Under the pieces are notes generated by a model that did not search any database, was not told the origin of the DNA, and was given only the letters and a program-made list of their open reading frames with translations. Of a DNA stretch of 64,000 bases, positions 1 through 64,000 are shown piece after piece. The position numbers were made by a program, and so were the translations under genes. The stretch lies in contig NIVC01001639.1 in assembly GCA_002269645.1 (NCBI GenBank), forward strand, positions 192,202-256,201. The letters run 5' to 3'. This stretch comes from Macrostomum lignano (Eukaryota). How positions within the stretch are numbered: position 1 is the first letter of the stretch; each line of letters opens with the position of its first letter.

Positions 1-200
1 TACTGTACGCAGGCACGCACTCGTACACGCGCTCACACAGGGTGTACATGAGCTGGGGGTTGGCTCTCTTAGCTGTGAACCGCACGAACCCCCGCCCGGC
101 CAATTTTAGTTCACAAGCCTTAAATGAATCGAACGGAATCGAACCAGGGGTTCGTAGCGCGAGATTCAGCCGCGTTCACCGCTGAGCTGCTCTGCCCCCC
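1..200 (-). mobile_element. tRNA-derived SINE copy (divergent subfamily, 3' end at window edge)
   Basis: The minus strand reads AGCTCAGCGG (A-box-like, 179-188), then GGTTCGATTCC (B-box, 135-145). The tail contains GCCAACCCC and TGTACACCCTGTGTGAG, similar to the tails of the SINE copies near 20.0-20.2 kb and 32.8-33.1 kb. Confidence 0.6.
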
Positions 201-1582
201 CCCCCATCGTCCATCTAATTTAGTTGTCCATGGCAGGTCCCCAGTACCACAGTCAGTCACCGAGTCCATCAACTCACAACAGCTGCCATCACGGCCGCCG
301 CAGAGTCCGGATCGATGCTGCACACCTCTTCGGCCGACGGGCGACGGCGCAGCCTGAAGAAGTGGAAGCCTTTCTTGAAGCGGACCGGCTCGTGGCGGCT
401 GGCGGCGGCGGCAAAGTCGGAGTCGGCGGCCGGCGGAGCGGCAGCGGCGGCGCCTGCAAAGAGTCATGTTCACAAAGTCATGTTCACAAAGTCATGTTCT
501 AAACTGTTCACACAGCCACTGTTCACACAGCTACTGTTCACAGTCCCTACTCACAGCCCCTTGGTGCTGGCACCCCTTCCCCAATAAAAGCTCCCCTGAC
601 CCCAAGTCAATGTCGGCAAAGTGTGAATCAGTCGGAGCAGCTCACCAGAAGCGCAGCAGGCGAGTCCGGTAGCCAGCAGTCCGGCAGCCAGCAGCAGGAT
701 CGACAGTCGGTGCATCTTCTAGCAGTTCTTCAAATTTGAAAGAGGAGCGCAAATGTAATTGTCAAATGGCACTGAGTTCAAATCGGTTCAGTTTCAATAT
801 TTCTCGAATTTCTCCCCGTCTCATTCCCGCGGTGTTTTCCAGCCTTTTCAGCCTTCTCCCAGGCGCAAAAAACTTGCCTTTAAAACTGCTCTTCATTTTC
901 TCAAGCGCAGCTGCCTCCATCGCTGCCCCGGGGACTGAGACCCACTTGAGAATACTTTGCCAGCTCTGCTGCAGAAGCAGCTGCATGCTAAATTTGGCCA
1001 CAATGCAGTCACCGCATGCGCCTGGTCTCCTTGTTCTTGAGGCCATCGCAGCGGGTGCTTTCCCACCTGCTGCAGTGAAGAAGCAGCCCTTGATTAGCCA
1101 AGAAAAGATTCTTGACACAGGGAACAATTTCCCTACTAAAAAACAAGTCAGGACTGCTGTAACACCCTGCGTGAGCGACTGCGTGTTCCATGGTGATTCG
1201 CGCTTCTGGCGCCTTGAGTCCAACTTGGAAAGTTGTAAATCTCGGTGCCTACTCGTATCTGCTGCCTTCTTTTCACCTCAGATAATAAGATTTCGAAGCC
1301 ACTCAGATACCAAACCAATGATTTAATGTCACCGCCTCTCACCTTTGAGATTTCGGCCGAAACAGTTGCAGAGCAAGCCGAACTCTTTCAATGAGGAACA
1401 GAGCTCGCAGTTTTTTAAAATAATTTTCGCGCAACTGGGATGCTTCGGTCGGCTCTGCGGCTTTAAAACATTTTTACCTATGGGCAGCCGGCCCGCATAG
1501 GCCTACTCACTGCAGCATGGCCCGTTCATTGGTTAGCCAGTCTGCAGGCAGTGCAGTGCAGCCAACCAGGGTTGAAGCTATT

Positions 1583-2175
1583 TGGCATCTCTGATGCTGT
1601 CATGAAGATGCTGTTATGAAGATGCTGTCATGAAGATGCTGTCTTGAAGATGCTGTCATGAAGATGCTGTCATGAAGATGCTGTTATGAAGATGCTGTTA
1701 TGAAGATGCTGTTATGAAGATGCTGTTATGAAGATGCTGTCATAAAGATGCTGTCATGAAGATGCTGTCATAAAGATGCTGTCATGAAGATGCTGTCATG
1801 AAGATGCTGTCATGAATATGCTGTTATGAATATGCTGTTATGAAGATGCTGTCATGAAGATGCTGTCATGAAGATGCTGTTATGAAGATGCTGTCATGAA
1901 GATGCTGTCATGAAGATGCTGTCATGAAGATGCTGTCATGAAGATGCTGTCATGAAGATGCTGTCATGAAGATGCTGTCATGAAGATGCTGTCATGAAGA
2001 TGCTGTCATGAAGATGCTGTCATGAAGATGCTCTCATGAAGATGCTCTCATGAAGATGCTGTCATGAAGATGCTGTCATGAAGATGCTGTTATGAAGATG
2101 CTCTCATGAAGATGCTGTTATGAAGATGCTGTCATGAAGATGCTGTCATGAAGATGCTGTCATGAAGATGCTGTT
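1583..2175. repeat. 14-bp minisatellite (GATGCTGTCATGAA)n, left part
   Basis: Direct tandem units visible; the array resumes at 3875 after the inserted transposon. Confidence 0.95.
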
Positions 2176-3874
2176 CAGGTACTACTCAAAAATCGGGACA
2201 GGAAACTAGGCAAATTATGGCGAAGTTTTTACGAGGCTGGTTTGTTAGCAGCTGACGAGGCTGGCTGGCTTATTTGTATAGAGCGAGACTTTGTTGTCTA
2301 TGGTTATTTTTTATTATTTGAAGCTTGTGATACCGTTATTTCCACTGCAGTCTAGCAGGGATGCTTGCATTATATTATAGCAGCTAAGTTTCTGGCAGAC
2401 GCGTAGGACAAGCTCGATTTTTCTGCTTGTGTTGTTGGCATCAATGCCAAGAAAGTGCAGCGTTGTTGGCTGCAAGTCAAATTACGAGTCCGAACGATTA
2501 GCTACGAAAGTCCATCTGTTTCCGAAGGACTCGGTTGAGCGAGAGCGATGGAAAAAGGCCCTGCCGAACATCCTAGAGGTAGGCGCTATTTACTATAAGG
2601 TAAATTGTGCTAATATATTATATGCAATTTTTTCCTTTATTCCGCCTTTCAGTCCGTTACAGATCACATGGGAATCTGCGCCAAACACTGGCCACCGGAC
2701 ACAACAATGGTGAAAAAGCGACGATTTGAGGCACCAAAGGATCCGCCTTCTATTCTCAATGGTGTTCCTCCGTGTCTGGTCCAGAACCAAGGTATGACTG
2801 TACTTTGAATACATTTAGACTTTAGCATTTGGTTCATATAATCTAAACTTCCTCAAAGTTGCCACCATAAATGTTTTTACATTTTAGAACGCAATAGAGA
2901 TGTGAAGACGAGAGGTGTTCTCTCTGACGCACGAGGTGGCTTAGCGGATAAATTAGAGGAGTTTCAGCTGAGCGACACCAAATGTTCGTGGAATGGTTTC
3001 TGTGACTCCGTACAGGACTCTGAAATAGTCAAACGCCACTCCTTAGTGGTTACATTTTTTCAGCAGGATTTATATATGTTTTCATTGGACTCCAATGGCG
3101 ACATGCTTGTTTGATTATTTATTTCGCCAAATTTTGCTGTTTGCGCCTACATAATGCACACGCCAATTAGTGTTCGCGACCTACTTGGATTTCAACCCAC
3201 GCTGAAGTTTTGGTCGCAACTGGATGCAATTATCGTACGATGCAACAACTCAGAGTTTTCAGTTGAGAACGAGATTTCGTATCTCATGAAAAGCAACATA
3301 TTCGCCATTGACAGCGCAGCGCTAGAGATTTCGAATCCAACTATTAAATTCTTGCTGGAACAGTTAAAGCTAACACTGGACTCACCGACTGCTCGCAGAT
3401 ATAGCACTACTATCATCCGGAAGTCGGCCTTACTAAGACATCAACTCGCAGGAATGGGAATAGCCCCCGACTAATTGTATTTTTGGTGTGCTGTTACTAT
3501 CGCGGGAAAGCTACGGCACCCCAGAGTGGCTGTTTTCATTTCTAATTCTCTGCTACGCTACTTCACTGCCCACTCACCCGTTTGTGCAACGAGAGTGCAG
3601 GCACTATTTACAACTATAGCTGAAAATTTCTTCCATTACATTGACTTCAACGTCCAAGGTGTGGCACGAAGAGCAACAAACACATTCTTTAAGGGACTTG
3701 TCCGGAGATCATCGAAGGTGGCTCCATCATCCATCACCGTTCAAGAGAGAAAGACAAAAAACTAAATATTGAAATAGCTACTGCTGCATTGGCGCGGCCA
3801 TAGATTTAACCAGCCTCGTAAAAACTTCGCCATGATTTGCCTAGTTTCCCGTCCCGATGTTTGAGTAGTCCCTG
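2176..3874 (+). mobile_element. THAP-domain DNA transposon (P-element-like), internally deleted and non-autonomous
   Basis: ~67-bp terminal inverted repeats: left CAGGTACTACTCAAAAATCGGGACAGGAAACTAGGCAAATTATGGCGAAGTTTTTACGAGGCTGGTT, right (reverse complement) CAGGGACTACTCAAACATCGGGACGGGAAACTAGGCAAATCATGGCGAAGTTTTTACGAGGCTGGTT. 8-bp flanks ATGCTGTT/ATGCTGTC are compatible with a TSD. Encodes a spliced THAP finger. Confidence 0.85.
2444..3114 (+). pseudogene. THAP zinc-finger protein, truncated transposase remnant (exons 2444-2578, 2653-2791, 2888-3114)
   Basis: The GT-AG spliced frame gives MPRKCSVVGCKSNY...HLFPKD..RERWKKAL...GICAKHW..., the C2CH THAP signature. It stops at 3114; short frameshifted ORFs follow (3154-3474, 3475-3765) and no complete catalytic domain is visible. 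Confidence 0.75.
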
Positions 3875-4300
3875 ATGCTGTCATGAAGATGCTGTCATGA
3901 AGATGCTGTTATGAAGATGCTGTCATGAAGATGCTGTCATGAAGATGCTGTCATGAAGATGCTGTCATGAAGATGCTGTCATGAAGACGCTGTCATGAAG
4001 ATGCTGTCATGAAGATGCTGTCATGAAGATGCTGTCATGAAGATGCTGTTATGAAGATGCTGTCATGAAGATGCTGTCATGAAGATGCTGTCATGAAGAT
4101 GCTGTCATAAATATGCTGTCAGAAAATGCAGTCATACAGACTCAGGTTATGAAGATTCTGTCATACAGACTCTTGTCATGAAGATGCTGTCATACAGACT
4201 CTTGTCATGAAGATGCTGTCATACAGACTCTTGTTATGAAGATGCTGTCATACAGACTCTTTTCATGAAGATTCTGTCACACAGACTCTTGTTATGAAGA
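3875..4300. repeat. 14-bp minisatellite, right part, grading into a longer derived unit (ATACAGACTCTTGTCATGAAGATGCTGTC)
   Basis: Tandem units visible. Confidence 0.9.
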
Positions 4301-4844
4301 TGCTGCTGTCATTCAGATGTCATCCCGCAGACGATGCTGGCGTCATCACAGGAGTTCCGCTGCTCCAGCCGCCATCCAAAATTATTACATTGACATCCCA
4401 TAATTATCAGTAGATCTCAGAGACTTCTGATCTGTGTCAGTTGCTAGGCGGGCCTGTCAATGCAGCTAATTAAGGAATTCGAATCAACTCAATTCGAGTT
4501 CAGCCGAGGACAGGCTCAAACTGGGTAGTGAGCACCGCAGCGCGTCTTGATGCCAACATGTCAAATTTGTCAGGGAAATTGGCAAAATCGGCGCGAGAGA
4601 CGGGCGGTCACGCAAGTCGCGATTTGCAAAGGCAGTTTCTTTCTTGGAAAAATCTCAAAACTTACAATATGGGTTTTTGCTTTGTTTGCTGAAATATAGG
4701 CTGAGAAATGCATCTCCCAGTTCCGCTATTCTTTAGAACTGGTTTGGTTGCCATGGAAATCAGAAGCGATGTGGCTGGGAGCGATAGAACAAAACTTTAG
4801 TAGGAGAACATAAAAAGCTATGGGACTTGAGACAAGAACATTTA

Positions 4845-5818
4845 GGAGAGATCAGAGAGAGATCAGAGAGAGATCAGAGAGAGATCAGAGAGAGATCAGA
4901 GAGAGATCAGAGAGAGATCAGAGAGAGATCAGAGAGAGAGATCAGAGAGAGATCAGAGAGAGATCAGAGAGAGATCAGAGAGAGATCAGAGAGAGATCAG
5001 AGAGATCCGAGAGAGATCAGAGAGAGATCCGAGAGAGATCAGAGAGACATCAGGGAGAGATCAGAGAGAGAGATCAGAGAGAGATCAGAGAGAGATCAGA
5101 GAGAGATCAGAGAGATCAGAGAGAGATCAGAGAGAGATCAGAGAGATCAGAGAGGGATCAGAGAGAGATCAGAGAGAGATCAGAGAGAGATCAGAGAGAG
5201 ATCAGAGAGAGATCAGAGAGTTCAGAGAGGGATCAGAGAGAGATCAGAGAGAGATCAGAGAGAGATCAGAGAGAGATCAGAGAGAGATCAGAGAGAGACC
5301 AGAGAGAGATCCGAGAGAGATCAGAGAGGGATCAGAGAGAGATCAGAGAGAGATCAGAGAGAGATCAGAGAGAGATCAGAGAGAGATCAGAGAGAGATCA
5401 GAGAGAGATCAGAGAGAGAGAGATCAGAGAGAGATCAGAGAGAGAGAGATCAGAGAGAGATCAGAGAGAGATCAGAGCGAGATCAGAGAGAGATCAGAGA
5501 GAGATCAGAGAGAGATCAGAGAGAGATCAGAGAGAGATCAGAGAGAGATCAGAGAGAGATCAGAGAGAGAGAGAGAGATATCAGAGAGATATCAGAGAGA
5601 GATCAGAGAGAGATCAGAGAGAGATCAGAGAGAGATCAGAGAGAGATCAGAGAGAGATCAGAGAGAGATCAGAGAGAGATCAGAGAGAGATCAGAGATCA
5701 GAGAGAGATTAGAGCGAGATCAGAGAGAGATCAGAGAGAGATTAGAGAGAGATCAGAGAGAGATCAGAGAGAGATCAGAGAGAGATCAGAGAGAGATCAG
5801 AGAGAGATTAGAGATCAG
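4845..5818. repeat. ~10-bp purine-rich satellite (AGAGAGATCA/GAGAGAGATC)n
   Basis: Tandem units visible; the RERSERDQ ORFs are repeat artefacts. Confidence 0.95.
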
Positions 5819-6299
5819 AGGTGGATAAGTGAGATCAGTGAGGCAAATTTGAGGCAGTAATCTAAAAATAGAATTTGGCAATTCTCAAAGGTAAACAAAG
5901 ATTCCGAAAGAAAACAGTTTTGAGGCAGCGGAAGTTTCCCACCCACCTGTCTGTTTCCGTCAATCATTTCACGGATTGGGACATCCGCAAACTCGACAAG
6001 CCATCGGTGCTTTGCAGCTAAATTTGGATATTCAAACGACAAACTGAATCGGGAATTGCTTTGTCAACAAATTCTTGTCAAGAATTGGCACGAATTCAAA
6101 TTTGCAGACGAAGCCTGTCTCGCGAAGTGTCAATGCAACCGGCAGCTGCTGTTTTCAAATGCCTGCCGCTGAGTCCACAGACACCGCAGGCAGTCCGTTT
6201 CCAGGCGCTCCGAAAGAGATGCAGCTTCTCTCTGGAACCTTTTTCTCACGTCGGGTAAGCTAAATATTTGCCATTTTAGTTAGAAATTCCTTTTTTAAT

Positions 6300-7080
6300 C
6301 AATCTAGAAATTCCATTCATCCAGTGAGAAAATTCCTTCAAATAGAGAGAAATTCCTTTCTTCAGCAAGAGAGAAATTCCCTTCTTCAGCCAGAGAGAAA
6401 TTCCCCTTTTCAGCCAGAGAGAAATACCCCTTTTCAGCCAGAGATAAATTCCCCTTTTCAGCCAGAGAGAAATACCCCTTTTCAGCCAGAGAGAAATCCC
6501 CCTTTTCAGCCAGAGAGAAATACCCCTTTTCAGCCAGAGAGAAATTCCCCTTTTCAGCCAGAGAGAAATACCCCTTTTCAGCCAGAGAGAAATCCCCCTT
6601 TTCAGCCAGAGAGAAATTCCCCTCTTCAACCAGAGAGAAATACCCCTTTTCAGCCAGAGAGGAATTCCCCTTTTCAACCAGAGAGAGATTATTTTTTCAG
6701 CAATAGAGAAACTCCCCGTTTTTGTAAAGGAGAAATTCCCCTTTTCAGCCAGAGAGAAATTCCCTTCTTCAGCAAGAGAGAAATTGCCCTCTTCAACCAG
6801 AGAGAAATCCCCCTTTTCAACCAGAGGAAAATTCCCCTTTTCAGTAAGAGAGAAATTCCCCTCTTCATCCAGAGAGAAATTTTCTGTGTCAGAAAGAGAG
6901 GAATTCCCCTTTTCAACCAGAGAGAGCTTATTTTCTTCAGCAATAGAGAAACTCCCCGTTTTTGTAAAGGAGAAATTCCCCTTTTCAGCAAGAGAGAAAT
7001 TCCCTTCTTCAGCAAGAGAGAAATTCCCAGTTTTAGCAAGAGAGAAATTCCCCTTTTCAGCAAGAGAGAAATTCACTTTT
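6300..7080. repeat. 24-bp minisatellite (TTCAGCCAGAGAGAAATTCCCCTT)n
   Basis: Tandem units visible; 8-aa periodicity in the ORF track. Confidence 0.9.
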
Positions 7081-7669
7081 CAGCAAGAATATGGATTCCC
7101 CGTACAGCAAGACAGAAATTCCCCTGAAACTATAAATACTTCAGTTACACCAATTCAAAGTACATATTAAGTTGCAGTGCTTATATTTATTGACAGCATA
7201 TTTATTGCGATAAAACAAATTCCAATTAAAGTAATCTTTAATGATGAAGGCATGGGATGGGGCAGACAGTGACTCAAAAACCATATCAAATTTTTTATTA
7301 ATCTGGTTTGACTTTTTCAAGGGTCCCCCCTTATTTTTGGTTCAACAAAAATTCAAATAACTGGAAATGAATGCGTAAAAGTTGAATATTGAGTAACAAA
7401 ACATGAAGAAGTTATGAATTGACTAAAAATTGCAAATCTAAAAATTGCTTTCAACCCTAGCATTACAACACTGCTAACTCAGTGTCGCCAGATGGAATAC
7501 AACAAAATTTAAATAACCTATTCGAAACGCGCATTAAAGTTAAATTAGAAAACCATTTTAGTTAAAATTTAAATTTCTTAACGGAGTTCTATTTTATTTG
7601 TCAATTCTTTTATATGGATAAATTTAAAAATTGAAATATGAATAATTTGTTTAATTTGTTCAGAAGCCA

Positions 7670-14623
<6,954 letters not shown>

Positions 14624-15417
14624 TCTTGATTTCCAACTTCTAGAAGAAGACACGACTATTAACAGCAAAATTCAGTAAATTCTGGCCCCTGGCTTTTCGC
14701 TTTGCCCGTAAAGGAACAGAAAAATGTACTATATATATGCACTGCAGGGCTGCGAAGACTAATTTCTATGCCTGCCTCTCCTCTCTCTCCTCTCATTTCC
14801 AGCTTTTTCAGTCAGCCAACTGCCGCCAAAAGCCGGGGGGGGGGGGGGGGTGCAGGGGTGCGGTTGACATGAATGCACACTGGCTGGCCCCCTCCCTCTC
14901 GCCCCCAGGGGCCGCTGGTTGCGCTTGTGTATAAAGCAGAGATCTACGCGGGTGGGGGTTGGCATCTACCACCTCCCATCTCCCTCTCTCCCTCTCCCTC
15001 TCTCCCTCGATATTCTCAGTACAACAGCTGTAGCAGAAAGAAGCAAATGACAAAGCGACACTGATAGAGAATGGAAGCGGTTTGCTAACCTGACTGACTG
15101 ACTGAGTCAGACTGACTTTTTCAACATTGCCCTGGTGCGGGACTGGCTGGGGAGTGCAGGGGCCGGTGATAGACTGGCTGAACTCTCGCGCAGGTTGCAA
15201 AACAACAAGTTGTGAACTCGACAGTCGACAATGCGCACCTGCTATCTCAGTTCATACATGTAAAATTTCTTTGTGAGAACACGCGTGAAGGAAGGTCGGG
15301 TGGGATTGGCATACGCAAGGGCTGGTAGAGGACAGAGGGGGGTCTTCTACCAGTATTGCCTCAGAGTTTTGATACGAGAGTGCGAACTGCGCTAGGTACA
15401 ATGTGACATTTTTGTGA

Positions 15418-16320
15418 AAGAGAAGAGAGGAGAGGAGAGGAGAGCAGAGGAGAGAAAAGACAGGACAGAAGAGAAAAGAGTAGAGAAGAGAGTAGAGACG
15501 AGAGAAGAGAAGAGAGAAGAGAGGAGAGAAGAGAGGGGAGAGGGGAGAAGAGAAGAGAGGGAGAAGAGAGGAGAGAAGACAGGAGGGAAGAGAGAAGAGA
15601 GGAGAGGATAGAAGAGACGAGAGAAGAGAGGAGAGAGAGAAGAGAGGGAAAAGAGAGGAGAGAAGACAGGAGAGAGAGAAGAGAGGGAGAAGAGAGGAGA
15701 GAAGACAGGAGGGAAGAGAGAAGAGAGGAGAGGAGAGAAGAGACGAGAGAAGAGAGGAGAGAGAGAAGAGAGGGAGAAGAGAGGAGAGAAGACAGGAGAG
15801 AGAGAAGAGAGGGAGAAGAGAGGAGAGAAGACAGGAGGGAAGAGAGAAGAGAGGAGAGGAGAGAAGAGACGAGAGAAGAGAGGAGAGAGAGAAGAGAGGG
15901 AGAAGAGAGGAGAGAAGACAGGAGAGAGAGAAGAGAGGGAGAAGAGAGGAGAGAAGACAGGAGGGAAGAGAGAAGAGAGGAGAGGAGAGAAGAGACGAGA
16001 GAAGAGAGGAGAGAGAGAAGAGAGGGAGAAGAGAGGAGAGAAGACAGGAGAGAGAGAAGAGAGGGAGAAGAGAGGAGAGAAGACAGGAGGGAAGAGAGAA
16101 GACAGGAGAGAGAGAAGAGAGGGAGAAGAGAGGAGAGAAGACAGGAGGGAAGAGAGAAGAGAGGAGAGAGAGAAGAGAGAAGAGAAGAGACGAGAGAAGA
16201 GAGGAGAGAGAGAAGAGAGGGAGAAGAGAGGAGAGAAGACAGGAGGGAAGAGAGAAGAGAGAGGAGAGAAGAGACGAGAGAAGAGAGGAGGAGAGAGGAG
16301 AGAAGAGAGGAGAAAAGAGA
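15418..16320. repeat. GA-rich polypurine array with higher-order periodicity
   Basis: Almost purely A/G on the plus strand, with recurrent AGAAGACAGG and AGAAGAGACG motifs. Confidence 0.9.
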
Positions 16321-17477
16321 GTCCCTTGTTTCACTACCTAAGGAGCTCCGCAGCTGTCTCCCTCATTGTCTTGAGCCGAACGACCATTTTTCCAATTATA
16401 AAATGTAAAATCAGTAAATTTCTCATAAAATATTTACGGAACATTTGTTACAGTAAATGCATGTATCTATGCGGAATAATGGACGATAAGGAAGTCAGCC
16501 AGGAGATAAACAGTCTCTCCCAGCAGCAGTTAGCCAGCGTACAAAGAAGACAGAAAATCCTTCCGCCCAGCTTCCACATTGATTCATAATTGATAACTGC
16601 TGTGTCGTACTGTGCATTTTACTGTGCTGTACATTTTTTGACTTTGCACTTTTTTGCAACTACGAGTCCTAGAGGGGCTGGAGCTGGGGCTTCTCCGTCA
16701 GGAGGAGATCTGGATTTTCCCCTGGGGAAGCGAAGTGGCCCTGCAGCTGACAGCTTGCGTTTCTTTTGAGTTCGGTTCCGCTTCATGCACTTCTTGCCTA
16801 AAAAATTGGTTGCCAAGGGTAATTTGTAGGCTGTGCCTCTAATTAGATGGAGGGAGAGGGAGTTCTTGAGGCAGATTCTGTCTGCCTAATTACATCTTAG
16901 TGAATCATGGGGTGGGAACTGTGTGATAGCGAAGTGTGACGATGAGTGAGATAAGTGAATGACGATGACGGAGAGTGGGAGACGGTGAGAGTGAGACAGT
17001 GAGAGAGAGTGAGAGAGTGAGACAGGGTGAGAGAGTCATCGGGCCAGCACTTCGTGGCAGCAATTCTCAGCCTAGTACTTGTGAGGAAAGTGCTCGCAGC
17101 AATACAGCAGTGCCTGCAGGGCCAGCGATAAGCCAGTGCAAGCTGAGGTCAGATGAAGCCGGACCCAGCGTGCTTGGAGTCAGTGAGCGCCTCACTAATT
17201 CGAGTTGCCAAATCAGATTTCCTGCACACAAGCCTAGCTCAGCTTCTTTCGCTTCACTCCCCCCCCGCCAATTGAAATAGGAATTTCTCTCGGTTGAGCA
17301 AGGCTCGGCCTCCGATGGGATTAATCCGAGATCCCATGGACACTGGAGCATACGGACGGGCAGGCAATTATCACCCAGTAAATGAAGCTGACTGCGGCTA
17401 CAAAGAGAAAAAGTGCTCCATGTACTCGATTGGTACTTTTTTCCGAGCAGGCACATGGGACCCGAGATGCAAGGGAG

Positions 17478-18095
17478 TCCTTGAAACTCAATCTGGAACG
17501 GAAGGCCAATGACTCCTTGAGACTGAGTCTGGAGCGGAAGGCCAGGGAGTCCTTGAGACTCAATCTGGGACGGAAGGCCAGGGAGTCCTTGAGACAGAGT
17601 CTGGAGCGGAAGGCCAGGGAGTCCTTGAGACTCAATCTGGGACGGAAGGCCAATGACTCCTTGAGACTGAGTCTGGAGCGGAAGGCCAGGGAGTCCTTGA
17701 GACTCAATCTGGGACGGAAGGCCAGGGAGTCCTTGAGGATCAATATGGAACGAAAGGCCAGAGAGTCCTTGAGACTCAATATGGAACGAAAGGCCAGAGA
17801 GTACTTGAGACTCAATCTGGGACGGAAGGCCAGGGAGTCCTTTGAGACTTAATCTGGAACGGAAGGCCAATGACTCCTTGAGACTGAGTCTGGAGCGGAA
17901 GGCCAGGGAGTCCTTGAGACTCAATCTGGGACGGAAGGCCAGGGAGTCCTTGACACTCAATCTGGGACGGAAGGCCAGGGAGTCCTTGAGAATCAATCTG
18001 GGACGGAAGGCCAGGGAGTCCTTGAGAATCAATCTGGGACGGAAGGCCAGGGAGTCCTTGAGAATCAATCTGGGACGGAAGGCCAGGGAGTCCTT
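17478..18095. repeat. 30-bp minisatellite with core GGAAGGCCAGGGAGTCCTTGAGACTCAATCT
   Basis: Tandem units visible; 10-aa periodicity in the ORF track. Confidence 0.9.
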
Positions 18096-18757
18096 GAGTT
18101 CCAGTTCAGACGTCCCCACCAGGGGTCCATGAAAATCGTCGATTAACCATTTTCATTTGTACACCCGGGTTGAAGGCCCAGCACCGTTCGCGAAAGGTTA
18201 GCCCTGTGTTCATCGCCTCTCCGCAAGTAGTGGTTGGGGGGCGGCTTTGTTGTCGACTGCAAGCCAAACACGTCAGGCAAAGCAGGGAAAATTTCTTATA
18301 TAGTTTCTGCAACAGAACAGAATCGATGCTGGCTATTCCTGCTATTCAGTTGACGGTCGGCCGGCCAGTCTGCAGATTCCGACCTTCCGACTCCCCGAGA
18401 CCTCACCCCCCTTGCCCTTTACCTGGCGTTGGGATCGATCGATTCCCGTGCGCGTGCGTCGAGGGGATAATTTTGCGAGCGCAACAACGTCCTACCCTCC
18501 TCGCCAGCGCCGATCTGGACGGCTTGGGGGGAAGAGAATTTAGGCTAGAATTTTAAAGGGATTTCTGGCGGGAGATAAGCAGCTGGGGTAGAAAGTCTGG
18601 TAGGCAGCAGAGCGGAAGTCGCAGGAAAAGACGTCCAACTTCGTGTGGAGAAACTCGGCTGCTCCTCCCATCGAGATTTTTCACAATTTTCACGCAATTA
18701 ACTTCTCCCCCCTAATTTTTTCTTTGAACTTTCCGCTTCTTTTCCTCCGATTCGGGC

Positions 18758-21700
18758 ATGTCGGCCGCTGCCATCGTCGACGGCGGCCTGTCGCGCGAAT
18801 TTATCAGCGACGATGGCGACTCCTCCGTGGGGATCCGGCGAGCGTCGTTGACCCGGCCGGGCGAGCCGCCCAGGTTCGTCAAGCACCCCAAGCCGGTGCT
18901 AAGCGTGGCCGAGGGCCGCTCGGTGCACCTGGAGTGTCGGCTGCTGCCGCTCAATGACAGCTCCTTGGCAACCGAGTGGTTCAAGGATGGCCGCCCACTG
19001 AATGCAGGTATGATCGGCCAGAGGGTAGGGCATGGACTGGACTGGAGGGTAGGGGCATGTACAGGACCAGAGGGTAGGGCATGGACTGAACCGGAGGGTA
19101 GGGCATGGACTGCACCGGAGGGTAGGGCATGGACTGGACCAGAGGGTTGAGCATGGACTGGACCAGAGGGTAGAGCATGAACTGCACCGGAGGGTAGGGC
19201 ATGGACTGGACCAGAGGGTTGAGCATGGACTGGACCAGAGGGTAGAGCATGAACTGCACCGGAGGGTAGAGCATGGACTGGACCAGAGGGTAGAGCATGG
19301 ACTGGACCGGAGGGTAGAGCATGGACTGGACCAGAGGGTAGAGCATGGACAGGACCGGAGGGTAGGGCATGGACTGCACCGGAGGGTAGAGCATGGACTG
19401 GACCAGAGGGTAGGGCATGGACTGCACCGGAGGGTAGAGCATGGACTGGACCAGAGGGTAGGGCATGGACTGCACCGGAGGGTAGAGCATGGACCGGACT
19501 AGAGGGTGGAGCATGGTCTGGGTAGAGCCAGGTTTGAGAATTAGAACGCTTCTATTGTGGCAAGGTCTTCAGCAAGTCAATGTTGATTAAATGTGTTGTG
19601 TGCGACTGACTCCAAGCAACAATGGTCCATCTGCAGTAAAATCTCGCCGCCCTTCATAAGGCTCCCGTTTTAACACAACTTTCGAGCGAGGCTTCGTGCT
19701 GCTGCACATCACGCACACCTACCCGGACGACAGCGGCGAGTACTCATGCGTAGCAAAAAGCAACTTCGGCATGGACCAAAGCAACCCCGTTACACTGACG
19801 TGAGTGCCCAGATCTGTCTGTCAATTTTTTTGTAAATCAGAGTCTGCAGCACAGCAGTTCGGAAGGAAACGCGTCAAGATCCCTGGTTCAAGGCACAGAG
19901 AGACTGTACATGCCTGACGATTCGAAAGTCAGAGTCGCTGTACACACTGTGTGAACGAGCAGGCACAAAAGCGCGGATATGTACACAGTCAAAAGCACAA
20001 GCACACACTCACACAGGGGTGTACAGCGGCCCTAACTTTATTTATCGTTAGGCATGTACACTTCACTGCGCCTTGGGGGGTTGGCCCTTAAGGCCGTTAA
20101 TTGCACGAGCAGGCCCAAGCCGAGATTCCAATTCAGCCCCAAAGTTAATGTGACTGCACTGGGAATTGAGCCTGGGCCGCCGGCACATCAAAGCGCCGTG
20201 CTAGACCACTGGGCTACGGCACCCCCCGTAGCCCAATAATCTCAAGATTATTTGAGATCGCAGCTTCCACCGTAACTTTGGCAAGTACTAACCAAAGCAA
20301 ACTCTACTTAACTTGCAACGAATACACTGACCCATTTGACTAGTAACTATCCGGATATTTTGTACTCGATTATTGTAAACTCCCATTGTTTCCGCCAGAG
20401 TGGTGCCCGACGAAGGCGTGGTGACGCGAACGCAACTCCCCGAAGCGTCCATGGCGGCAAACATCGACCGACTAAACGAGCGGCTGAACAGCCGCAGCGT
20501 CCGCCAAGACTTTGACGACCAGGTGCCTCAGGCGGTGCCGCAGTTCGTCCGGCATTTGGAGAGCATCGTGGCCCAGGAAAACGGTCGCGTCCGGTTCGAG
20601 ACTCGGGTGACGCCGGCCGCGGATCCCAACGTGCAGATCGAATGGTTCAAGAACGGCTTCCCGCTGACGCTGGGCTCCCGGCTCAAGGCTGTGTACGACC
20701 GGGGCTACACGGCGCTGGAGATCAACTGCTGCTACCAGGAGGACAACGGATTTTATCACTGCGAGGCCGCCAACAAGCACGGCAAGGCGCAGAGCAACCA
20801 GGCTGAGCTCAGGTAGCTAAGCATGAGCACTGGTGCTCTCAATACTGCAGAAAATCAGCATACTGAGCTTCTCAAATCGCGAAAACAAAAATTTCAGGTG
20901 CTCAGCTTCGGCGGGCGTCGTCACGGCGTCCGCCCTACCGGAGTCATCTGTCATGAATATTCAGCGACTGGAGGAGTACACTCTGCAGGAGGAGTTCGAT
21001 CCGTAAGCGAGACCTCTCCACTGGATTAATATTTTATGCATCTTAGCAAGTGTGTTAAAATTCTCACAGGAAATTATTTTTGCATAGTTATGCCCTTTTA
21101 CTAACGCCGCAAGTCTCGTACCAGACCTGTATCAAGATGTAACGCCAAGGACCACTGTGGTGTAACAGGACGTAGAACTCAAAGATCGTGTAGTTTTTGG
21201 AGGCCAATTTCCTGGAAAAAAATACACTGCGGAGTTAGAAAAAAATAATTTTGTCATCAAATAGGGAGTAACGTGGGTCGTCTACCGATGAGGCCAGGTT
21301 CCCTGTAGCTTTACCACAACACCGCCACCAACAGCCTGGAGGCTGAATCGCGGAACCAGCTGCCGGAGCCGCCCCGCTTCCTCTCCGACCCGTCGCCGGC
21401 CCAGCTCCAGCTGATCGAAGGCTCGCCAGCCGCGTTCGAAGCTCGCCTCGACCCCGGCAACGGCAGTCGAGTCCAGGTGGCCTGGTTCAAGGACGGCCAG
21501 CCAGTCCAGTTCGGCTCGCGCGTGACGGCCAGTTTCGAAATGGGTGTCGCTCAGCTGCGGTTCGGGCACGCCAACGCCGAAGACTCCGGTGACTACTGCG
21601 CCGTGGCGCTGAGCGAAAACGGGCAGCACCAGTCTGGCTACTGCCGACTGGTCTGCTACGCGCAGGGCGGGGTGGTCACCACCTCCCAGCTGCCCGGAGA

Positions 21701-24700
21701 CGCCGAGCAGAGCATGCGCAGCCTCATGCTGCTCGAGGAGGAGCTCGAGCGCCGAACCGACGATTCTAGCTCCGCGTTTCTGGCAATGCAGCAGCAGCAG
21801 CAGCCGCCGCCAAGGATTGTGCGAGGTGTCAAGCCGCCGCCGCAGATCCGCGAGGGCGGCCAGGTGCTGCTGGATCTGCAGGTGCGTCTTTAGGGAGGCG
21901 TAGCGAATTTAATATCTGATATGATGCAATTGAGTTTTTACTGAGTAAGAAGAAAGCTGAAGCTGATTTTCGGCGAAAAGTCTACAGTCTTCGGAAGAAG
22001 CTAGTAACCCTAAACCTAACCCTAATCCTAACCCTAACCCTAGCCCTGCCCTAACCCTAGCCCTAACCCTAGCCCTGGCCTTAACCCTAGCCGTAACCCT
22101 AACCCTACCCTAACCCTAACCCTAATCATAAGGGAGGCCTTTCGTTAACTTGAAACTCATTTTTGAATACAAACGCTGTATCATTGTTTAAAGAATATTT
22201 TCACTGCAACTTAGGTTGAACCGTCAAGCGACGGTGACCTCAGCGTCGAGTGGTTCAAAGACGGCGCCTCGGTGGCTTGCGCCGCTCGAGTGCGCTTTGA
22301 ACTAGAAAAAGGCCGCGCCCTGCTGCACATCAGTCACTGCAAGCCGGAGGACTCCGGCCTCTACTGGGCGGTGGTCAGCAACCGCGGCGGCGTAGCCGAG
22401 TCGAATCGCGTCGGCCTGGTCTGCCGGGCGGGAGAAGGGGTCGTCACTCGGACGCAGCTGCCTGGTGAGGCGCAGGGATACAAGCGTCTAGAGGAGCTGG
22501 AGAGACAGTGGCGAGAGTAAGTCTCAACAGTAATTAATAGTTTGTCCGCAAACAAACCACTCCCCGTTTTAATCACACTCCACCGTACCCCAGATGCACC
22601 CACCTCACTCCTTTGCCAAGCCACAACCACCTCACTCCCCTGCCTAGCCACACCCACCTCACTCCCCTGCCTAGCCAAACCCACCTAACTCCCTTGCCTA
22701 GCCACACCCACCTCACTCCCTTGCCTAGCCAAACCCACCTCACTCCCTTGCCTAGCCACACCCACCTCACTCCCCTGCCTAGCCAATCCAACCTCACTCC
22801 CTTGCCTAGCCAAACCCACCTCACTCCCTTGCCTAGCCACACCCACCTCACTCCCCTGCCTAGCCAATCCAACCTCACTCCCTGCCTAGCCACACTCACC
22901 TCACTCCTCTGCCTAGCCACATTCACCTAACACCGTGCCCCAACCAAACCCACCTCAATCTTAGCCTGTACGATAAGCAAACCTATTTGCACCACTTTAG
23001 ACCTCGAGAAACCAACCCCCGTTTCAGGACCCCCATAGCACCTGACGAGTTTCGATTTCGAGAATCGGAGGAGCCTCAATCGGCGCCATATTTCGACATT
23101 CTACCCGAGTCGTGCACTGTTGGCGAAGGCGATCCGGTGAAGGTGCTGGTAAAGCTCAGCGGCAATCCGCGGCCAGTAGTCACCTGGTGTCTGGATAATC
23201 AACCGATTGCGACGGTCAGTACTTAAATTTCATTTGCCATGGAGGATGCGAGCATACACGAGCATATTTATACATGTAGGGGCTGTCATGATGAAAATTT
23301 GGGACGCTCCTGACATCCAATTGGCCGCTCGTTACACCACTCTTGACCCCAAGGTTTTAGGCATGATATTCAATTCTGACTTATCTGACGTCCTTGCATC
23401 CAGTTTGACGCTTCTGACATTGGCATTTTTTTCCAGAGCGGTGATGAGACGCAGAACAACCTGGAGACAAGCAATGTAAGTCTTGCATTTCGTTATTAGA
23501 TTCGTGAGTCTTTTTACTCAATTAAAATCGATTAAATCATCTCGATTCCACCGGGCTACCAGACGGCCAACTACGTTGTGCACAAAGACGGTTCCATCAA
23601 CTGGCTGGAGATTGTTCGCTGCCAGGATGTCGGCCAGCACCAGCTCCGGGTGTTGGCGGCGAACCCATTAGGTCAGGTGTTCGCCGAGGCCGTCGTTAGC
23701 GTGGTGCCGGCTGGCGACTTTCGACCGGATCTCAAGCACATTGAGCCAGGCGAGAGCATGGATGTTTGCTGTTAGAGATTGCCTACTACTAAGTAGCTAG
23801 AGAAGAATTTGAGGCTAATAATTCACTACTGTGGGAAAGGAACTTGAGTCTCAGACGTTCTTAAGCTGGTGCTGGCTTGAGTCAAGTTGAGGTTGTACGG
23901 CTTCAGAAACCTCTTCAGGGACAGTGATTGGTCCTGATTAGATCTTCAAGATTTCTTTCAATCCGAGTCCTCTCTCTCTCTTCAATTCTTGTGTGTATAC
24001 CATAGTCTACCATACAGTCGTCTCCATCCAAGGCGAGTGACGGTCCAGGAAGCACCGCTGCTAAAAATGAAGGCCCTCCCTCTACCCCGGCGAGGAAAGA
24101 TGCGCCACGCGATGCTTCTTCTCTTACTGCAGCGTCAGTCAGCCGTACTTTGATTCTGTTGCTGCTGTTCTGAGCGAGAAATAGAGGACTAGATATATAA
24201 TTCCGAATGATTTCTTAGGCTTGAAACCATAAGAATTGCGTCATCAAATGGTGCTTACCATAAATTAACAGAGCTTATGATTCCCGCTCCTGTCTGCTAC
24301 TTTGAGTGAATTAGATGACCCAGTCTCTATTGGAGCAGACTGAGCCGGGTATGAGCATGGATGAAGGAATAACATAACATAAATCAAGCTGTAGCCGCTC
24401 ATGCTCAAAGTGGATCATCCTCTCCCTCCCAGAAACCCTCTACTCTATACATTTAATATACATGTGACTATACATTTTCTCTTTAAGACAACCTATACTG
24501 AAAAGAAAGTTACAAATTTTATACGAAGCGAGATGAGTATTTACAGACTCGCTCAGTCAATCTACTTCAAGCGTTACGTCACAATTCCAAGATGGGGGGT
24601 TGCTCGGGTCCACGACTCCACGGACATTGCGCAGATGAGAAATCCATGATATTCCTTCATCCATGGGCCCAAAGATCATATATACACAAGATGGGCCACT

Positions 24701-27655
24701 CATTCATGGATGAAGGGATCTATGATCTAACTCCCTTAGTGCCTATATGGTAAGCACTGCTGACCATAGACAAATAATCCATTGTTGTGCTCCACACTAT
24801 AGTAACATACCTACGCTACGCCTCCTCTTTTTCACATAGTTATCAAGTGAATTATTTTCAAGACAAAAGATATCCTTCTTAGTGGACTTTTATGACCTCA
24901 GATGACAGTGATGCAGATCCGGGAACCAATCGGAGCATTCAATGACGTGAAGATCGTTCCATTGCTCTTCCCCCAATGCAGAGGCGAATTTCAGTCGGCT
25001 GGCCGAGCTGCGCAAAGTGGCGATATCGCAGGAGCTGCAGCAGAAGATCAGCAGACCGATGGGAGCGGCGGACAATCTAAGAAAAGTGGAACGAGGTGCG
25101 GAATTCTACGAATTTGTGTTTTTTGTCGTAAAATTATTGTGTCTCGTGGTTATTACGAGTATGTCTATAGGATTGCGTGTGTTTATGATTATTACAAGGG
25201 TGTCCAGGGTGATTATGAGTGTGTCCATGATGATTATGAATGTGTCCATGATGATTATGAGTGTGTCCATGATGATTATGAGTGTGTCCATGATGATTCT
25301 CAGCAAGTTCGAAAATTTATTATCGCAGAATCGGAGATCAAGTCTCTGACCTACCGGGACCCGGAGGTGGAGCAGGCTGAGAGGCTGTACGCCTCCGTCC
25401 AGTCCCAGCTGCGCGGCGGGCACTACGCAGGCTGCCAGGAGGGCAGGCAGCTGCCCGTGCACAAGCCAAATGCTGAAGCAACAGTCAAGGACCTCAATCC
25501 TGCCTGGCCAAAGACTCCGGCTCAGACTAATGCGCAGCAGCTGCCGAAAGCCACCGTGCCACAGGCCCCATTGCCTCAGCAGCAGCAGGTGCCACAGGCC
25601 CCATTGCCTCAGCAGCAGCAGGTGCCACAGGCCCCATTGCCTCAGCAGCAGCAGGTGCCACAGGCCCCATTGCCTCAGCAGCAGCAGGTGCCACAGGCCC
25701 CATTGCCTCAGCAGCAGCAGGTGCCACAGGCTCGATTGCCTCAGCAGCAGCAGGTGCCACAGGCCCCATTGCCTCAGCAGCAGCAGGTGCCACAGGCTCC
25801 ATTGCCTCAGCAGCAAGTACACCAGCCGCAACAACAGCAGCAGCAGCGGCTTCAGAGACAGCGACAAAGACCACAACCTCAGCAGCAGATGCAACCTCAG
25901 CAGCAGCAGATGCAACCTCAGCAGCAGCAGATGCAACCTCAGCAGCAGCAGATGCAACCTCAGCAGCAGCAGATGCAACCACAGCAGCAGCAGATGCAAC
26001 CACAGCAGCAGCAGATGCAACCTCAGCATCAGATGCAACCTCAGCATCAGATGCAACCTCAGCATCAGATGCAACCTCAGCATCAGATGCAACCTCAGCA
26101 TCAGATGCAACCTCAGCATCAGATGCAACCTCAGCATCAGATGCAACCTCAGCATCAGATGCAACCTCAGCAGCAGCAGATGAAACCACAACAGCAGCAG
26201 ATGCAACCACAACAGCAGCAGATGCAACCACAGCAGCAGCAGATGCAACCACAGCAGAAGATGCAACCACAGCAGAAGATGCAACCACAACAGCAGCAGA
26301 TGCAACCACAGCAGCAGCAGATGCAACCACAGCAGCAGCAGATGAAACCACAGCAGCAGCAGATGAAACCACAGCAGCAGCAGATGCAACCACAGCAGCA
26401 GCAGATGCAACCACAGCGGCAGCAGATGCAACCACAGCAGCAGCAGATGAAACCACAGCAGCAGCAGATGCAACCACAGCAGCAGCAGATGCAACCACAG
26501 CAGCAGCAGATGCAACCACAACAGCAGCAGATGCAACCACAGCAGCAGCAGATGCAACCACAACAGCAGCAGATGCAACCACAGCAGCAGCAGATGCAAC
26601 CACAAAAGCATCAGATCCATCTTCAGCCGCAGCAGCAGATGCAACCACATCAGCAGATGAAACCACAGCAGCAGCAGATGAAACCACAGCAGCAGCAGAT
26701 GAAACCACAGGAGCAGCAGATGCAACCACAGCAGCAGATGAAACCACAGGAGCAGCAGATGCAACCACAGCAGCAGATGCAACCACAGCAGCAGCAGATG
26801 CAACCACAGCGGCAGCAAATTCAGAGCCAAAATGCGGGAGCACAGCATCAGATTCAGCTGCATCAGCAGGCTCAGTTGCAGCCGCAAATGCAGAATCAGT
26901 TTGGGCAGTCCGCACAGCAAATGCCGCAGCATGCTCAACCAGCTTATCCGCAGCAACAGTCTCCAACAAAGGCATTGCAGAATCAAGCACCGACTGAGCA
27001 GCAATATCAAATGAAACAGAGCACTTCTCAGCTTCAGATGCAGCCAAAAAAGCAGTTGCAGCCCCAGCCCCAACAATCGAATCAGTGGTCGGAGACGCAG
27101 CAAACTGGTACTGGGCACACGACTGCGCAGATCTCGCAGGCTTCTTCGCAGCAGCAACCGCAGACACAGCAGTGGCGTCAGCCGCAGCAGCAGCAGCAGC
27201 AGCAACCTCAGACTCAGCAGTGGGGTCAGCCGCAGCAGCAGCAGCAACCACAGACTCAGCAGTGGGGTCAGCCGCAGCAGCAGCAGCAACCACAGACTCA
27301 GCAGTGGGGTCAGCCGCAGCAGCAGAAGCAGCCTCAGACTCAGCAGTGGGGTCAGCCGCAGCAGCAGCAGCCTCAGACTCAGCAGTGGGGTCAGGCGCAG
27401 CAGCAGCAGCAACCACAGACTCAGCAGTGGGGTCAGCCGCAGCAGCAGCAGCCTCAGACTCAGCAGTGGGGTCAGCCGCAGCAGCAGCAGCCTCAGACTC
27501 AGCAGTGGGGTCAGCGACAGCAGCAGCAGCAGCCTCAGACTCAGCAGTGGGGTCAGCCGCAGCAGCAGCAGCCTCAGACTCAGCAGTGGGGTCAGCCGCA
27601 GCAGCAGCAGCAGCCTCAGACTCAGCAGTGGGGTCAGCGACAGCAGAACCCATAG
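18758..27655 (+). CDS. Kettin/titin-like protein with 5 I-set Ig domains and a long Gln-rich tail, ~1532 aa; exons 18758-19007, 19661-19799, 20399-20812, 20898-21002, 21335-21881, 22215-22516, 23001-23214, 23563-23749, 24982-25095, 25329-27655
   Basis: Repeated I-set motifs (PPRF/PQF, WFKDG/WFKNG, D.G.Y.C.A.N) separated by kettin-type linkers (GVVTRTQLP...RLEE). Splice phases are consistent throughout (4599 nt) if intron 8 uses a GC donor at 23750. Further 5' exons are not excluded. Confidence 0.8.
19020..19510. repeat. 24-bp minisatellite (GAGGGTAGGGCATGGACTGGACCA)n in Ig-gene intron 1
   Basis: Tandem units start ~10 bp after the donor site. Confidence 0.95.
19985..20227 (-). mobile_element. 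tRNA-derived SINE
   Basis: The minus strand reads GGGGGTGCCGTAGCCCAGTGG (A box) and GGCTCAATTCC (B box). The body TTTGGGGCTGAATTGGAATCT...GGCCTTAAGGGCCAACCCC...AAGTGTACATGCCTAAC.ATAAATAAAGTTAGGGCCGCT matches the copy at 32834. Confidence 0.85.
22005..22128. repeat. Degenerate interstitial telomere-like (CCCTAA)n tract
   Basis: CCCTAA/CCCTAG variants inside an intron of the Ig gene. Confidence 0.8.
22595..22925. repeat. 27-bp minisatellite (CCTAGCCACACCCACCTCACTCCCCTG)n
   Basis: Tandem units in an intron. Confidence 0.9.
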
Positions 27656-28987
27656 CAGGCACAGCAGCAAATGAACCAGCAGCGGTTGCAGCAGCAGCAG
27701 CAGCAGCGGCAGCCTCAATCTCAGTGAGCAGCAATCAGAGTTCTAGCTGAAAAAACACCCAGTTGAAAGGATGCAACGCTGATAAACGCACTCAATGCGA
27801 ACAGGAATGTTCAATAAAAAATCATAATCTACGTACTTATATGGCGCACAATATTCAGCCTATGAAATGCTTTTGCTTAACAAGACAGATGCATGCTGAT
27901 TAGCCGTATTAGAAATATCATTAGCTCTTTTTTCTACCCCAACAGACAAACTGTCATATTCATTTTCTGCGCTTTAGACTCATATAGAAAATGCTCTTTT
28001 ACGCTTTCCGTAGATTTGAACTCTGCCTACTTTAGAATTTAGCCAGCTGCCTTCATCTATACAATCGAATGGTTCAACATTACTGAGGAAGAGCGAACAA
28101 GCGCCGAGAATCTTTTGATATTTTTTATCGATATCTTTCACCAAGACGAGACTTCAGTTTAATTTCGATATCTAAAAATTCAAATATACCGTCAAAATCA
28201 AACAAATCAAAAATCATTCGAAAAGCTTATTAAATACAATATTTAAACATCGGTAGGCCTAGCTGTTATTTACTATTTTGGAGTTTTGACACAATTAAAA
28301 TGTACTTTTAAATAGTGTTGTTCAAAGTTTGCAGTTAGTCTATCCTTGTTGCCTCAAGTTACAGCGATCGTACACAGATTAATCCGATGCCCTACCAGGC
28401 GATGTAGTAGCCTGGTCGATCGAGACGAGACTGTCCTGCTGTACAACGCCGACACCTGTACAATAACACCTTTTCTCGACCAGCAGTCAACGCACTCACA
28501 CATGTATACAGGGTACAGTATATCCATAAGGGTCCTTGCTCGCCTGCATCAGGACGCGAGTGCTCACGTGCAGCTTGGGGCGTCAGGACGCTCCTATGTG
28601 AACTGATGCCCGCGTCAGGACGCCAAGACAAAGCTAGGCGCCAAGACGCTCAGGATTGCAAAAAATAAAACTCGCGTGATATGACTGCGTATCCTTAATT
28701 GGATAGGCTTAAGGACAAACGCGGACCTTTAGTTGTTCCCTTGACAACCAAAAAAAGACAGAGGAGCGCACTCTGCACTTTCTCTTGGCGGCAGGATCTG
28801 GCACGAGCAGACCGGTAAACGACTCTTTGTAGGCTTCATTTCTAATTCTTAGTTTACTAGTATTTTTCAGTAAATTTGCCACGCATTATGGCATGGATCT
28901 CGGTGGGTCAGTAGGAATAGGGAAGGCTACTAAAAAGCACTCCTAAGTGGAAGGCCCGGGGGAAATAGTCGGTGCCCCCGGGGGAAG

Positions 28988-30439
28988 GGGTCTATGAAGT
29001 TTGCCTGCCGGACGTTTGCCTGCGGGACGTTTACCAGCCGACGTTTGCTAGCCGACGTTTGCCAGCCGACGTTTGCCAGCCGACGTTTGCCAGCTGACGT
29101 TTGCCTGCGGGACGTTTGCCAGCTGACGTTTGCTAGCCGACGTTTGCCAGCCGACGTTGGCCGGCGGGACGTTTGCCAGCTGACGTTTGCCTGCGGGACG
29201 TTTGCCAGCTGACGTTTGCCTGCCGGACGTTTGCCAGCGGACGTTTGCCTGCGGGACGTTTGCCAGCCGACGTTTGCCAGCCGACGTTTGCCAGCCGACG
29301 TTGGCCAGCGGGACGTTTGCCAGCTGACGTTTGCCCGCGGGACGTTTGCCAGCTGACGTTTGCCTGCGGGACGTTTGCCAGCCGACGTTTGCCAGCCGAC
29401 GTTTGCCAGCCGACGTTGGCCAGCGGGACGTTTGCCAGCTGACGTTTGCCAGCCGGACATTTGCAGGCGGCAATTGGTTAAAGAAGTATGCCCTCTCTAG
29501 ACTTACATGTACTTGCATTCGAAAACTGTGGACATAGCACTAATCTAATTCCACCTCGCTCCCTACTACTGCTATTAAATATACAGGTTAATTTTTACTA
29601 ACAAACTACTGTTCAGGCTTATTGAAGTTATTGCTCTTGTCTGCCTAAATAGAAAGGTAAAAATACAAAATAAGAGTTTCCATCGTCACAGTTGATGTCT
29701 ATGTATGCCATGGAATGGCCCTTTTCCATCTTGGCCAAACAAGCTAAGTGTTTACAAGCAAAATGGGAAAAGACTGGGACATCCATAATGGTATTGGCCT
29801 AGTCTCGCCTATATATACTTAACTCAAAAGCCTAACTCTGCTTAACGGAGTTTAGCCATGACAGCGTGCACTTGACAAGCTGCATCGGAATTAATTCGCT
29901 TACTTTTGGATCTCGCAATCAATGAACTGGGAAATATATAGGCCAGAATTATCGTTCACCAGTTCTTATATTTGCTCATAACTTGGTTCGCTGGAGATTC
30001 CCGTTTAGATTTGCGTGTCTTCCTTCGCAAATAAAAAATTAAACATCTCAAACTGGGAAAAGCGATAAAAAACTGTCAGAAGTAAACTTTATAATATTTT
30101 CACATTCAAAGAAATTGTTGTTAAACTAGATGCTAGATTGATGAACTGCATTTATTGTATAGATTTTGTTTTCGAACTTTTATACATGCGAATAACCGTC
30201 AAAAAGTTGGACTAAAAAACTTTTTTTTCAAACCGCTAAACTGCGAATATTTCAGTATCAAATTTTTCACTCACTGACTTAATGTTGGCTGGCAAAGTCA
30301 GCTGGCAAACGTCGGCTGGCAAACGTCCCGCAGGCAAACGTCCCGCAGGCAAACGTCCCGCAGGCAAACGTCCCGCAGGCAAACGTCCCGCAGGCAAATG
30401 TCGGCTGGCAAATGTCCCGTGGGTAAACTTCGCTATCCC
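28988..30439. mobile_element. Foldback-like non-autonomous element whose inverted arms are built from 13-14-bp tandem units
   Basis: The left arm (28990-29460) repeats GACGTTTGCC(AGC/TGC); the right arm (30290-30430) repeats the reverse complement GGCAAACGTC. Ends are GGG..GAAGTTT and AAACTTC..CCC; flanks GGGGGAAG/GGGGGGAG could be an imperfect 8-bp TSD. Confidence 0.6.
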
Positions 30440-31428
30440 GGGGGGAGGCTGCACGCCCCTCCAGGCCACCACCCCACCACAACCCTCCTCGACCGGGCTC
30501 CTATTACCCACTTCAGCCAATCACACCACGCGAGGGGAGAGAAACTGAGCCCAGCTGCCCAACGGCCCAGCCATGCAATCAGCCCTCGCGACCCTCAAAG
30601 TCAAGGCTCTCAACCGAATAAAATACGAGCTGCATGGGGGTTGCATGACAAACAGACGCACTGAGTCATGCAGCATGAATGATCGAAGTTCCCTTGCACC
30701 ACAGAAGTGCAGAACACAACACACCGACTGCGTGTTTTTATTAACTATAGGTGCTGTTTCAAAACGTTTGTAATTGTATATTGTATTCAGACGTATTTGA
30801 TGATTTTTTCTTGCACAAATTGTGCATTTTATTGCGTGTTCTGATTTAAAAAACGAATTCAGCCCAGGAATATTGGATTTTAATTAGCCATTTTGTTCGA
30901 TTTAATTCAAGCCGAAATCAACAAGCTCGCTGTGAATAGCGTCTATATAGATTTTAGGCTTGAATTGCAAACATTGGTTTAATCTCCACTAATGACATTT
31001 ACACGTAAATTTTACACCATCTCCATCATATTGCTCTGCACTGACTGCAATATTTATACTATACAGTACATTCTGATTTACCTGTCTGTTCTTACCCATT
31101 TTCCATAGTTATTTCATTTATTTCAAACTAAAACAAACACAAGCTCAAATCAGCGAATCAGAAATTTTTGTAAATAACTTTTACGATATTTTGAGATTTC
31201 AGACCATTACAAGCAGAAAACGACCACTTGAAACTTGTTTTAGTTTATAACTATCTTAAATCAAAAAACAAAACCACCCATTTCTAAGAACTCGTGTTTT
31301 TCGATATCTGCAAACCGTTAGTAAATGGCCCTAATCCTTAAATTTATCATCTAGGCAAGACTCAACCGAATCTAAATTTCTAGCTTTTTGGAGATTTAAT
31401 TTAAAAAGAATACATTTTCTCACTAAAA

Positions 31429-34400
31429 ATGTCAGCACCGATTCTTGATCCGAAAGCACCACTTCTGGACATTAATTATTCTACTGAAAAACCATGCATT
31501 GTTGTTGAGTTGGGACACTCTTTGACCAAGTAAGACTTCAGTTTGAATTTTCTCTATCAGTCTAACGCCTAAAAATTATATAACTAAATATAAATATAGC
31601 AACTTTTCCTATCTGCAGTTATGGTTAAAACAAGCCTTATAGAATAATTAGTTGTTGATATATCCATTGTTTTGTAGTAAAAAGGCCTATTACTACACTA
31701 GGCCTAGTCAGTGGCAGATCTAGAGTTTCATTTGGGGGGGCGGTCTAAGTTTGTGTCGCCAACACAAGTATAAAGAATGCCAATTATTAAGCTAGGGGCA
31801 CAAAATGTATATAGAGGGCAAAAATCAAGCTTAGGGGCACAAAAAATATGTAAGGGGCAAAAAGTCAAGCTTAGGGGTACAAAAAACGTTCTTGGGGGCA
31901 AAAAATCAAGTTTAAAGGGCGCAAACTTATGTTTTTGGGGGGGGGCAAAATATGTTCTGTAAAGCTTTTTTAGGAGGGGGGAGGCAGCTATCCCCTATCC
32001 TTCTTAAAATCTGCCCCTAGGCCTAGTGTTCTATCAGAAGTATAGTCATCAACATGACTATGTCTTTACCTATTGTAATATTAGCCTATCCTTAGACTAA
32101 TATTTTTACCTTCTTGTGGACCACATTGCTAATGAGTAATGACAATATATAACCTATGGCTATACAAAGAAAAATAGGTTTATATGATTGGCATGTAGTA
32201 TCATCTAGGAATTTTTGTCCTTTAAATGTGCCTAGAAATTAATCTAATATATGCAAAGGACATGTTTCATCCTTAGAAAATATAATTATTTTTTGCTAAA
32301 ATGTTTATAAAAATACTTAAAGTAAATTATTTTGAAGATTATTAATATTATATAAAAATTCAAAATATAGACTTTTCTTAGAAAATAGGCCTATTGAGAT
32401 AGGGGTGGAGAAAATAGATTTGTAAGTCAATAATTGCTGACACAATGAGTTGGGACAGTTTGAAATTTGAATTGCTATCTTTGTTATTTTGGCACTTGTA
32501 AAGCCAAAAAAAATTGTGTAGTTTCGTTGCAGTAGCTTTCTCCTTGTACTCTGTCTGCCGGGTCCTGAAGTCTAGGGAGGGTAGTCATAATTGTAGTCAA
32601 GCGGTCTTTTAAACAGGCATGGTCATTCAGTTTGGGTCCTTAGACTCTGTAATTTCAATGTATATTGTTTATCTTAGTTTTGCTTGCTAATAGTAAAATA
32701 GCATTGCTACTACTATAATTTGCATATTACAGAACATTGAGATCTCAGAGTTCATTCAGAGATGAGATTAATTTGGTTTTTTAATGCCCTATAGGCAAAT
32801 GACTTAATAGAAAACTAGGTGGGCTTCAATAAAGGGGCCATAGCCTAGCGGTAACGCAGCTGCTCTGGTGTGCCAGCAACCCAGGCTCAATTCCAAGTGC
32901 TGTCACATTAATTTGGGGCTGAATTGGAATCTTGGCTTGGCTCTGCTCATGCAATTAGCGGCCTTAAGGGCCAACCCCAAGGCACAATGAAGTGTACATG
33001 CCTAACAATAAATAAAGTTAGGGCCGCTTTACACTCCTATGTGAGTGTGTACTTGCGTACATATCCGCACGCTTGTATGCCTGCTCAAGGGAGGGCGGAA
33101 TGGGCAGTAATGCAGGCAGTATAATAACATTTTTTTTGTGGCCAAAACACAATTATTAAGTAGGGGGAGCAAGTTAAGAAAACAATAGGTGGGTCACTGG
33201 GTGGTATAACAGGTAGGGCAACTGGGGGAAAAGGAGGAAAAACCTAGAATTGGGCCAACACGAAAGATACAGCAGAAGTAAAACAAAAATGGGGAAAGAA
33301 GGTGTGTGCTTAAAGAACTTGAAGAATTTTTATCTTTCCTTAAATAAAGGTGCTCCCCAAAGGTCAAAGAATTGATATGCATAAATTTATATTAAAGAAA
33401 TGGTATATTAAGTAATCTCATTAAATAATATTTTCATCCCAAACATCTCTTCCCCTTTGTCCCAATGATTGGTTTTAGGCTATATGAATTTGGGTTGAAG
33501 CTACATAAAAAAGCTTAAATTTAGCAAAAATTAGTTTTTTGCAAAAATTAGCAAAATTATGACTCTGATGAAACTGAAACAATTTCTACACCTATAGTTT
33601 GAGAAGTCTATCAAATTAAAATATCTTTTGTAAATTCATATTTCTCCTATAGTAAAACTATATGCATTTGTCAGAAAACTATACAAAGGTGTACTATATG
33701 CCAATTTTCTAATTTTGTTATATCTTTAACATTGTGCTAATAGGAATTTCACACCAACTATATGCCAACTTACTACTGACAACTCATTTATGCAAATAGG
33801 TAAATATGCCTATAAATCTATAGAAATGATTGACTGTTTTGTTGCTTGCTCTTCAAAAAATATTTTCAAATATTGCTATTGGTCTGGGTAAAGATACAGT
33901 TTTTTATTATTGCAGTTTTAAATTCCATGGCTTAAGCCTTAAACAATAAATTTTCGCAGGTGCGGCATTGCTGGTGAGTTCGCACCCCGATGGATCAGCC
34001 CATCTGTGGCGGTTAAAACTCGAGTTGGCGAAGCGCCATTGCAGGTTGGAGTTTTATGTTAAATATTTTGCTAATTTAATTTACACCCATGCTAACTTTT
34101 GTTGCTCATTACACTTTTTCCAGTCGATTGGAGTTCCACGTAATGTCTGGGACTACAAGGAGAAGGACGACTTGCGGGCACTTCTTGTTGACTTTTTTCA
34201 CTCGATCTATTTTAAGCAAGTCAATAAATGACCTGATTATTTTAACTCAATGATTTACAAGGCTGTAGCCTACGCTTGTATTTTCATAAAAGTTAAAAAA
34301 AATCACCCAAAATGCTTTTTAAAATCCCTCTAAGAATCACCTAAAATCCCTCTAGGAGTCGCCTAAAATCACTCTGGGAATCACCTAAAATCCTTCTGGG

Positions 34401-37323
34401 AATCACCTTAAATACTTTTAGGAGTCACCTAAAATCCTTTAGGAATCACCTAAAATTTTTTCAGGAGTCGCCTAAAATCCTAATAGTCACCTGAAATCCC
34501 TCTAGGGTTCACCTACGAGTACAACACGTATAAAGATCACCTAAAATACATTTAGGAGTCACCTAAATTCCTTTTAGGAGTCCCTAAAATACCTCTTAGA
34601 ATCACCTAAAATCCTTCTAATATTCACTATAATCTATAACCTTTAAAGATCACCTAAAATACTTTTAGGAGTCACCTAAAATTCCTTTAAGAGTCACCTA
34701 CAAAACTTTAGGAATCACCTTAGCTGATCAGCCTAGAATCAGGTAAGAATGAGCCTAAAAGCCCAGCATTTTGACAATCAAACACTCAGGTACCTGCTGG
34801 TGAATCCCAAGGAGCGGCCAGTGCTCCTAGTAGAGTCAGTGCTCTGTCCAACGCTGATTCGCGACACCGTAGCAGACGTGCTGTTCCATCACTTCGAAGC
34901 GCCATCGCTGCTGTTCGCCCCGGCTCATCTGCTCAGCCTGCTGCCGCTAGGCACCCAGACTGGCCTGGTGCTGGACTGCGGCTACAAAGAGGCCCTTGTA
35001 GTGCCCGTATTTCACGGAGTCTCCGTGCTCAAAGCTTGGCAAGCTGCTCCGCTGGGAGCTGAGGCTATTCATTTGAATTTGCAGCGCCTGCTGGGGTCTG
35101 AGGCTGCTCTTGATGGAGGAGAGAAGCTGGAGAAGGTAAGAATGATTCGGCACATGGGAGGGCAGTAACCAACTGACATGGTGACAGTGACCAGCTGACA
35201 TGGTGGCAGTGACCAGCTGACATGGTGGCAGTGAGCAACTGAAATGGTGGCAGTGACCAACTGACAGGGTGGCAGTGACCAACTGACTGGGTGGCAGTGA
35301 CCAACTGACAGGGTGGCAGTGACCAGCTGACTGGGTGGCAGTGACCAGCTGACTGGGTGGCAGTGACCAACGACTGGGTGGCAGTGACCAACTGACTGGG
35401 TGGCAGTGACCAACTGAAATGGTGGCAGTGACCAACTGAAATGGTGGCAGTGACCAACTGAAATGGTGGCAGTGACCAACTGACAGGGTGGCAGTGACCA
35501 GCTGACTGGGTGGCAGTGACCAACTGACTGGGTGGCAGTGACCAGCTGACTGGGTGGCAGTGACCAACTGAAATGGTGGCAATTACCAACTGACAGGGTG
35601 GCAGTGACCAACTGAAATGGTGGCAGTGACCAACTGACTGGGTGGCAGTGACCAACTGACATGGTGGCAGTGAGCAACTGAAATGGTGGCAGTGACCAAC
35701 TGACAGGGTGGCAATGACCAACTGACTGGGTGGCAGTGACCAGCTGACTGGGTGGCAGTGACCAACTGACTGGGTGGCAGTGACCAACTGACTGGGTGGC
35801 AGTGACCAACTGAAATGGTGGCAGTGACCAGCTGACTGGGTGGCAGTGACCAACTGACTGGGTGGCAGTGAGCAACTGACATGGTGGCAGTGACCAACCG
35901 ACTGGGTGGCAGTGACTATCTTGCAAAATAGAGAGACAAAAATGTTCAACTGAAGGATCCCTGAAGGGTTAGCGGTGGCTTACTGAAGGATCCTGAGGCG
36001 AGCTGGTCATTCACAGGACTCAAACCCAATAGCTGTCTAAAATTCATGCGCTCCGCAGACGCCCAACTGGCAGCGCCTCGTTCCCGAGTCGCTCTGCGAA
36101 GACATCAAAGTTCGCGCCTGTTTCGTCACCCGCCGAGCTCGCGCCGCTGCCTACGCTGCCGCCGCCGCCGCCGCGGCCTCCAGCGAAGACACCCCGTCGG
36201 CCTCGTCAGATCCGGAACCGCGGCCCGTGGACTTCGAGCTGCCGCTGGACGGCGGTCGTCGACTTCTAAGCGTCCCCGGCAGGGTTCGCGAGCTCGCCTG
36301 CGAGGCCCTGTTTGAGCCAGACTCTGATGGGGTCAGCCTGCCCGCTCTGCTGCTGGACTCCCTCCTGATGTGCCCTGTTGATCTGCGAGCACCGCTGGCC
36401 TCCAATATACTGGTGTGCCTGGGGATTTACTGATCTTTGAAATGGGATTTTTAGTGACTTGCAGCCCTCCCGATTCTCAAAATTGGATTCTCTGGGACTC
36501 TGAGCATCCCACACCCTGACCCTCAGCACCTCACACCCTGATTCTCAGTACCCCACACCCTAACCCTCAGCACCTCACACCCTGACCCTCAGCACCCCAC
36601 ACCCTGATTCTCAGTACCCCACACCCTGATTCTCAGCACCCCACACCCTGACCCTTAGCATCCTACACCCTGATCCTCAGCATCCCACACCCTGATTCTC
36701 AGTACCCCACACCCTGACCCTCAGCACCCCACACCCTGATTCTCAGTACCCCACACCCTGACCCTCAGCATCCCACACCCTGATCCTGTGTACCCCACCC
36801 TGATTCTCAGTACCCCACACCCTGACCCTCAGCACCCCACACCCTGATTCTCAGTACCCCACACCCTGATCCTCAGTACCCCACACCCTCACCCTCAGCA
36901 TTCCACACCCTGATCCTCAGCATCCCACACCCTGATCCTCAGCACCCCACAACCTGAGCCTCAGCATCCCACACCCTGACCCTCATCCGCGCCTCCTCCA
37001 TCCCGCAGGTGATCGGCGGCACGGCAATGCTGCCTGGGTTCAACTCGCGCCTACGCGAGGAGCTGACCGCCCTGCTGGAGCAGCCGCGCTACCGCCAACT
37101 GGCCGGCCTCGCCCCGTTCAAGTTTCACAGTCCGCCTGGCAAAGCAAATTTTATTGCTTGGCTGGGCGGCGCCATCATGGGCGCCCTGGAAGTGATGGGA
37201 GTTCGCGCCCTGACTCGGGAGCAGTACCGGCTTAGTGGCGACCGGATGCCCGACTGGCCGGAGTTCTTCCACGGGTCGCTGTCGTCTCAGGAGGAGGCCG
37301 CCAAAGGACTGGAGAGGCGGTGA
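31429..37323 (+). CDS. ACTR10: Actin-related protein 10 (Arp11, dynactin pointed-end subunit), 430 aa; exons 31429-31529, 33960-34044, 34124-34215, 34790-35135, 36059-36412, 37009-37323
   Basis: Motifs: IVVELGHSLTKCGIAGEFAPR, YLLVNPKERPVLLVES, GLVLDCGY, EDIKVRACFV, NILVIGGTAMLPGF, WLGGAIMG. Phases are consistent (1293 nt); intron 3 has a GC donor (AA/GCAAGT at 34216). Confidence 0.92.
31709..32019. mobile_element. hAT-type MITE in ACTR10 intron 1
   Basis: TIRs CAGTGGCAGATCTA and (reverse complement) TAGGGGCAGATTTT; perfect 8-bp TSD GGCCTAGT at 31701-31708 and 32020-32027; internal AAGCTTAGGGGCA repeats. Confidence 0.8.
32834..33065 (+). mobile_element. tRNA-derived SINE
   Basis: GGGGCCATAGCCTAGCGG (A box) and GGCTCAATTCC (B box); the body is collinear with the inverted copy at 19985-20227. 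Confidence 0.85.
34320..34720. repeat. Degenerate ~22-bp repeat with core GAATCACCTAAAATCC in ACTR10 intron 3
   Basis: Recurring core motif. Confidence 0.75.
35170..35915. repeat. 22-bp minisatellite (GTGGCAGTGACCAACTGACTGG)n in ACTR10 intron 4
   Basis: Tandem units visible. Confidence 0.95.
36500..36985. repeat. ~22-bp minisatellite (CACACCCTGACCCTCAGCACCC)n in ACTR10 intron 5
   Basis: Tandem units visible. Confidence 0.9.
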
Positions 37324-37409
37324 TGATCCCCGGCTGCTTTTCAACTGATTGACAGGTTCTGGTTTGCCAATTATTTTCATCTTCTTTTGGTGGCGTTGGA
37401 TGGTAGATT

Positions 37410-37518
37410 GCTGTAGATTTACTGCAGGTAGATTTACTGCAGGTAGATTTACTGCAGGTAGATTTACTGCAGGTAGATTTACTGCAGGTAGATTTACTGC
37501 AGGTAGATTTACTGCAGG
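37410..37518. repeat. 15-bp tandem repeat (GTAGATTTACTGCAG)n just 3' of the ACTR10 stop
   Basis: About 7 near-perfect units. Confidence 0.9.
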
Positions 37519-38526
37519 TAGATTTACTGCAGGTAGATTAAACAGCAAATGTTTATGCTACTCTTTGAAAGAGCTGAACAACTTTTCCGTGAGATATTAA
37601 AATCTGTATTTCTAATATTTCTCGGTGATAGACAAATTCAATATGAGACCGACTTAAGCCTATTACCTTTTGTATTCTATTTGTTGCAGTTGCAATCTCT
37701 AATCTGCTAATTGGTGAAAATCATGCTCCATTTAAACTGGCTCTCACAACTGTTTTCTCCTTCTTGCTGACAATTCATTGTTGTCTATAAATGTAATAAA
37801 TTATGAATACTATCTGGCATACGAGTATATCTACTAGTCTGTATTGGGCGTGCTTTTAAAATTTTACTGATTTATACGTCTTTTACTAGAGTATTTTTTT
37901 AGGTTTTTCTTTCAATTTTTTACTCTAAAATACTCTAAAAAGTATTGTCAGAGGCTGAATGATAAGAATTATATTGTGTCAAAGACAGAGTCCGTAGTTG
38001 TTGTGCGGTTGCGAACGAGAAAAACTGCAGCTAAGCTGTAGGTGGCAGGAATCGCGGCGGCGACCTGATAGCGATTTTGACAGGAATGACAGCTCAAGTC
38101 GGCAGAACTGAACTGGTTACTGAACGATAGCTAGAGACAGAATCGGGCTTTTAGTAGCGGCCAGGATGAGAACCAAAATTAACAGGGAGTATCGACTAAC
38201 TGACTAGTTTACGTGACGTATGTCTAAGCCCACCCAATCCAACGCATGTAGAAACTCTCTAACACTGATTTATCAAATTTTCTGCCTCATCAGAATGACT
38301 CCGTAGTGTTGTCCCCGCGGCAGACGCGGTTGCACAAGTCCTCTACCAACGATCGCCACCCAACTTTAGCCATATATAATCGTACGTAAGTGTGCAGTAC
38401 CGAATTGAAGGCCACCGAAATACGGTACATTAGTAAAGCCGCCGTAAGATAGCAGAGTCTGTTGCTAATGGCCATGGACATCGGGTTGTCGCCTAACAGA
38501 TCTCTGTTCGGAGAGGTATTTTGTTG

Positions 38527-39746
38527 GGGTCGCCATCACAAGCTCGAAAAATCACATCGTCGAAACAGGGCTCCATCACAAGCTCGAAAAGTCACATCGT
38601 CGAAAACTGATTTAGCAACCACCATCACAAGCTCGAAAACTCACATCGTTGAAAAGTTTAGCAACCACCATCACAAGCTCGAAAAATCACATCGTCGAAA
38701 ACTGATTTAGCAGCCGACATCACAAGCTCGAAAAGTCATAAGCTTGAAAAATCATATCGTCAAAGAGTTTAGCAACCACCATCACAAGCTCGAAAACTCA
38801 CAAGCTCGAAAAATCACATCGTTGAAAACTGATTTAGCAGCCACCATCACAAGCTCGAAAAATCATATCGTCGAAAAGTTTAGCAACCACCATCACAAGC
38901 TCGAAAAATCACATCGTCGAAAAGTTTAGCTAACATCATCACAAGCTCGAAAAGGCACAAGCTCTAACCCTAACCCTAACCCCAAGGCACTAACCCTAAC
39001 CCTAAGGCACCAGTACCCTAGCCTAACCCTGAGCCATAACCCTAACCCCAACCCTAACCTAACCCTAAACCCTAACTTAAAGGCACTAGTTCTAACCCCG
39101 ACCCTAACCCTAAACCCTAACCCTAAGGCACAAGTTCAACCCCAACCCTAAACTTAACCCTAAGCCCTAACCCTAAGGCACAAGCTCTAACCCTAACCCT
39201 ATTCAAGCTTGTGATGTGGTTGCTAACCTTTTCGACGATGTGACTTTTCGAGCTTATGATGGTGGTTGCTAGACTTTTCGACGATATGATTTTCGAGCAA
39301 TTATGACTTTTCGAGCTTGTGATGGTGGTTGCTAAACTTTTCGATGATGTGATTTTTCGAGTGTTGTGGGTTGATGGCTTTGCCATAGACATTTTTGTTA
39401 CGCGACTGCGTTGATGAATTGAACCATGCTATTGAGTTATGAAATAAAGAATAGACGCGTCAGAGGTCAACAGACCGCTAGACTGACAATTGCTAAAGGC
39501 TAAAGCCAAAAGCACAACAGTCAAAATCGCAGTCAAACAGTCAAAAACTTATGACTTATCGAGCTTGTGATGTCGGCTGCTAAATCAGTTTTCGACGATG
39601 TGATTTTTCGAGCTTGTGAGTTTTCGAGCTTGTGATGGTGGTTGCTAAACTTTTCGACGATATGATTTTTCGAGCTTATGACTTTCGAGCTTGTGACGGT
39701 GAATGCTTTTCGACGATGTGATCTTTCGAGCTTGTGATGGGCCCCC
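38527..39746. mobile_element. Foldback-like non-autonomous DNA element with a telomere-like core
   Basis: The left arm repeats CATCACAAGCTCGAAAA..CACATCGTCGAAA and the right arm repeats its reverse complement. (CCCTAA)-like tract at 38964-39200; GGG/CCC termini; 8-bp TSD TTTTGTTG at 38519-38526 and 39747-39754. Confidence 0.75.
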
Positions 39747-40909
39747 TTTTGTTGTGTCATCAAATGAGTACTTGCATGCAGTGAGGTGCTATGAATAAAA
39801 ATATTAATTGAAACTGTTACATGGGATGCGTAAAGAGCATTATTCCTACAATTAATTTTGTCGTATCACCGATTCCAGAACAAGAATAAAAGAATTTGCT
39901 CAGAATTAGAACTTTTCACTTTGCCTTTTTCGGAACGTTCCGAAGAAGAATCGTATCCGAAAAACGGCCGGGCTCTGAATCCGACGTTAAGTGTTAATAA
40001 GTTTTTGATTTCTTATTAAAAATGTATTTCGGATATAAAGCATTTCTGAATTCGAGAGAGAAATTTACGACTAGTTGTTCCGAGGAGACTATAATCTGCA
40101 CAGCTAAAATCTCAAAAATGCAAGTTACGGTCTGTCAGCTGAACAAAACAAGTTGGCAAACATATTACAGCATGCTCATTAAAATGTAAATAGTTTGATG
40201 CATACAAAAACGTTTTAAAATTAAAAAAAATTCTGGGAGAAAACTTAGAGTTAGATTCAATTATTTAGCGAAAAAGTAGAGTCATTTAATTTCAATCCCG
40301 ACGCAATGATGAAATGCAAAAACTGTTGAAGATTGCATAACGGATCAGATGATAAATATCTGTAGTTAAATTTGCAACAGTAACACAGGGTATATTGTAA
40401 ATATTTTGGAATAAAATTAATAAGATTATAAAAGACTTTTTTGCTTGACACTCATTTAAAAATTATGTCAGCTTTTCAGAATATAAAAAGACCTTTGTGA
40501 ATGTCTATAGACATTAAAAGTTTTCAATTTTTAATTTAATCCAGTTTTAATTTGAATTACTGATTGCTATTGCTTCATTGTGTTATGTATTGTTTTGTAT
40601 AAATTAGGCCTAACCTGATAATGCACAAAAAAGTTTTGTTTACCCATAATTTTTTTTAAATTGTCTTTTGAAGAATGTTATCTATTGACTAGGCCCTATC
40701 TTCTTTTAAAGCTAGGGCCTATTTTATGATGCACTTAGGAAAAAAATTAGGTTGAATATTTTTAAAAAATATTGGTACCATGCCAAGGCAATAGGCAATA
40801 CTGCTCTACTTATTCATACAGTAGCTATTTTATAAAAGATAATATATAAAGCACTCATTATTTGCATAGTATCATTGATACTAACTAAAATAAAGACTGT
40901 TTTTATATA

Positions 40910-41126
40910 CAGTGGTTCTCAACCTGTGGGTCATGACCCCTAGTAGGGTGGGGTTGCATGACCTGTATGGTATGACCATTTTCTAGGGGTTGCAACACTA
41001 AGAAATGTATAAGTATATGATACTTAATGATATATTATATTGATTATAAAAGCCAAAAAGGGTCACAAACATAAAAAAATGCAAATGAATAAATTAGGGT
41101 TGCCTAAAAAAGGTTGAAAACTGCTA
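40910..41126. mobile_element. Degraded Charlie/hAT-like MITE
   Basis: Left end CAGTGGTTCTCAACC; right end GGTTGAAAACTGCTA (imperfect inverse); AT-rich TTTA flanks. Confidence 0.55.
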
Positions 41127-43195
41127 TTTATTATAATATAGGCCTACTATGTAATAGCCATGGTCTAGTAACATTTAACTACAAATCTATCCTTTTAAAA
41201 ACAAATGAGTTATATTCTTATTTGTTTCTTTTGAAACACCTTTCATACTTTGTATTATTACAGCAAGCTAACAAAAATGCTAAGCTATAGCTATGAACAT
41301 AAATCATGTCTAAACTCTATCTATTAACTTTAATTAGTTAACACTCATAAAAATAAAAAATACAAATACAAGTATTGGGTAATCCTTAATAGTATAAGAT
41401 AACTACTATTTATAAGGTATTTATTTTAGTTAACATATAGATAACATTAGCAATATTTATATGGTACTATATAAATAATGATTACCATTATATAATATTG
41501 TCTATTGATATTGTTATAATAGAATTATATAGGTATTAATGGTTAGTATATAACTTTAAACAAAGAGATTATAGGGCAAGGCTTGTACTTAATTATATTT
41601 AATAGTTAAGCATAGAATATGCTAAGAATAGTAGGCCCATTCATATGTATAATAAAATTTAGCTACTAACAAAGATTGTATTATATAGATAATAGTCATT
41701 ATTGGCATGGCATATACTAAGAGTAGTGGGTCTATTCTTATATAAACATATTAGAATAGTGCCATATAAATGATATTGTTGTTATTGACATAGGATTATG
41801 GGAATAAGTGCTGCCTAAAGCTTAAGTTTTTTTAGATAGAAGGTAAGACCTATAATCCTATATCAAAACAGTTAAGTAATGTTTTATTTGTTTTTGTTTA
41901 TATTTTCATAATTTTAAGGGGTACCAATATTTTTGTATATATATACTTATAGTATTTTATATTTTTCTATAGTCACTAATAATATTTCTTAGTGCTTTTT
42001 AACGCAAATTTGATTAAAAGCTAAAAATGTCCTAAAATTAGGCCTAGAATTTTAAATGATAAACTAAATATATATATAGAAATAAAACACAATGCTTATA
42101 GCTTATAGCTTATAGCTTAATAAGAATGATCTATTAATAGAAATAAAAAAAACATGGTTATTTATAAGCTTGTAATATATGCTTAGCATATGCCTTGAAT
42201 TTTTTTAGTTTAAAAAGACAACTCATATATGGAATTTGGAATAAGCCCTAACTTTAAGGTGAATAGTTAAGGCTACTTGTATAAACAAGTATATTCAATA
42301 TATCCATATATTGGCACAAAAAAGATTTTTACCAAAATGTCTTATCATTGTAACAACTTGGTATTTCTTAATAAAAATGCAATCTTATAACTCTTATTCA
42401 ATTTGGCTATATTGATTTAGGCTTTATGGTTACAAAAAGCCTATAGGCTTGTGTGGTTATCTTCAATGCTTCTTAGCATTTGATCTATATCTTTTTATAA
42501 TAGTTTATTCTTTTTGAATAGACTAAGAGTAATAGTATATATGTAATGTTCTGGTGTGATATATGACATATTATAGTACCATTTAATAATATAAATGATT
42601 GTCTTTATAGCAATGGATGATTAATATTAGAATAAAAATGCAAATCTACAGACCTTTGCTACTAAATCAAATTATTTATTAGCTAACTAAAATTTTGTTT
42701 GACTATAGATATCTACATTTTTGTATTTTAACTGACTTGATTAAAGCTGTGGTCATTTGGTAAAAAACCTTTCTGTTGAAAACTAAACTTTAGAAACTTT
42801 TTAGAGAGTTCCTTGCATGGTAGGCTGGGGGCATAGAATCTTGATGTTTCTAAAATATTTGAAATTGCAAAGGTATTGTGGACTATGTCGTTTATGTGAA
42901 TTTCTAGAAATCACAATCTGAAATAACTTATGTATATTATATCTTTTCAGAATTATTTTGAACCACCTTTTCAAACCCATTGATTTTCTCTCTTGGCTTA
43001 TAAGTTAGGCTGCAATGAGTTTTTCAAATAAGTATAATTACAATAAAAAGTTACCATACAGACAATAATCAGATATTTAGCATACTTTCATCTGAAGATT
43101 ATTTAGGTGAAGTATTGGAACCTAAATGTGCTTTTAATTAAAAAAAAGATTATCGCTGTTTCTACTTCAAGTAGCATAAACTCTTACAATTTCAG

Positions 43196-44403
43196 GCTCC
43201 AGGCAAGCAGCAGATGGCTGCGCGCCCAGCAACCCTTGGCGTCAATGGCAACGGTGTGGAGGCTCAGCAGCCGGGCATGGATCGGAATGGCCCAATTGGC
43301 GAGGCTGCTCACCAAGGCTACCCGGTTTATTACTCGCACCAGCACCAGCCGGTCTACCAGCACCAGCAGCCGCCGGTTATGCACTACTGGCCGTCCACTG
43401 TCTATGGCCCGATGCCAATGCAGCTACCGCCGCCGCCTCCGCCAACCACAGCTTCGGGCAGTCCGGCTGATGCCGTTGTCTATGGCAGCGTTGGTGGCTG
43501 CGGCGCCGCCGGGGCTGTCGGGGTTCCGCCAATCATCATGAGCGCGTTGGAGCACATCCTGCGCAGGCTGGACATCCTGACTCAGGTATGTCCTCTCCCG
43601 TGTGCAATTTTCAATGTGTCTTGTGTCCAAATATGAGCAGAATAGAAGCAAGAAGGGACAGTTCTGCTGCTGAAGATGTGTCCCAAACCGTGAGAAATGT
43701 GTAGATGCATGATGCATCAGTAGTATCAGTTAGTAGTAGTTATAGTCATACATGCGCAACACCCGGCCGGCTGGCAAGGGGCCCAGCCAAGGTAAATCGC
43801 AAAAATACATATGTAGTACTAATTAGATGACGAGGCATTTAGCCTCAATAAGACGGTCATAGTTACTTTCGCCGTTTACTTAAAATTGCTTTTAATTTTT
43901 GCTTTAGAGTTTCTTTGACAGGTAATTCGCATTTTTGGTCAAAAAAGTAAGCCGCACGACCAGTGTAAATCAGGGTTGTGGTTATAGTAGTCGCGGTAGT
44001 ATTAGCATTAGTAGTAGTAATAGTACTAGTAAGTAGTAGTAGTAGTAGTATTAGTAGTAGAAGTAGTAGTAACAACCAAAACCTACCTGTTAGGCCAATG
44101 TCGATTTGTTTCATAAAATTAATCCAGCAAAACAATTTAAACTGGTGCAAAAATACAACTAAACCTTGGCATTGAGCATAAGATATTACACTATAATTTA
44201 TCAATGCCTTCCCTCAGACTGTAGCCATACTGGAGCAGCGCCTGACTCTCACCGAGGGCAACCTGAAGACAATGATGGACAGGCAGTTTGTCGCCGAGGC
44301 CGCCTCGTACAAGCAGCAACAGCACGAGGAGGATGAGCAGAATGGTGAAGAAGATCAGAATCCACAGGAGGAGGATGGACTGGAGTCGGATCAGAAGGCC
44401 TAA
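43196..44403 (+). CDS. POC1: 3' exons (43196-43585, 44218-44403) of a POC1-like centriolar protein: Pro/Gln/His-rich linker, Poc1 coiled coil, acidic tail
   Basis: The spliced join reads [37 protein letters not shown], closely matching the conserved C-terminal Poc1 motif ([29 protein letters not shown] in vertebrate POC1). No upstream WD40 exons were recognised. Confidence 0.7.
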
Positions 44404-46187
44404 TTAATATATTTATCCTGCTAAGGAATGATGGAACAGCTCAAGCTTTGACTTTGATCAACCGCATGCCCTATATATACTACTAAAGCGTATATAGTTT
44501 TATGTGTAATGTTGATCTTGCGTCGAATGTCATACGGAAATACGGCGTGATAATTAATTTGCATAGCTGAACTGACCTGGGCTAGAACTGAGACTGAAGG
44601 TACTTGGTTGAATAGGTCTCTGCATCCAGTGGTGTAGACTGATTAGTTAATGCAGAAGAAAATTAACCTTCATTTTTAATTCTTGTGTACTACTATTAAT
44701 AATACTACTTCTAAGTAGTCTACCAGTTTCGTGGCTTTTCATTTCTACCTAACGTAATTAAACTAATAACTGATTTTCCCGTACTTTTTGTCTTGTATTA
44801 TTTTTCCCAAGCCTAATCTTTCATATTTTTGTGTTCCCTAAACATACTAATTTCTTGCGAGTGCCGACCCTAACCCGGCTTGCTACAAGTACGCACAGCA
44901 CTTATCAAGCTATTTTATTTCATTTTTGTACTTTAAACTGTCAGCCAATCGGCTCGCTTTGTCGATTTGTTTTTTTTTTCAAGATCGAAACTGCTGGCAA
45001 CATTTGGTTTGCTTTGCCGGGCAAGGCTACTTCAAAACTTTAATTCCGCAACAGCATATTAATACTTGTATTAATGCTACCATGCAAATTTGATTACTAT
45101 CCAAAACAGTAAAAATGCTTCCAAGAATTACGACTGTGACAAATTAAATAGTTATGCTCATTCTGCCTGTCTAGTCCCCCCCCTAGTTTGGCACAATCCC
45201 GTTGTTTTTTATTATCCTATATTCTGTTTGTATGGCAGATATATTTACTCCAGTTCCAGCTGTGTCTTTGCTACACCTGAAAGTCTCCATACTTAGTAGC
45301 TAGTGGATTGCTATATAGTTAGCTGTATTTTGGATATTCAGCAGTAATTTAGTCCATCTTCGCTTTTTGTGAAAGATTTATTTTATTGTTTAATTCCCCA
45401 AGTACTGCTAAGTGCGTACGTTGCAAATTCAAACCTGCAAAAATGCTTTGTAGCTCGTATCGCTTAGGTGTGTGCTAGCGCGTATGCAACCATCAGTGTA
45501 GAAAACTCTGGCATTTATACGTTATCCTAATACTAAAGCGTTACTTCAATTTATTTGCCTTATTTAGAGTACTTTTTCTATCTATTTTCTACTTCTATTG
45601 TTCGTATCAGTAGTAGTACTCGTAATAATACATACACGTGAAGGCAAAATAAATATACCTTACTATTATGAACAGCCAATTCATGGCTCTGATTCACTGT
45701 TGCCAGGAGCAGTAATCCAGCTAATATTTGTAAAATATTTTCCTTTTGTGCGTTTTCAGTTTGTTTCGCAGGTCTGAAACTAAATAAATACACATAAAGT
45801 TTTATTATAATAATACAAGTTGTTCTTTCATTGTTATTTTTCTGAAGTCAACGAGTTACTTAACTGATTTTTGCATTCCTTTTGCCTGCATGATTTGACA
45901 AGCAACCCCGACTAGAATTTTAATACACTCAATGCAAGAAGTTTTTAAAATTTGTATCACTGATTAGCTCGTGTGTTGCTTAAATGATCACTGATCAATA
46001 TCAATTTCGACCATAATTACGTGTGCGTGTATTGATTTTGCATGTATACCATCTATATGTGGTTGACTCAGAGTGGATTATAGTTTCAGGACAACAACGT
46101 GAGAAAAAACAGCATGGGATAGCTGATGCTGCACTATATTATGCATGTACATGTAGATATTTAGCAGACCATTTAAGACCTATAACT

Positions 46188-46275
46188 CAAGGGTGTCGCC
46201 ACGTGGGGGGGGGATGGGGATCATGTCCCCCCCCCCCCCGTGAAAGTCAATATTTTGCTTCAGGGCGACAAATAT
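46188..46275. mobile_element. Left part of a small hAT-like MITE interrupted by the LTR element (right part 57955-58120)
   Basis: Left end CAAGGGTGTCGCCA; right end TGTGACGCCCCTG at ~58108-58120 (reverse complement CAGGGGCGTCACA). The flanks match at only 5 of 8 positions. Confidence 0.4.
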
Positions 46276-47139
46276 TGATGTGTTCCTTATTACCCGACTT
46301 TCGATAATCAAGGAACAATCACTTCTAGCTCAACAGCTAGGCAACCCAGTAAGTCAAACGAAGGTATTCAATTACCTTTAATCCGGATTTGAATTTCTTG
46401 AGTAGTTCTCGCTAGGAACTTGTCAGTAGATCTCGTAGATCAGGCGCCTTGATTCTTCAGTTGCTCTGGTCCTGGTTCCTCTTGTACTTCCGATAAGTTC
46501 TTCCGGCCGGTATCTTCCGTCAGGACCAATCAGAGGCCTCGTAGCAACAATGGGTACCCTGCGCCAAACTGCGGTCTAAATTAAGCCTCCTTCTTCTAGC
46601 AGTGCCTCTATGCACTCTAGGTATAGCTCCGGAAACCACTGATAGTCCTCTAAGATCTATCAGGGGCAGTCCTTCTGGAGACTGCAACCAATGGAGTCTA
46701 AACAGACTCAAGAGTCTCAACAGACTCAATTAGACTCAAGTCTCAATAGACTTGAGCGAGACGTCTCTAACACAACGGGCGCAAATAAGGAAGGCTTACC
46801 GCAACAACTCGACCGAGTCTCGATTGACTTGGTAGATCAGGAAGTCCTCCTAAGGCTTCCTCTTCGGAGCGCTCCTCTTCCGTGGGGAGAATGGCTCCGG
46901 TACCGCTTCAGATCGCTTGTATTTATAGACAAGTTTTTGATCCAAAATAGTATCATGACAATTCACGTGTTGCGCTAAAAGGGGAAAATGGCTCATGGCG
47001 TATTATTCTGGTAACATCTTTTTCTGGTAGCGTGATTCATTCAAAGCTTAGGCGCACATGCGTGTACTTACTTACTTATAGTAGTATTATACGATTATCT
47101 TCTTTTTTCCTTTTTTAACGGGAGGTAGAACACTCTACA
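46276..47139 (-). repeat. 3' LTR (864 bp)
   Basis: Direct repeat of 57087-57950; no differences seen by eye, and both copies give identical ORF-track translations. Confidence 0.97.
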
Positions 47140-47142
47140 AAA

Positions 47143-47154
47143 TCTCCCTTTTTT
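47143..47154 (-). other. Polypurine tract AAAAAAGGGAGA
   Basis: Purine run 3 nt upstream of the 3' LTR on the element strand. Confidence 0.85.
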
Positions 47155-47381
47155 ACGAAAAAACTCGTCCCGAGTTTTAACAATGAAATAAAAATCTTGG
47201 GTAATTGAATTATTCCATACTTTAACTTTAAATTGGTTACATAATTCTCTTTATTAACATATATGCACGTAATATACATTGTGTGTTAATAAAGGTTAGT
47301 GGTGTTGAGTCCACGCTCAGTTAAAGTTAATCATGTCTTCTGCCGGGGATACCTGCTGTCCTCGCGCTGCTGCCGAGGCAT

Positions 47382-48014
47382 TCAGCCGAAGCTTGTCCTG
47401 AGCAGGCTGCTCACCTGATGCGTGGTTCGCGCCACCAGGGATGCCACTGCCCAGTACAGCGACTGAAACTTAGTGAATCGCGGATCCTCGGTCCGCTCCA
47501 GCAAAAGCAGATAGGCCTCTATGGTCGTAAGCGGTTCTGCTGTACGCACCATAGTCCTGGCGATGTCTAGTAACCACCGCCAGTCGGCCTGATGCTGAAG
47601 CGGCCATGGCCACGTTCGTACGGCGACGGCCAGCTGTTCCAGGGTTAGCTCATCCGGCTCCGCCAGCGTTAGCTCCGGTACGGCGAGCATCGGTGCCAGT
47701 AGTACGGATGCTGTGTTGGACAGCGGAGCCAGGCACACGGTGCACGTCATGATGTCTCGTGCACCGTACCGCTGAAGACAGCTGAAACACACCCAATGCC
47801 GATTTGAACAGAGTCGTACATTGGGCTGGTCGCCGCAAAGGGCACATTGGACCCGCGGTCTGCGACAGACGGGGCAGGCGGTAAGGATCGTCACGTCGCC
47901 AATTTCTCGCGCCCGCTCGTCGCAGGGGAAGCACACCTGGTGCCCCCATTCACAAGTCGGGAGCATCGGCTCCCGTGCCTCGAGGCAGCAGGGGCAGGTA
48001 TCCATCTCGGTCAT
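47382..48014 (-). CDS. Accessory double-RING protein B, 210 aa
   Basis: CPCC..C.WGH..C..C..CPVC followed by CALC..C..RH..C..C..CTVC gives two tandem RING-like Cys/His arrays. The ATG is directly preceded by CCCACAG, a possible splice acceptor. Confidence 0.8.
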   Translation of the reverse strand: MTEMDTCPCCLEAREPMLPTCEWGHQVCFPCDERAREIGDVTILTACPVCRRPRVQCALCGDQPNVRLCSNRHWVCFSCLQRYGARDIMTCTVCLAPLSNTASVLLAPMLAVPELTLAEPDELTLEQLAVAVRTWPWPLQHQADWRWLLDIARTMVRTAEPLTTIEAYLLLLERTEDPRFTKFQSLYWAVASLVARTTHQVSSLLRTSFG

Positions 48015-48084
48015 CTGTGGGCGATAGGTATAGGTATAGTTAGAATGATTGAGGATTATTCAAGATACGTAACAAGCATATGTT

Positions 48085-48753
48085 CTATCGGTGAGACCTA
48101 AAAAGCCAAATAAAATAGCTACGTGAGAGCACTAATCGTTTAAGCGCGTGGCAGTATACGTGTAGCGTCCAGTGAAATGATTCGTGGTCATGCAAAAACT
48201 GCCGCAACCGTCGCTCAATCTCCAAGGGTGACATATGACGCAAAAATCCTTGATTTCTATGAGCATATAATAGTAGCTGTCGTCGCGACCGCTGAACGAA
48301 GCGAGGTACAGGCCAAAACTCCAGCCGCCGTTCGATACTCATAGCGGTTAAGGTGTGCATAGTGTAAACGGATAAACAACGCGCTGGGTCAGGTATAATC
48401 CGACACCATTTCTTAAAAGTGTTTTCGCGGGGCATACTGTTACATAAGGGGCATCCTATAATGCCCCTACTAGCGGTTTGCTTCAAACAGTGCATGCAAA
48501 TAAAATGTTGGTGGTTACAATATTGAAACGTGCGCCAAGAATAACAATAGGCACATTGTCGCAAACTATCTCTACAGAGGGGACAACTCTGCCAGGGCTG
48601 AATATAGTGTGAATCACTTAAACATTGTCCGCAAACTTTATGTCCATTGATGCAAATAGTCGGTGGCTTGACAGCCAAGTCATCAGTTAAACATATCGGG
48701 CAGTCATATAGCTGCTGAGGCTGGGGCGCCTGTTTTGACAGTGCGTTGCCCAT
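48085..48753 (-). CDS. Accessory double-RING protein A, 222 aa, with N-terminal myristoylation motif
   Basis: The first ATG (48753) gives MGNALSK; the ORF-track start at 48765 is a TTG. CPIC..C.NGH..C..C..CPLC then CAYC..C..QH..C..C..CPLC; same layout as protein B. Confidence 0.8.
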   Translation of the reverse strand: MGNALSKQAPQPQQLYDCPICLTDDLAVKPPTICINGHKVCGQCLSDSHYIQPWQSCPLCRDSLRQCAYCYSWRTFQYCNHQHFICMHCLKQTASRGIIGCPLCNSMPRENTFKKWCRIIPDPARCLSVYTMHTLTAMSIERRLEFWPVPRFVQRSRRQLLLYAHRNQGFLRHMSPLEIERRLRQFLHDHESFHWTLHVYCHALKRLVLSRSYFIWLFRSHR

Positions 48754-48873
48754 AATTGTCGTCAATTTGTCGCTGTCTTTGTGTCGCTCGGATTAGTCGC
48801 CTTTTACGACAAGCTTGCGAAGCTGTAGTGCTATTCTTTATCCCGGTCACTACACGGGGTTGTTCTCTAAACT

Positions 48874-51800
48874 CTAGCGTGGTCGTAGGTTGTAGCCATG
48901 TGGCTGGCTCACATCTGTCGTTTGAGTCTCCTCGTGCTTCGTCGCGATGTGGCGGTTCGTTGAACGCGTGCGATCAGCGTTGTCTAATGTCGGTAGAAAC
49001 GTCGCTGTGTCAGTGTTGATCTTCTTTAGTCGATGAATGTGTACGTAGAACTGGTGCTGATGTGGATCTTGTACATTAGCCAGGCGTGCCGTTGTTGGTG
49101 ACGTTAGTTGGACCACTCGATAGGGTCCTTTGTACTTCTGTGCATGTTTATGCGTCTGCTGTGGCGGGTAGTGTAGGTAGACGATGTCGCCGGCCGTCAG
49201 GGTTGTCGATCTCGCGTCGTTGCCGGTGGTCAGAGCCACCTGGTTGTCAATGTTGTGCTTGGCGATCTTCCATGCGAGGTGTAGTTGCGTGACGAATTTC
49301 TGAATGGAAGTCGGTACTTCCACGTACTGCGATGGTAGCAATTGCTGTGCGAGCAGATTCGGCGGTTGGAAGTCTCGTCCAAACATTAGGAAGAATGGCG
49401 TATTGTCCGTTGATCGATGAATAGCGCTGTTGTAGGCCATTGTTACAGATTGCAGGTAGATGATCCAGTCTTCCGGCTGTTGGTGCGCGAAATGTGTAAT
49501 CATCTCGTGCAGGTTGCGGTGAAACCGTTCAACCATGTTTGCCTTCGGATTGTAGGTCGATGTGTAGATCTGCGTAATGTTGAGAATCCTTACGACTTGC
49601 TGAAACAGTTGCGATGTAAACTGCGATCCGTTGTCCGATGTGAGGTTCTTCGGCGTGCCGTACTTGCAAATGATTTCGTTGAAGAAACTCATTGCCACTG
49701 TCTGAGCTGTGATGTCCGGTATCGGTATGGCGATAGCAAACTTCGAGAAGATATCCAAGGCGGTTAGAATGTAGGTGTAGGCGATGCCCTGGAGACAGCT
49801 CGGTGGTAGCGGTCCGGTGATGTCGATGCTTAGACAGTCCATTGTAGTCGACTTCGGAATGGACTGTAGCTGCGGTTTCTGTCGTCGTCCTGTCTTTGAT
49901 GCAGCACATGAATGGCAGTTGTTGCAATACTGCTTGATGTCGCCGTACATAGTTGGCCAAAAGTAGTATTGTTCCACTCTCGCGATGGTCTTTGCTGCCG
50001 ACAGGTGTCCAGCGAGTGGGTTGTCGTGTAGCTCGTTGAGAATTGCTTGCCGAAACGAATATGGTATGTAGATCTTGGGTTTATTGTCGCTCATCCAGTA
50101 GAGCCGTGACTTATTGATTGTTAGGTGTTGTCGTTGCTTGCGTAGGAATTTTCGTTCCATGGGACTGAGTTTGATGTTCTTGTCGTCGTCTTTAACCGCT
50201 TGGTAGAAGTTGTCGCGCTCGGTTTCATCCACCAACTCCTTGATGTTAGGGATTGGATGAATGGCGTTGACTTCATAGGCTCTTGACAGGGCGTCCGCGG
50301 CTTTGTTGGTAATTCCTGGTTTGTAGACGAGTTTGTAGTTGTAATCCTGGATCTTGAGTGTCATTCTGATGAGTCGGTTGTTGGTCTGTCCTTTTGTAGT
50401 TACGACGTAGGTCAATGGTGCATGATCCGTGCGTACTATCGTCTGTATTGGAGAACCATAGATGTAGTAATGAAACTGTCGCAGGGCGAACAAGACTCCT
50501 AGTAGCTCTCGTTCCGTAGCTGACCACTTTGTTTCATTTGGTTTGAGTGCTCGACTGACGTAGGCAATAGGTCGTTCCTTCTTGTCCTCGGTTTCCTGTA
50601 GTAGGACTGCTCCGAGTCCCGTTCCTGAGGCGTCTGTCTCGATGATGAAGGGCTTGTCGAAGTCCGGATGCTGTAGCAGTGCGTCTGATGTCAGCTGTCG
50701 TTTGATTTCGTCGAAACTTTCCTGTTGTCTCTGTGTCCAGTTGTCTTGCTTCCATTTGTCGAACTTGAGCAGGTCGTACAGTGGCTTTGCTGTCTTTGCG
50801 AAGTTAGGTAAGAACTTCCTGAAGTATTGCGCAAGTCCAAGGAATGATTGGACCTTCGTTATACTGGTTGGCGTAGGAAACTTCTTCACCTTTTCCACGT
50901 TGTCTGGGTCCGGTGAGATTCCTTTGGCTGTCACCTGATGTCCCAGGTAACGCACGTTGTCTCGGAAGAATTTGCATTTAGTTGGTTGTAGCTTCAGACC
51001 TTGGCGTTGAATGAGCGCTAGGGCCTTCTCCGTAGCTTCGTAGAGTCGCTCGAAATCCTCTCCGTAGGCTAAAATGTCGTCGACATAGTGCAGCAGGTTC
51101 GTGCATCCTGCTAGCATGTATGCTGTTAGTCGACTCATCGTTGCTGGGCTGTTGCTAAGTCCCATCGGCGATCGATTGTACTCGTATACTTGTCCATTGT
51201 AGGTTTTGAAAGCCGTGTACTGTCGTGACTCTTTCTCGATTTCAATTTGCCAAAATCCATGACGTAGGTCGAACACCGTGAACAATTTTGCCGTGTTGAG
51301 CTTTGCTAGTAGTTCGGAGATCTTCGGTAGGCTTTGCTGATCCGTCGGTATGTACTTGTTCAACAGTCTGAAGTCGCATACGAGTCGTCTTTCGTTTGTC
51401 TCCTTCTTCTGTACCAGTAGGCACGGTGAGGAGTAAGCCGAAATAGCTTTGCTGATGATGCCGTGCTTTAGCATTTTATCGATGATTTCGTCAAAGTGTT
51501 GTTGCAGATGCTTGGCGATCGGGTACGGCTTGCACTGAATTGGTTCCGTGTGCGGCAGAAGTTTGATTTCCTGTTTGATGTCCTTGGCTCGTCCGATGTC
51601 GTAATCATGATGGCAGAAGGCTTCGTTGTACTTCCACAACAGCTGTCGAACTTTCCTCTTTTGCTGTTCCGTAATCGGGCTGTCATCCAAATTGATCTTC
51701 TTTTGAAATTCTTCCTCTGTTAGTCGTGGAGTCGCTTGTTCAATCAGCATAACCGATGCTTGGGTGTTGAGATGACCGATGCACATTCCTTGTCGTAGAT

Positions 51801-54800
51801 GAACCGTTTCTGTGTTCGGGTTGAAGATTTGTACTGGCAGTTGCTTATCCTTTGCAACCAGCACTAGTGCCGTAGGCATCATGATTTGATGTTTTGCCGT
51901 GACTCTCCTGTGTGGATCAAATATCATTGCTTCATCTGCCGCGCTGGTCGTTTTCGCTCTGACCCAGCATGCGCTTTCAGGCTGGATAATGACATCTTGC
52001 TGCAGAGTTACTTTCGGTAGTACTCGAATCTGGTTGATCAGCGGTTGCTCCACCGTGTCGATCCTAAACGTTTGCTTGTTGAAGTCGAAGGTCAATGGTA
52101 GTTGAAGCTGCTTGAACGTGTCGATTCCAACGATGACGTCTTGGTTTGGTAGTCTGTCGATGATGTACGTCGGGACCGTCAGCTGTTTATTAGCAATTTT
52201 CAAGTCGATATCTGCTTTTCCTAGGATGTTGAGTGAATGTCCTCCTGCTCCTGCAACTGCGATTGCTGCTGGTCGTACCGCGAGTCGTAGCTTGTTGCAT
52301 AATTGTTGCGAGATGACTGTGATCGAGCTGCCTGAATCCAGTAGTGCTCGACATGGCAAGTTGTTGACAATGACCTGAGCCATTGCTTTGCCAATCTCGG
52401 CGTGTAGCGTACAGACGTAGTTTTCCGGCCATTTTGGCTCGTGCTGTTCTGCTTGATAGTTGGGTGGTTGTATCCTTGGTGCCGTTGGTGTTGTCGGAAT
52501 CGATGGATATAGCCGCGTTGCTAGTGTCGGTTGCCCTTGAACCTCACAATGTGCAGTTTCTGTTAGTTCTAAACTGTTGTCGCTTTCCGTTGTCGTTCTT
52601 TGCATTATGGCATTCACTGTCTTCTTAGCTCTTGGACAAGTTTGACTGAAGCACCGTACGATCGATGAAATGATGAAGATTGCCGTGACAATCCACACAA
52701 TGCAAGCACCGTAGAAGATGAATCCTTGATAGAGACTGCCTCTTCCATTGAGCAGCTCCCAGAAGCTATTTGTCCAAAATGATTTGATGGCGCTGTCCAT
52801 TGAAACAAGGACGGGAAATCTTCCTGTCCCGGTTCCTTTGTCCTTTCTTGTGAACAGCTGGTGAATCATCTTGCGTTGGGTGATGAACGCTTGCAAGAAG
52901 TCGTTGATCGTCCATCCTGGTGTTATCTCGTCAAGTTGGATATCGGCGAATGGCGTATACTTCGTTCTGTTGAATCGGATTTTCAAATCCTCCATGTCGT
53001 AGTTTTCGTCGACGATTACTTCCGGTTCTGTGACGTTTGCTGTCGTTCCAGTTGTTTTGATGACGTGTAGTGCATTGTCCAGTTGATAGTAGTTTACTGC
53101 CGTGGTGCAAGGTCTCGGTATTGCGGTGCCAACGATGATGTTGTGTACCGTGTCCAAGAATCCCTGAATTCGTTTTCCTTCGTAGAACGCTTCAATCCTT
53201 GGCTTATCGTAGCAGGTTGTTGACGTGTTTGACGGCAAGATGTTAAAGTGCTGTATCGGCGTGCACTTGTATATCAACAGATGCTCGTATATTGGAACTG
53301 CCAAAACGTTCGTCATTCCGGTGATTTTACGAAAAGTCATCGTAGGGTTGACATAGTAGTTTTGTCTGGCATAATTTAAGTTGATTGCGTGCATTTTGCA
53401 AGTTAGCTGGACCAGTGTTCGATGCAAGTGGTTTAACTGGTTGTGTAGATTGTGATCCAAAGCCGTTATCTTTGCTGACAACAGCCGGTTTGACACCAGT
53501 TTGGGACGTTCGATGTCACGTCGTCTTCTATTCTGTTTTTCTTGTTGCTGATACGTTCCATTGATGATTGCCAAGAAGGTTTGTTTGTCTTCATCCTTTA
53601 CGTAGACTGGTATCTCTTGTTCCGAGATGAATAGTGTCTTGTCTGTATCCTTGCATTTCAGTTTTTGCTCGACTGGTTTCTTTTGAAACGTCAGTGCCAA
53701 GTCTCCTGACTTTGCCAAAAACGTATTTGACAGTAGTCCTCCTTCAACTGTGTGATACTTTTGAAGCTTGCAGTCAATTTCCGGCTCAACTTCCCACGCG
53801 AAGAAGTATTGTCGTGATTTGTACGGTTCCTCATAGTGTGATTGTGCTCTGTGCTCAATCTGCCATCGATAGTCTTGATGATATGTTGGACTCAGTGGTA
53901 GACTGTGTAGTTCTTCCTTCCGTAGAATCGGCGTTGGACACCATCCTTCACTGTATCGACATTCGCTTAGTTGCAGCTGTAACGATTCCATTTTCTCGTA
54001 CGGATTGTAGTAGAATGGAATATTTCTGATCAAGTAGCTGTTGCGTGCCATATATTCTTTCCATTTTCCGAAGAAGTGAATATATCGACCGTTGGCTGAA
54101 TTCTTTGTTCTGAACAGCTGTGCGTTGCCGACCTTCTCATCTGGTTCCAGTTCACCATCCTTTGAAAATAGTGTTTGATTCCATTGTAGGCATTCCGCGT
54201 GCGACACATGTAGCTCATGTTGTTTAAATCGGATCCGGTTCCATTGTCCGCGCCAAACTTTTTCCACCAGGTGCTTGTCTCTGAAGCATACTATCCCGTG
54301 TTGTCGATGCTTCTTGATGTTAGCCTTGTAGAGATCGAGTGTAATCTTCTTTGGTTTTGTCTGGTTTGTCTTGAAGTAACTGCATTTGATGTCGGTTGGT
54401 ATCTTGTAGATCATCGGTTGGATATGCGCATCCGTTGGACAAATCATTGGCTTTTCCGTTGCCGTTGCTTTGGCGACTACTGCTATCAGTAGTATCACGA
54501 TGATCCAGAATAGCCAGTTTTTCCACTTCTTGGATTTTGCCGTTGTCCTTGCTGGCATTGGCTGCGATCGCCATTCGTTATCTTCCATGTCCGCATCATA
54601 TTCTTTCGGTTGTTCCATTGGCTGATCCAGGCGGAAGGCTTCTGATTCGCTTTGCTTTTTGGTTATTTCATTATCTTCGTCTGCGGCTTCTTCCGATGTT
54701 TCCGTTGTTTCACTCCATTGCGTTTGGTATCTTTTCTCTGTCTTGTAGTCGACCGTTTGAATATAGGCTTCACCATTTCGTTTGTATCGGATCTCGTAGC

Positions 54801-56370
54801 ATTCGTCGCTGTCGGAACTCGGCTTTTCTTTCACCTGTTCTTTTTCCATTTCTTCATCTTTCCATTGTATTTCGTAGCCTTGATCGCTGTCGGAACTTAG
54901 ATTCTCCGCTCTCGGTTCTTCCTGCATTCCTCTTTCGGCTTGGTAGTCGTTCGTGTCATCACGCACCTCGCAGTCGTGGTCGTTGCCGTAACTTCTACAT
55001 TCTTCTTCTTCTTTCATTTCTTTGTCTTTCATGCTCGTTTTGTCGTCATCCACTGTTGTCGATTCATAGTTGTTTTCTTCGCCGGTTTTCATCTTTTCTT
55101 CGTTGCCGATGTCGCTCTCCGCCTCCTCCCTTGTCTTGTGATTTACTTTCTTCCTGTTTTCTCTGCTGTCTCCGGTGGTCTCTTTTAATTTGATCATTTC
55201 GGTTTCATTCGTCTCTTCTGTGTTGTCAGTGTTGTCCTCGTGCGTCGTCTTCTTTTCGATCAAGCTGATGTCAAGTTCCGGGACTGTGAAGTCCATTTCC
55301 AAGTCGTCAATTGTGAACACTTGCTGTTCTTGCTGTTCATTTTCCGGTGTGTACGTGATGGCATTCGCGTATCGTGGCATTGCTTGCGTCGGCTGTCTTT
55401 GTGTGTATCTGACGTTGCGTGGCCTGTAGCCATTACTTCTGAAGCGGCCTTCGTTTCCGAAGCGGCCATCATTTCCGGAGCGGTCATTATTTCCGAAGCG
55501 TCTATCATTTCCGAAGCGTCTCATTCCTTGTTGTTGGCGATTTTGATAGTGCTGCCATGGTTTCTGCGGCTTCTGATTGTTGAATATCTGTCGCGGCTTG
55601 TCGTATCTTGTTGACCAATGAGGACAATTAATCTGATAATGTCCTTCTTGTCCGCAGTAGTAACATCTGGCTGAGGCTTGTTCATTTCGTCTTTTTTGTT
55701 CGGCGATAGCAGCTGTCTGGTGCTGCATTAACTTGTTTAGTTGCTGCGTCAGTTTCTGCACTTCATTGTTGCCTGTCGTCATTAATGGGGCACTGGCTTC
55801 CCATTGCATTCCGCAACGCAAAAGGTCTTCTTCGGTTTCGATATTTTCACGCAAAAGTCTATCCCGAAGTGACGGCTGTGCGTTGTTTATTACGTGCAGG
55901 ATGAGGTTTTGTTCACGATCCATCAATCGTTGTCTTTCTCTGGCGGCCAATTCTGCCGCTCCCAGTGGTGGTTGGTCCGCAGCTTGCAGCGGTGGCTGAT
56001 GCAGTGCCTTAATTATCTGGCGGATATCGTCCACAAAGGCGAGGAAGGATTCTGTTGCTTGCATCCTTCTGTTATGCAACTTGTGCAGCAGCACTGATCT
56101 GTTTGTGCCGCAACGGTTGAAATGCGCGCGCAGTTGAATGATTAGTGCTGGATAATTTTGCTGTGTTGCCGCATCCAGCTTGCCGTAAATTTCTCGCGCA
56201 GTACCTTGGAGAAGAGGTGGCAGCAGCTGTGCCTTCTCTGGATTTTGTAGGTTGTATTCCCTACATACCAGGTCAAAATGGTCGACAAATGTGTTAAAAT
56301 CTTTCTCCATCGAGAAAGTACCGACCGTTTCTTTGATGTCTCTGTGTACCGTTGGATTGCGCCGCGCCAT
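48874..56370 (-). CDS. Gag-Env-Pol polyprotein, 2498 aa
   Basis: Gag with CCHC knuckle CYYCGQEGHYQINC (55624-55665); hydrophobic signal WLFWIIVILLIAVVAKATA (~54461-54517); Cys-rich ectodomain with N-glycosylation sequons and furin-like RRRR (53518-53529); TM segment (~52660-52725); protease LLDSGS (~52327-52344); RT YVDD (51076-51087); RNase H TDASGTGLGAVL; integrase HHCC, DDE and GPY motifs. Confidence 0.95.
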   Translation of the reverse strand: MARRNPTVHRDIKETVGTFSMEKDFNTFVDHFDLVCREYNLQNPEKAQLLPPLLQGTAREIYGKLDAATQQNYPALIIQLRAHFNRCGTNRSVLLHKLHNRRMQATESFLAFVDDIRQIIKALHQPPLQAADQPPLGAAELAARERQRLMDREQNLILHVINNAQPSLRDRLLRENIETEEDLLRCGMQWEASAPLMTTGNNEVQKLTQQLNKLMQHQTAAIAEQKRRNEQASARCYYCGQEGHYQINCPHWSTRYDKPRQIFNNQKPQKPWQHYQNRQQQGMRRFGNDRRFGNNDRSGNDGRFGNEGRFRSNGYRPRNVRYTQRQPTQAMPRYANAITYTPENEQQEQQVFTIDDLEMDFTVPELDISLIEKKTTHEDNTDNTEETNETEMIKLKETTGDSRENRKKVNHKTREEAESDIGNEEKMKTGEENNYESTTVDDDKTSMKDKEMKEEEECRSYGNDHDCEVRDDTNDYQAERGMQEEPRAENLSSDSDQGYEIQWKDEEMEKEQVKEKPSSDSDECYEIRYKRNGEAYIQTVDYKTEKRYQTQWSETTETSEEAADEDNEITKKQSESEAFRLDQPMEQPKEYDADMEDNEWRSQPMPARTTAKSKKWKNWLFWIIVILLIAVVAKATATEKPMICPTDAHIQPMIYKIPTDIKCSYFKTNQTKPKKITLDLYKANIKKHRQHGIVCFRDKHLVEKVWRGQWNRIRFKQHELHVSHAECLQWNQTLFSKDGELEPDEKVGNAQLFRTKNSANGRYIHFFGKWKEYMARNSYLIRNIPFYYNPYEKMESLQLQLSECRYSEGWCPTPILRKEELHSLPLSPTYHQDYRWQIEHRAQSHYEEPYKSRQYFFAWEVEPEIDCKLQKYHTVEGGLLSNTFLAKSGDLALTFQKKPVEQKLKCKDTDKTLFISEQEIPVYVKDEDKQTFLAIINGTYQQQEKQNRRRRDIERPKLVSNRLLSAKITALDHNLHNQLNHLHRTLVQLTCKMHAINLNYARQNYYVNPTMTFRKITGMTNVLAVPIYEHLLIYKCTPIQHFNILPSNTSTTCYDKPRIEAFYEGKRIQGFLDTVHNIIVGTAIPRPCTTAVNYYQLDNALHVIKTTGTTANVTEPEVIVDENYDMEDLKIRFNRTKYTPFADIQLDEITPGWTINDFLQAFITQRKMIHQLFTRKDKGTGTGRFPVLVSMDSAIKSFWTNSFWELLNGRGSLYQGFIFYGACIVWIVTAIFIISSIVRCFSQTCPRAKKTVNAIMQRTTTESDNSLELTETAHCEVQGQPTLATRLYPSIPTTPTAPRIQPPNYQAEQHEPKWPENYVCTLHAEIGKAMAQVIVNNLPCRALLDSGSSITVISQQLCNKLRLAVRPAAIAVAGAGGHSLNILGKADIDLKIANKQLTVPTYIIDRLPNQDVIVGIDTFKQLQLPLTFDFNKQTFRIDTVEQPLINQIRVLPKVTLQQDVIIQPESACWVRAKTTSAADEAMIFDPHRRVTAKHQIMMPTALVLVAKDKQLPVQIFNPNTETVHLRQGMCIGHLNTQASVMLIEQATPRLTEEEFQKKINLDDSPITEQQKRKVRQLLWKYNEAFCHHDYDIGRAKDIKQEIKLLPHTEPIQCKPYPIAKHLQQHFDEIIDKMLKHGIISKAISAYSSPCLLVQKKETNERRLVCDFRLLNKYIPTDQQSLPKISELLAKLNTAKLFTVFDLRHGFWQIEIEKESRQYTAFKTYNGQVYEYNRSPMGLSNSPATMSRLTAYMLAGCTNLLHYVDDILAYGEDFERLYEATEKALALIQRQGLKLQPTKCKFFRDNVRYLGHQVTAKGISPDPDNVEKVKKFPTPTSITKVQSFLGLAQYFRKFLPNFAKTAKPLYDLLKFDKWKQDNWTQRQQESFDEIKRQLTSDALLQHPDFDKPFIIETDASGTGLGAVLLQETEDKKERPIAYVSRALKPNETKWSATERELLGVLFALRQFHYYIYGSPIQTIVRTDHAPLTYVVTTKGQTNNRLIRMTLKIQDYNYKLVYKPGITNKAADALSRAYEVNAIHPIPNIKELVDETERDNFYQAVKDDDKNIKLSPMERKFLRKQRQHLTINKSRLYWMSDNKPKIYIPYSFRQAILNELHDNPLAGHLSAAKTIARVEQYYFWPTMYGDIKQYCNNCHSCAASKTGRRQKPQLQSIPKSTTMDCLSIDITGPLPPSCLQGIAYTYILTALDIFSKFAIAIPIPDITAQTVAMSFFNEIICKYGTPKNLTSDNGSQFTSQLFQQVVRILNITQIYTSTYNPKANMVERFHRNLHEMITHFAHQQPEDWIIYLQSVTMAYNSAIHRSTDNTPFFLMFGRDFQPPNLLAQQLLPSQYVEVPTSIQKFVTQLHLAWKIAKHNIDNQVALTTGNDARSTTLTAGDIVYLHYPPQQTHKHAQKYKGPYRVVQLTSPTTARLANVQDPHQHQFYVHIHRLKKINTDTATFLPTLDNADRTRSTNRHIATKHEETQTTDVSQPHGYNLRPR

Positions 56371-57066
56371 GTTGTTGATAGGGTAGAACGGTAGTTCAAG
56401 ATCTGGATCGATTTGTAACGGATCGTCCAGTGTGGTGTTTGCCTCGGAATAAACCTCGACTGTAACGAATTGCCTTGTGGTGTCGATTTGTTATTCGCTG
56501 GCCTCGGATGCGGTGTGGCTTGCTGCCACTGGTTGTCCTCAAATGAACTTGTTCTGTTCGCTTGCTGATTTCGCACTTATGCGGCGTCCCGCAAAGTGTA
56601 TCTTCAAGTTGAAGTGGACTTGTCTTCTTGCTTTGCAAAGTCTTTCTTCTCTTCTTTGACTCTCTCTCTTTTGTCAATTAACTCTGCTCTCCACGAAGTT
56701 TCAATTAATTTCGGTTTTGTTTTAGTTTTTGTGCCGGCAAAATGTTTCAGTTATTTTTTGTTTGTTTTGCGTCGACGATTCTTTTTATTTTTGGTTTGTT
56801 TTCAGTGTACCGACGAAGTTAATTTCGGTTTTGTTTTAAACTCACACTTGCTCGAGCTCGTCAAAACAAAATTTTAACACGCGTGCTCAAACTGTACTCA
56901 AATTTGACAGGTGCTCAAACCTGTACACCAAATTTTACTCGAGTTTCAAAACGTAACGGACTTAAAAAGTGTTAACTCTAACACGTGCGCGCAAAATTAA
57001 TGAAGTCGCTCTGTCGTCACTTTACAATAGCTTGGCCAGGCTATTGCTCAAGGTTTGAGTAGTGCC

Positions 57067-57084
57067 GAGAGGGCGAGATCACCA
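57067..57084 (-). other. Primer-binding site TGGTGATCTCGCCCTCTC (tRNA-Trp-like by its TGGTGA start; assignment tentative)
   Basis: TGG begins 2 nt after the 5' LTR on the element strand. Confidence 0.75.
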
Positions 57085-57086
57085 AT

Positions 57087-57950
57087 TGATGTGTTCCTTA
57101 TTACCCGACTTTCGATAATCAAGGAACAATCACTTCTAGCTCAACAGCTAGGCAACCCAGTAAGTCAAACGAAGGTATTCAATTACCTTTAATCCGGATT
57201 TGAATTTCTTGAGTAGTTCTCGCTAGGAACTTGTCAGTAGATCTCGTAGATCAGGCGCCTTGATTCTTCAGTTGCTCTGGTCCTGGTTCCTCTTGTACTT
57301 CCGATAAGTTCTTCCGGCCGGTATCTTCCGTCAGGACCAATCAGAGGCCTCGTAGCAACAATGGGTACCCTGCGCCAAACTGCGGTCTAAATTAAGCCTC
57401 CTTCTTCTAGCAGTGCCTCTATGCACTCTAGGTATAGCTCCGGAAACCACTGATAGTCCTCTAAGATCTATCAGGGGCAGTCCTTCTGGAGACTGCAACC
57501 AATGGAGTCTAAACAGACTCAAGAGTCTCAACAGACTCAATTAGACTCAAGTCTCAATAGACTTGAGCGAGACGTCTCTAACACAACGGGCGCAAATAAG
57601 GAAGGCTTACCGCAACAACTCGACCGAGTCTCGATTGACTTGGTAGATCAGGAAGTCCTCCTAAGGCTTCCTCTTCGGAGCGCTCCTCTTCCGTGGGGAG
57701 AATGGCTCCGGTACCGCTTCAGATCGCTTGTATTTATAGACAAGTTTTTGATCCAAAATAGTATCATGACAATTCACGTGTTGCGCTAAAAGGGGAAAAT
57801 GGCTCATGGCGTATTATTCTGGTAACATCTTTTTCTGGTAGCGTGATTCATTCAAAGCTTAGGCGCACATGCGTGTACTTACTTACTTATAGTAGTATTA
57901 TACGATTATCTTCTTTTTTCCTTTTTTAACGGGAGGTAGAACACTCTACA
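57087..57950 (-). repeat. 5' LTR (864 bp)
   Basis: Reads TGTAGAGTG...CACATCA on the element strand; repeat of 46276-47139. Confidence 0.97.
57732..57738 (-). promoter_or_regulatory. Candidate LTR TATA box (TATAAAT)
   Basis: Motif ~210 nt into the 5' LTR on the element strand; positional plausibility only. Confidence 0.4.
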
Positions 57951-58696
57951 ATATATAGCGCCTGCGGCACCAAACACGAGTTCCTGCAGCGCAAAAAATG
58001 CCTGCGACGCCAAATGAGCGCTGACAACACCGATTCTAAAAATAATGTAAAATGTTAAAATGTATAATTCTTGCGGCTTAATTTGTTCCCCACCATAAAA
58101 TCAATCTTGTGACGCCCCTGCCACAACAGTACATGTAACTCACAAACCTTCTGTCGTAAATGCACATGCAAGTCGTATATAGCCAGTAGAAGTGACTAAA
58201 AAGAGAATCAAAGTTGTAGATGGGGTTGGTACATGTTTGTTAGCCCGACAAACGACGAGAGTGTAGGCCTGAAGCCATAACCATGCCTAGACTCATTCGT
58301 CTTTTTCTCTTTTGATTTCCATTTACCTTAAGATATTGAGTTTAAATACTTTTAGTATTTTTAACATTAATTTACTTGCACTTCTTATTCATACAGCGAA
58401 AATATTTTTACTTCCTTTTAAATATTAGTTGACGTATGCTCCGGTATCTGAGGCTTACTCTATGTTTCAAGTAAATAATTGTCGTAAAACACGAAAATGT
58501 TCATGTATTACTACCACATTAAAGACAGTGTTGCCTAGCCAATCAACAGCCGCCATGCAAAACACGCTACGAATTTCAACTTAAATGCGTCAACCGAAAG
58601 AAATCTAGATATTTCTTTACCAATTCCCCTCCTCGTATTTTGCGCTAGTGTGTTGTCCTGTTAAAACTATATTTTGATTGAAATTCTTACGTTAAT

Positions 58697-60469
58697 ATGT
58701 GGCTGTCGAGCTTTTTGGCATTTGCTCTGCTTGCTCTCGCATGCGGTGAAGTTTACTTCAAGGAGGAGTTTTTAGATGGTAAGTTAGTTCTCGCTCTGAC
58801 GTTTATTTTGTTTAGATTCTCAAATTCCCTTGTGTTGCTGCAATACTAGAATAGGGCATTGTCTTGTTGGTTTTCTTCATTTCAACCATATCAGAATATT
58901 AAAGTAACTAAAAATAGTATTGAAATCATTCCATTCTTTTTAACTTTGCACATTCAAGCAGTTAAAATAACCCCCTTGTGTTAGCTTTGCATTTTGTTCT
59001 AAAAGAATAAACTGTGGTTACTGGTTTACTTTTTTATAGTTTTTGAAAGATAATTCATTAAAAAGGCTTCTATTATTGAGTATGAGAGAGAAAGGAAGTA
59101 TAGGTTTCTAGCTAGCTACTTTAATTTAATTGTAACATATTATAAGATTGTTTTATAACTTCACAATTTTTTTGTTTCCTTAAAGACTATTTGTATATAT
59201 ATATATTGCCTATCTTTACATTTTTCTATGTTTCTCCTAATGTAAAATCCTTTGATTTAAATATTTATTTTTTTCTTTTAATTTTAATTATATGCTTTGC
59301 TAATTTGTCTTCACAAAATATTTATTTCAGAGTCATGGAAGGATCGGTGGGTAGAGTCAACCTACAAGGGTAATGACCAAGGCAAATGGGAATGGACTGC
59401 TGGCAAGTTCTACAATGATGCTGAAAAGGACAAGGGAATAAAAACCTCCCAGGATGCCAAATTTTATGGCATCAGTGCCAAGTTCAACTCTCCATTCTCC
59501 AATGCTGGCAAGACTCTGGTGATCCAATTCCAGGTCAAGCATGAGCAGAACATTGACTGCGGTGGTGGCTATGTCAAAGTCCTTGGCAGCGATGTTGACC
59601 AGAAGAACTTCCACGGCGACACACCCTACAAGATCATGTTTGGTCCTGATATCTGCGGCCCTGGCACTAAGAAGGTGCACGTTATCTTCAACTACAAGGG
59701 CAAGAATTTGCTCACCAAGAAGGAGATTCGCTGCAAGGATGACGAGCTAAGCCACCTGTACACCCTGATTGTGAAGCCTGACAACACCTACGAGGTGCTG
59801 ATTGACAACGAGCGAGCCGAAGGTGGAGAACTCGAGGCCGACTGGGACTTCCTGCCACCCAAGAAGATCAAGGATCCGGCCGCCAAGAAGCCAGACGACT
59901 GGGACGAGCGCGAGAAAATTGACGACCCGAACGACAAGAAGCCGGAGGACTGGGACAAGCCCAAGACCATCCCGGATCCCAAGGCCAAGAAGCCGGACGA
60001 CTGGGACGACGAGATGGACGGCGAATGGGAGCCGCCGATGATTGACAACCCGGACTACAAGGGCGACTGGAAGCCCAAGCAGATTGACAACCCGGCCTAC
60101 AAGGGCAAGTGGATCCACCCGGAGATTGACAACCCGGACTACTCGCCGGACCCCGAGCTGTACAAGTACACCGACATCGGCGCCATCGGCTTCGACCTGT
60201 GGCAGGTGAAATCTGGCTCCATCTTCGACAACGTCTTCGTTGGCGACGACCCGGCCGAGGCCAAGGCCTTCGCCGACGAGACCTTCAAGAAGACCGTCGA
60301 AGGCGAGAAGAAGATGAAGGAGAAGCAGGACGAGGAGGACAAGAAGAAGGCGGAGGAAGAGGAGAAGAAGCGCAAAGAGGAGGAGGAGAAGAAGAAGGCC
60401 GAGGAGGGCGACAAGAAGGAAGCGGACAAGAAGGAGGACGACAAGAAGGACACCAAGGACGAGCTGTAG
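58697..60469 (+). CDS. CALR: Calreticulin, 406 aa; exons 58697-58778 and 59331-60469
   Basis: Signal peptide MWLSSFLAFALLALACG, then EVYFKEEF. Motifs KHEQNIDCGGGYVK and IMFGPDICG; P-domain repeats (KPDDWD, GEWEPPMIDNPDYKG); acidic tail ending KDEL; phase-1 GT-AG intron. Confidence 0.97.
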
Positions 60470-62469
60470 AGAGCGGCTTCCGTTGCCTAGGGCCTCTGTA
60501 TTTGCGGTTGGGCGGCTGGCACTCCAACTAGTTTATAAATAGTTCTTAAATTTCAATTTCGAGCTCACGCAACAAAATTTTGGCTGAATAAATTGACACG
60601 CAAAACGGCATTTCCAGCGGCCCCGTGCAACTGCAACTCCCTCTGTCTGCTTTCCTGTGTCGAATAGCCATCTCTCTCTCGTACCGCACAATATTTGTCC
60701 CTATCCCGGCATAGATGTGGTAGAACTAATTACACCTGGTGGATCAGCTATTATCTATCGTTGTTATTAATAATACTCCCAATATAGTAAGTAGCTAGAC
60801 TTAATTAACGTTGCTTAATGATTTTTTACTCCTTTTCTCTCCATCCAGCGGACATTTTGTCACTCTGAGCCCCGACTGCTTGTTAGTTAAAAAGGGAAAG
60901 TTTTTTATACGTTCATTATTGTTATTTATTTGTTAGAATGATTCTAATTAATACACGCTTAAGCCTAATTTTTTGCACACATTTTTTGGTTGCAATCGGA
61001 GGCACAAGTTTCCATGCTTCACAATATAAAACCATAATTGCCACACTGATCCCAGGCCCATGCGCAATAATTGTGCCAATGCTAACCAAAATAAATGCCA
61101 TCCCGTTTAAAACTGGGTCTAGTAATAGCCATATTATTATATAGTAGCGCCCAGTCAACCAGGGGCTGCAATAATTACTTTTCTTATTTGTAATATTGAA
61201 ATCTATCGGAACTCACCCAGTGTCTTTGTTTGGCCACAACAAACCCCGCAATGATTTGTTTAAAACTTCCCGCTCCTTGCTCTGGTGTCATTTAAATAAA
61301 CCCAACCTTCTGTCTGTTTCCTTCGATTATATATCGACTATTTATGTTGTCACGTTGAGTAAATATATAATATCTCTGTTTTTTGGAACTCATTCTGTTA
61401 TGCGAAACTATGCTAAATAATAAATAAATAAATATGGAATGTTTAGAACAAATTAACTATGTTCAAAGATCTTACATACACAATCTCAAAGGTAATATAT
61501 GATATAATATATGAGTAATTATGTTATAGTCTAATTAGCGCGCAAAACAGCTATAAAGTGCTTGTAAACTACTGATCTCGAATTTGTCAGTAGTCTTGCC
61601 GCAACTTTTATTTCTACCAGATATCATCACTGGTTCTAGCTCGTAATACATGTAGCTTTACATGAAAAGACGAAGCAGAACTCTGAAAATTAGTGCTATT
61701 TTCGTGAAGTCAAAGAAAAAAGACTCGAATGAACTGCAACTATTTATTCTCTACTAATAGTAGAGCTTATAGAACCGCGTTTAGCAAACAAAATTGTTGA
61801 AACTGTTGGAATGCAGCTCAATCTTAGTGGTCCTACGTGTGCTGTGCATGTACAGTATGTGCTGGTCCGATCTATTTATAAAGACCAAGTTTCAAATTTG
61901 CATAAGAGAAAAAAGCACAGCAATTCTTCTTTCGGCAAAAAAGACGGCCAAGTCCGCGAAACTAAACTGTGCCAATTGCAAGTCATTCCAAGGCAAACAA
62001 CATTTTATTGGCACACTTTACAGCCTAAATTTATCCATTCTGATTCTCTCGCCGTCTGTCTCCTGTCAGCTCTAATTCACAGAAGTGTAGTGTGCAGGTG
62101 CAGGTGCGTTCATAAACTCAACTCTTGACACGCCTAAAAGGGGGCGGTTGTGCGCGAGTACGTGCGTCTACGAATACGTTACAGATTCATTATATGCAGA
62201 GAAATGCTAAAAAGCGAAACAGAAAAACACCCGAACACCGAGACAGCTATAAGCTCTATTTGCGCTTATAAACAGCTCGTCCTGTCTGCACACCAACTAT
62301 TAGCTAAAGTGTCAACTTTACTCTCCGTGGGTCTCTCAGTTAAACTGCAGAACTTTGATATACACCTATAACAGCACTGCTTAGTTGCTCAGCGACCTCC
62401 GAGTGTGACCCGATGCTGACCGACAGATCGATGTGAGTTCGTTTATAATACACAATTTTTTATTCCCCT

Positions 62470-64000
62470 TACAGGTGTATGTTTGATTCCCATGCAGATA
62501 TTTTGTTTACCCTGCAGATATCTGTTTGATTCCGCTGCAGATTAGCTGTTTGATTCCGCTGAGATAGCTGTTTGATTCCCCTACAGATATCTGTTTGATT
62601 CCCCTTACAGATATCTGTTTGATTCCCTTACAGATATCTGCTTGATTCCCCTACAGATATCTGCTTGATTCCGCTGCAGATATCTGCTTGATTCCCCTAC
62701 AGATATCTGTTTGATTCCCTCAGATATCTGTTTGATTCCCTACAGATATCTGTTTGATTCCCTACAGATATCTGTTTGATTCCCTACAGATATCTGTTTG
62801 ATTCCGCTGCAGATATCTGCTTGATTCCCTACAGATATCTGTTTGATTCCCCTACAGATATCTGCTTGATTCCGCTGCAGATATCTGTTTGATTCCCCTA
62901 CAGATATCTGCTTGATTCCGCTGCAGATATCTGTTTGATTCCCCTACAGATATCTGTTTGATTCCGCTGCAGATATCTGTTTGATTCCCTTACAGATATC
63001 TGCTTGATTCCGCTGCAGATATCTGTTTGATTCCCCTACAGATATCTGTTTGATATCTCTACAGATATCTGTTTGATTCCCTACAGATATCTGCTTGATT
63101 CCCTACAGATATCTGTTTGATTCCGCTGCAGATATCTGTTGATTCCCTACAGATATCTGTTTGATTCCCCTTACAGATATCTGCTGATTCCGCTGCAGAT
63201 ATCTGCTTGATTCCCCTACAGATATCTGCTTGATTCCCGCTACAGATATCTGTTGATTCCCTACAGATATCTGTTTGATTCCGCTGCAGATATCTGTTTG
63301 ATTCCCCTTACAGATATCTGCTTGATTCCCTACAGATATCTGTTTTGATTCCCCTACAGATATCTGCTTGATTCCCCTACAGATATCTGTTTGATTCCCT
63401 ACAGATATCTGTTTGATTCCCCTACAGATATCTCTCTGTTTGATTCCCCTACAGATATCTGTTTGATTCCCCTACAGATATCTGTTTGATTCCCCTACAG
63501 ATATCTGTTTGATTCCCCTACAGATATCTGTTTGATTCCCCTACAGATATCTGTTTGATTCCCCTACAGATATCTGTTTGATTCCCCTACAGATATCTGT
63601 TTGATTCCCCTACAGATATCTGTTTGATTCCCCTACAGATATCTGTTTGATTCCCCTACAGATATCTGTTTGATTCCCCTACAGATATCTGTTTGATTCC
63701 CTACAGATATCTGTTTGATTCCCCTACAGATATCTGTTTTGATTCCCCTACAGATATCTGTTTGATTCCCCTACAGATATCTGTTTGATTCCCCTACAGA
63801 TATCTGTTTGATTCCCCTACAGATATCTGTTTGATTCCCCTACAGATATCTGTTTGATTCCCCTACAGATATCTGTTTGATTCCCCTACAGATATCTGTT
63901 TGATTTCCCCTACAGATATCTGTTTGATTCCCCTACAGATATCTGTTTGATTCCCCTACAGATATCTGTTTGATTCCCTACAGATATCTGTTTGATTCCC
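62470..64000. repeat. ~24-bp satellite (CAGATATCTGTTTGATTCCCCTA)n running off the window end
   Basis: Tandem units with the palindromic core CAGATATCTG. Confidence 0.95.

What the first reader, a model, noticed from the sequence alone, without database searches (positions are those of the whole stretch)
48733..48753. RING protein A starts with a myristoylation signal, like an arenavirus Z-type matrix protein
The first ATG gives M-G-N-A-L-S-K, matching the N-myristoyltransferase consensus (Gly2, Ser6, Lys7). The element's Gag starts MARRNP and has no such signal. Arenavirus Z is a small myristoylated RING protein that acts as matrix and drives budding. By analogy (not homology), protein A could be a separately encoded matrix or membrane adaptor complementing the late domains on the Env tail.
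Basis: partly seen in the sequence, partly recalled or inferred. Interest (0 to 1): 0.7.

Follow-up and report, generated by a model that had tools for sequence, protein, structure and literature searches.

The report
Retroelement RING protein with lipid-anchor motif
A virus-like jumping gene, probably from a flatworm, carries an extra double zinc-finger protein that begins with a convincing fat-attachment signal, but its relatives lack that signal and it looks more like a ubiquitin-tagging enzyme than the virus shell protein it was compared with.

Summary
ORF A (48753-48085, minus strand, 222 aa) starts M-G-N-A-L-S-K in a strong start context, with no earlier in-frame ATG. It is the only MGxxx[ST][KR] start among 1095 distinct ATG-octapeptides in the window (chance about 0.05-0.6% per start). 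ORF A lies in an intact Gag-Env-Pol LTR element whose LTR length and primer site match a published Macrostomum lignano errantivirus.

The Z-type matrix reading is not supported. 0 of 6 related double-RING units, including paralogue B next door, have Gly2, while all 16 zinc ligands are kept. A has two RINGs plus a helical domain and no late domain. RING1 keeps the E3 linchpin Arg in 7 of 7 units and matches cellular ligases far better than Z. A non-myristoylated Gag is normal for gypsy, and here Gag is joined to Env's first membrane helix.

Best reading: an accessory RING E3 ligase that gained a lineage-specific myristoyl anchor. Conservation across true copies of A could not be tested. The host's AUG-ending spliced leader offers a possible start without Gly2.

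The parts
48733..48753 (-). N-terminal motif of protein A, M-G-N-A-L-S-K (candidate N-myristoylation signal)
48706..48732 (-). Gln/Pro-rich linker (aa 8-16), which makes A's arm 9-13 residues longer than in relatives; holds four in-frame CAG codons (8, 11, 13, 14) that could serve as splice acceptors
48085..48753 (-). ORF A, 222 aa: RING1-RING2-helical domain; no membrane helix, no late domain
48571..48702 (-). RING1 of A (aa 18-61), C3HC4 with C-x3-H spacing; Pro58 and linchpin-position Arg61 invariant in the family
48442..48555 (-). RING2 of A (aa 67-104); all 8 ligands kept, linchpin position variable
48091..48426 (-). C-terminal helical domain of A (aa 110-221), basic; no Pfam family, no clear fold match
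47382..48014 (-). ORF B, 210 aa, paralogue of A (25% identity, E 1e-13); starts M-T-E-M-D with no upstream in-frame ATG; strong acceptor (branch-like CTAAC, 72% pyrimidines, CAG) directly before its ATG
48874..56370 (-). Single 2498-aa Gag-Env-PR-RT-RNaseH-IN ORF; Gag starts MARRNP
54457..54513 (-). Membrane helix 1 (aa 620-638) between Gag and the Env ectodomain, preceded by a Lys/Trp patch
52669..52725 (-). Membrane helix 2 (aa 1216-1234), end of the Env ectodomain
52456..52512 (-). Late-domain cluster (LYPSI-like, PTAP, PPNY; aa 1287-1305) in the tail between helix 2 and the protease
   Evidence: both PTAP and PPxY in 5 of 200000 random 95-mers
57087..57950 (-). 5' LTR, 864 bp, TG...CA; donor-like sites with first intron base at 57610 and 57186
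46276..47139 (-). 3' LTR, 864 of 864 bases identical to the 5' LTR; ATAT target-site duplication
57073..57084 (-). Primer-binding site; its 12-nt complement equals the one listed for Mlig_errantivirus_2
56371..57732 (-). 1362-nt leader from the TATA box to the Gag start without a single ATG
   Evidence: mean 14.2 in 2000 shuffles, none with zero

Best explanation
Protein A is one of two paralogous accessory proteins (A and B) encoded behind pol in an intact gB-type Gag-Env-Pol errantivirus-like element. The family core is RING1-RING2-helical domain. RING1 most likely works as a ubiquitin E3 (binding E2~ubiquitin), and RING2 and the helical domain as scaffold or substrate binder. A is probably translated from a sub-genomic mRNA that has an ATG-free leader, so it starts at the first ATG, 48753. 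Its initiator Met is removed and Gly2 is myristoylated by the host enzyme. The anchor is a lineage-specific addition that sends this one paralogue to membranes, where it ubiquitinates a membrane-near host or element protein, as the cellular myristoylated ligase ZNRF2 does. It is not the structural matrix. Shown: motif, domain layout, ligand and Arg conservation, absence of Gly2 in relatives, ATG-free leader. Inferred: expression, start site, lipidation, ligase activity, substrate.
For: All 16 Cys/His ligands plus Pro58 and Arg61 are invariant in 6 aligned proteins. The RING1 linchpin position is Arg in 7 of 7 units, and Arg in 0 of 7 RING2s. The linchpin role is from PMC12326332; its place right after the last Cys is recalled and agrees with the TRIM21 and SIAH1 alignments. 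Best PDB sequence matches are TRIM21 (E 8.7e-6), SIAH1 (1.9e-5) and RING2. The RING hits of the fold searches are cellular and large-DNA-virus RING proteins, none at E 0.001 or better. Motif quality and rarity; the Lys7 salt bridge in NMT is described in PMC7048800. Start at M1: no ATG in the 1362-nt leader, every AG between 48875 and 48774 has 48753 as its first downstream ATG, and the next in-frame ATG (M87) lies beyond RING1. Precedent: ZNRF2 is a myristoyl-tethered RING E3 (PMC4889327). Extra ORFs behind pol expressed from spliced messages occur in rotifer LTR elements (PMC5408684).
Against: No copy or close orthologue of A was found (best hit 39% identity), so selection on Gly2 is untested. 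Gly2 is absent in 0 of 6 relatives, which fits an accidental motif equally well. There is no polybasic or Cys second signal: 2 Lys/Arg in the first 30 residues. Acceptors upstream of A are weak (28-56% pyrimidines, against 72% for B), so how A is expressed is unclear. Pfam RING scores are below curated cut-offs. E3 activity is inferred from sequence only.
Confidence: 0.5

Rival explanations
1. The motif is incidental. A is a cytosolic or nuclear double-RING accessory protein like its relatives, and its N-terminus drifted into a myristoylation-like sequence that is not selected, whether or not the enzyme modifies it.
For: 0 of 6 relatives have Gly2. The loose motif has a 3-7% chance of turning up once among 7 units. 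There is no second membrane signal. The family N-terminus already carries Ile/Leu-Ser/Asn-Lys/Pro-like residues in the aligned columns, so few changes are needed.
Against: The full Gly2-Asn3-Ser6-Lys7 pattern is rare: 1 of 1095, 0.05% by composition. It comes with a longer polar, disordered linker of the kind lipid anchors need (the linker requirement is recalled).
Confidence: 0.27
2. Translation starts elsewhere. If the host is M. lignano, its spliced leader ends in AUG. Trans-splicing onto one of the in-frame CAG codons 8, 11, 13 or 14 would give an N-terminus without Gly2, with the first Cys at position 11, 8, 6 or 5, which is the family-typical length (5-9).
For: The leader sequence ends in ATG and about 30% of genes are trans-spliced, with operon gaps peaking near 100 bp (PMC8629364). 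The flatworm leader AUG can initiate translation (PMC9851317). The four acceptors are in frame. The gaps pol-A and A-B are 120 and 70 nt.
Against: None of the four sites fits the [T/C]TNCAG motif enriched at M. lignano trans-splice sites. The only such site between 49200 and 47990 is upstream (first exon base 48822) and would leave M1 intact behind a 10-codon upstream ORF. CAG is simply the common Gln codon. M1 has a strong context.
Confidence: 0.1
3. One reading: A is a separately encoded, myristoylated matrix or membrane adaptor like arenavirus Z. It lines the envelope and links capsid to the Env tail that carries the late domains.
For: Motif, RING and a disordered N-terminal arm are shared with Z in outline. 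Gag has no Gly2. The late-domain cluster shows that the element buds or did bud. A's C-terminal domain is basic, with 21 Lys/Arg against 8 Asp/Glu. In Z, binding to the glycoprotein needs the myristate but not the late domains.
Against: All mammarenavirus Z proteins depend on Gly2 (PMC11658702; PMC3509680), whereas 0 of 6 relatives of A have it. A has no P[TS]AP, PPxY or YxxL. Z matches the family profile only at E 0.08, rank 53 of 56. Gypsy Gag is not myristoylated either. Gag here is continuous with membrane helix 1, and Pol with helix 2. The published sibling appears to have only about 681 nt between pol and the 3' LTR against 1734 here, too short for A or B with their present spacers (from coordinates only, and supply in trans is possible).
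Confidence: 0.07

Closest known systems
Mlig_errantivirus_2 and the GAG-ENV-POL HSV/gB-type errantiviruses (Chary and Hayashi, PMC13524379)
   Same: ORF order; Env between two membrane helices; LTR of 864 bp (863-864 listed); same 12-nt primer site at the same offset; LTR start to pol stop 9077 here against about 9046.
   Different: The listed copy is about 1.08 kb shorter, almost all of it behind pol. The main text has no occurrence of 'RING', 'myristoyl' or 'accessory'. Identity with that element rests on these numbers, not on a sequence alignment.
Myristoylated cellular RING E3 ligases (ZNRF2, PMC4889327; RNF125, RNF11 and MGRN1 recalled)
   Same: N-terminal Gly motif plus a RING with E3 hallmarks; membrane tethering of a ligase.
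   Different: No orthology shown. A has tandem RINGs at the N-terminus and an unassigned helical domain, and the motif is not conserved in its family.
Arenavirus Z (PMC3509680)
   Same: Gly2 motif on a disordered arm ahead of a C3HC4 RING.
   Different: Z has about 99 residues, one RING, conserved myristoylation and its own late domains. A has 222 residues, two RINGs, no late domains and a non-conserved Gly2.
sORF2/FAST-like proteins of insect MDG1-group LTR elements (bioRxiv 10.1101/2025.03.14.642691)
   Same: A small extra ORF of an LTR element with an MGxxxS/T motif, present in some members (4 of 6) and not in others. A myristoylation motif on a retrotransposon accessory protein therefore has precedent.
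   Different: sORF2 proteins are single-pass membrane fusogens. A has no membrane helix (best 19-residue hydropathy 0.74) and is a zinc-finger protein.
Extra ORF3s of bdelloid rotifer LTR elements (PMC5408684)
   Same: Captured cellular-type domains behind pol, expressed from spliced messages.
   Different: Those are GDSL, DEDDy or membrane proteins; 'RING' does not occur in that text.

Membership tests
Arenavirus Z-type matrix protein | N-terminal myristoylation signal on a disordered arm | tested here: met
   Motif; pLDDT under 50 for residues 1-12. Sequence level only.
Arenavirus Z-type matrix protein | Myristoylation signal conserved across the family | tested here: not met
   0 of 6 homologous units. 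True copies of A were not available, and four of the six starts are as called by the database.
Arenavirus Z-type matrix protein | One central RING with short flexible arms, about 99 aa | tested here: not met
   Two RINGs plus a 110-aa helical domain, 222 aa.
Arenavirus Z-type matrix protein | Own late domains (P[T/S]AP, PPxY, YxxL) | tested here: not met
   None in A; definition.
Arenavirus Z-type matrix protein | Sequence or fold relationship beyond a generic RING | tested here: inconclusive
   Chain 7x6v_B ('RING finger protein Z'; arenaviral origin recalled) at E 0.08, rank 53 of 56.
Arenavirus Z-type matrix protein | Drives particle budding; binds glycoprotein and nucleocapsid | not testable with these tools
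RING E3 ubiquitin ligase | Eight zinc ligands in C3HC4 order | tested here: met
   Both RINGs, invariant in 6 of 6 aligned proteins. Pfam scores are below cut-off.
RING E3 ubiquitin ligase | Cationic linchpin after the last ligand | tested here: met
   RING1: Arg in 7 of 7. RING2: Arg in 0 of 7, Lys in 1.
RING E3 ubiquitin ligase | E2 binding and ubiquitin transfer | not testable with these tools
   Biochemical assay needed.
N-myristoyltransferase substrate | Gly2 after Met, permitted residue 3, Ser/Thr6, Lys7 | tested here: met
   MGxxxS/T rule, Lys7; the PROSITE-type pattern was recalled.
N-myristoyltransferase substrate | Gly2 is the real N-terminus in vivo | tested here: inconclusive
   Favoured; the spliced-leader AUG route is not excluded; no transcript data.
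GAG-ENV-POL gB-type errantivirus | Gag, Env, Pol order inside paired LTRs with a primer site | tested here: met
GAG-ENV-POL gB-type errantivirus | Env of gB type | tested here: inconclusive
   PF24664 (viral fusion glycoprotein) E 8.2e-6, 24.5 bits, under the 27-bit cut-off; no PDB sequence match; not folded.
sORF2/FAST-like fusogen | Single membrane helix with a basic patch behind it | tested here: not met
   No hydrophobic helix in A.

The most novel reading that the evidence does not exclude
This LTR element has split the retroviral matrix and budding job three ways: a Gag without matrix, late domains on the Env tail, and a separately encoded myristoylated RING protein. That protein sits at budding sites, is packaged, and either lines the envelope like arenavirus Z or ubiquitinates the Env tail and ESCRT factors as the element's own budding ligase. 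Other lineages would reach the membrane without Gly2, for example through a partner.
Probability: 0.1. Interest if true: 0.8.

Novelty: new variant of a known kind. Interest (0 to 1): 0.36.

Why it matters
How envelope-bearing Ty3/gypsy elements reach and bud from membranes without a myristoylated matrix is open; a 2012 review says their use of ESCRT is not known. A myristoylated RING protein that filled that role would be a striking convergence with arenaviruses. The evidence points to something more modest but still not found in the papers searched: a recently active element, probably from a flatworm, carrying two paralogous double-RING proteins that look like ubiquitin ligases, one of which has gained a membrane anchor. 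That would be a retrotransposon-encoded counterpart of the membrane-targeted ligases that large viruses use against host defences, in a host with transgenic tools. The myristoylation motif is a secondary, lineage-specific feature of that cassette.

Tried and rejected
Searches for copies or orthologues of A: the word-based search found none of 93 candidates at E 0.001 or better. The profile search returned only P0005 among 1114 candidates, and the P0003 search only itself among 48. Longer and shorter length classes were not searched. No second copy exists in the window. No match in 50,697 phage records. Viral and metagenome contig collections stayed unchecked, and no eukaryotic genome collection was on hand, so conservation across copies is open.

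Of the 8 hits, three (P0008-P0010) matched only through generic RING stretches and were dropped before the count; none of them starts with MG either.

The family tree has long-branch warnings and only 1 of 4 inner branches well supported, so it cannot say whether Gly2 was gained or lost.

Fold searches with the A model and the B model gave no match at E 0.001 or better and no Z of 8 or more. No arenavirus Z appears among the rows shown, which is no evidence that the folds differ. MIT domains (ULK3, Z 5.9, rmsd 2.4, 75 aligned; calpain-7, Z 5.0, rmsd 2.5, 67 aligned) tie with unrelated three-helix bundles for B's C-terminal domain and are not in the top 50 for A, so they were rejected as evidence. 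The helical domain was not folded alone.

Read-through from pol into A was rejected: A is in the same frame but several stops lie in the 120-nt gap. No heat-shock element was found in the LTR. PMC8689648 gave nothing on the motif. A look-up of the calreticulin acceptor failed and its printed line was ignored.

Cluster membership, the ESM Atlas and complex prediction (A with B) gave no answer, so source names for most hits and any binding prediction are missing.

Full report
Observation. Window 48753-48733 on the minus strand encodes M-G-N-A-L-S-K and opens a 222-aa ORF, protein A. No in-frame ATG lies upstream of it before the stop, and its context is acaattATGg. Among 1095 distinct ATG-octapeptides on both strands of the window, 52 start MG, 7 fit MGxxx[ST], and only protein A fits MGxxx[ST][KR]. 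Nulls from the element's own residue composition give 0.42% and 0.053%. Allowing for several looks, the loose motif would appear once among 3 ORFs in 1.3-2.9% of cases and once among 7 family units in 3-7%; the strict motif in about 0.4% among 7. The strict pattern was fixed after seeing the sequence. Lys7 is the residue that makes a specific salt bridge in human NMT1 (PMC7048800, passages). In the model of A, residues 1-12 are disordered. The long ORF starts MARRNP.

Setting. A lies in a minus-strand LTR element at 46276-57950 with LTRs identical at 864 of 864 bases and an ATAT target duplication, so the insertion is recent. One 2498-aa ORF carries a zinc knuckle, an Env-like region, protease, RT, RNase H and integrase. 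The Env region lies between two membrane helices (aa 620-638 and 1216-1234), has a furin-like site and 6 sequons, and scores E 8.2e-6 to the fusion-glycoprotein family PF24664, below its cut-off. Chary and Hayashi describe this GAG-ENV-POL order with gB-type Env in flatworms, nematodes and bryozoans (PMC13524379; abstract, first parts of two Results sections, a Methods section, passages and supplement rows). Their row Mlig_errantivirus_2 (Macrostomum lignano, 16 copies) has the same LTR length and the same 12-nt primer site at the same offset. I infer that the host is M. lignano and the element this one or a close sibling; no alignment was possible.

What protein A is. A has two tandem C3HC4 domains and a helical C-terminal domain (mean pLDDT 84). 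ORF B, 70 nt downstream, is a paralogue with 25% identity and E 1e-13. A scan of 1.84 billion cluster representatives gave 8 hits. Five share the whole double-RING layout; three matched only generic RING stretches and were dropped. All 16 zinc ligands, Pro58 and Arg61 are invariant in the six aligned proteins. The position after the last Cys is Arg in 7 of 7 RING1 units and in 0 of 7 RING2 units. An Arg linchpin stabilises E2~ubiquitin in RING ligases (PMC12326332, passages; its exact position is recalled and agrees with the TRIM21 and SIAH1 alignments). The family profile matches TRIM21, SIAH1 and RING2 at E about 1e-5 to 1e-4, and the chain named 'RING finger protein Z' at E 0.08, rank 53 of 56. 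This favours an E3 ligase with RING1 as the catalytic half. Against it, Pfam RING scores stay below cut-off, fold searches give nothing at E 0.001 or better, and no activity is shown.

Conservation of Gly2. None of 6 homologous units has Gly at position 2: protein B, P0003 (the closest, 39%), P0005, P0006, P0007 and the second unit of P0004. Their first Cys falls at position 5-9, against 18 in A, so A has a longer Gln/Pro-rich arm. B's start is checked in the window. The starts of P0003, P0005, P0006 and P0007 are as the database gives them, and that of the P0004 unit is read from an apparent exon junction; three of them have the first Cys at exactly position 9, which suggests real starts. These relatives are at most about 40% identical, so this shows that the anchor is not a family property. 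It does not show that it is unselected in A's own lineage. No copy of A was found, and the tree cannot polarise gain or loss.

Is M1 the start? The 1362 bases from the TATA box to the Gag ATG hold no ATG (mean 14.2 in 2000 shuffles, none with zero), which points to first-AUG scanning. Donor-like sites lie at 57610 and 57186 in the LTR, and the unnamed protein P0004 joins LTR-derived stretches ending near 57610 to B-type units, as a spliced gene model would. B has a strong acceptor right at its ATG. For A, every AG from 48875 to 48774 has 48753 as its first downstream ATG, and the next in-frame ATG is M87, beyond RING1. These acceptors are weak, however. The M. lignano spliced leader ends in ATG (PMC8629364, passages), and the flatworm leader AUG can initiate (PMC9851317, passages). 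Four in-frame CAG codons inside A's arm would then give a start without Gly2 and of family length. None fits the host's [T/C]TNCAG trans-splice motif, and the one upstream site that does leaves M1 intact. I rate this route at about 0.1.

The matrix analogy. Z proteins share conserved myristoylation, one central RING and their own late domains (PMC3509680, passages and section 3.1; PMC11658702 and PMC11436053, passages). A fails conservation, size and layout, and late domains. But the gap the matrix would fill is doubtful. Gypsy Gag is not myristoylated (PMC3383448, passages), and in this polyprotein Gag is continuous with membrane helix 1 and Pol with helix 2, so both would be tethered to membrane as they are made (inference). 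The published sibling seems to have about 681 nt between pol and the 3' LTR against 1734 here, too little for A or B with their present spacers; this rests on coordinates, and supply in trans is possible.

Mechanism. Most likely (0.5), A is an accessory E3 ligase made from a sub-genomic mRNA, myristoylated at Gly2 and thereby placed on membranes, like ZNRF2 (PMC4889327, passages), while B acts without an anchor. Next (0.27), the motif is incidental. Then a start elsewhere (0.1) and a Z-type matrix (0.07).

Novelty. Extra ORFs behind pol are known from rotifers (PMC5408684, passages). I found no paper on RING ORFs in these elements in the search listings. 'RING' does not occur in the main text of PMC13524379 or PMC12801592 (first part, passages and supplement 1 seen). 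Its supplements 2-5, all figures, subscription journals, the earlier M. lignano LTR classification paper and repeat databases were not seen and could hold an annotation. Verdict: a new variant of a known kind. The motif is real and probably usable, the matrix reading is unlikely, and the interest is 0.36.

Noticed in passing
window 52456-52512 (-): LYPSI-like, PTAP and PPNY motifs clustered within 19 residues between Env helix 2 and the protease; both PTAP and PPxY occur in 5 of 200000 random 95-mers. Probably a stronger budding lead than the myristoylation motif.
   Followed up: partly
window 56371-57732 (-): 1362-nt leader with no ATG on the sense strand (10 on the other strand; mean 14.2 expected).
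   Followed up: partly
window 47140-48873 (-): The published Mlig_errantivirus_2 coordinates imply about 681 nt here instead of 1734, so the RING cassette may be deleted in some copies.
   Followed up: partly
protein P0004: Unnamed 660-aa protein that joins LTR-derived stretches to a unit nearly identical to protein B and to a second B-like paralogue, with no Gag or Pol; may reflect spliced transcripts or LTR-flanked RING-only elements.
   Followed up: partly
window 47382-47654 (-), C-terminal domain of B: Predicted three-helix bundle; MIT domains of ULK3 and calpain-7 are among tied weak fold hits (Z 5.9 and 5.0). Generic at that score, but MIT domains bind ESCRT-III (recalled).
   Followed up: partly
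window 48754-48873 and 48015-48084: Gaps of 120 and 70 nt between pol, A and B resemble the roughly 100-bp operon spacing reported for M. lignano.
   Followed up: no
window 55429-55518: Four to five 18-nt repeats in the region behind the Gag zinc knuckle, encoding RFGND-type units.
   Followed up: no
window 58696-60469 (+): Calreticulin gene (Pfam E 1.5e-85) about 0.75 kb beyond the 5' LTR, transcribed away from it.
   Followed up: no
window 24902-27655 (+): 917-codon ORF through a 21/18-nt repeat encoding Gln-rich units; many other minisatellite arrays at 1-38 kb and 62-64 kb.
   Followed up: no

Follow-up and report, generated by a model that had tools for sequence, protein, structure and literature searches.

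The window analysed here, a stretch of 64,000 nt from Macrostomum lignano, contains on its minus strand a complete LTR element (46276-57950) that encloses a single Gag-Env-Pol reading frame. Very probably this is a recent copy of a multi-copy Ty3/gypsy GAG-ENV-POL element of M. lignano with an env of the HSV/gB type, identified by its features with the published family Mlig_errantivirus_2.

The element is bounded by a 5' LTR (57087..57950) and a 3' LTR (46276..47139), both of 864 nt with TG...CA ends, and the LTR spacing in this copy is 10,811. Since the two LTRs are identical, the insertion is a recent one. It is flanked by a target-site duplication, ATAT, whose 5' copy lies at 57951..57954 and whose 3' copy lies at 46272..46275, likewise on the minus strand; in two sibling insertions the duplications measure 5 bp and 4 bp. 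The primer-binding site (PBS; 57073..57084, minus) is located 2 nt beyond the 5' LTR, and the polypurine tract (PPT; 47143..47154, minus) 3 nt ahead of the 3' LTR. The TG...CA LTRs, the PBS, the PPT and a target duplication in the range of 4-6 bp are all features of Ty3/gypsy elements (Metaviridae).

The Gag-Env-Pol ORF (48874..56370, minus strand, as are all its parts) encodes 2498 aa without an internal stop. Along the frame one finds first Gag (aa 1-260; 55591..56370), with a CCHC knuckle at aa 236-249 that is plain in the sequence, even if the Pfam zf-CCHC match at aa 236-251 (E 0.003) falls under the curated cut-off. It is followed by an acidic low-complexity linker (aa 261-612, approximately 24% D+E; 54535..55590), and by a putative internal signal (54457..54534) recognized from hydropathy and charge, in which a basic stretch precedes a hydrophobic core at aa 619-633 and A-X-A-like sites near aa 633-637 suggest where cleavage could occur. 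Next come the Env ectodomain (52732..54450), with an RRRR motif at 53518-53529, and a transmembrane (TM) helix (aa 1216-1238; 52657..52725, from hydropathy) with a tail of about 90 aa. Only then does Pol begin, in which Pfam identifies an aspartyl protease (PR, aa 1330-1426, with LLDSG at aa 1343; 52093..52383), the reverse transcriptase core (RT, aa 1654-1813, with YVDD at aa 1762; 50932..51411), RNase H (RH, aa 1878-2010; 50341..50739) and integrase (IN, H2C2 and core, aa 2102-2275; 49546..50067). The ORF list, Pfam and hydropathy thus bear out the single unbroken gag-env-pol frame of a preliminary description made from the letters alone, which had left unmentioned the LTRs, the PBS, the PPT, the target duplication and two double-RING ORFs farther downstream.

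The two strongest hydrophobic segments of the entire chain on the Kyte-Doolittle scale are those just named, aa 619-633 (15-mer score 3.11, preceded by the basic stretch) and aa 1216-1238 (19-mer score 2.43, 15-mer score 2.73), the next best segment scoring 1.85. As judged from hydropathy and charge only, they are compatible with the proposed two-pass topology. Between them lie approximately 575 aa with 6 N-X-S/T sequons, 12 Cys and the RRRR motif (aa 948-951). To call this ectodomain Cys-rich was an overstatement, because its Cys content (2.1%, vs 2.3% in Gag and 1.4% in Pol) is unremarkable.

Searches with the single ectodomain sequence were uninformative, as no Pfam family was recognized and nothing better than E 0.66 was found in the PDB; a profile and a fold were needed. 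A search of 1.84 billion representatives returned 71 relatives at E<=0.001, and a profile built from the query and 45 of these 71 relatives was run against the PDB sequences. All 43 matches at E<=1 are herpesvirus gB (best E 2.6e-16). An AlphaFold model of the ectodomain (pLDDT 75.8, pTM 0.50) was matched by Foldseek to the gB of HSV-1, KSHV, CMV and EBV (best E 1.6e-20, prob 1.0, TM 0.26-0.46). The ectodomain is therefore a herpesvirus gB-like class III fusogen, set with its conserved cysteines between a signal/TM segment and a TM helix, and by profile and fold the middle block is the true envelope that it had been taken for. A UniRef protein labelled Macrostomum lignano has 98% identity to the covered part of env, a match that identifies the host.

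With the order PR-RT-RH-IN and an H2C2 integrase, Pol has the Pfam domain arrangement of Ty3/gypsy, and a Pfam scan found no Pao-specific domains in the window protein. In Drosophila errantiviruses env is a separate, spliced ORF and Pol is reached by a frameshift. These elements (gypsy, ZAM, Idefix) have in common with the window element a Ty3/gypsy Pol, an env and the PBS/PPT/LTR anatomy; their env, however, is of the F type and is located after pol (PMC13524379). An errantivirus in the strict insect sense (gypsy/ZAM) was rejected as an identification, since the env of the window element is of the gB type and precedes pol. The same fusogen class as in the window element occurs in BEL/Pao elements of mosquitoes, which carry a gB/chuvirus-like glycoprotein (Dezordi et al. 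2020, cited in PMC13524379). A BEL/Pao element with a gB-like env was also rejected: the window protein has no Peptidase_A17 (Pao protease) and its env is not after IN, whereas in a BEL/Pao homologue found in our searches (P0064) env follows IN.

The preliminary description knew of no element with this layout, and believed that in nematode Gypsy elements with an env this gene is located 3' of pol. Neither statement holds. According to Chary & Hayashi (eLife 2026, PMC13524379), HSV/gB is the sole type of ENV in the errantiviruses of Nematoda, Bryozoa and Platyhelminthes, whose genes are arranged GAG-ENV-POL, and in nematodes only this order, and no GAG-POL-ENV ERV, was found. All the elements catalogued there were classed as Ty3/gypsy by GyDB HMMs, those of the GAG-ENV-POL arrangement are not monophyletic, and the authors regard the transmission mechanisms of such elements as still elusive. 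They credit the first report of the flipped order, in nematodes, to Sacco et al. 2022 (J Gen Virol, doi 10.1099/jgv.0.001739). An env before pol in a metavirus is common to those ERVs and to the window element, but their hosts are nematodes and the host here is a flatworm; because GAG-ENV-POL elements are not monophyletic, the nematode ERVs may represent a separate lineage.

M. lignano itself is represented in the published table by one element only, Platyhelminthes_Rhabditophora_Mlig_errantivirus_2 (PMC13524379, Supplementary file 1), described as ENV_HSV and GAG-ENV-POL, with 16 copies, LTRs of approximately 864 nt and a spacing of approximately 9.73 kb. The window element agrees with it in host, ENV_HSV type, order, LTR length and multi-copy state, and the reverse complement of its PBS is the 12-mer listed for that family. 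The listed spacing is that of a sibling copy (L031/L032), which is 99.4% identical to the window element over 9.46 kb, has an LTR spacing of approximately 9.73 kb and is without about 1.1 kb of the RING region. The window copy is a longer variant, with approximately 1.1 kb of extra 3' sequence and two RING ORFs as against one. The element thus apparently belongs to Mlig_errantivirus_2, the match being one of features rather than of sequence. With the order and apparently the family already catalogued, the claim of novelty fails: the gene order is published and is not new to science, an outcome that the preliminary description had itself named as refuting it.

What the literature holds beyond the order is more limited. 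In our literature search on the gag-env-pol order PMC13524379 alone described the layout, and its main text, aside from figures that may bear on these points, does not mention the fusion into a single polyprotein, its topology or the RING ORFs. Neither env, glycoprotein nor RING is mentioned in the accessible text of the M. lignano LTR survey PMC12801592, and that of PMC4604429 holds nothing on the window element. A description of the threading mechanism was not found in the literature searched, within the accessible text of its papers; Sacco et al. 2022 may cover the point. Likewise, double-RING ORFs after pol were not found described in the accessible text of PMC13524379 and PMC12801592 or in our literature searches. 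The nematode elements in which the flipped order was first seen are said to have a continuous gag-env-pro-pol ORF with additional downstream ORFs.

A search of the genome with env, in which 70 of 264 candidates were scored, gave at least 73 matches. Twelve of the 73 reach 100% over the full query; the open frame around the match measures >=2,400 aa in 11 cases and less in 62, the window being counted among both the 12 and the 11. Intact ORFs, LTRs and multiple near-identical copies are thus present, as in a GAG-ENV-POL element of the HSV/gB type. In the best 30 loci of this search the linker is found upstream and PR downstream of env in every case (30/30), and the frame from env through PR is open in 20; siblings therefore share the env block at the identical place, contrary to what a one-off insertion, the exception allowed for in the preliminary description, would produce. 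A divergent subfamily with 62% env identity also has one ORF (2480/2479 aa), and keeps both hydrophobic segments, the basic N-flank, the furin motif and both RING ORFs. Over the ectodomain it is 64% identical to the window element, with all 12 Cys retained (12/12); the acidic linker, at 26% identity, is the fastest-changing part. Against three closer siblings the dN/dS values of the env ectodomain are 0.028/0.32, 0.026/0.48 and 0.029/0.30 (ratio approximately 0.05-0.10): env is under purifying selection.

Some further observations concern the history of these copies. Synonymous divergence is very uneven along the ORF when the window is compared with L035, L038 and L041; for L035 dS is 0.03 over Gag and 0.04 over RNase H, compared with 0.32 over Env and 0.74 around PR, a pattern pointing to recombination between subfamilies. 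A copy on G000 C1470 (L033) is 99.97% identical to the window element and is probably one locus assembled twice or a homeologue; it does not count as an independent insertion, because its 5' flank is the same as that of the window. Pairs of env matches occur on G000 C669 (6524 and 17311, 10,787 nt apart) and C2447 (187518 and 197247, 9,729 nt apart), spacings close to a single unit from LTR to LTR in the long and the short variant, respectively, and suggestive of head-to-tail arrays with common LTRs. Dense clusters of copies are seen on several contigs, including C2121, C1130 and C87.

The fused order is not confined to this family. Among 19 long homologues, picked for length from the 71 matches, 8 combine CCHC, env, PR and RT, arranged in this sequence, within a single chain; some of these 8 are gene models that may hide frameshifts. 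The order recurs both in the divergent subfamily and in database homologues. The full-order homologues include P0005 of M. lignano, P0054 of Globodera rostochiensis and the contig-called ORFs P0044 and P0057. At their Gag end the env-bearing homologues have Pfam matches to Retrotrans_gag or Ty3_capsid, and several match Monjiviricetes_fusion or Glycoprotein_B. The two-pass pattern is not apparent in every case: with a simple hydropathy scan, at least one of the two hydrophobic segments escaped recognition in 6 of the 8 homologues with the full order. P0005 identifies a second, distant Gag-Env-Pol family in M. lignano (2852 aa, 28% env identity, 5 cluster members).

The two accessory ORFs, which follow pol and precede the 3' LTR, each have two tandem RING-like fingers: ORF 1 (222 aa; 48085..48753, minus), whose RING Pfam matches are under the curated cut-off, and its paralogue ORF 2 (210 aa; 47382..48014, minus), with 25% identity between them. 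The orthologue of ORF 1 in the divergent subfamily is 40% identical. A genome search for this cassette (150 scored of 214 candidates) gave at least 151 matches, with one to three or more RING ORFs per locus. Six of 10 sibling copies (L031, L035, L038-L041) cease to match the window within ORF 1 and represent one-RING or shortened variants; two RING ORFs are kept in other siblings (L034/L043, L036/L042, L037), and three or more, spaced apart, are seen at some loci, for example on G000 C1063, C1405, C272 and C4009. An Atlas search with ORF 1 retrieved viral RING clusters at 0.86-0.91, under the recognition level and thus no more than a lead. The RING ORFs probably encode E3-ligase-like accessory proteins, which would be translated by reinitiation or from a subgenomic RNA. 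Immediately ahead of its ATG, ORF 2 has a pyrimidine-rich CACAG similar to a splice acceptor.

Elsewhere in the window a host calreticulin exon with a KDEL end is located on the plus strand at 59288-60469 (Pfam E 1.5e-85), approximately 1.3 kb past the 5' LTR, and a 23-nt satellite array with a palindromic core occupies 62458-64000. The stop-free stretches at 4788-5860, 15252-16589, 24896-27750 and 34947-35979, which are open in several frames on both strands and have strong base skews, are probably simple repeats. Of 10 long frames outside the element that were compared with Pfam, 8 matched nothing and 2 gave weak matches under the cut-off.

These features can be put together in a plausible model, inferred from hydropathy and charge, in which the polyprotein is threaded through the ER membrane. 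The full-length RNA would be translated as one polyprotein, with Gag and the acidic linker synthesised in the cytosol; the internal signal, its basic side remaining cytosolic, would then open translocation, and the gB ectodomain would enter the ER lumen to be glycosylated and disulphide-bonded, until transfer is halted at the TM helix, leaving PR-RT-RH-IN on the cytosolic side, attached to the tail of Env. A signal peptidase cut at the lumenal side would free the N-terminus of Env, and cleavage of RRRR by furin would follow later in the secretory path. The preliminary description had Gag itself freed by signal peptidase. As a matter of general knowledge this enzyme cuts on the lumenal side, so that Gag, together with the acidic linker, would remain attached through the stub of the signal and could be released only by PR or another protease; the stub would hold Gag on the membrane and could act as its membrane anchor. 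Clustering of Gag and Env trimers would dimerise PR, which would release Pol from the Env tail and Gag from the linker. The outcome would be enveloped particles that move from cell to cell, probably from soma to germ line or stem cells, much as those of Drosophila errantiviruses do. In the structural polyproteins of flaviviruses and alphaviruses, and with the Env leader of foamy viruses, an internal signal behind the capsid initiates translocation of the glycoprotein and doubles as the membrane anchor of the capsid; the resemblance is one of analogy and not of homology, the fusogens there being of class II or I rather than III.

A strict 1:1:1 ratio of Gag, Env and Pol would place as many Pol as Gag molecules in each capsid. 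The Ty3 capsid consists of several hundred Gag, and a further Gag-only product or turnover of Pol may thus be needed. This capsid stoichiometry, which favours an excess of Gag, lends some weight to a reading that we consider unlikely but take seriously, namely that the identity of the element is as proposed but its products are made mainly by other routes than the fused ORF. Gag alone and an env-skipping Gag-Pol would then arise through alternative splicing, early polyadenylation or ribosome drop-off, in a ratio other than 1:1:1. There is a precedent in Copia, whose Gag is made from a spliced RNA, and the downstream RING ORFs require non-canonical expression anyway, the CACAG before ORF 2 being acceptor-like. 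On the other hand, between subfamilies that have reached saturation at synonymous sites, the gag-env and env-pol junctions have kept their frame and acquired no stop, which is what one would expect if translation through the entire chain is important. Contigs are neutral on this point: among 15 joints in contigs from 4 runs none connects the end of Gag to PR (0/15), but contigs cannot show absence and so provide no evidence against an env-skipping splice. None of the sequence runs with the element is recorded as RNA, and 14 of 19 were guessed to be RNA. Some contigs have long joints (53697-57087 in two runs, 48859-53741, 49610-56176 and 50725-57086); on the coding strand none of these is bounded by GT..AG, and they have the appearance of non-autonomous copies with internal deletions.

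It is improbable that the role of Env is purely intracellular, namely to provide a membrane scaffold on which particles assemble or bud at the ER, and that it takes no part in entry into other cells, the element transposing cell-autonomously. Env-less IAP elements do bud intracisternally, and the window element is without gD/gH/gL-like partners, which herpesvirus gB needs (PMC13524379). Conservation of the gB-like fold, of all 12 Cys and of the furin motif under purifying selection would be needless, however, for a mere scaffold. Other class III fusogens, such as rhabdovirus G and GP64, work alone. That the env block entered this one copy by an in-frame insertion, or reflects a chimeric assembly, is ruled out by the 30/30 loci, the divergent subfamily and the other species, and contigs from independent runs bridge both sides of the block, from Gag to the signal (54412-56143 in X2; 54412-56266 in X7) and from the ectodomain to the PR region (52236-53244 in X1).

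Returning to the ER-threaded polyprotein, it is quite possible, if short of probable, that the working principle of GAG-ENV-POL elements is undescribed: the Env signal would serve as the anchor of Gag and the Env tail as the tether by which Pol is packaged, giving enveloped particles from one polyprotein with neither a frameshift nor an env splice, in the company of a conserved and expandable double-RING cassette of potential E3 ligases directed against host defence. As a discovery the element adds little, because its order and apparently its family are catalogued, and the double-RING cargo offers a minor additional lead. It is rather a convenient case in which to study the threading, cleavage and packaging of GAG-ENV-POL polyproteins, and the role that a gB-type env plays for a retrotransposon: since M. 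lignano is transgenically tractable (PMC12801592) and carries many near-identical copies, the native RNA, protein and particles are directly open to examination.

Follow-up and report, generated by a model that had tools for sequence, protein, structure and literature searches.

Candidate ESCRT late-domain motifs in the Env tail of gag-env-pol retrotransposons of Macrostomum lignano

Comparison of ten env-bearing retrotransposon families of Macrostomum lignano shows that two short motifs, P[TS]AP (TSG101-type) and YPx[LI] (ALIX-type), are selectively kept in the predicted cytosolic tail of Env. One such element lies in the window, the 64,000-nucleotide stretch of contig NIVC01001639.1 analysed here, and its tail carries a PPxY-type motif as well. 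On balance, we think that the motifs probably act as ESCRT-recruiting late-domain signals, by which an enveloped gag-env-pol retrotransposon forms its particles or leaves the cell.

Architecture of the element

The window holds a single-ORF gag-env-pol Ty3/gypsy LTR retrotransposon with its LTRs, primer-binding site, purine tract and target duplication present. Its features are the following:

57087..57950 (-): 5' LTR, 864 bp, with TG...CA ends, 100% identical to the 3' LTR
57073..57084 (-): primer-binding site, a 12-mer
48874..56490 (-): single, uninterrupted gag-env-pol ORF, 2538 codons from stop to stop, 2497 from Met42
55618..56367 (-): Gag, a capsid-like region from Met42 and one CCHC zinc knuckle, N-terminal Gly absent
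54457..54513 (-): internal hydrophobic, signal-like helix closing the Gag part (residues 660-678, hydropathy 2.4)
52726..54450 (-): Env ectodomain, class III according to Foldseek on a predicted structure model
52669..52725 (-): Env transmembrane anchor (residues 1256-1274, hydropathy 2.4)
52432..52662 (-): low-complexity spacer from the Env anchor to the protease, the predicted Env cytosolic tail (77 residues, 1277-1353)
52606..52617 (-): VNAI, a possible protease site at residue 1292, 17 residues past the anchor helix
52498..52512 (-): LYPSI, YPxL/I-type (ALIX-type), also fitting a YxxPhi adaptor signal (residues 1327-1331)
52477..52488 (-): PTAP, P[TS]AP-type (TSG101-type; residues 1335-1338)
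52456..52467 (-): PPNY, PPxY-type (NEDD4/WW-type), family-specific (residues 1342-1345)
52120..52377 (-): aspartic protease, DSG at 52338 (Pfam PF13650, E 1.7e-9, residues 1372-1457)
49546..51411 (-): RT, RNase H and integrase (Pfam PF00078, PF17917/PF17919, PF17921, PF00665)
48085..48753 (-): accessory ORF 1, RING-like (Pfam zf-RING_2, E 1.7e-4, below cut-off)
47382..48014 (-): accessory ORF 2, RING-like paralogue of ORF 1 (Pfam Sina_RING, E 1.9e-4, below cut-off)
46276..47139 (-): 3' LTR, 864 bp, preceded by a purine tract at about 47143-47154
46272-46275 and 57951-57954: 4-bp target duplication ATAT

Pfam places the zinc knuckle at residues 276-291, RT at 1694-1853, RNase H at 1918-2050 and integrase at 2142-2315; Pol thus runs protease, RT, RNase H, integrase, which is the Ty3/gypsy order. 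The helix at residues 660-678 probably serves as a signal, and a comparable helix stands ahead of Env in seven of the seven sister families checked. Identical LTRs, together with at least 15 full-score identical copies of the motif stretch (the window's own included), point to a recent spread of the element; these copies were counted among 40 scored genomic matches to a 1.2-kb query around the motifs, all of them at least 91% identical. Over residues 1051-2538 (1488 residues), the frame matches a named Macrostomum lignano protein at 99% identity, and a word-indexed protein search returned only 2 matches, both near-identical. In one contig, mid-env follows directly on the end of the 5' LTR (57087 to 53697, with 3389 bases skipped and no splice-type ends), and this contig probably derives from an internally deleted copy.

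Around the element, a calreticulin gene (58700-60469, +; Pfam E 1.5e-85) lies in head-to-head orientation with the retrotransposon, its start some 750 bases away from the 5' LTR. A 919-codon open frame at 24896-27655 (+) consists mostly of glutamine-rich 21-base repeats, has no Pfam match and may be a minisatellite. Short tandem-repeat arrays, with units of 8-36 bases and some inverted pairs, are abundant at 1-38000 and 62400-64000.

For the Env ectodomain, we modelled the 575-residue segment between the two hydrophobic helices from a 30-row alignment (mean pLDDT 77, pTM 0.50). Every match listed by Foldseek in the PDB is a herpesvirus gB (best E 2.7e-20), with low whole-chain TM-scores of about 0.25 (0.23-0.32); in a viral structure library, nyami-, chu- and rhabdo-like glycoproteins were matched (best E 1e-24). 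Over all matches the whole-chain TM-scores are about 0.15-0.37, low values that we ascribe to the use of a monomer model for a protein with several conformations. Judged from this model, Env is of class III, gB-like type, with no single virus assigned. A search of the PDB with the Env sequence gave nothing significant (best E 0.66), and a Pfam Monjiviricetes_fusion match to the ectodomain, at E 8e-6, falls below the cut-off. A furin-type basic site lies at residues 988-991. In one clade (L095, L098, L099), the ectodomain has a mid-domain insertion of about 230-290 residues.

The two accessory ORFs lie between pol and the 3' LTR, contain six CxxC pairs each and are 25% identical to one another (E 1e-14); their nearest Atlas clusters are viral RING proteins, at weak similarity. 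ORF 1 has no late motif and opens with MG-x-x-x-S, like a myristoylation site and reminiscent of arenavirus Z. Both ORFs have homologues in the nearest sister family, and none were found in the stretches checked downstream of pol in two other clades. Public contigs contain joints that skip or replace some 1.2-1.3 kb of the RING region (47180-48492), and a catalogued M. lignano element is shorter by about 1.1 kb (PMC13524379). Some variants of the element seem to have fewer accessory ORFs.

Elements of this type have been published: GAG-ENV-POL Ty3/gypsy 'errantiviruses' with an HSV/gB-type Env are described in Platyhelminthes, Nematoda and Bryozoa by Chary and Hayashi (PMC13524379, which cites Sacco et al. 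2022). The window's element shares with them its gene order, gB-like Env, intact multicopy state and LTRs. Their Mlig_errantivirus_2, from Macrostomum lignano, has an ENV_HSV, 16 copies, LTRs of 863-864 bp and the same primer-binding 12-mer; matched by these table entries (PBS and LTR length) rather than by sequence, it is very probably the window's family. Its LTRs stand 9,727 bases apart, against 10,811 in the window's element, so that the copy listed would be a shorter variant.

The sequence-only reading had described three late-domain motifs within 19 residues between the Env membrane helix and the protease. Its residues and positions are borne out, the translation of ORF 48874-56490 being identical over the 20 residues quoted, and hydropathy and Pfam support an Env anchor upstream and a protease downstream. 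The motifs lie 52-67 residues past the end of the anchor helix (1256-1274) and 43-58 residues ahead of the catalytic Asp 1385 of the protease. From hydropathy, this stretch, which comes after the second hydrophobic helix and before Pol, should face the cytosol. PTAP, strict PPxY and LYPx[LI] occur once each in the whole 2538-codon frame. All three motifs came together in 12 of 200,000 shuffles of the spacer (about 80 residues) and in 36 of 200,000 shuffles of the surrounding proline-rich 30 residues; none of 20,000 whole-protein shuffles brought them within 30 residues of each other. Because the motifs were already known when the shuffling was done, the conservation tests weigh more.

Conservation of the motifs within and between families

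We compared ten env-bearing families from four clades, all of the same genome; the RT tree omits two of the ten, and the families are related rather than independent samples. Between clades, identity is 15-31% in the spacers and 20-35% in the proteases (8 families). P[TS]AP is nevertheless present in the spacer of 8/10 families (0.27 expected from shuffles) and YPx[LI] in 7/10 (0.39 expected), while PPxY is found in 1/10 (0.50 expected). With the window's family left out, the counts are 7/9, 6/9 and 0/9, respectively; by clade, they are 3/4 for P[TS]AP (P 6e-4), 3/4 for YPx[LI] (P 2e-3) and 1/4 for PPxY (P 0.41). The expectation that the motifs would be kept while their flanks drift thus holds for the first two and fails for PPxY. 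Likewise, the selection that the sequence-only reading saw behind the cluster is upheld for P[TS]AP and YPx[LI]; PPxY stays at chance level across families and the triple cluster is specific to one of them. It represents the most extreme form of a broader pattern, PTAP plus YPxL.

Outside the spacers, a single P[TS]AP occurs in 16,577 residues. ALIX-type sites need L or I before the tyrosine and P after it, whereas adaptor YxxPhi sites do not; both residues are present in all seven families that have YPx[LI]. The order of the motifs is not fixed: YP precedes PTAP in the window's family and follows it in the five other families with both, and the distance from motifs to protease shifts among families. 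The swapped order points to turnover. The fourth clade (L200, L191) has none of the three motifs in its open spacer.

PPxY is found instead in the Gag-Env linker, presumably cytosolic too, in three families, where it may be due to chance. The Gag part contains no late motif that is conserved between families, which leaves the tail as the main candidate site of ESCRT recruitment. Separately from the motifs, a Trp-Pro pair (52426-52431, -, in the window) lies 31-38 residues ahead of the protease Asp in three clades, in the window's element and eight other families; absent from the fourth clade, it may mark the N-terminal site of the protease.

Within the window's family, 90 overlapping locus records yielded 21 distinct spacer variants. 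YPSI is present in 21/21 of them and PTAP in 20/21; PPxY is also present in 21/21, with P, P and Y fixed and N, T, G or I at the free position. Amino-acid changes affect 1/10 motif positions vs 27/66 others, a difference that is not significant (P = 0.08), and silent changes are seen at 4/10 motif codons. PTAP is lost in two single copies (L062, L089), one of them belonging to the nearest sister family.

The sequence-only reading also held that the motifs had been relocated from Gag, and this finds no support: there is no sign that Gag ever contained them, and env-less elements give none. As controls we took 22 loci of 11 families with a protease and no Env match, which belong to distant clades and several of which have a broken gag. 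In their open frames up to 1.5 kb upstream of the protease, PTAP occurs in 0/11 families, YPx[LI] in 1/11 and PPxY in 0/11; scanning the final 450 bases in three frames gave 1, 2 and 0, respectively. No close env-less relative was found. L106 and L112, considered as an env-less sister lineage, turned out to be 5'-truncated pieces of an env-bearing clade. Beside the truncated gypsy piece of L112, open frames at 1043-2848 (-) resemble, by eye, an integrase and a chromodomain protein and seem to belong to a different mobile element. As for the late motifs of the tail, they may have been acquired together with the captured glycoprotein or have evolved at this site.

We also collected 127 database relatives, 75 of them Env-matched; after removal of 24 without a delimitable tail and of 2 close kin, 49 tails were left. 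They contain P[TS]AP in 5/49 (0.42 expected), YPx[LI] in 6/49 (1.28) and PPxY in 6/49 (0.92), a 5-12 fold enrichment. At least one motif is present in 14/49 tails, two in 3 and three in 0. Since 35/49 distant tails and one env-bearing clade have none, not every such element requires the signals. Decoys give a mostly flat picture: of 11 reorderings of P,T/S,A,P, only [TS]APP, which can overlap the motif, is seen more than once; PPxF, PPxH and PPxW occur 1, 0 and 0 times. Some other decoys are raised (PPxI, 5 vs 2.2; WPx[LI], 3 vs 0.8). In 24 Gag-Env linkers, we counted 0 P[TS]AP, 0 YPx[LI] and 1 PPxY.

Alternative readings and possible processing of the spacer

Tetrapeptides similar to VNAI follow the zinc knuckle (residue 375) and lie between RNase H and integrase (residue 2074). 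VNAI itself is kept in 21/21 family variants, but none of the 8 sister-family sequences checked has it in the spacer; we thus rejected the idea that these elements generally have a protease site at residue 1292. In the window's family, cleavage at this point may occur, and the motifs may accordingly sit on a released peptide rather than on mature Env. It is conceivable that they then act after cleavage, on a p6-like peptide or at the Pol N-terminus, in entry, endosomal escape or cytoplasmic transport. The resemblance of VNAI, 17 residues past the anchor, to the other two tetrapeptides and its constancy within the family speak for this; its absence from the sister sequences speaks against it, and we give the proposal only a slim chance. 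Retroviral proteases usually act after budding, so that cleavage is compatible with a budding role in any case.

Splicing of the motif cassette was also considered. The public gene model P0002 lacks residues 1315-1347, in coincidence with a 99-base GT...AG stretch (52449-52547). The evidence does not support this intron: P0002 has eight other gaps, and one contig bridges the stretch unspliced. The joint is absent from the 9 joints listed for 4 runs, whose RNA nature is a guess and whose contigs drop rare forms, so that a minor spliced form may exist. The cassette is missing in 0/106 overlapping genomic records with both anchors.

The more serious alternative, which we still hold to be unlikely, is that the motifs do bind ESCRT proteins or adaptors, yet route or degrade Env-Pol instead of cutting buds: YPSI would serve in endocytosis as a YxxPhi signal, PPxY in ubiquitination, and the whole in multivesicular-body sorting. 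Such sorting would limit the surface fusogen, or bring Env to Gag. The motifs do sit on the tail of a membrane protein, the same motifs drive endosomal sorting of membrane proteins, and YPSI does fit YxxPhi. Tyrosine motifs in the Env tails of MLV and MPMV control trafficking via clathrin adaptors (PMC1592117), and ALIX sorts the receptor PAR1 through a YPXnL motif (PMC3341166). However, the form conserved here is L/I-Y-P-x-L/I, paired with P[TS]AP, which is the pair of retroviral p6 (PMC10587442), and sending Pol to lysosomes would be costly. Sorting and budding can overlap if budding takes place into endosomes.

We give the least credence to chance matches in a proline-rich linker, or to a constraint unrelated to host proteins, such as protease site context or RNA structure. 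The spacer is rich in P and T, the families are not independent and the PPxY count across them is near the shuffled expectation, so that such an origin is plausible for PPNY alone. For PTAP and YPxL it is very unlikely, given the clade-level and decoy tests, the swapped order and the shifting distance to the protease. The silent changes at motif codons and the four different residues at the free PPxY position also argue against it.

A candidate budding route and its known relatives

Candidate partners are encoded in the host genome: a TSG101 UEV domain closely similar to its human counterpart (E 1e-44), ALIX-type V domains, and HECT domains taken as a class, whether or not of the WW-bearing NEDD4 type. 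The host UEV differs from the human one by two substitutions, Tyr to His and Phe to Val, at positions that we take to belong to the PTAP groove. Such partners are expected in any animal and only make the model possible.

In the budding reading that we favour, the polyprotein would be threaded twice through the ER membrane: the internal signal helix would direct Env into the ER lumen and the anchor would return the tail and Pol to the cytosol, leaving Gag and tail-Pol both cytosolic. Gag, which has no N-terminal glycine and hence no myristoyl site, would be tied to the membrane by the signal helix. As one frame encodes both, tails would be as numerous as Gag; Env-tail-Pol would be made 1:1 with Gag, and each Env trimer would display three tails where capsids gather. 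PTAP would then bind host TSG101 and LYPSI would bind ALIX, PPxY adding a NEDD4-type ligase in the window's family. ESCRT-III/VPS4 would sever the bud, either at the plasma membrane or into an endosome, the latter amounting to exosome-like release, after which the protease would free Pol and perhaps also the motif peptide, much like HIV p6. Of this scheme, the sequences show the order of the genes, both helices, the type of fold and selection for two of the motifs in the tail; ESCRT binding and budding are inferred. More tentatively, and with somewhat less than even confidence, we propose that these elements form enveloped particles in a manner unlike retroviruses. Gag-Env-Pol would be membrane-tethered at 1:1:1, and the tail of the fusion protein, not Gag or matrix, would recruit ESCRT and drag Pol into the bud, with motifs repeatedly gained, lost and reshuffled in one spacer across distant lineages.

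The R peptide of MLV and MPMV Env tails is removed by the viral protease, and these tails are not known to carry PTAP. The window's Env tail may be trimmed by a protease in the same way. Like theirs, it is short and has a tyrosine motif, MLV and MPMV having dileucine sorting signals in addition (PMC1592117); unlike their free C-termini, it continues into Pol. HIV-1 p6, with PTAP plus YPXnL, and other retroviral sites with PPxY offer the same motif classes, tightly grouped on a low-complexity peptide directly before the protease (PMC10587442, PMC2958808). In contrast to these Gag late domains, the window's peptide follows the Env anchor, some 600 luminal residues away from Gag, and is in frame with Pol without a frameshift; its late-domain role is a predicted one. 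Bluetongue virus NS3 has PSAP and PPxY on the cytosolic part of a membrane glycoprotein and aids non-lytic exit (PMC4452911, PMC6949946). NS3 is a non-structural protein of a non-enveloped dsRNA virus and no fusogen, whereas the window's motifs are on Env.

PMC3383448 describes ESCRT use by errantiviruses as unknown and points out an adaptor-binding motif in gypsy Gag. Late domains are treated as features of Gag and other structural proteins in passages of PMC8402826 on the subject, where retrotransposons go unmentioned. In the main text of PMC13524379, the terms ESCRT, late domain, cytoplasmic, budding, PTAP, PSAP, PPxY, ALIX, TSG101, RING and polyprotein have zero occurrences. Among the open-access papers listed, judged by title or abstract start, we found none that places late motifs on a retrotransposon Env tail; Sacco et al. 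2022 may treat such tails. The placement of selected ESCRT-type motifs on an Env tail thus appears to be unreported, although the element type itself is published.

TSG101- and ALIX-type motifs under selection are sequence evidence, beyond an intact env, that these elements deal with the membrane-scission machinery. They point to host genes that could be knocked down in this laboratory flatworm, in which the family has spread recently. If the favoured reading is true, late domains would extend to the tail of a structural fusion protein, and the motifs suggest a possible exit route from cells for envelope-carrying invertebrate retrotransposons.

Follow-up and report, generated by a model that had tools for sequence, protein, structure and literature searches.

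A predicted gB-type class III fusogen encoded between gag and protease in a recently expanded Ty3/Gypsy element of Macrostomum lignano

Results

The window analysed here, the whole stretch of 64,000 nucleotides taken from the Macrostomum lignano assembly GCA_002269645.1 (contig NIVC01001639.1, positions 192,202 to 256,201), holds an intact Ty3/Gypsy LTR element of 11,675 bp that encloses the env region under study. Its parts are given below in window positions, from the 5' to the 3' end of the element.

57087..57950, minus strand: 5' LTR, 864 bp with TG...CA ends, all 864 bp identical to the 3' LTR
57071..57084, minus strand: primer-binding site (PBS), 14 nt complementary to the 3' end of tRNA-Val(AAC) with CCA added
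48874..56490, minus strand: single uninterrupted gag-env-pro-RT-RNaseH-IN ORF, 2538 codons between stops; translation from the ATG at 56370 gives 2498 aa
55624..56370, minus strand: Gag, a presumed capsid region (judged by position), then a CCHC zinc knuckle (zf-CCHC PF00098, above cut-off)
to about 54560, minus strand: acidic low-complexity spacer after Gag
52660..54517, minus strand: env region under study, within the 48874-56490 ORF
52108..52377, minus strand: aspartic protease (LLDSGS; Pfam)
50932..51411, minus strand: reverse transcriptase core (YVDD; RVT_1, E 3e-28)
50341..50739, minus strand: RNase H region (Pfam RT_RNaseH and RT_RNaseH_2)
49546..50067, minus strand: integrase zinc-binding and core domains (Pfam)
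47143..47154, minus strand: polypurine tract (PPT) immediately preceding the 3' LTR
46276..47139, minus strand: 3' LTR, 864 bp with TG...CA ends, all 864 bp identical to the 5' LTR
46272..46275, no strand: left copy of the target-site duplication ATAT, the right copy being at 57951-57954

The CCHC knuckle before env and the Pfam matches to protease, RT, RNase H and integrase after it establish the order gag-env-pro-RT-RH-IN within one frame, and tRNA-Val(AAC) genes that match the PBS, as called by ARAGORN, are present in the genome. The element has the features by which membership of Metaviridae (Ty3/Gypsy) was judged (PMC7879559), namely two LTRs, a PBS and a PPT flanking the internal region, a gag knuckle and the pol order PR-RT-RH-IN, and no Pfam match to Pao peptidase A17 was found in its ORF. 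A first-pass annotation of this DNA had proposed that the env is carried by a Gypsy element at a different genomic position, and both points hold, the env lying in frame between gag and protease and not after the integrase. That placement also sets the element apart from the canonical Errantivirus layout of the ICTV, in which env is 3' of integrase, so that it may be called an errantivirus only under the operational definition used by Chary and Hayashi (eLife 2026, PMC13524379, cited throughout from a partial text), where all elements were assigned to Ty3/gypsy via GyDB HMMs. The HSV/gB-type GAG-ENV-POL class of that paper is matched by the uninterrupted gag-env-pol order, the LTRs, the multiple near-identical copies and a gB-like ectodomain with conserved cysteines between two hydrophobic segments.

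Downstream of the integrase lies a pair of accessory ORFs.

48085..48753, minus strand: accessory ORF 1, RING-finger-like, 222 aa (zf-RING_2 at E 2e-4, below cut-off), intact in a sister family
47382..48017, minus strand: accessory ORF 2, RING-finger-like, 211 aa (Sina_RING at E 3e-4, below cut-off)

RING ORF 2 is a paralogue of RING ORF 1, about 30% identical to it, and the pair is intact in a minority of copies. In three of the four copies fetched, window positions 47190-48388 are swapped for about 140 other bases, and through this replacement RING ORF 2 is lost and RING ORF 1 truncated. The same joint was also seen among the sequencing-run contigs that cover the element. N-terminal myristoylation of RING ORF 1, suggested by an MG motif, was rejected because the motif is missing in the sister family. 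Viral RING proteins were encountered as weak look-alikes of the RING-like ORFs.

The M. lignano genome contains at least 73 matches to the env, and among the 70 scored of 264 candidates there are 12 env copies that are 100% identical over 634 aa and 12 that lie within open frames of at least 2370 codons. Scoring of 40 LTR matches out of 653 candidates yielded 11 pairs on the same contig, three of them spaced 10,810-10,811 like the window element and eight spaced 9,727-9,759. Target duplications measure 4 bp in four of five copies and 5 bp in the fifth, with no common sequence. The family is env-bearing, multi-copy and recently expanded. A sister family in the same genome has an env 61-62% identical, the same organisation as a single ORF and an intact copy of each RING ORF; the env of a third M. 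lignano family (P0004) is 26-28% identical, and a protein labelled Macrostomum lignano (P0073) is 99% identical over 1488 aa to the env-pol half. The 10 joints listed from contigs of three presumed-RNA runs and one run of unknown kind, contigs that show presence only, include no clear shared splice that would yield a separate env mRNA.

Env is under purifying selection, with dN/dS of 0.107, 0.083 and 0.079 against three diverged copies (Nei-Gojobori). In the comparison with the sister family, saturation has been reached at synonymous sites (pS about 0.8), yet 62-64% of the amino acids are unchanged. The env is about as conserved as the protease (69%); this conservation exceeds what a merely open frame would need.

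The features of Env itself are as follows, the motifs being given by their first base.

54469..54525, minus strand: internal hydrophobic segment found by hydropathy scan, a putative Env signal or signal-anchor
52741..54465, minus strand: Env ectodomain, predicted gB-type class III fold, with 12 conserved Cys and six N-glycosylation sequons
54450, minus strand: PMIC
54333, minus strand: LYKAN..GIVC
54241..54258, minus strand: candidate fusion loop 1, VWRGQW, capping a long beta hairpin as the turn between model strands 53-72 and 75-85
54207, minus strand: VSHAEC
54061..54078, minus strand: candidate fusion loop 2, HFFGKW, in the loop before model strand 136-153
53961, minus strand: CRYSEGWC
53796, minus strand: WEVEPEIDC
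53518..53529, minus strand: polybasic furin-type site RRRR, separating the PH-like domain from the central helix
53350..53490, minus strand: long central helix of domain III type ending LTC...NPT (model helix 326-372), the core of the gB and PF24664 matches
53406, minus strand: LTC
53349, minus strand: NPT
53274, minus strand: IYKC
53214, minus strand: CYDKP
53163, minus strand: GFLD
52642..52734, minus strand: C-terminal transmembrane anchor of Env, found by hydropathy scan

The motif pattern on which the first-pass annotation had based its assignment is real, all of the motifs being in frame on the minus strand of the 48874-56490 ORF. In an alignment of 51 homologues (18-56% identity, out of 71 relatives, most long polyproteins being omitted), all 12 ectodomain Cys are invariant or nearly so (33/33 to 45/45 of the homologues with a residue in the column, the lowest 43/44 and 44/45) and W224 is kept in 47/47. 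The first and last positions of RRRR are Arg in 35/42 and 37/42 homologues, and directly after the site there is no hydrophobic fusion peptide, the stretch DIERPKLVSNRLL being polar and charged. The two aromatic loops had been put forward as a bipartite fusion loop, a proposal that fares better for the first loop than for the second. The profile aligns the VWRGQW turn with the 'HR' of EBV gB constructs, although this local stretch is weak (i-E 1.1), HR being there a substitute for the fusion-loop residues WY112-113 (PMC12859058, partial text); macaque-virus gB aligned in one piece across the same turn, and homologues have F/F at the loop 1 position in 21/34 and 21/35. HFFGKW is a plausible candidate for the second fusion loop, with no anchoring to gB by alignment; most homologues have CC-x-W at this position, the CC pair being found in 26/37 and absent from the window Env.

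The single Env sequence matches Monjiviricetes_fusion (PF24664) in Pfam at 24 bits against a curated cut-off of 27 (E 1e-5), and a single-sequence phmmer search of the PDB returned no gB, its five matches (E 0.5-0.9) being of the chance kind. An exhaustive homologue search supplied the 71 relatives, word-indexed searches being insensitive (1 and 2 matches). Across 52 family members, Pfam assigned PF24664 to 24, Glycoprotein_B to four and Baculo_F to one (weakly, at E 2.8e-4), and when the family profile was run against the PDB all 52 matches at E<=10 were herpesvirus gB, the best being EBV gB at E 1.1e-16. The AlphaFold (AF2) model of Env (pLDDT 80.1, pTM 0.60) combines long beta hairpins with a helix of 47 residues that follows RRRR and a C-terminal domain rich in beta structure. 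The predicted architecture is that of class III, with a PH-like domain into which an elongated beta fusion domain is inserted, a long central helix and a beta-rich domain IV. Foldseek against the PDB gave gB in all matches listed (best E 1.4e-22), albeit with whole-chain TM-scores of just 0.40-0.47 and rmsd of 12-17 A. VIA-align likewise placed gB first (Z 10.0-11.7), followed by Chandipura and rabies G, Bourbon and Thogoto GP and GP64 (Z 4.5-6.3); PH domains scored Z 3.8-4.8. The class III fold itself includes PH-like domains. On the strength of the predicted model, Env is a class III fusogen of which gB is the closest solved member, as the first-pass annotation had held in preferring a class III, gB-like protein to a retroviral Env or baculovirus F; the profile and structure searches that it had set as a check recovered gB, with no class I protein in the matches listed.

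Among predicted viral structures (BFVD), nyamivirus G occupies ranks 1, 4 and 7, herpes gB ranks 3, 5 and 8 and entomopoxvirus proteins ranks 6 and 9, the named chu-like entries following at 23, 24, 33 and 35. The best match is a nyamivirus G (E 5e-24), whereas by TM-score the chuvirus models (0.34-0.40) exceed the nyamivirus ones (0.28-0.29), all of them below solved gB, and the viral structures matched are just 9-14% identical to Env. Neither E-value nor TM-score singles out a viral donor for the modelled protein. The relatives found by sequence, with identities of 22-35% and two that are closer, are envs of retroelements, and none is recognisable as an RNA-virus protein, most being without names. 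In 23 of the 71, blastp places a protease, RT or integrase downstream of env within one protein, and in none upstream, although Pfam reveals in a BEL/Pao polyprotein that the blastp count overlooked (P0063) an integrase upstream of the related env, so that gB-type env is not confined to the gag-env-pol arrangement. The relatives that bear names come from M. lignano, Panagrolaimus and Globodera; the nematode polyproteins P0022 and P0053 share the layout with env before pol, and many relatives resemble published bryozoan gB-type envs by motif, as judged by eye. A relation to the envs of nematode LTR elements, which the first-pass annotation had suggested, is thereby upheld, the nearest sequence relatives being gag-env-pol retroelement envs that include nematode ones. 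Since the viral ranking picks no donor and the sequence relatives are retroelements, inheritance of env within an old lineage of gB-type retroelement envs is better supported, as far as sequence comparison goes, than a fresh capture from a chuvirus.

Discussion

The region is highly likely to represent the env domain of an HSV/gB-type GAG-ENV-POL Ty3/Gypsy element that has recently expanded in M. lignano, very probably Platyhelminthes_Rhabditophora_Mlig_errantivirus_2. Chary and Hayashi found gB-type env to be widespread on Ty3/gypsy, with nematode, bryozoan and flatworm elements arranged GAG-ENV-POL, and listed in Supplement 1 a Mlig_errantivirus_2 of type ENV_HSV with 16 copies, an LTR of about 864 bp and an offset of 9727 (PMC13524379). 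The window element shares with it an identical 12-nt PBS, the LTR length, the ENV_HSV type and the multi-copy state; the published offset corresponds to the short variant found in the genome, whereas the window copy is longer, with an offset of 10,811 and two intact RING-like ORFs. The window env is not in the pairwise and structure tables of PMC13524379 and the published env sequence is not among the supplements available, so that the families, very probably identical, are equated here through their agreement in PBS, LTR length, spacing, env type and host. The novelty implied in the first-pass annotation does not stand, gB-type GAG-ENV-POL elements having already been reported in Platyhelminthes (PMC13524379), and as the kind of element, and very probably the family, is published, the present finding mainly confirms that work. 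What is added here is a structure model of the env, a selection estimate, the assignment of the primer to tRNA-Val(AAC), which PMC13524379 placed under 'others', the sister families of the same genome and the RING-like pair.

The proposed mechanism begins with a single polyprotein, of which Gag would remain in the cytosol while the ectodomain would be led into the ER by the internal hydrophobic segment and glycosylated there. Env would be released from Gag, with signal peptidase as our guess for the enzyme, and the C-terminal anchor would stop transfer, such that the polyprotein crosses the ER membrane twice and protease, RT and integrase come to lie back in the cytosol, to be freed by the element's own protease. 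Env may then trimerise, and furin may cut at RRRR without exposing a fusion peptide. On budding particles, which it would coat, Env could fuse membranes by insertion of the two aromatic loops, with the protein refolding about its central helix; gB and VSV G fuse by loop insertion and refolding. The likely purpose would be transfer of the element between worm cells, for example from soma to germline or stem cells, for which the movement of Drosophila gypsy from soma to germline offers a comparison.

The origin and nature of Env could be read otherwise. An independent and fairly recent capture from a negative-strand RNA virus (chuvirus or nyamivirus-like) in the flatworm lineage would account for Monjiviricetes_fusion being the sole notable Pfam match and also the top match of Atlas (0.90, below the Atlas recognition threshold), for the nyamivirus G at the head of the BFVD matches and for the higher TM-scores of chuviruses, and it is compatible with the report that GAG-ENV-POL elements are not monophyletic by POL (PMC13524379). 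However, the viral proteins matched are of very low identity and come from mixed families, with nyamivirus, herpesvirus and entomopoxvirus proteins ahead by E-value of the first named chu-like entry, at rank 23, which leaves the specific Jingchuvirales origin proposed at first pass without support; and the sequence relatives, among which no RNA-virus protein can be identified, though most are unnamed, are retroelement envs that have motifs in common with the published bryozoan gB-type envs, against the idea of a separate capture in the flatworm phylum. We therefore regard such a capture as quite unlikely and favour the old retroelement lineage. That Env might be a class I fusogen of retroviral Env or baculovirus F type, or else a captured cellular protein, is extremely improbable. 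Class I proteins do typically have a long helix behind a furin-type site such as RRRR, one of the 52 family members has its weak Baculo_F match, and PH domains do score in VIA-align; yet class I is rejected by the lack of a hydrophobic peptide after RRRR, where DIERPKLVSNRLL stands, and is absent from the matches listed in the profile PDB, Foldseek PDB, viral-structure and VIA-align searches, while the PH-like domains belong to the class III fold itself. The first-pass annotation was right, then, about the gB-type fold; its claim of a capture from a chuvirus lacks support, and the system had been described before.

It is also conceivable, though unlikely, that Env keeps a gB fold without driving infection, the element being intracellular and Env a membrane tether, or open merely by its in-frame position. 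That position alone would select against stops and frameshifts, and loop 2 lacks the CC pair of most homologues. However, a constraint on the frame cannot explain a dN/dS of about 0.09 or 12 invariant cysteines; the acidic spacer of this ORF shows no visible conservation in the sister family, and the aromatic loop 1, the polybasic site and the anchor have all been retained. At the other extreme, and with the odds rather against it, the lineage could be an enveloped retrotransposon with active infectivity, living in a regenerating flatworm amenable to transgenesis, in which capsid, a stand-alone gB-type fusogen and enzymes would arise from one membrane-spanning polyprotein and the fast-evolving RING-like pair might supply E3 ligases against host defence. 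If true, the lineage would allow gB-type fusion to be studied in the absence of gH/gL and would likewise serve as a model of a metavirus with virus-like accessory genes. The RING-like pair appears to be an addition to the published description: the word 'RING' does not occur in the main text of PMC13524379, whose figure supplements and GitHub sequences might show RING ORFs or env, the accessible part of PMC12801592 has nothing on env or RING ORFs of M. lignano LTR elements, and a literature search on RING ORFs in LTR retrotransposons and on the named M. lignano polyprotein found nothing directly relevant. More generally, the occurrence of gB-type fusogens on Gypsy elements throughout animals is relevant to the origin of class III fusion proteins and to how retrotransposons gain infectivity.

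Among comparable systems, Sacco et al., in J Gen Virol in 2022, are said to have described a nematode metavirus with env before pol, under a title attributing it to capture of an RNA-virus glycoprotein, and these nematode ERVs reportedly have one continuous gag-env-pro-pol ORF and a nyamivirus-like env. Such non-canonical ERVs belong to another phylum, and the env of the nematode relatives found here is 25-30% identical in local stretches. Herpesvirus gB (EBV, KSHV, HSV, CMV), the best solved-structure match by three methods, shares with the window Env the C...NPT end of the helix, the domain IV cysteines, a weakly aligned position of candidate loop 1 and a putative furin site between domains II and III, where that of EBV gB is located (PMC12859058, partial text); however, identity is 10-14%, domain I of the window Env is shorter, and gB requires gH/gL whereas the element has no partner gene. 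The G proteins of Monjiviricetes (Nyamiviridae, Chuviridae) belong to the same class III family, PF24664, with structural matches at E 1e-15 to 1e-24. The partial text of PMC13524379 ties the gB-type glycoprotein to the Chuviridae-like genes that BEL/Pao elements of mosquitoes carry, records such glycoprotein genes on 114 arthropod gypsy elements, and states that the entry mechanism of gB-type elements is unknown; no clear capture of a chuvirus G by Gypsy elements was found in the accessible part of PMC10084718. The mosquito 'Anakin' elements are BEL/Pao, unlike the window Gypsy element (PMC7642597, PMC10084718, both in part), as are the belpaoviruses Tas of Ascaris and Atlas of hookworm, which resemble it in having non-retroviral fusogens (PMC9094657, partial text). 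Atlas also has a single polyprotein, but in the order Gag-Pol-Env and with a class II fusogen, and the Tas env bears a weak resemblance to gB (PMC9094657).

Related env Genes and Folds

At least two additional gag-env-pro-pol families were found in M. lignano, namely L016/L017 (G000:C717), the sister family, whose env is 61-62% identical to that of the window element, and P0004, at 26-28%, whereas the published table, in the rows searched (Supplement 1 of PMC13524379; Chary and Hayashi), holds a single element from this species. Beyond these families, the env relative P0063 proved to be a BEL/Pao polyprotein (Peptidase_A17, integrase) with the related env downstream of integrase, and this env type is thus common to the BEL/Pao and Ty3/Gypsy superfamilies. 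Among predicted viral structures, uncharacterised entomopoxvirus proteins gave strong matches to the gB-type fold of the modelled env at ranks 6, 9, 34, and 49 (best E 1.7e-21).

Accessory Features and Genomic Clusters

Features within the element are as follows.

47382-48753, minus strand: a pair of RING-like ORFs, paralogues of each other, located after integrase and before the 3' LTR
54560-55300, minus strand: acidic low-complexity spacer (~250 aa) at the Gag-Env junction
46646-46978 and 57457-57789, plus strand: 110-codon stop-free frame, one per LTR, antisense to the element

The RING-like pair is intact in the sister family and in the long variant, to which the window copy belongs, and is truncated or replaced in the commoner short variant. 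Each ORF gave 151 matches in the genome search, many of them diverged copies. Their Atlas look-alikes are for the most part viral RING proteins (0.91; weak evidence). Sequence comparison found no conservation of the spacer in the sister family, and the LTR frames may be due to chance. Copies of the element and of the RING-like ORFs are clustered, many within tens of kb, on G000 contigs C2121, C1130, C87, C272, and C4009, where they are frequently broken or diverged; these clusters may represent nested insertion sites or piRNA-cluster-like loci.

Flanking Host Sequence

58697-60469, plus strand: host calreticulin gene, with its principal coding exon at 59288-60469 (Pfam E 1.5e-85)
1400-37100 and 62500-64000: numerous arrays of tandem repeats with 8- to 36-bp units

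The calreticulin ends C-terminally in a KDEL-like "KDEL", and as the element is inserted ~0.7 kb upstream of what appears to be the first exon of this gene, the LTR could affect the calreticulin promoter. One of the tandem repeats, a glutamine-rich CAG-type array at ~25000-27700, yields a 919-codon open frame.
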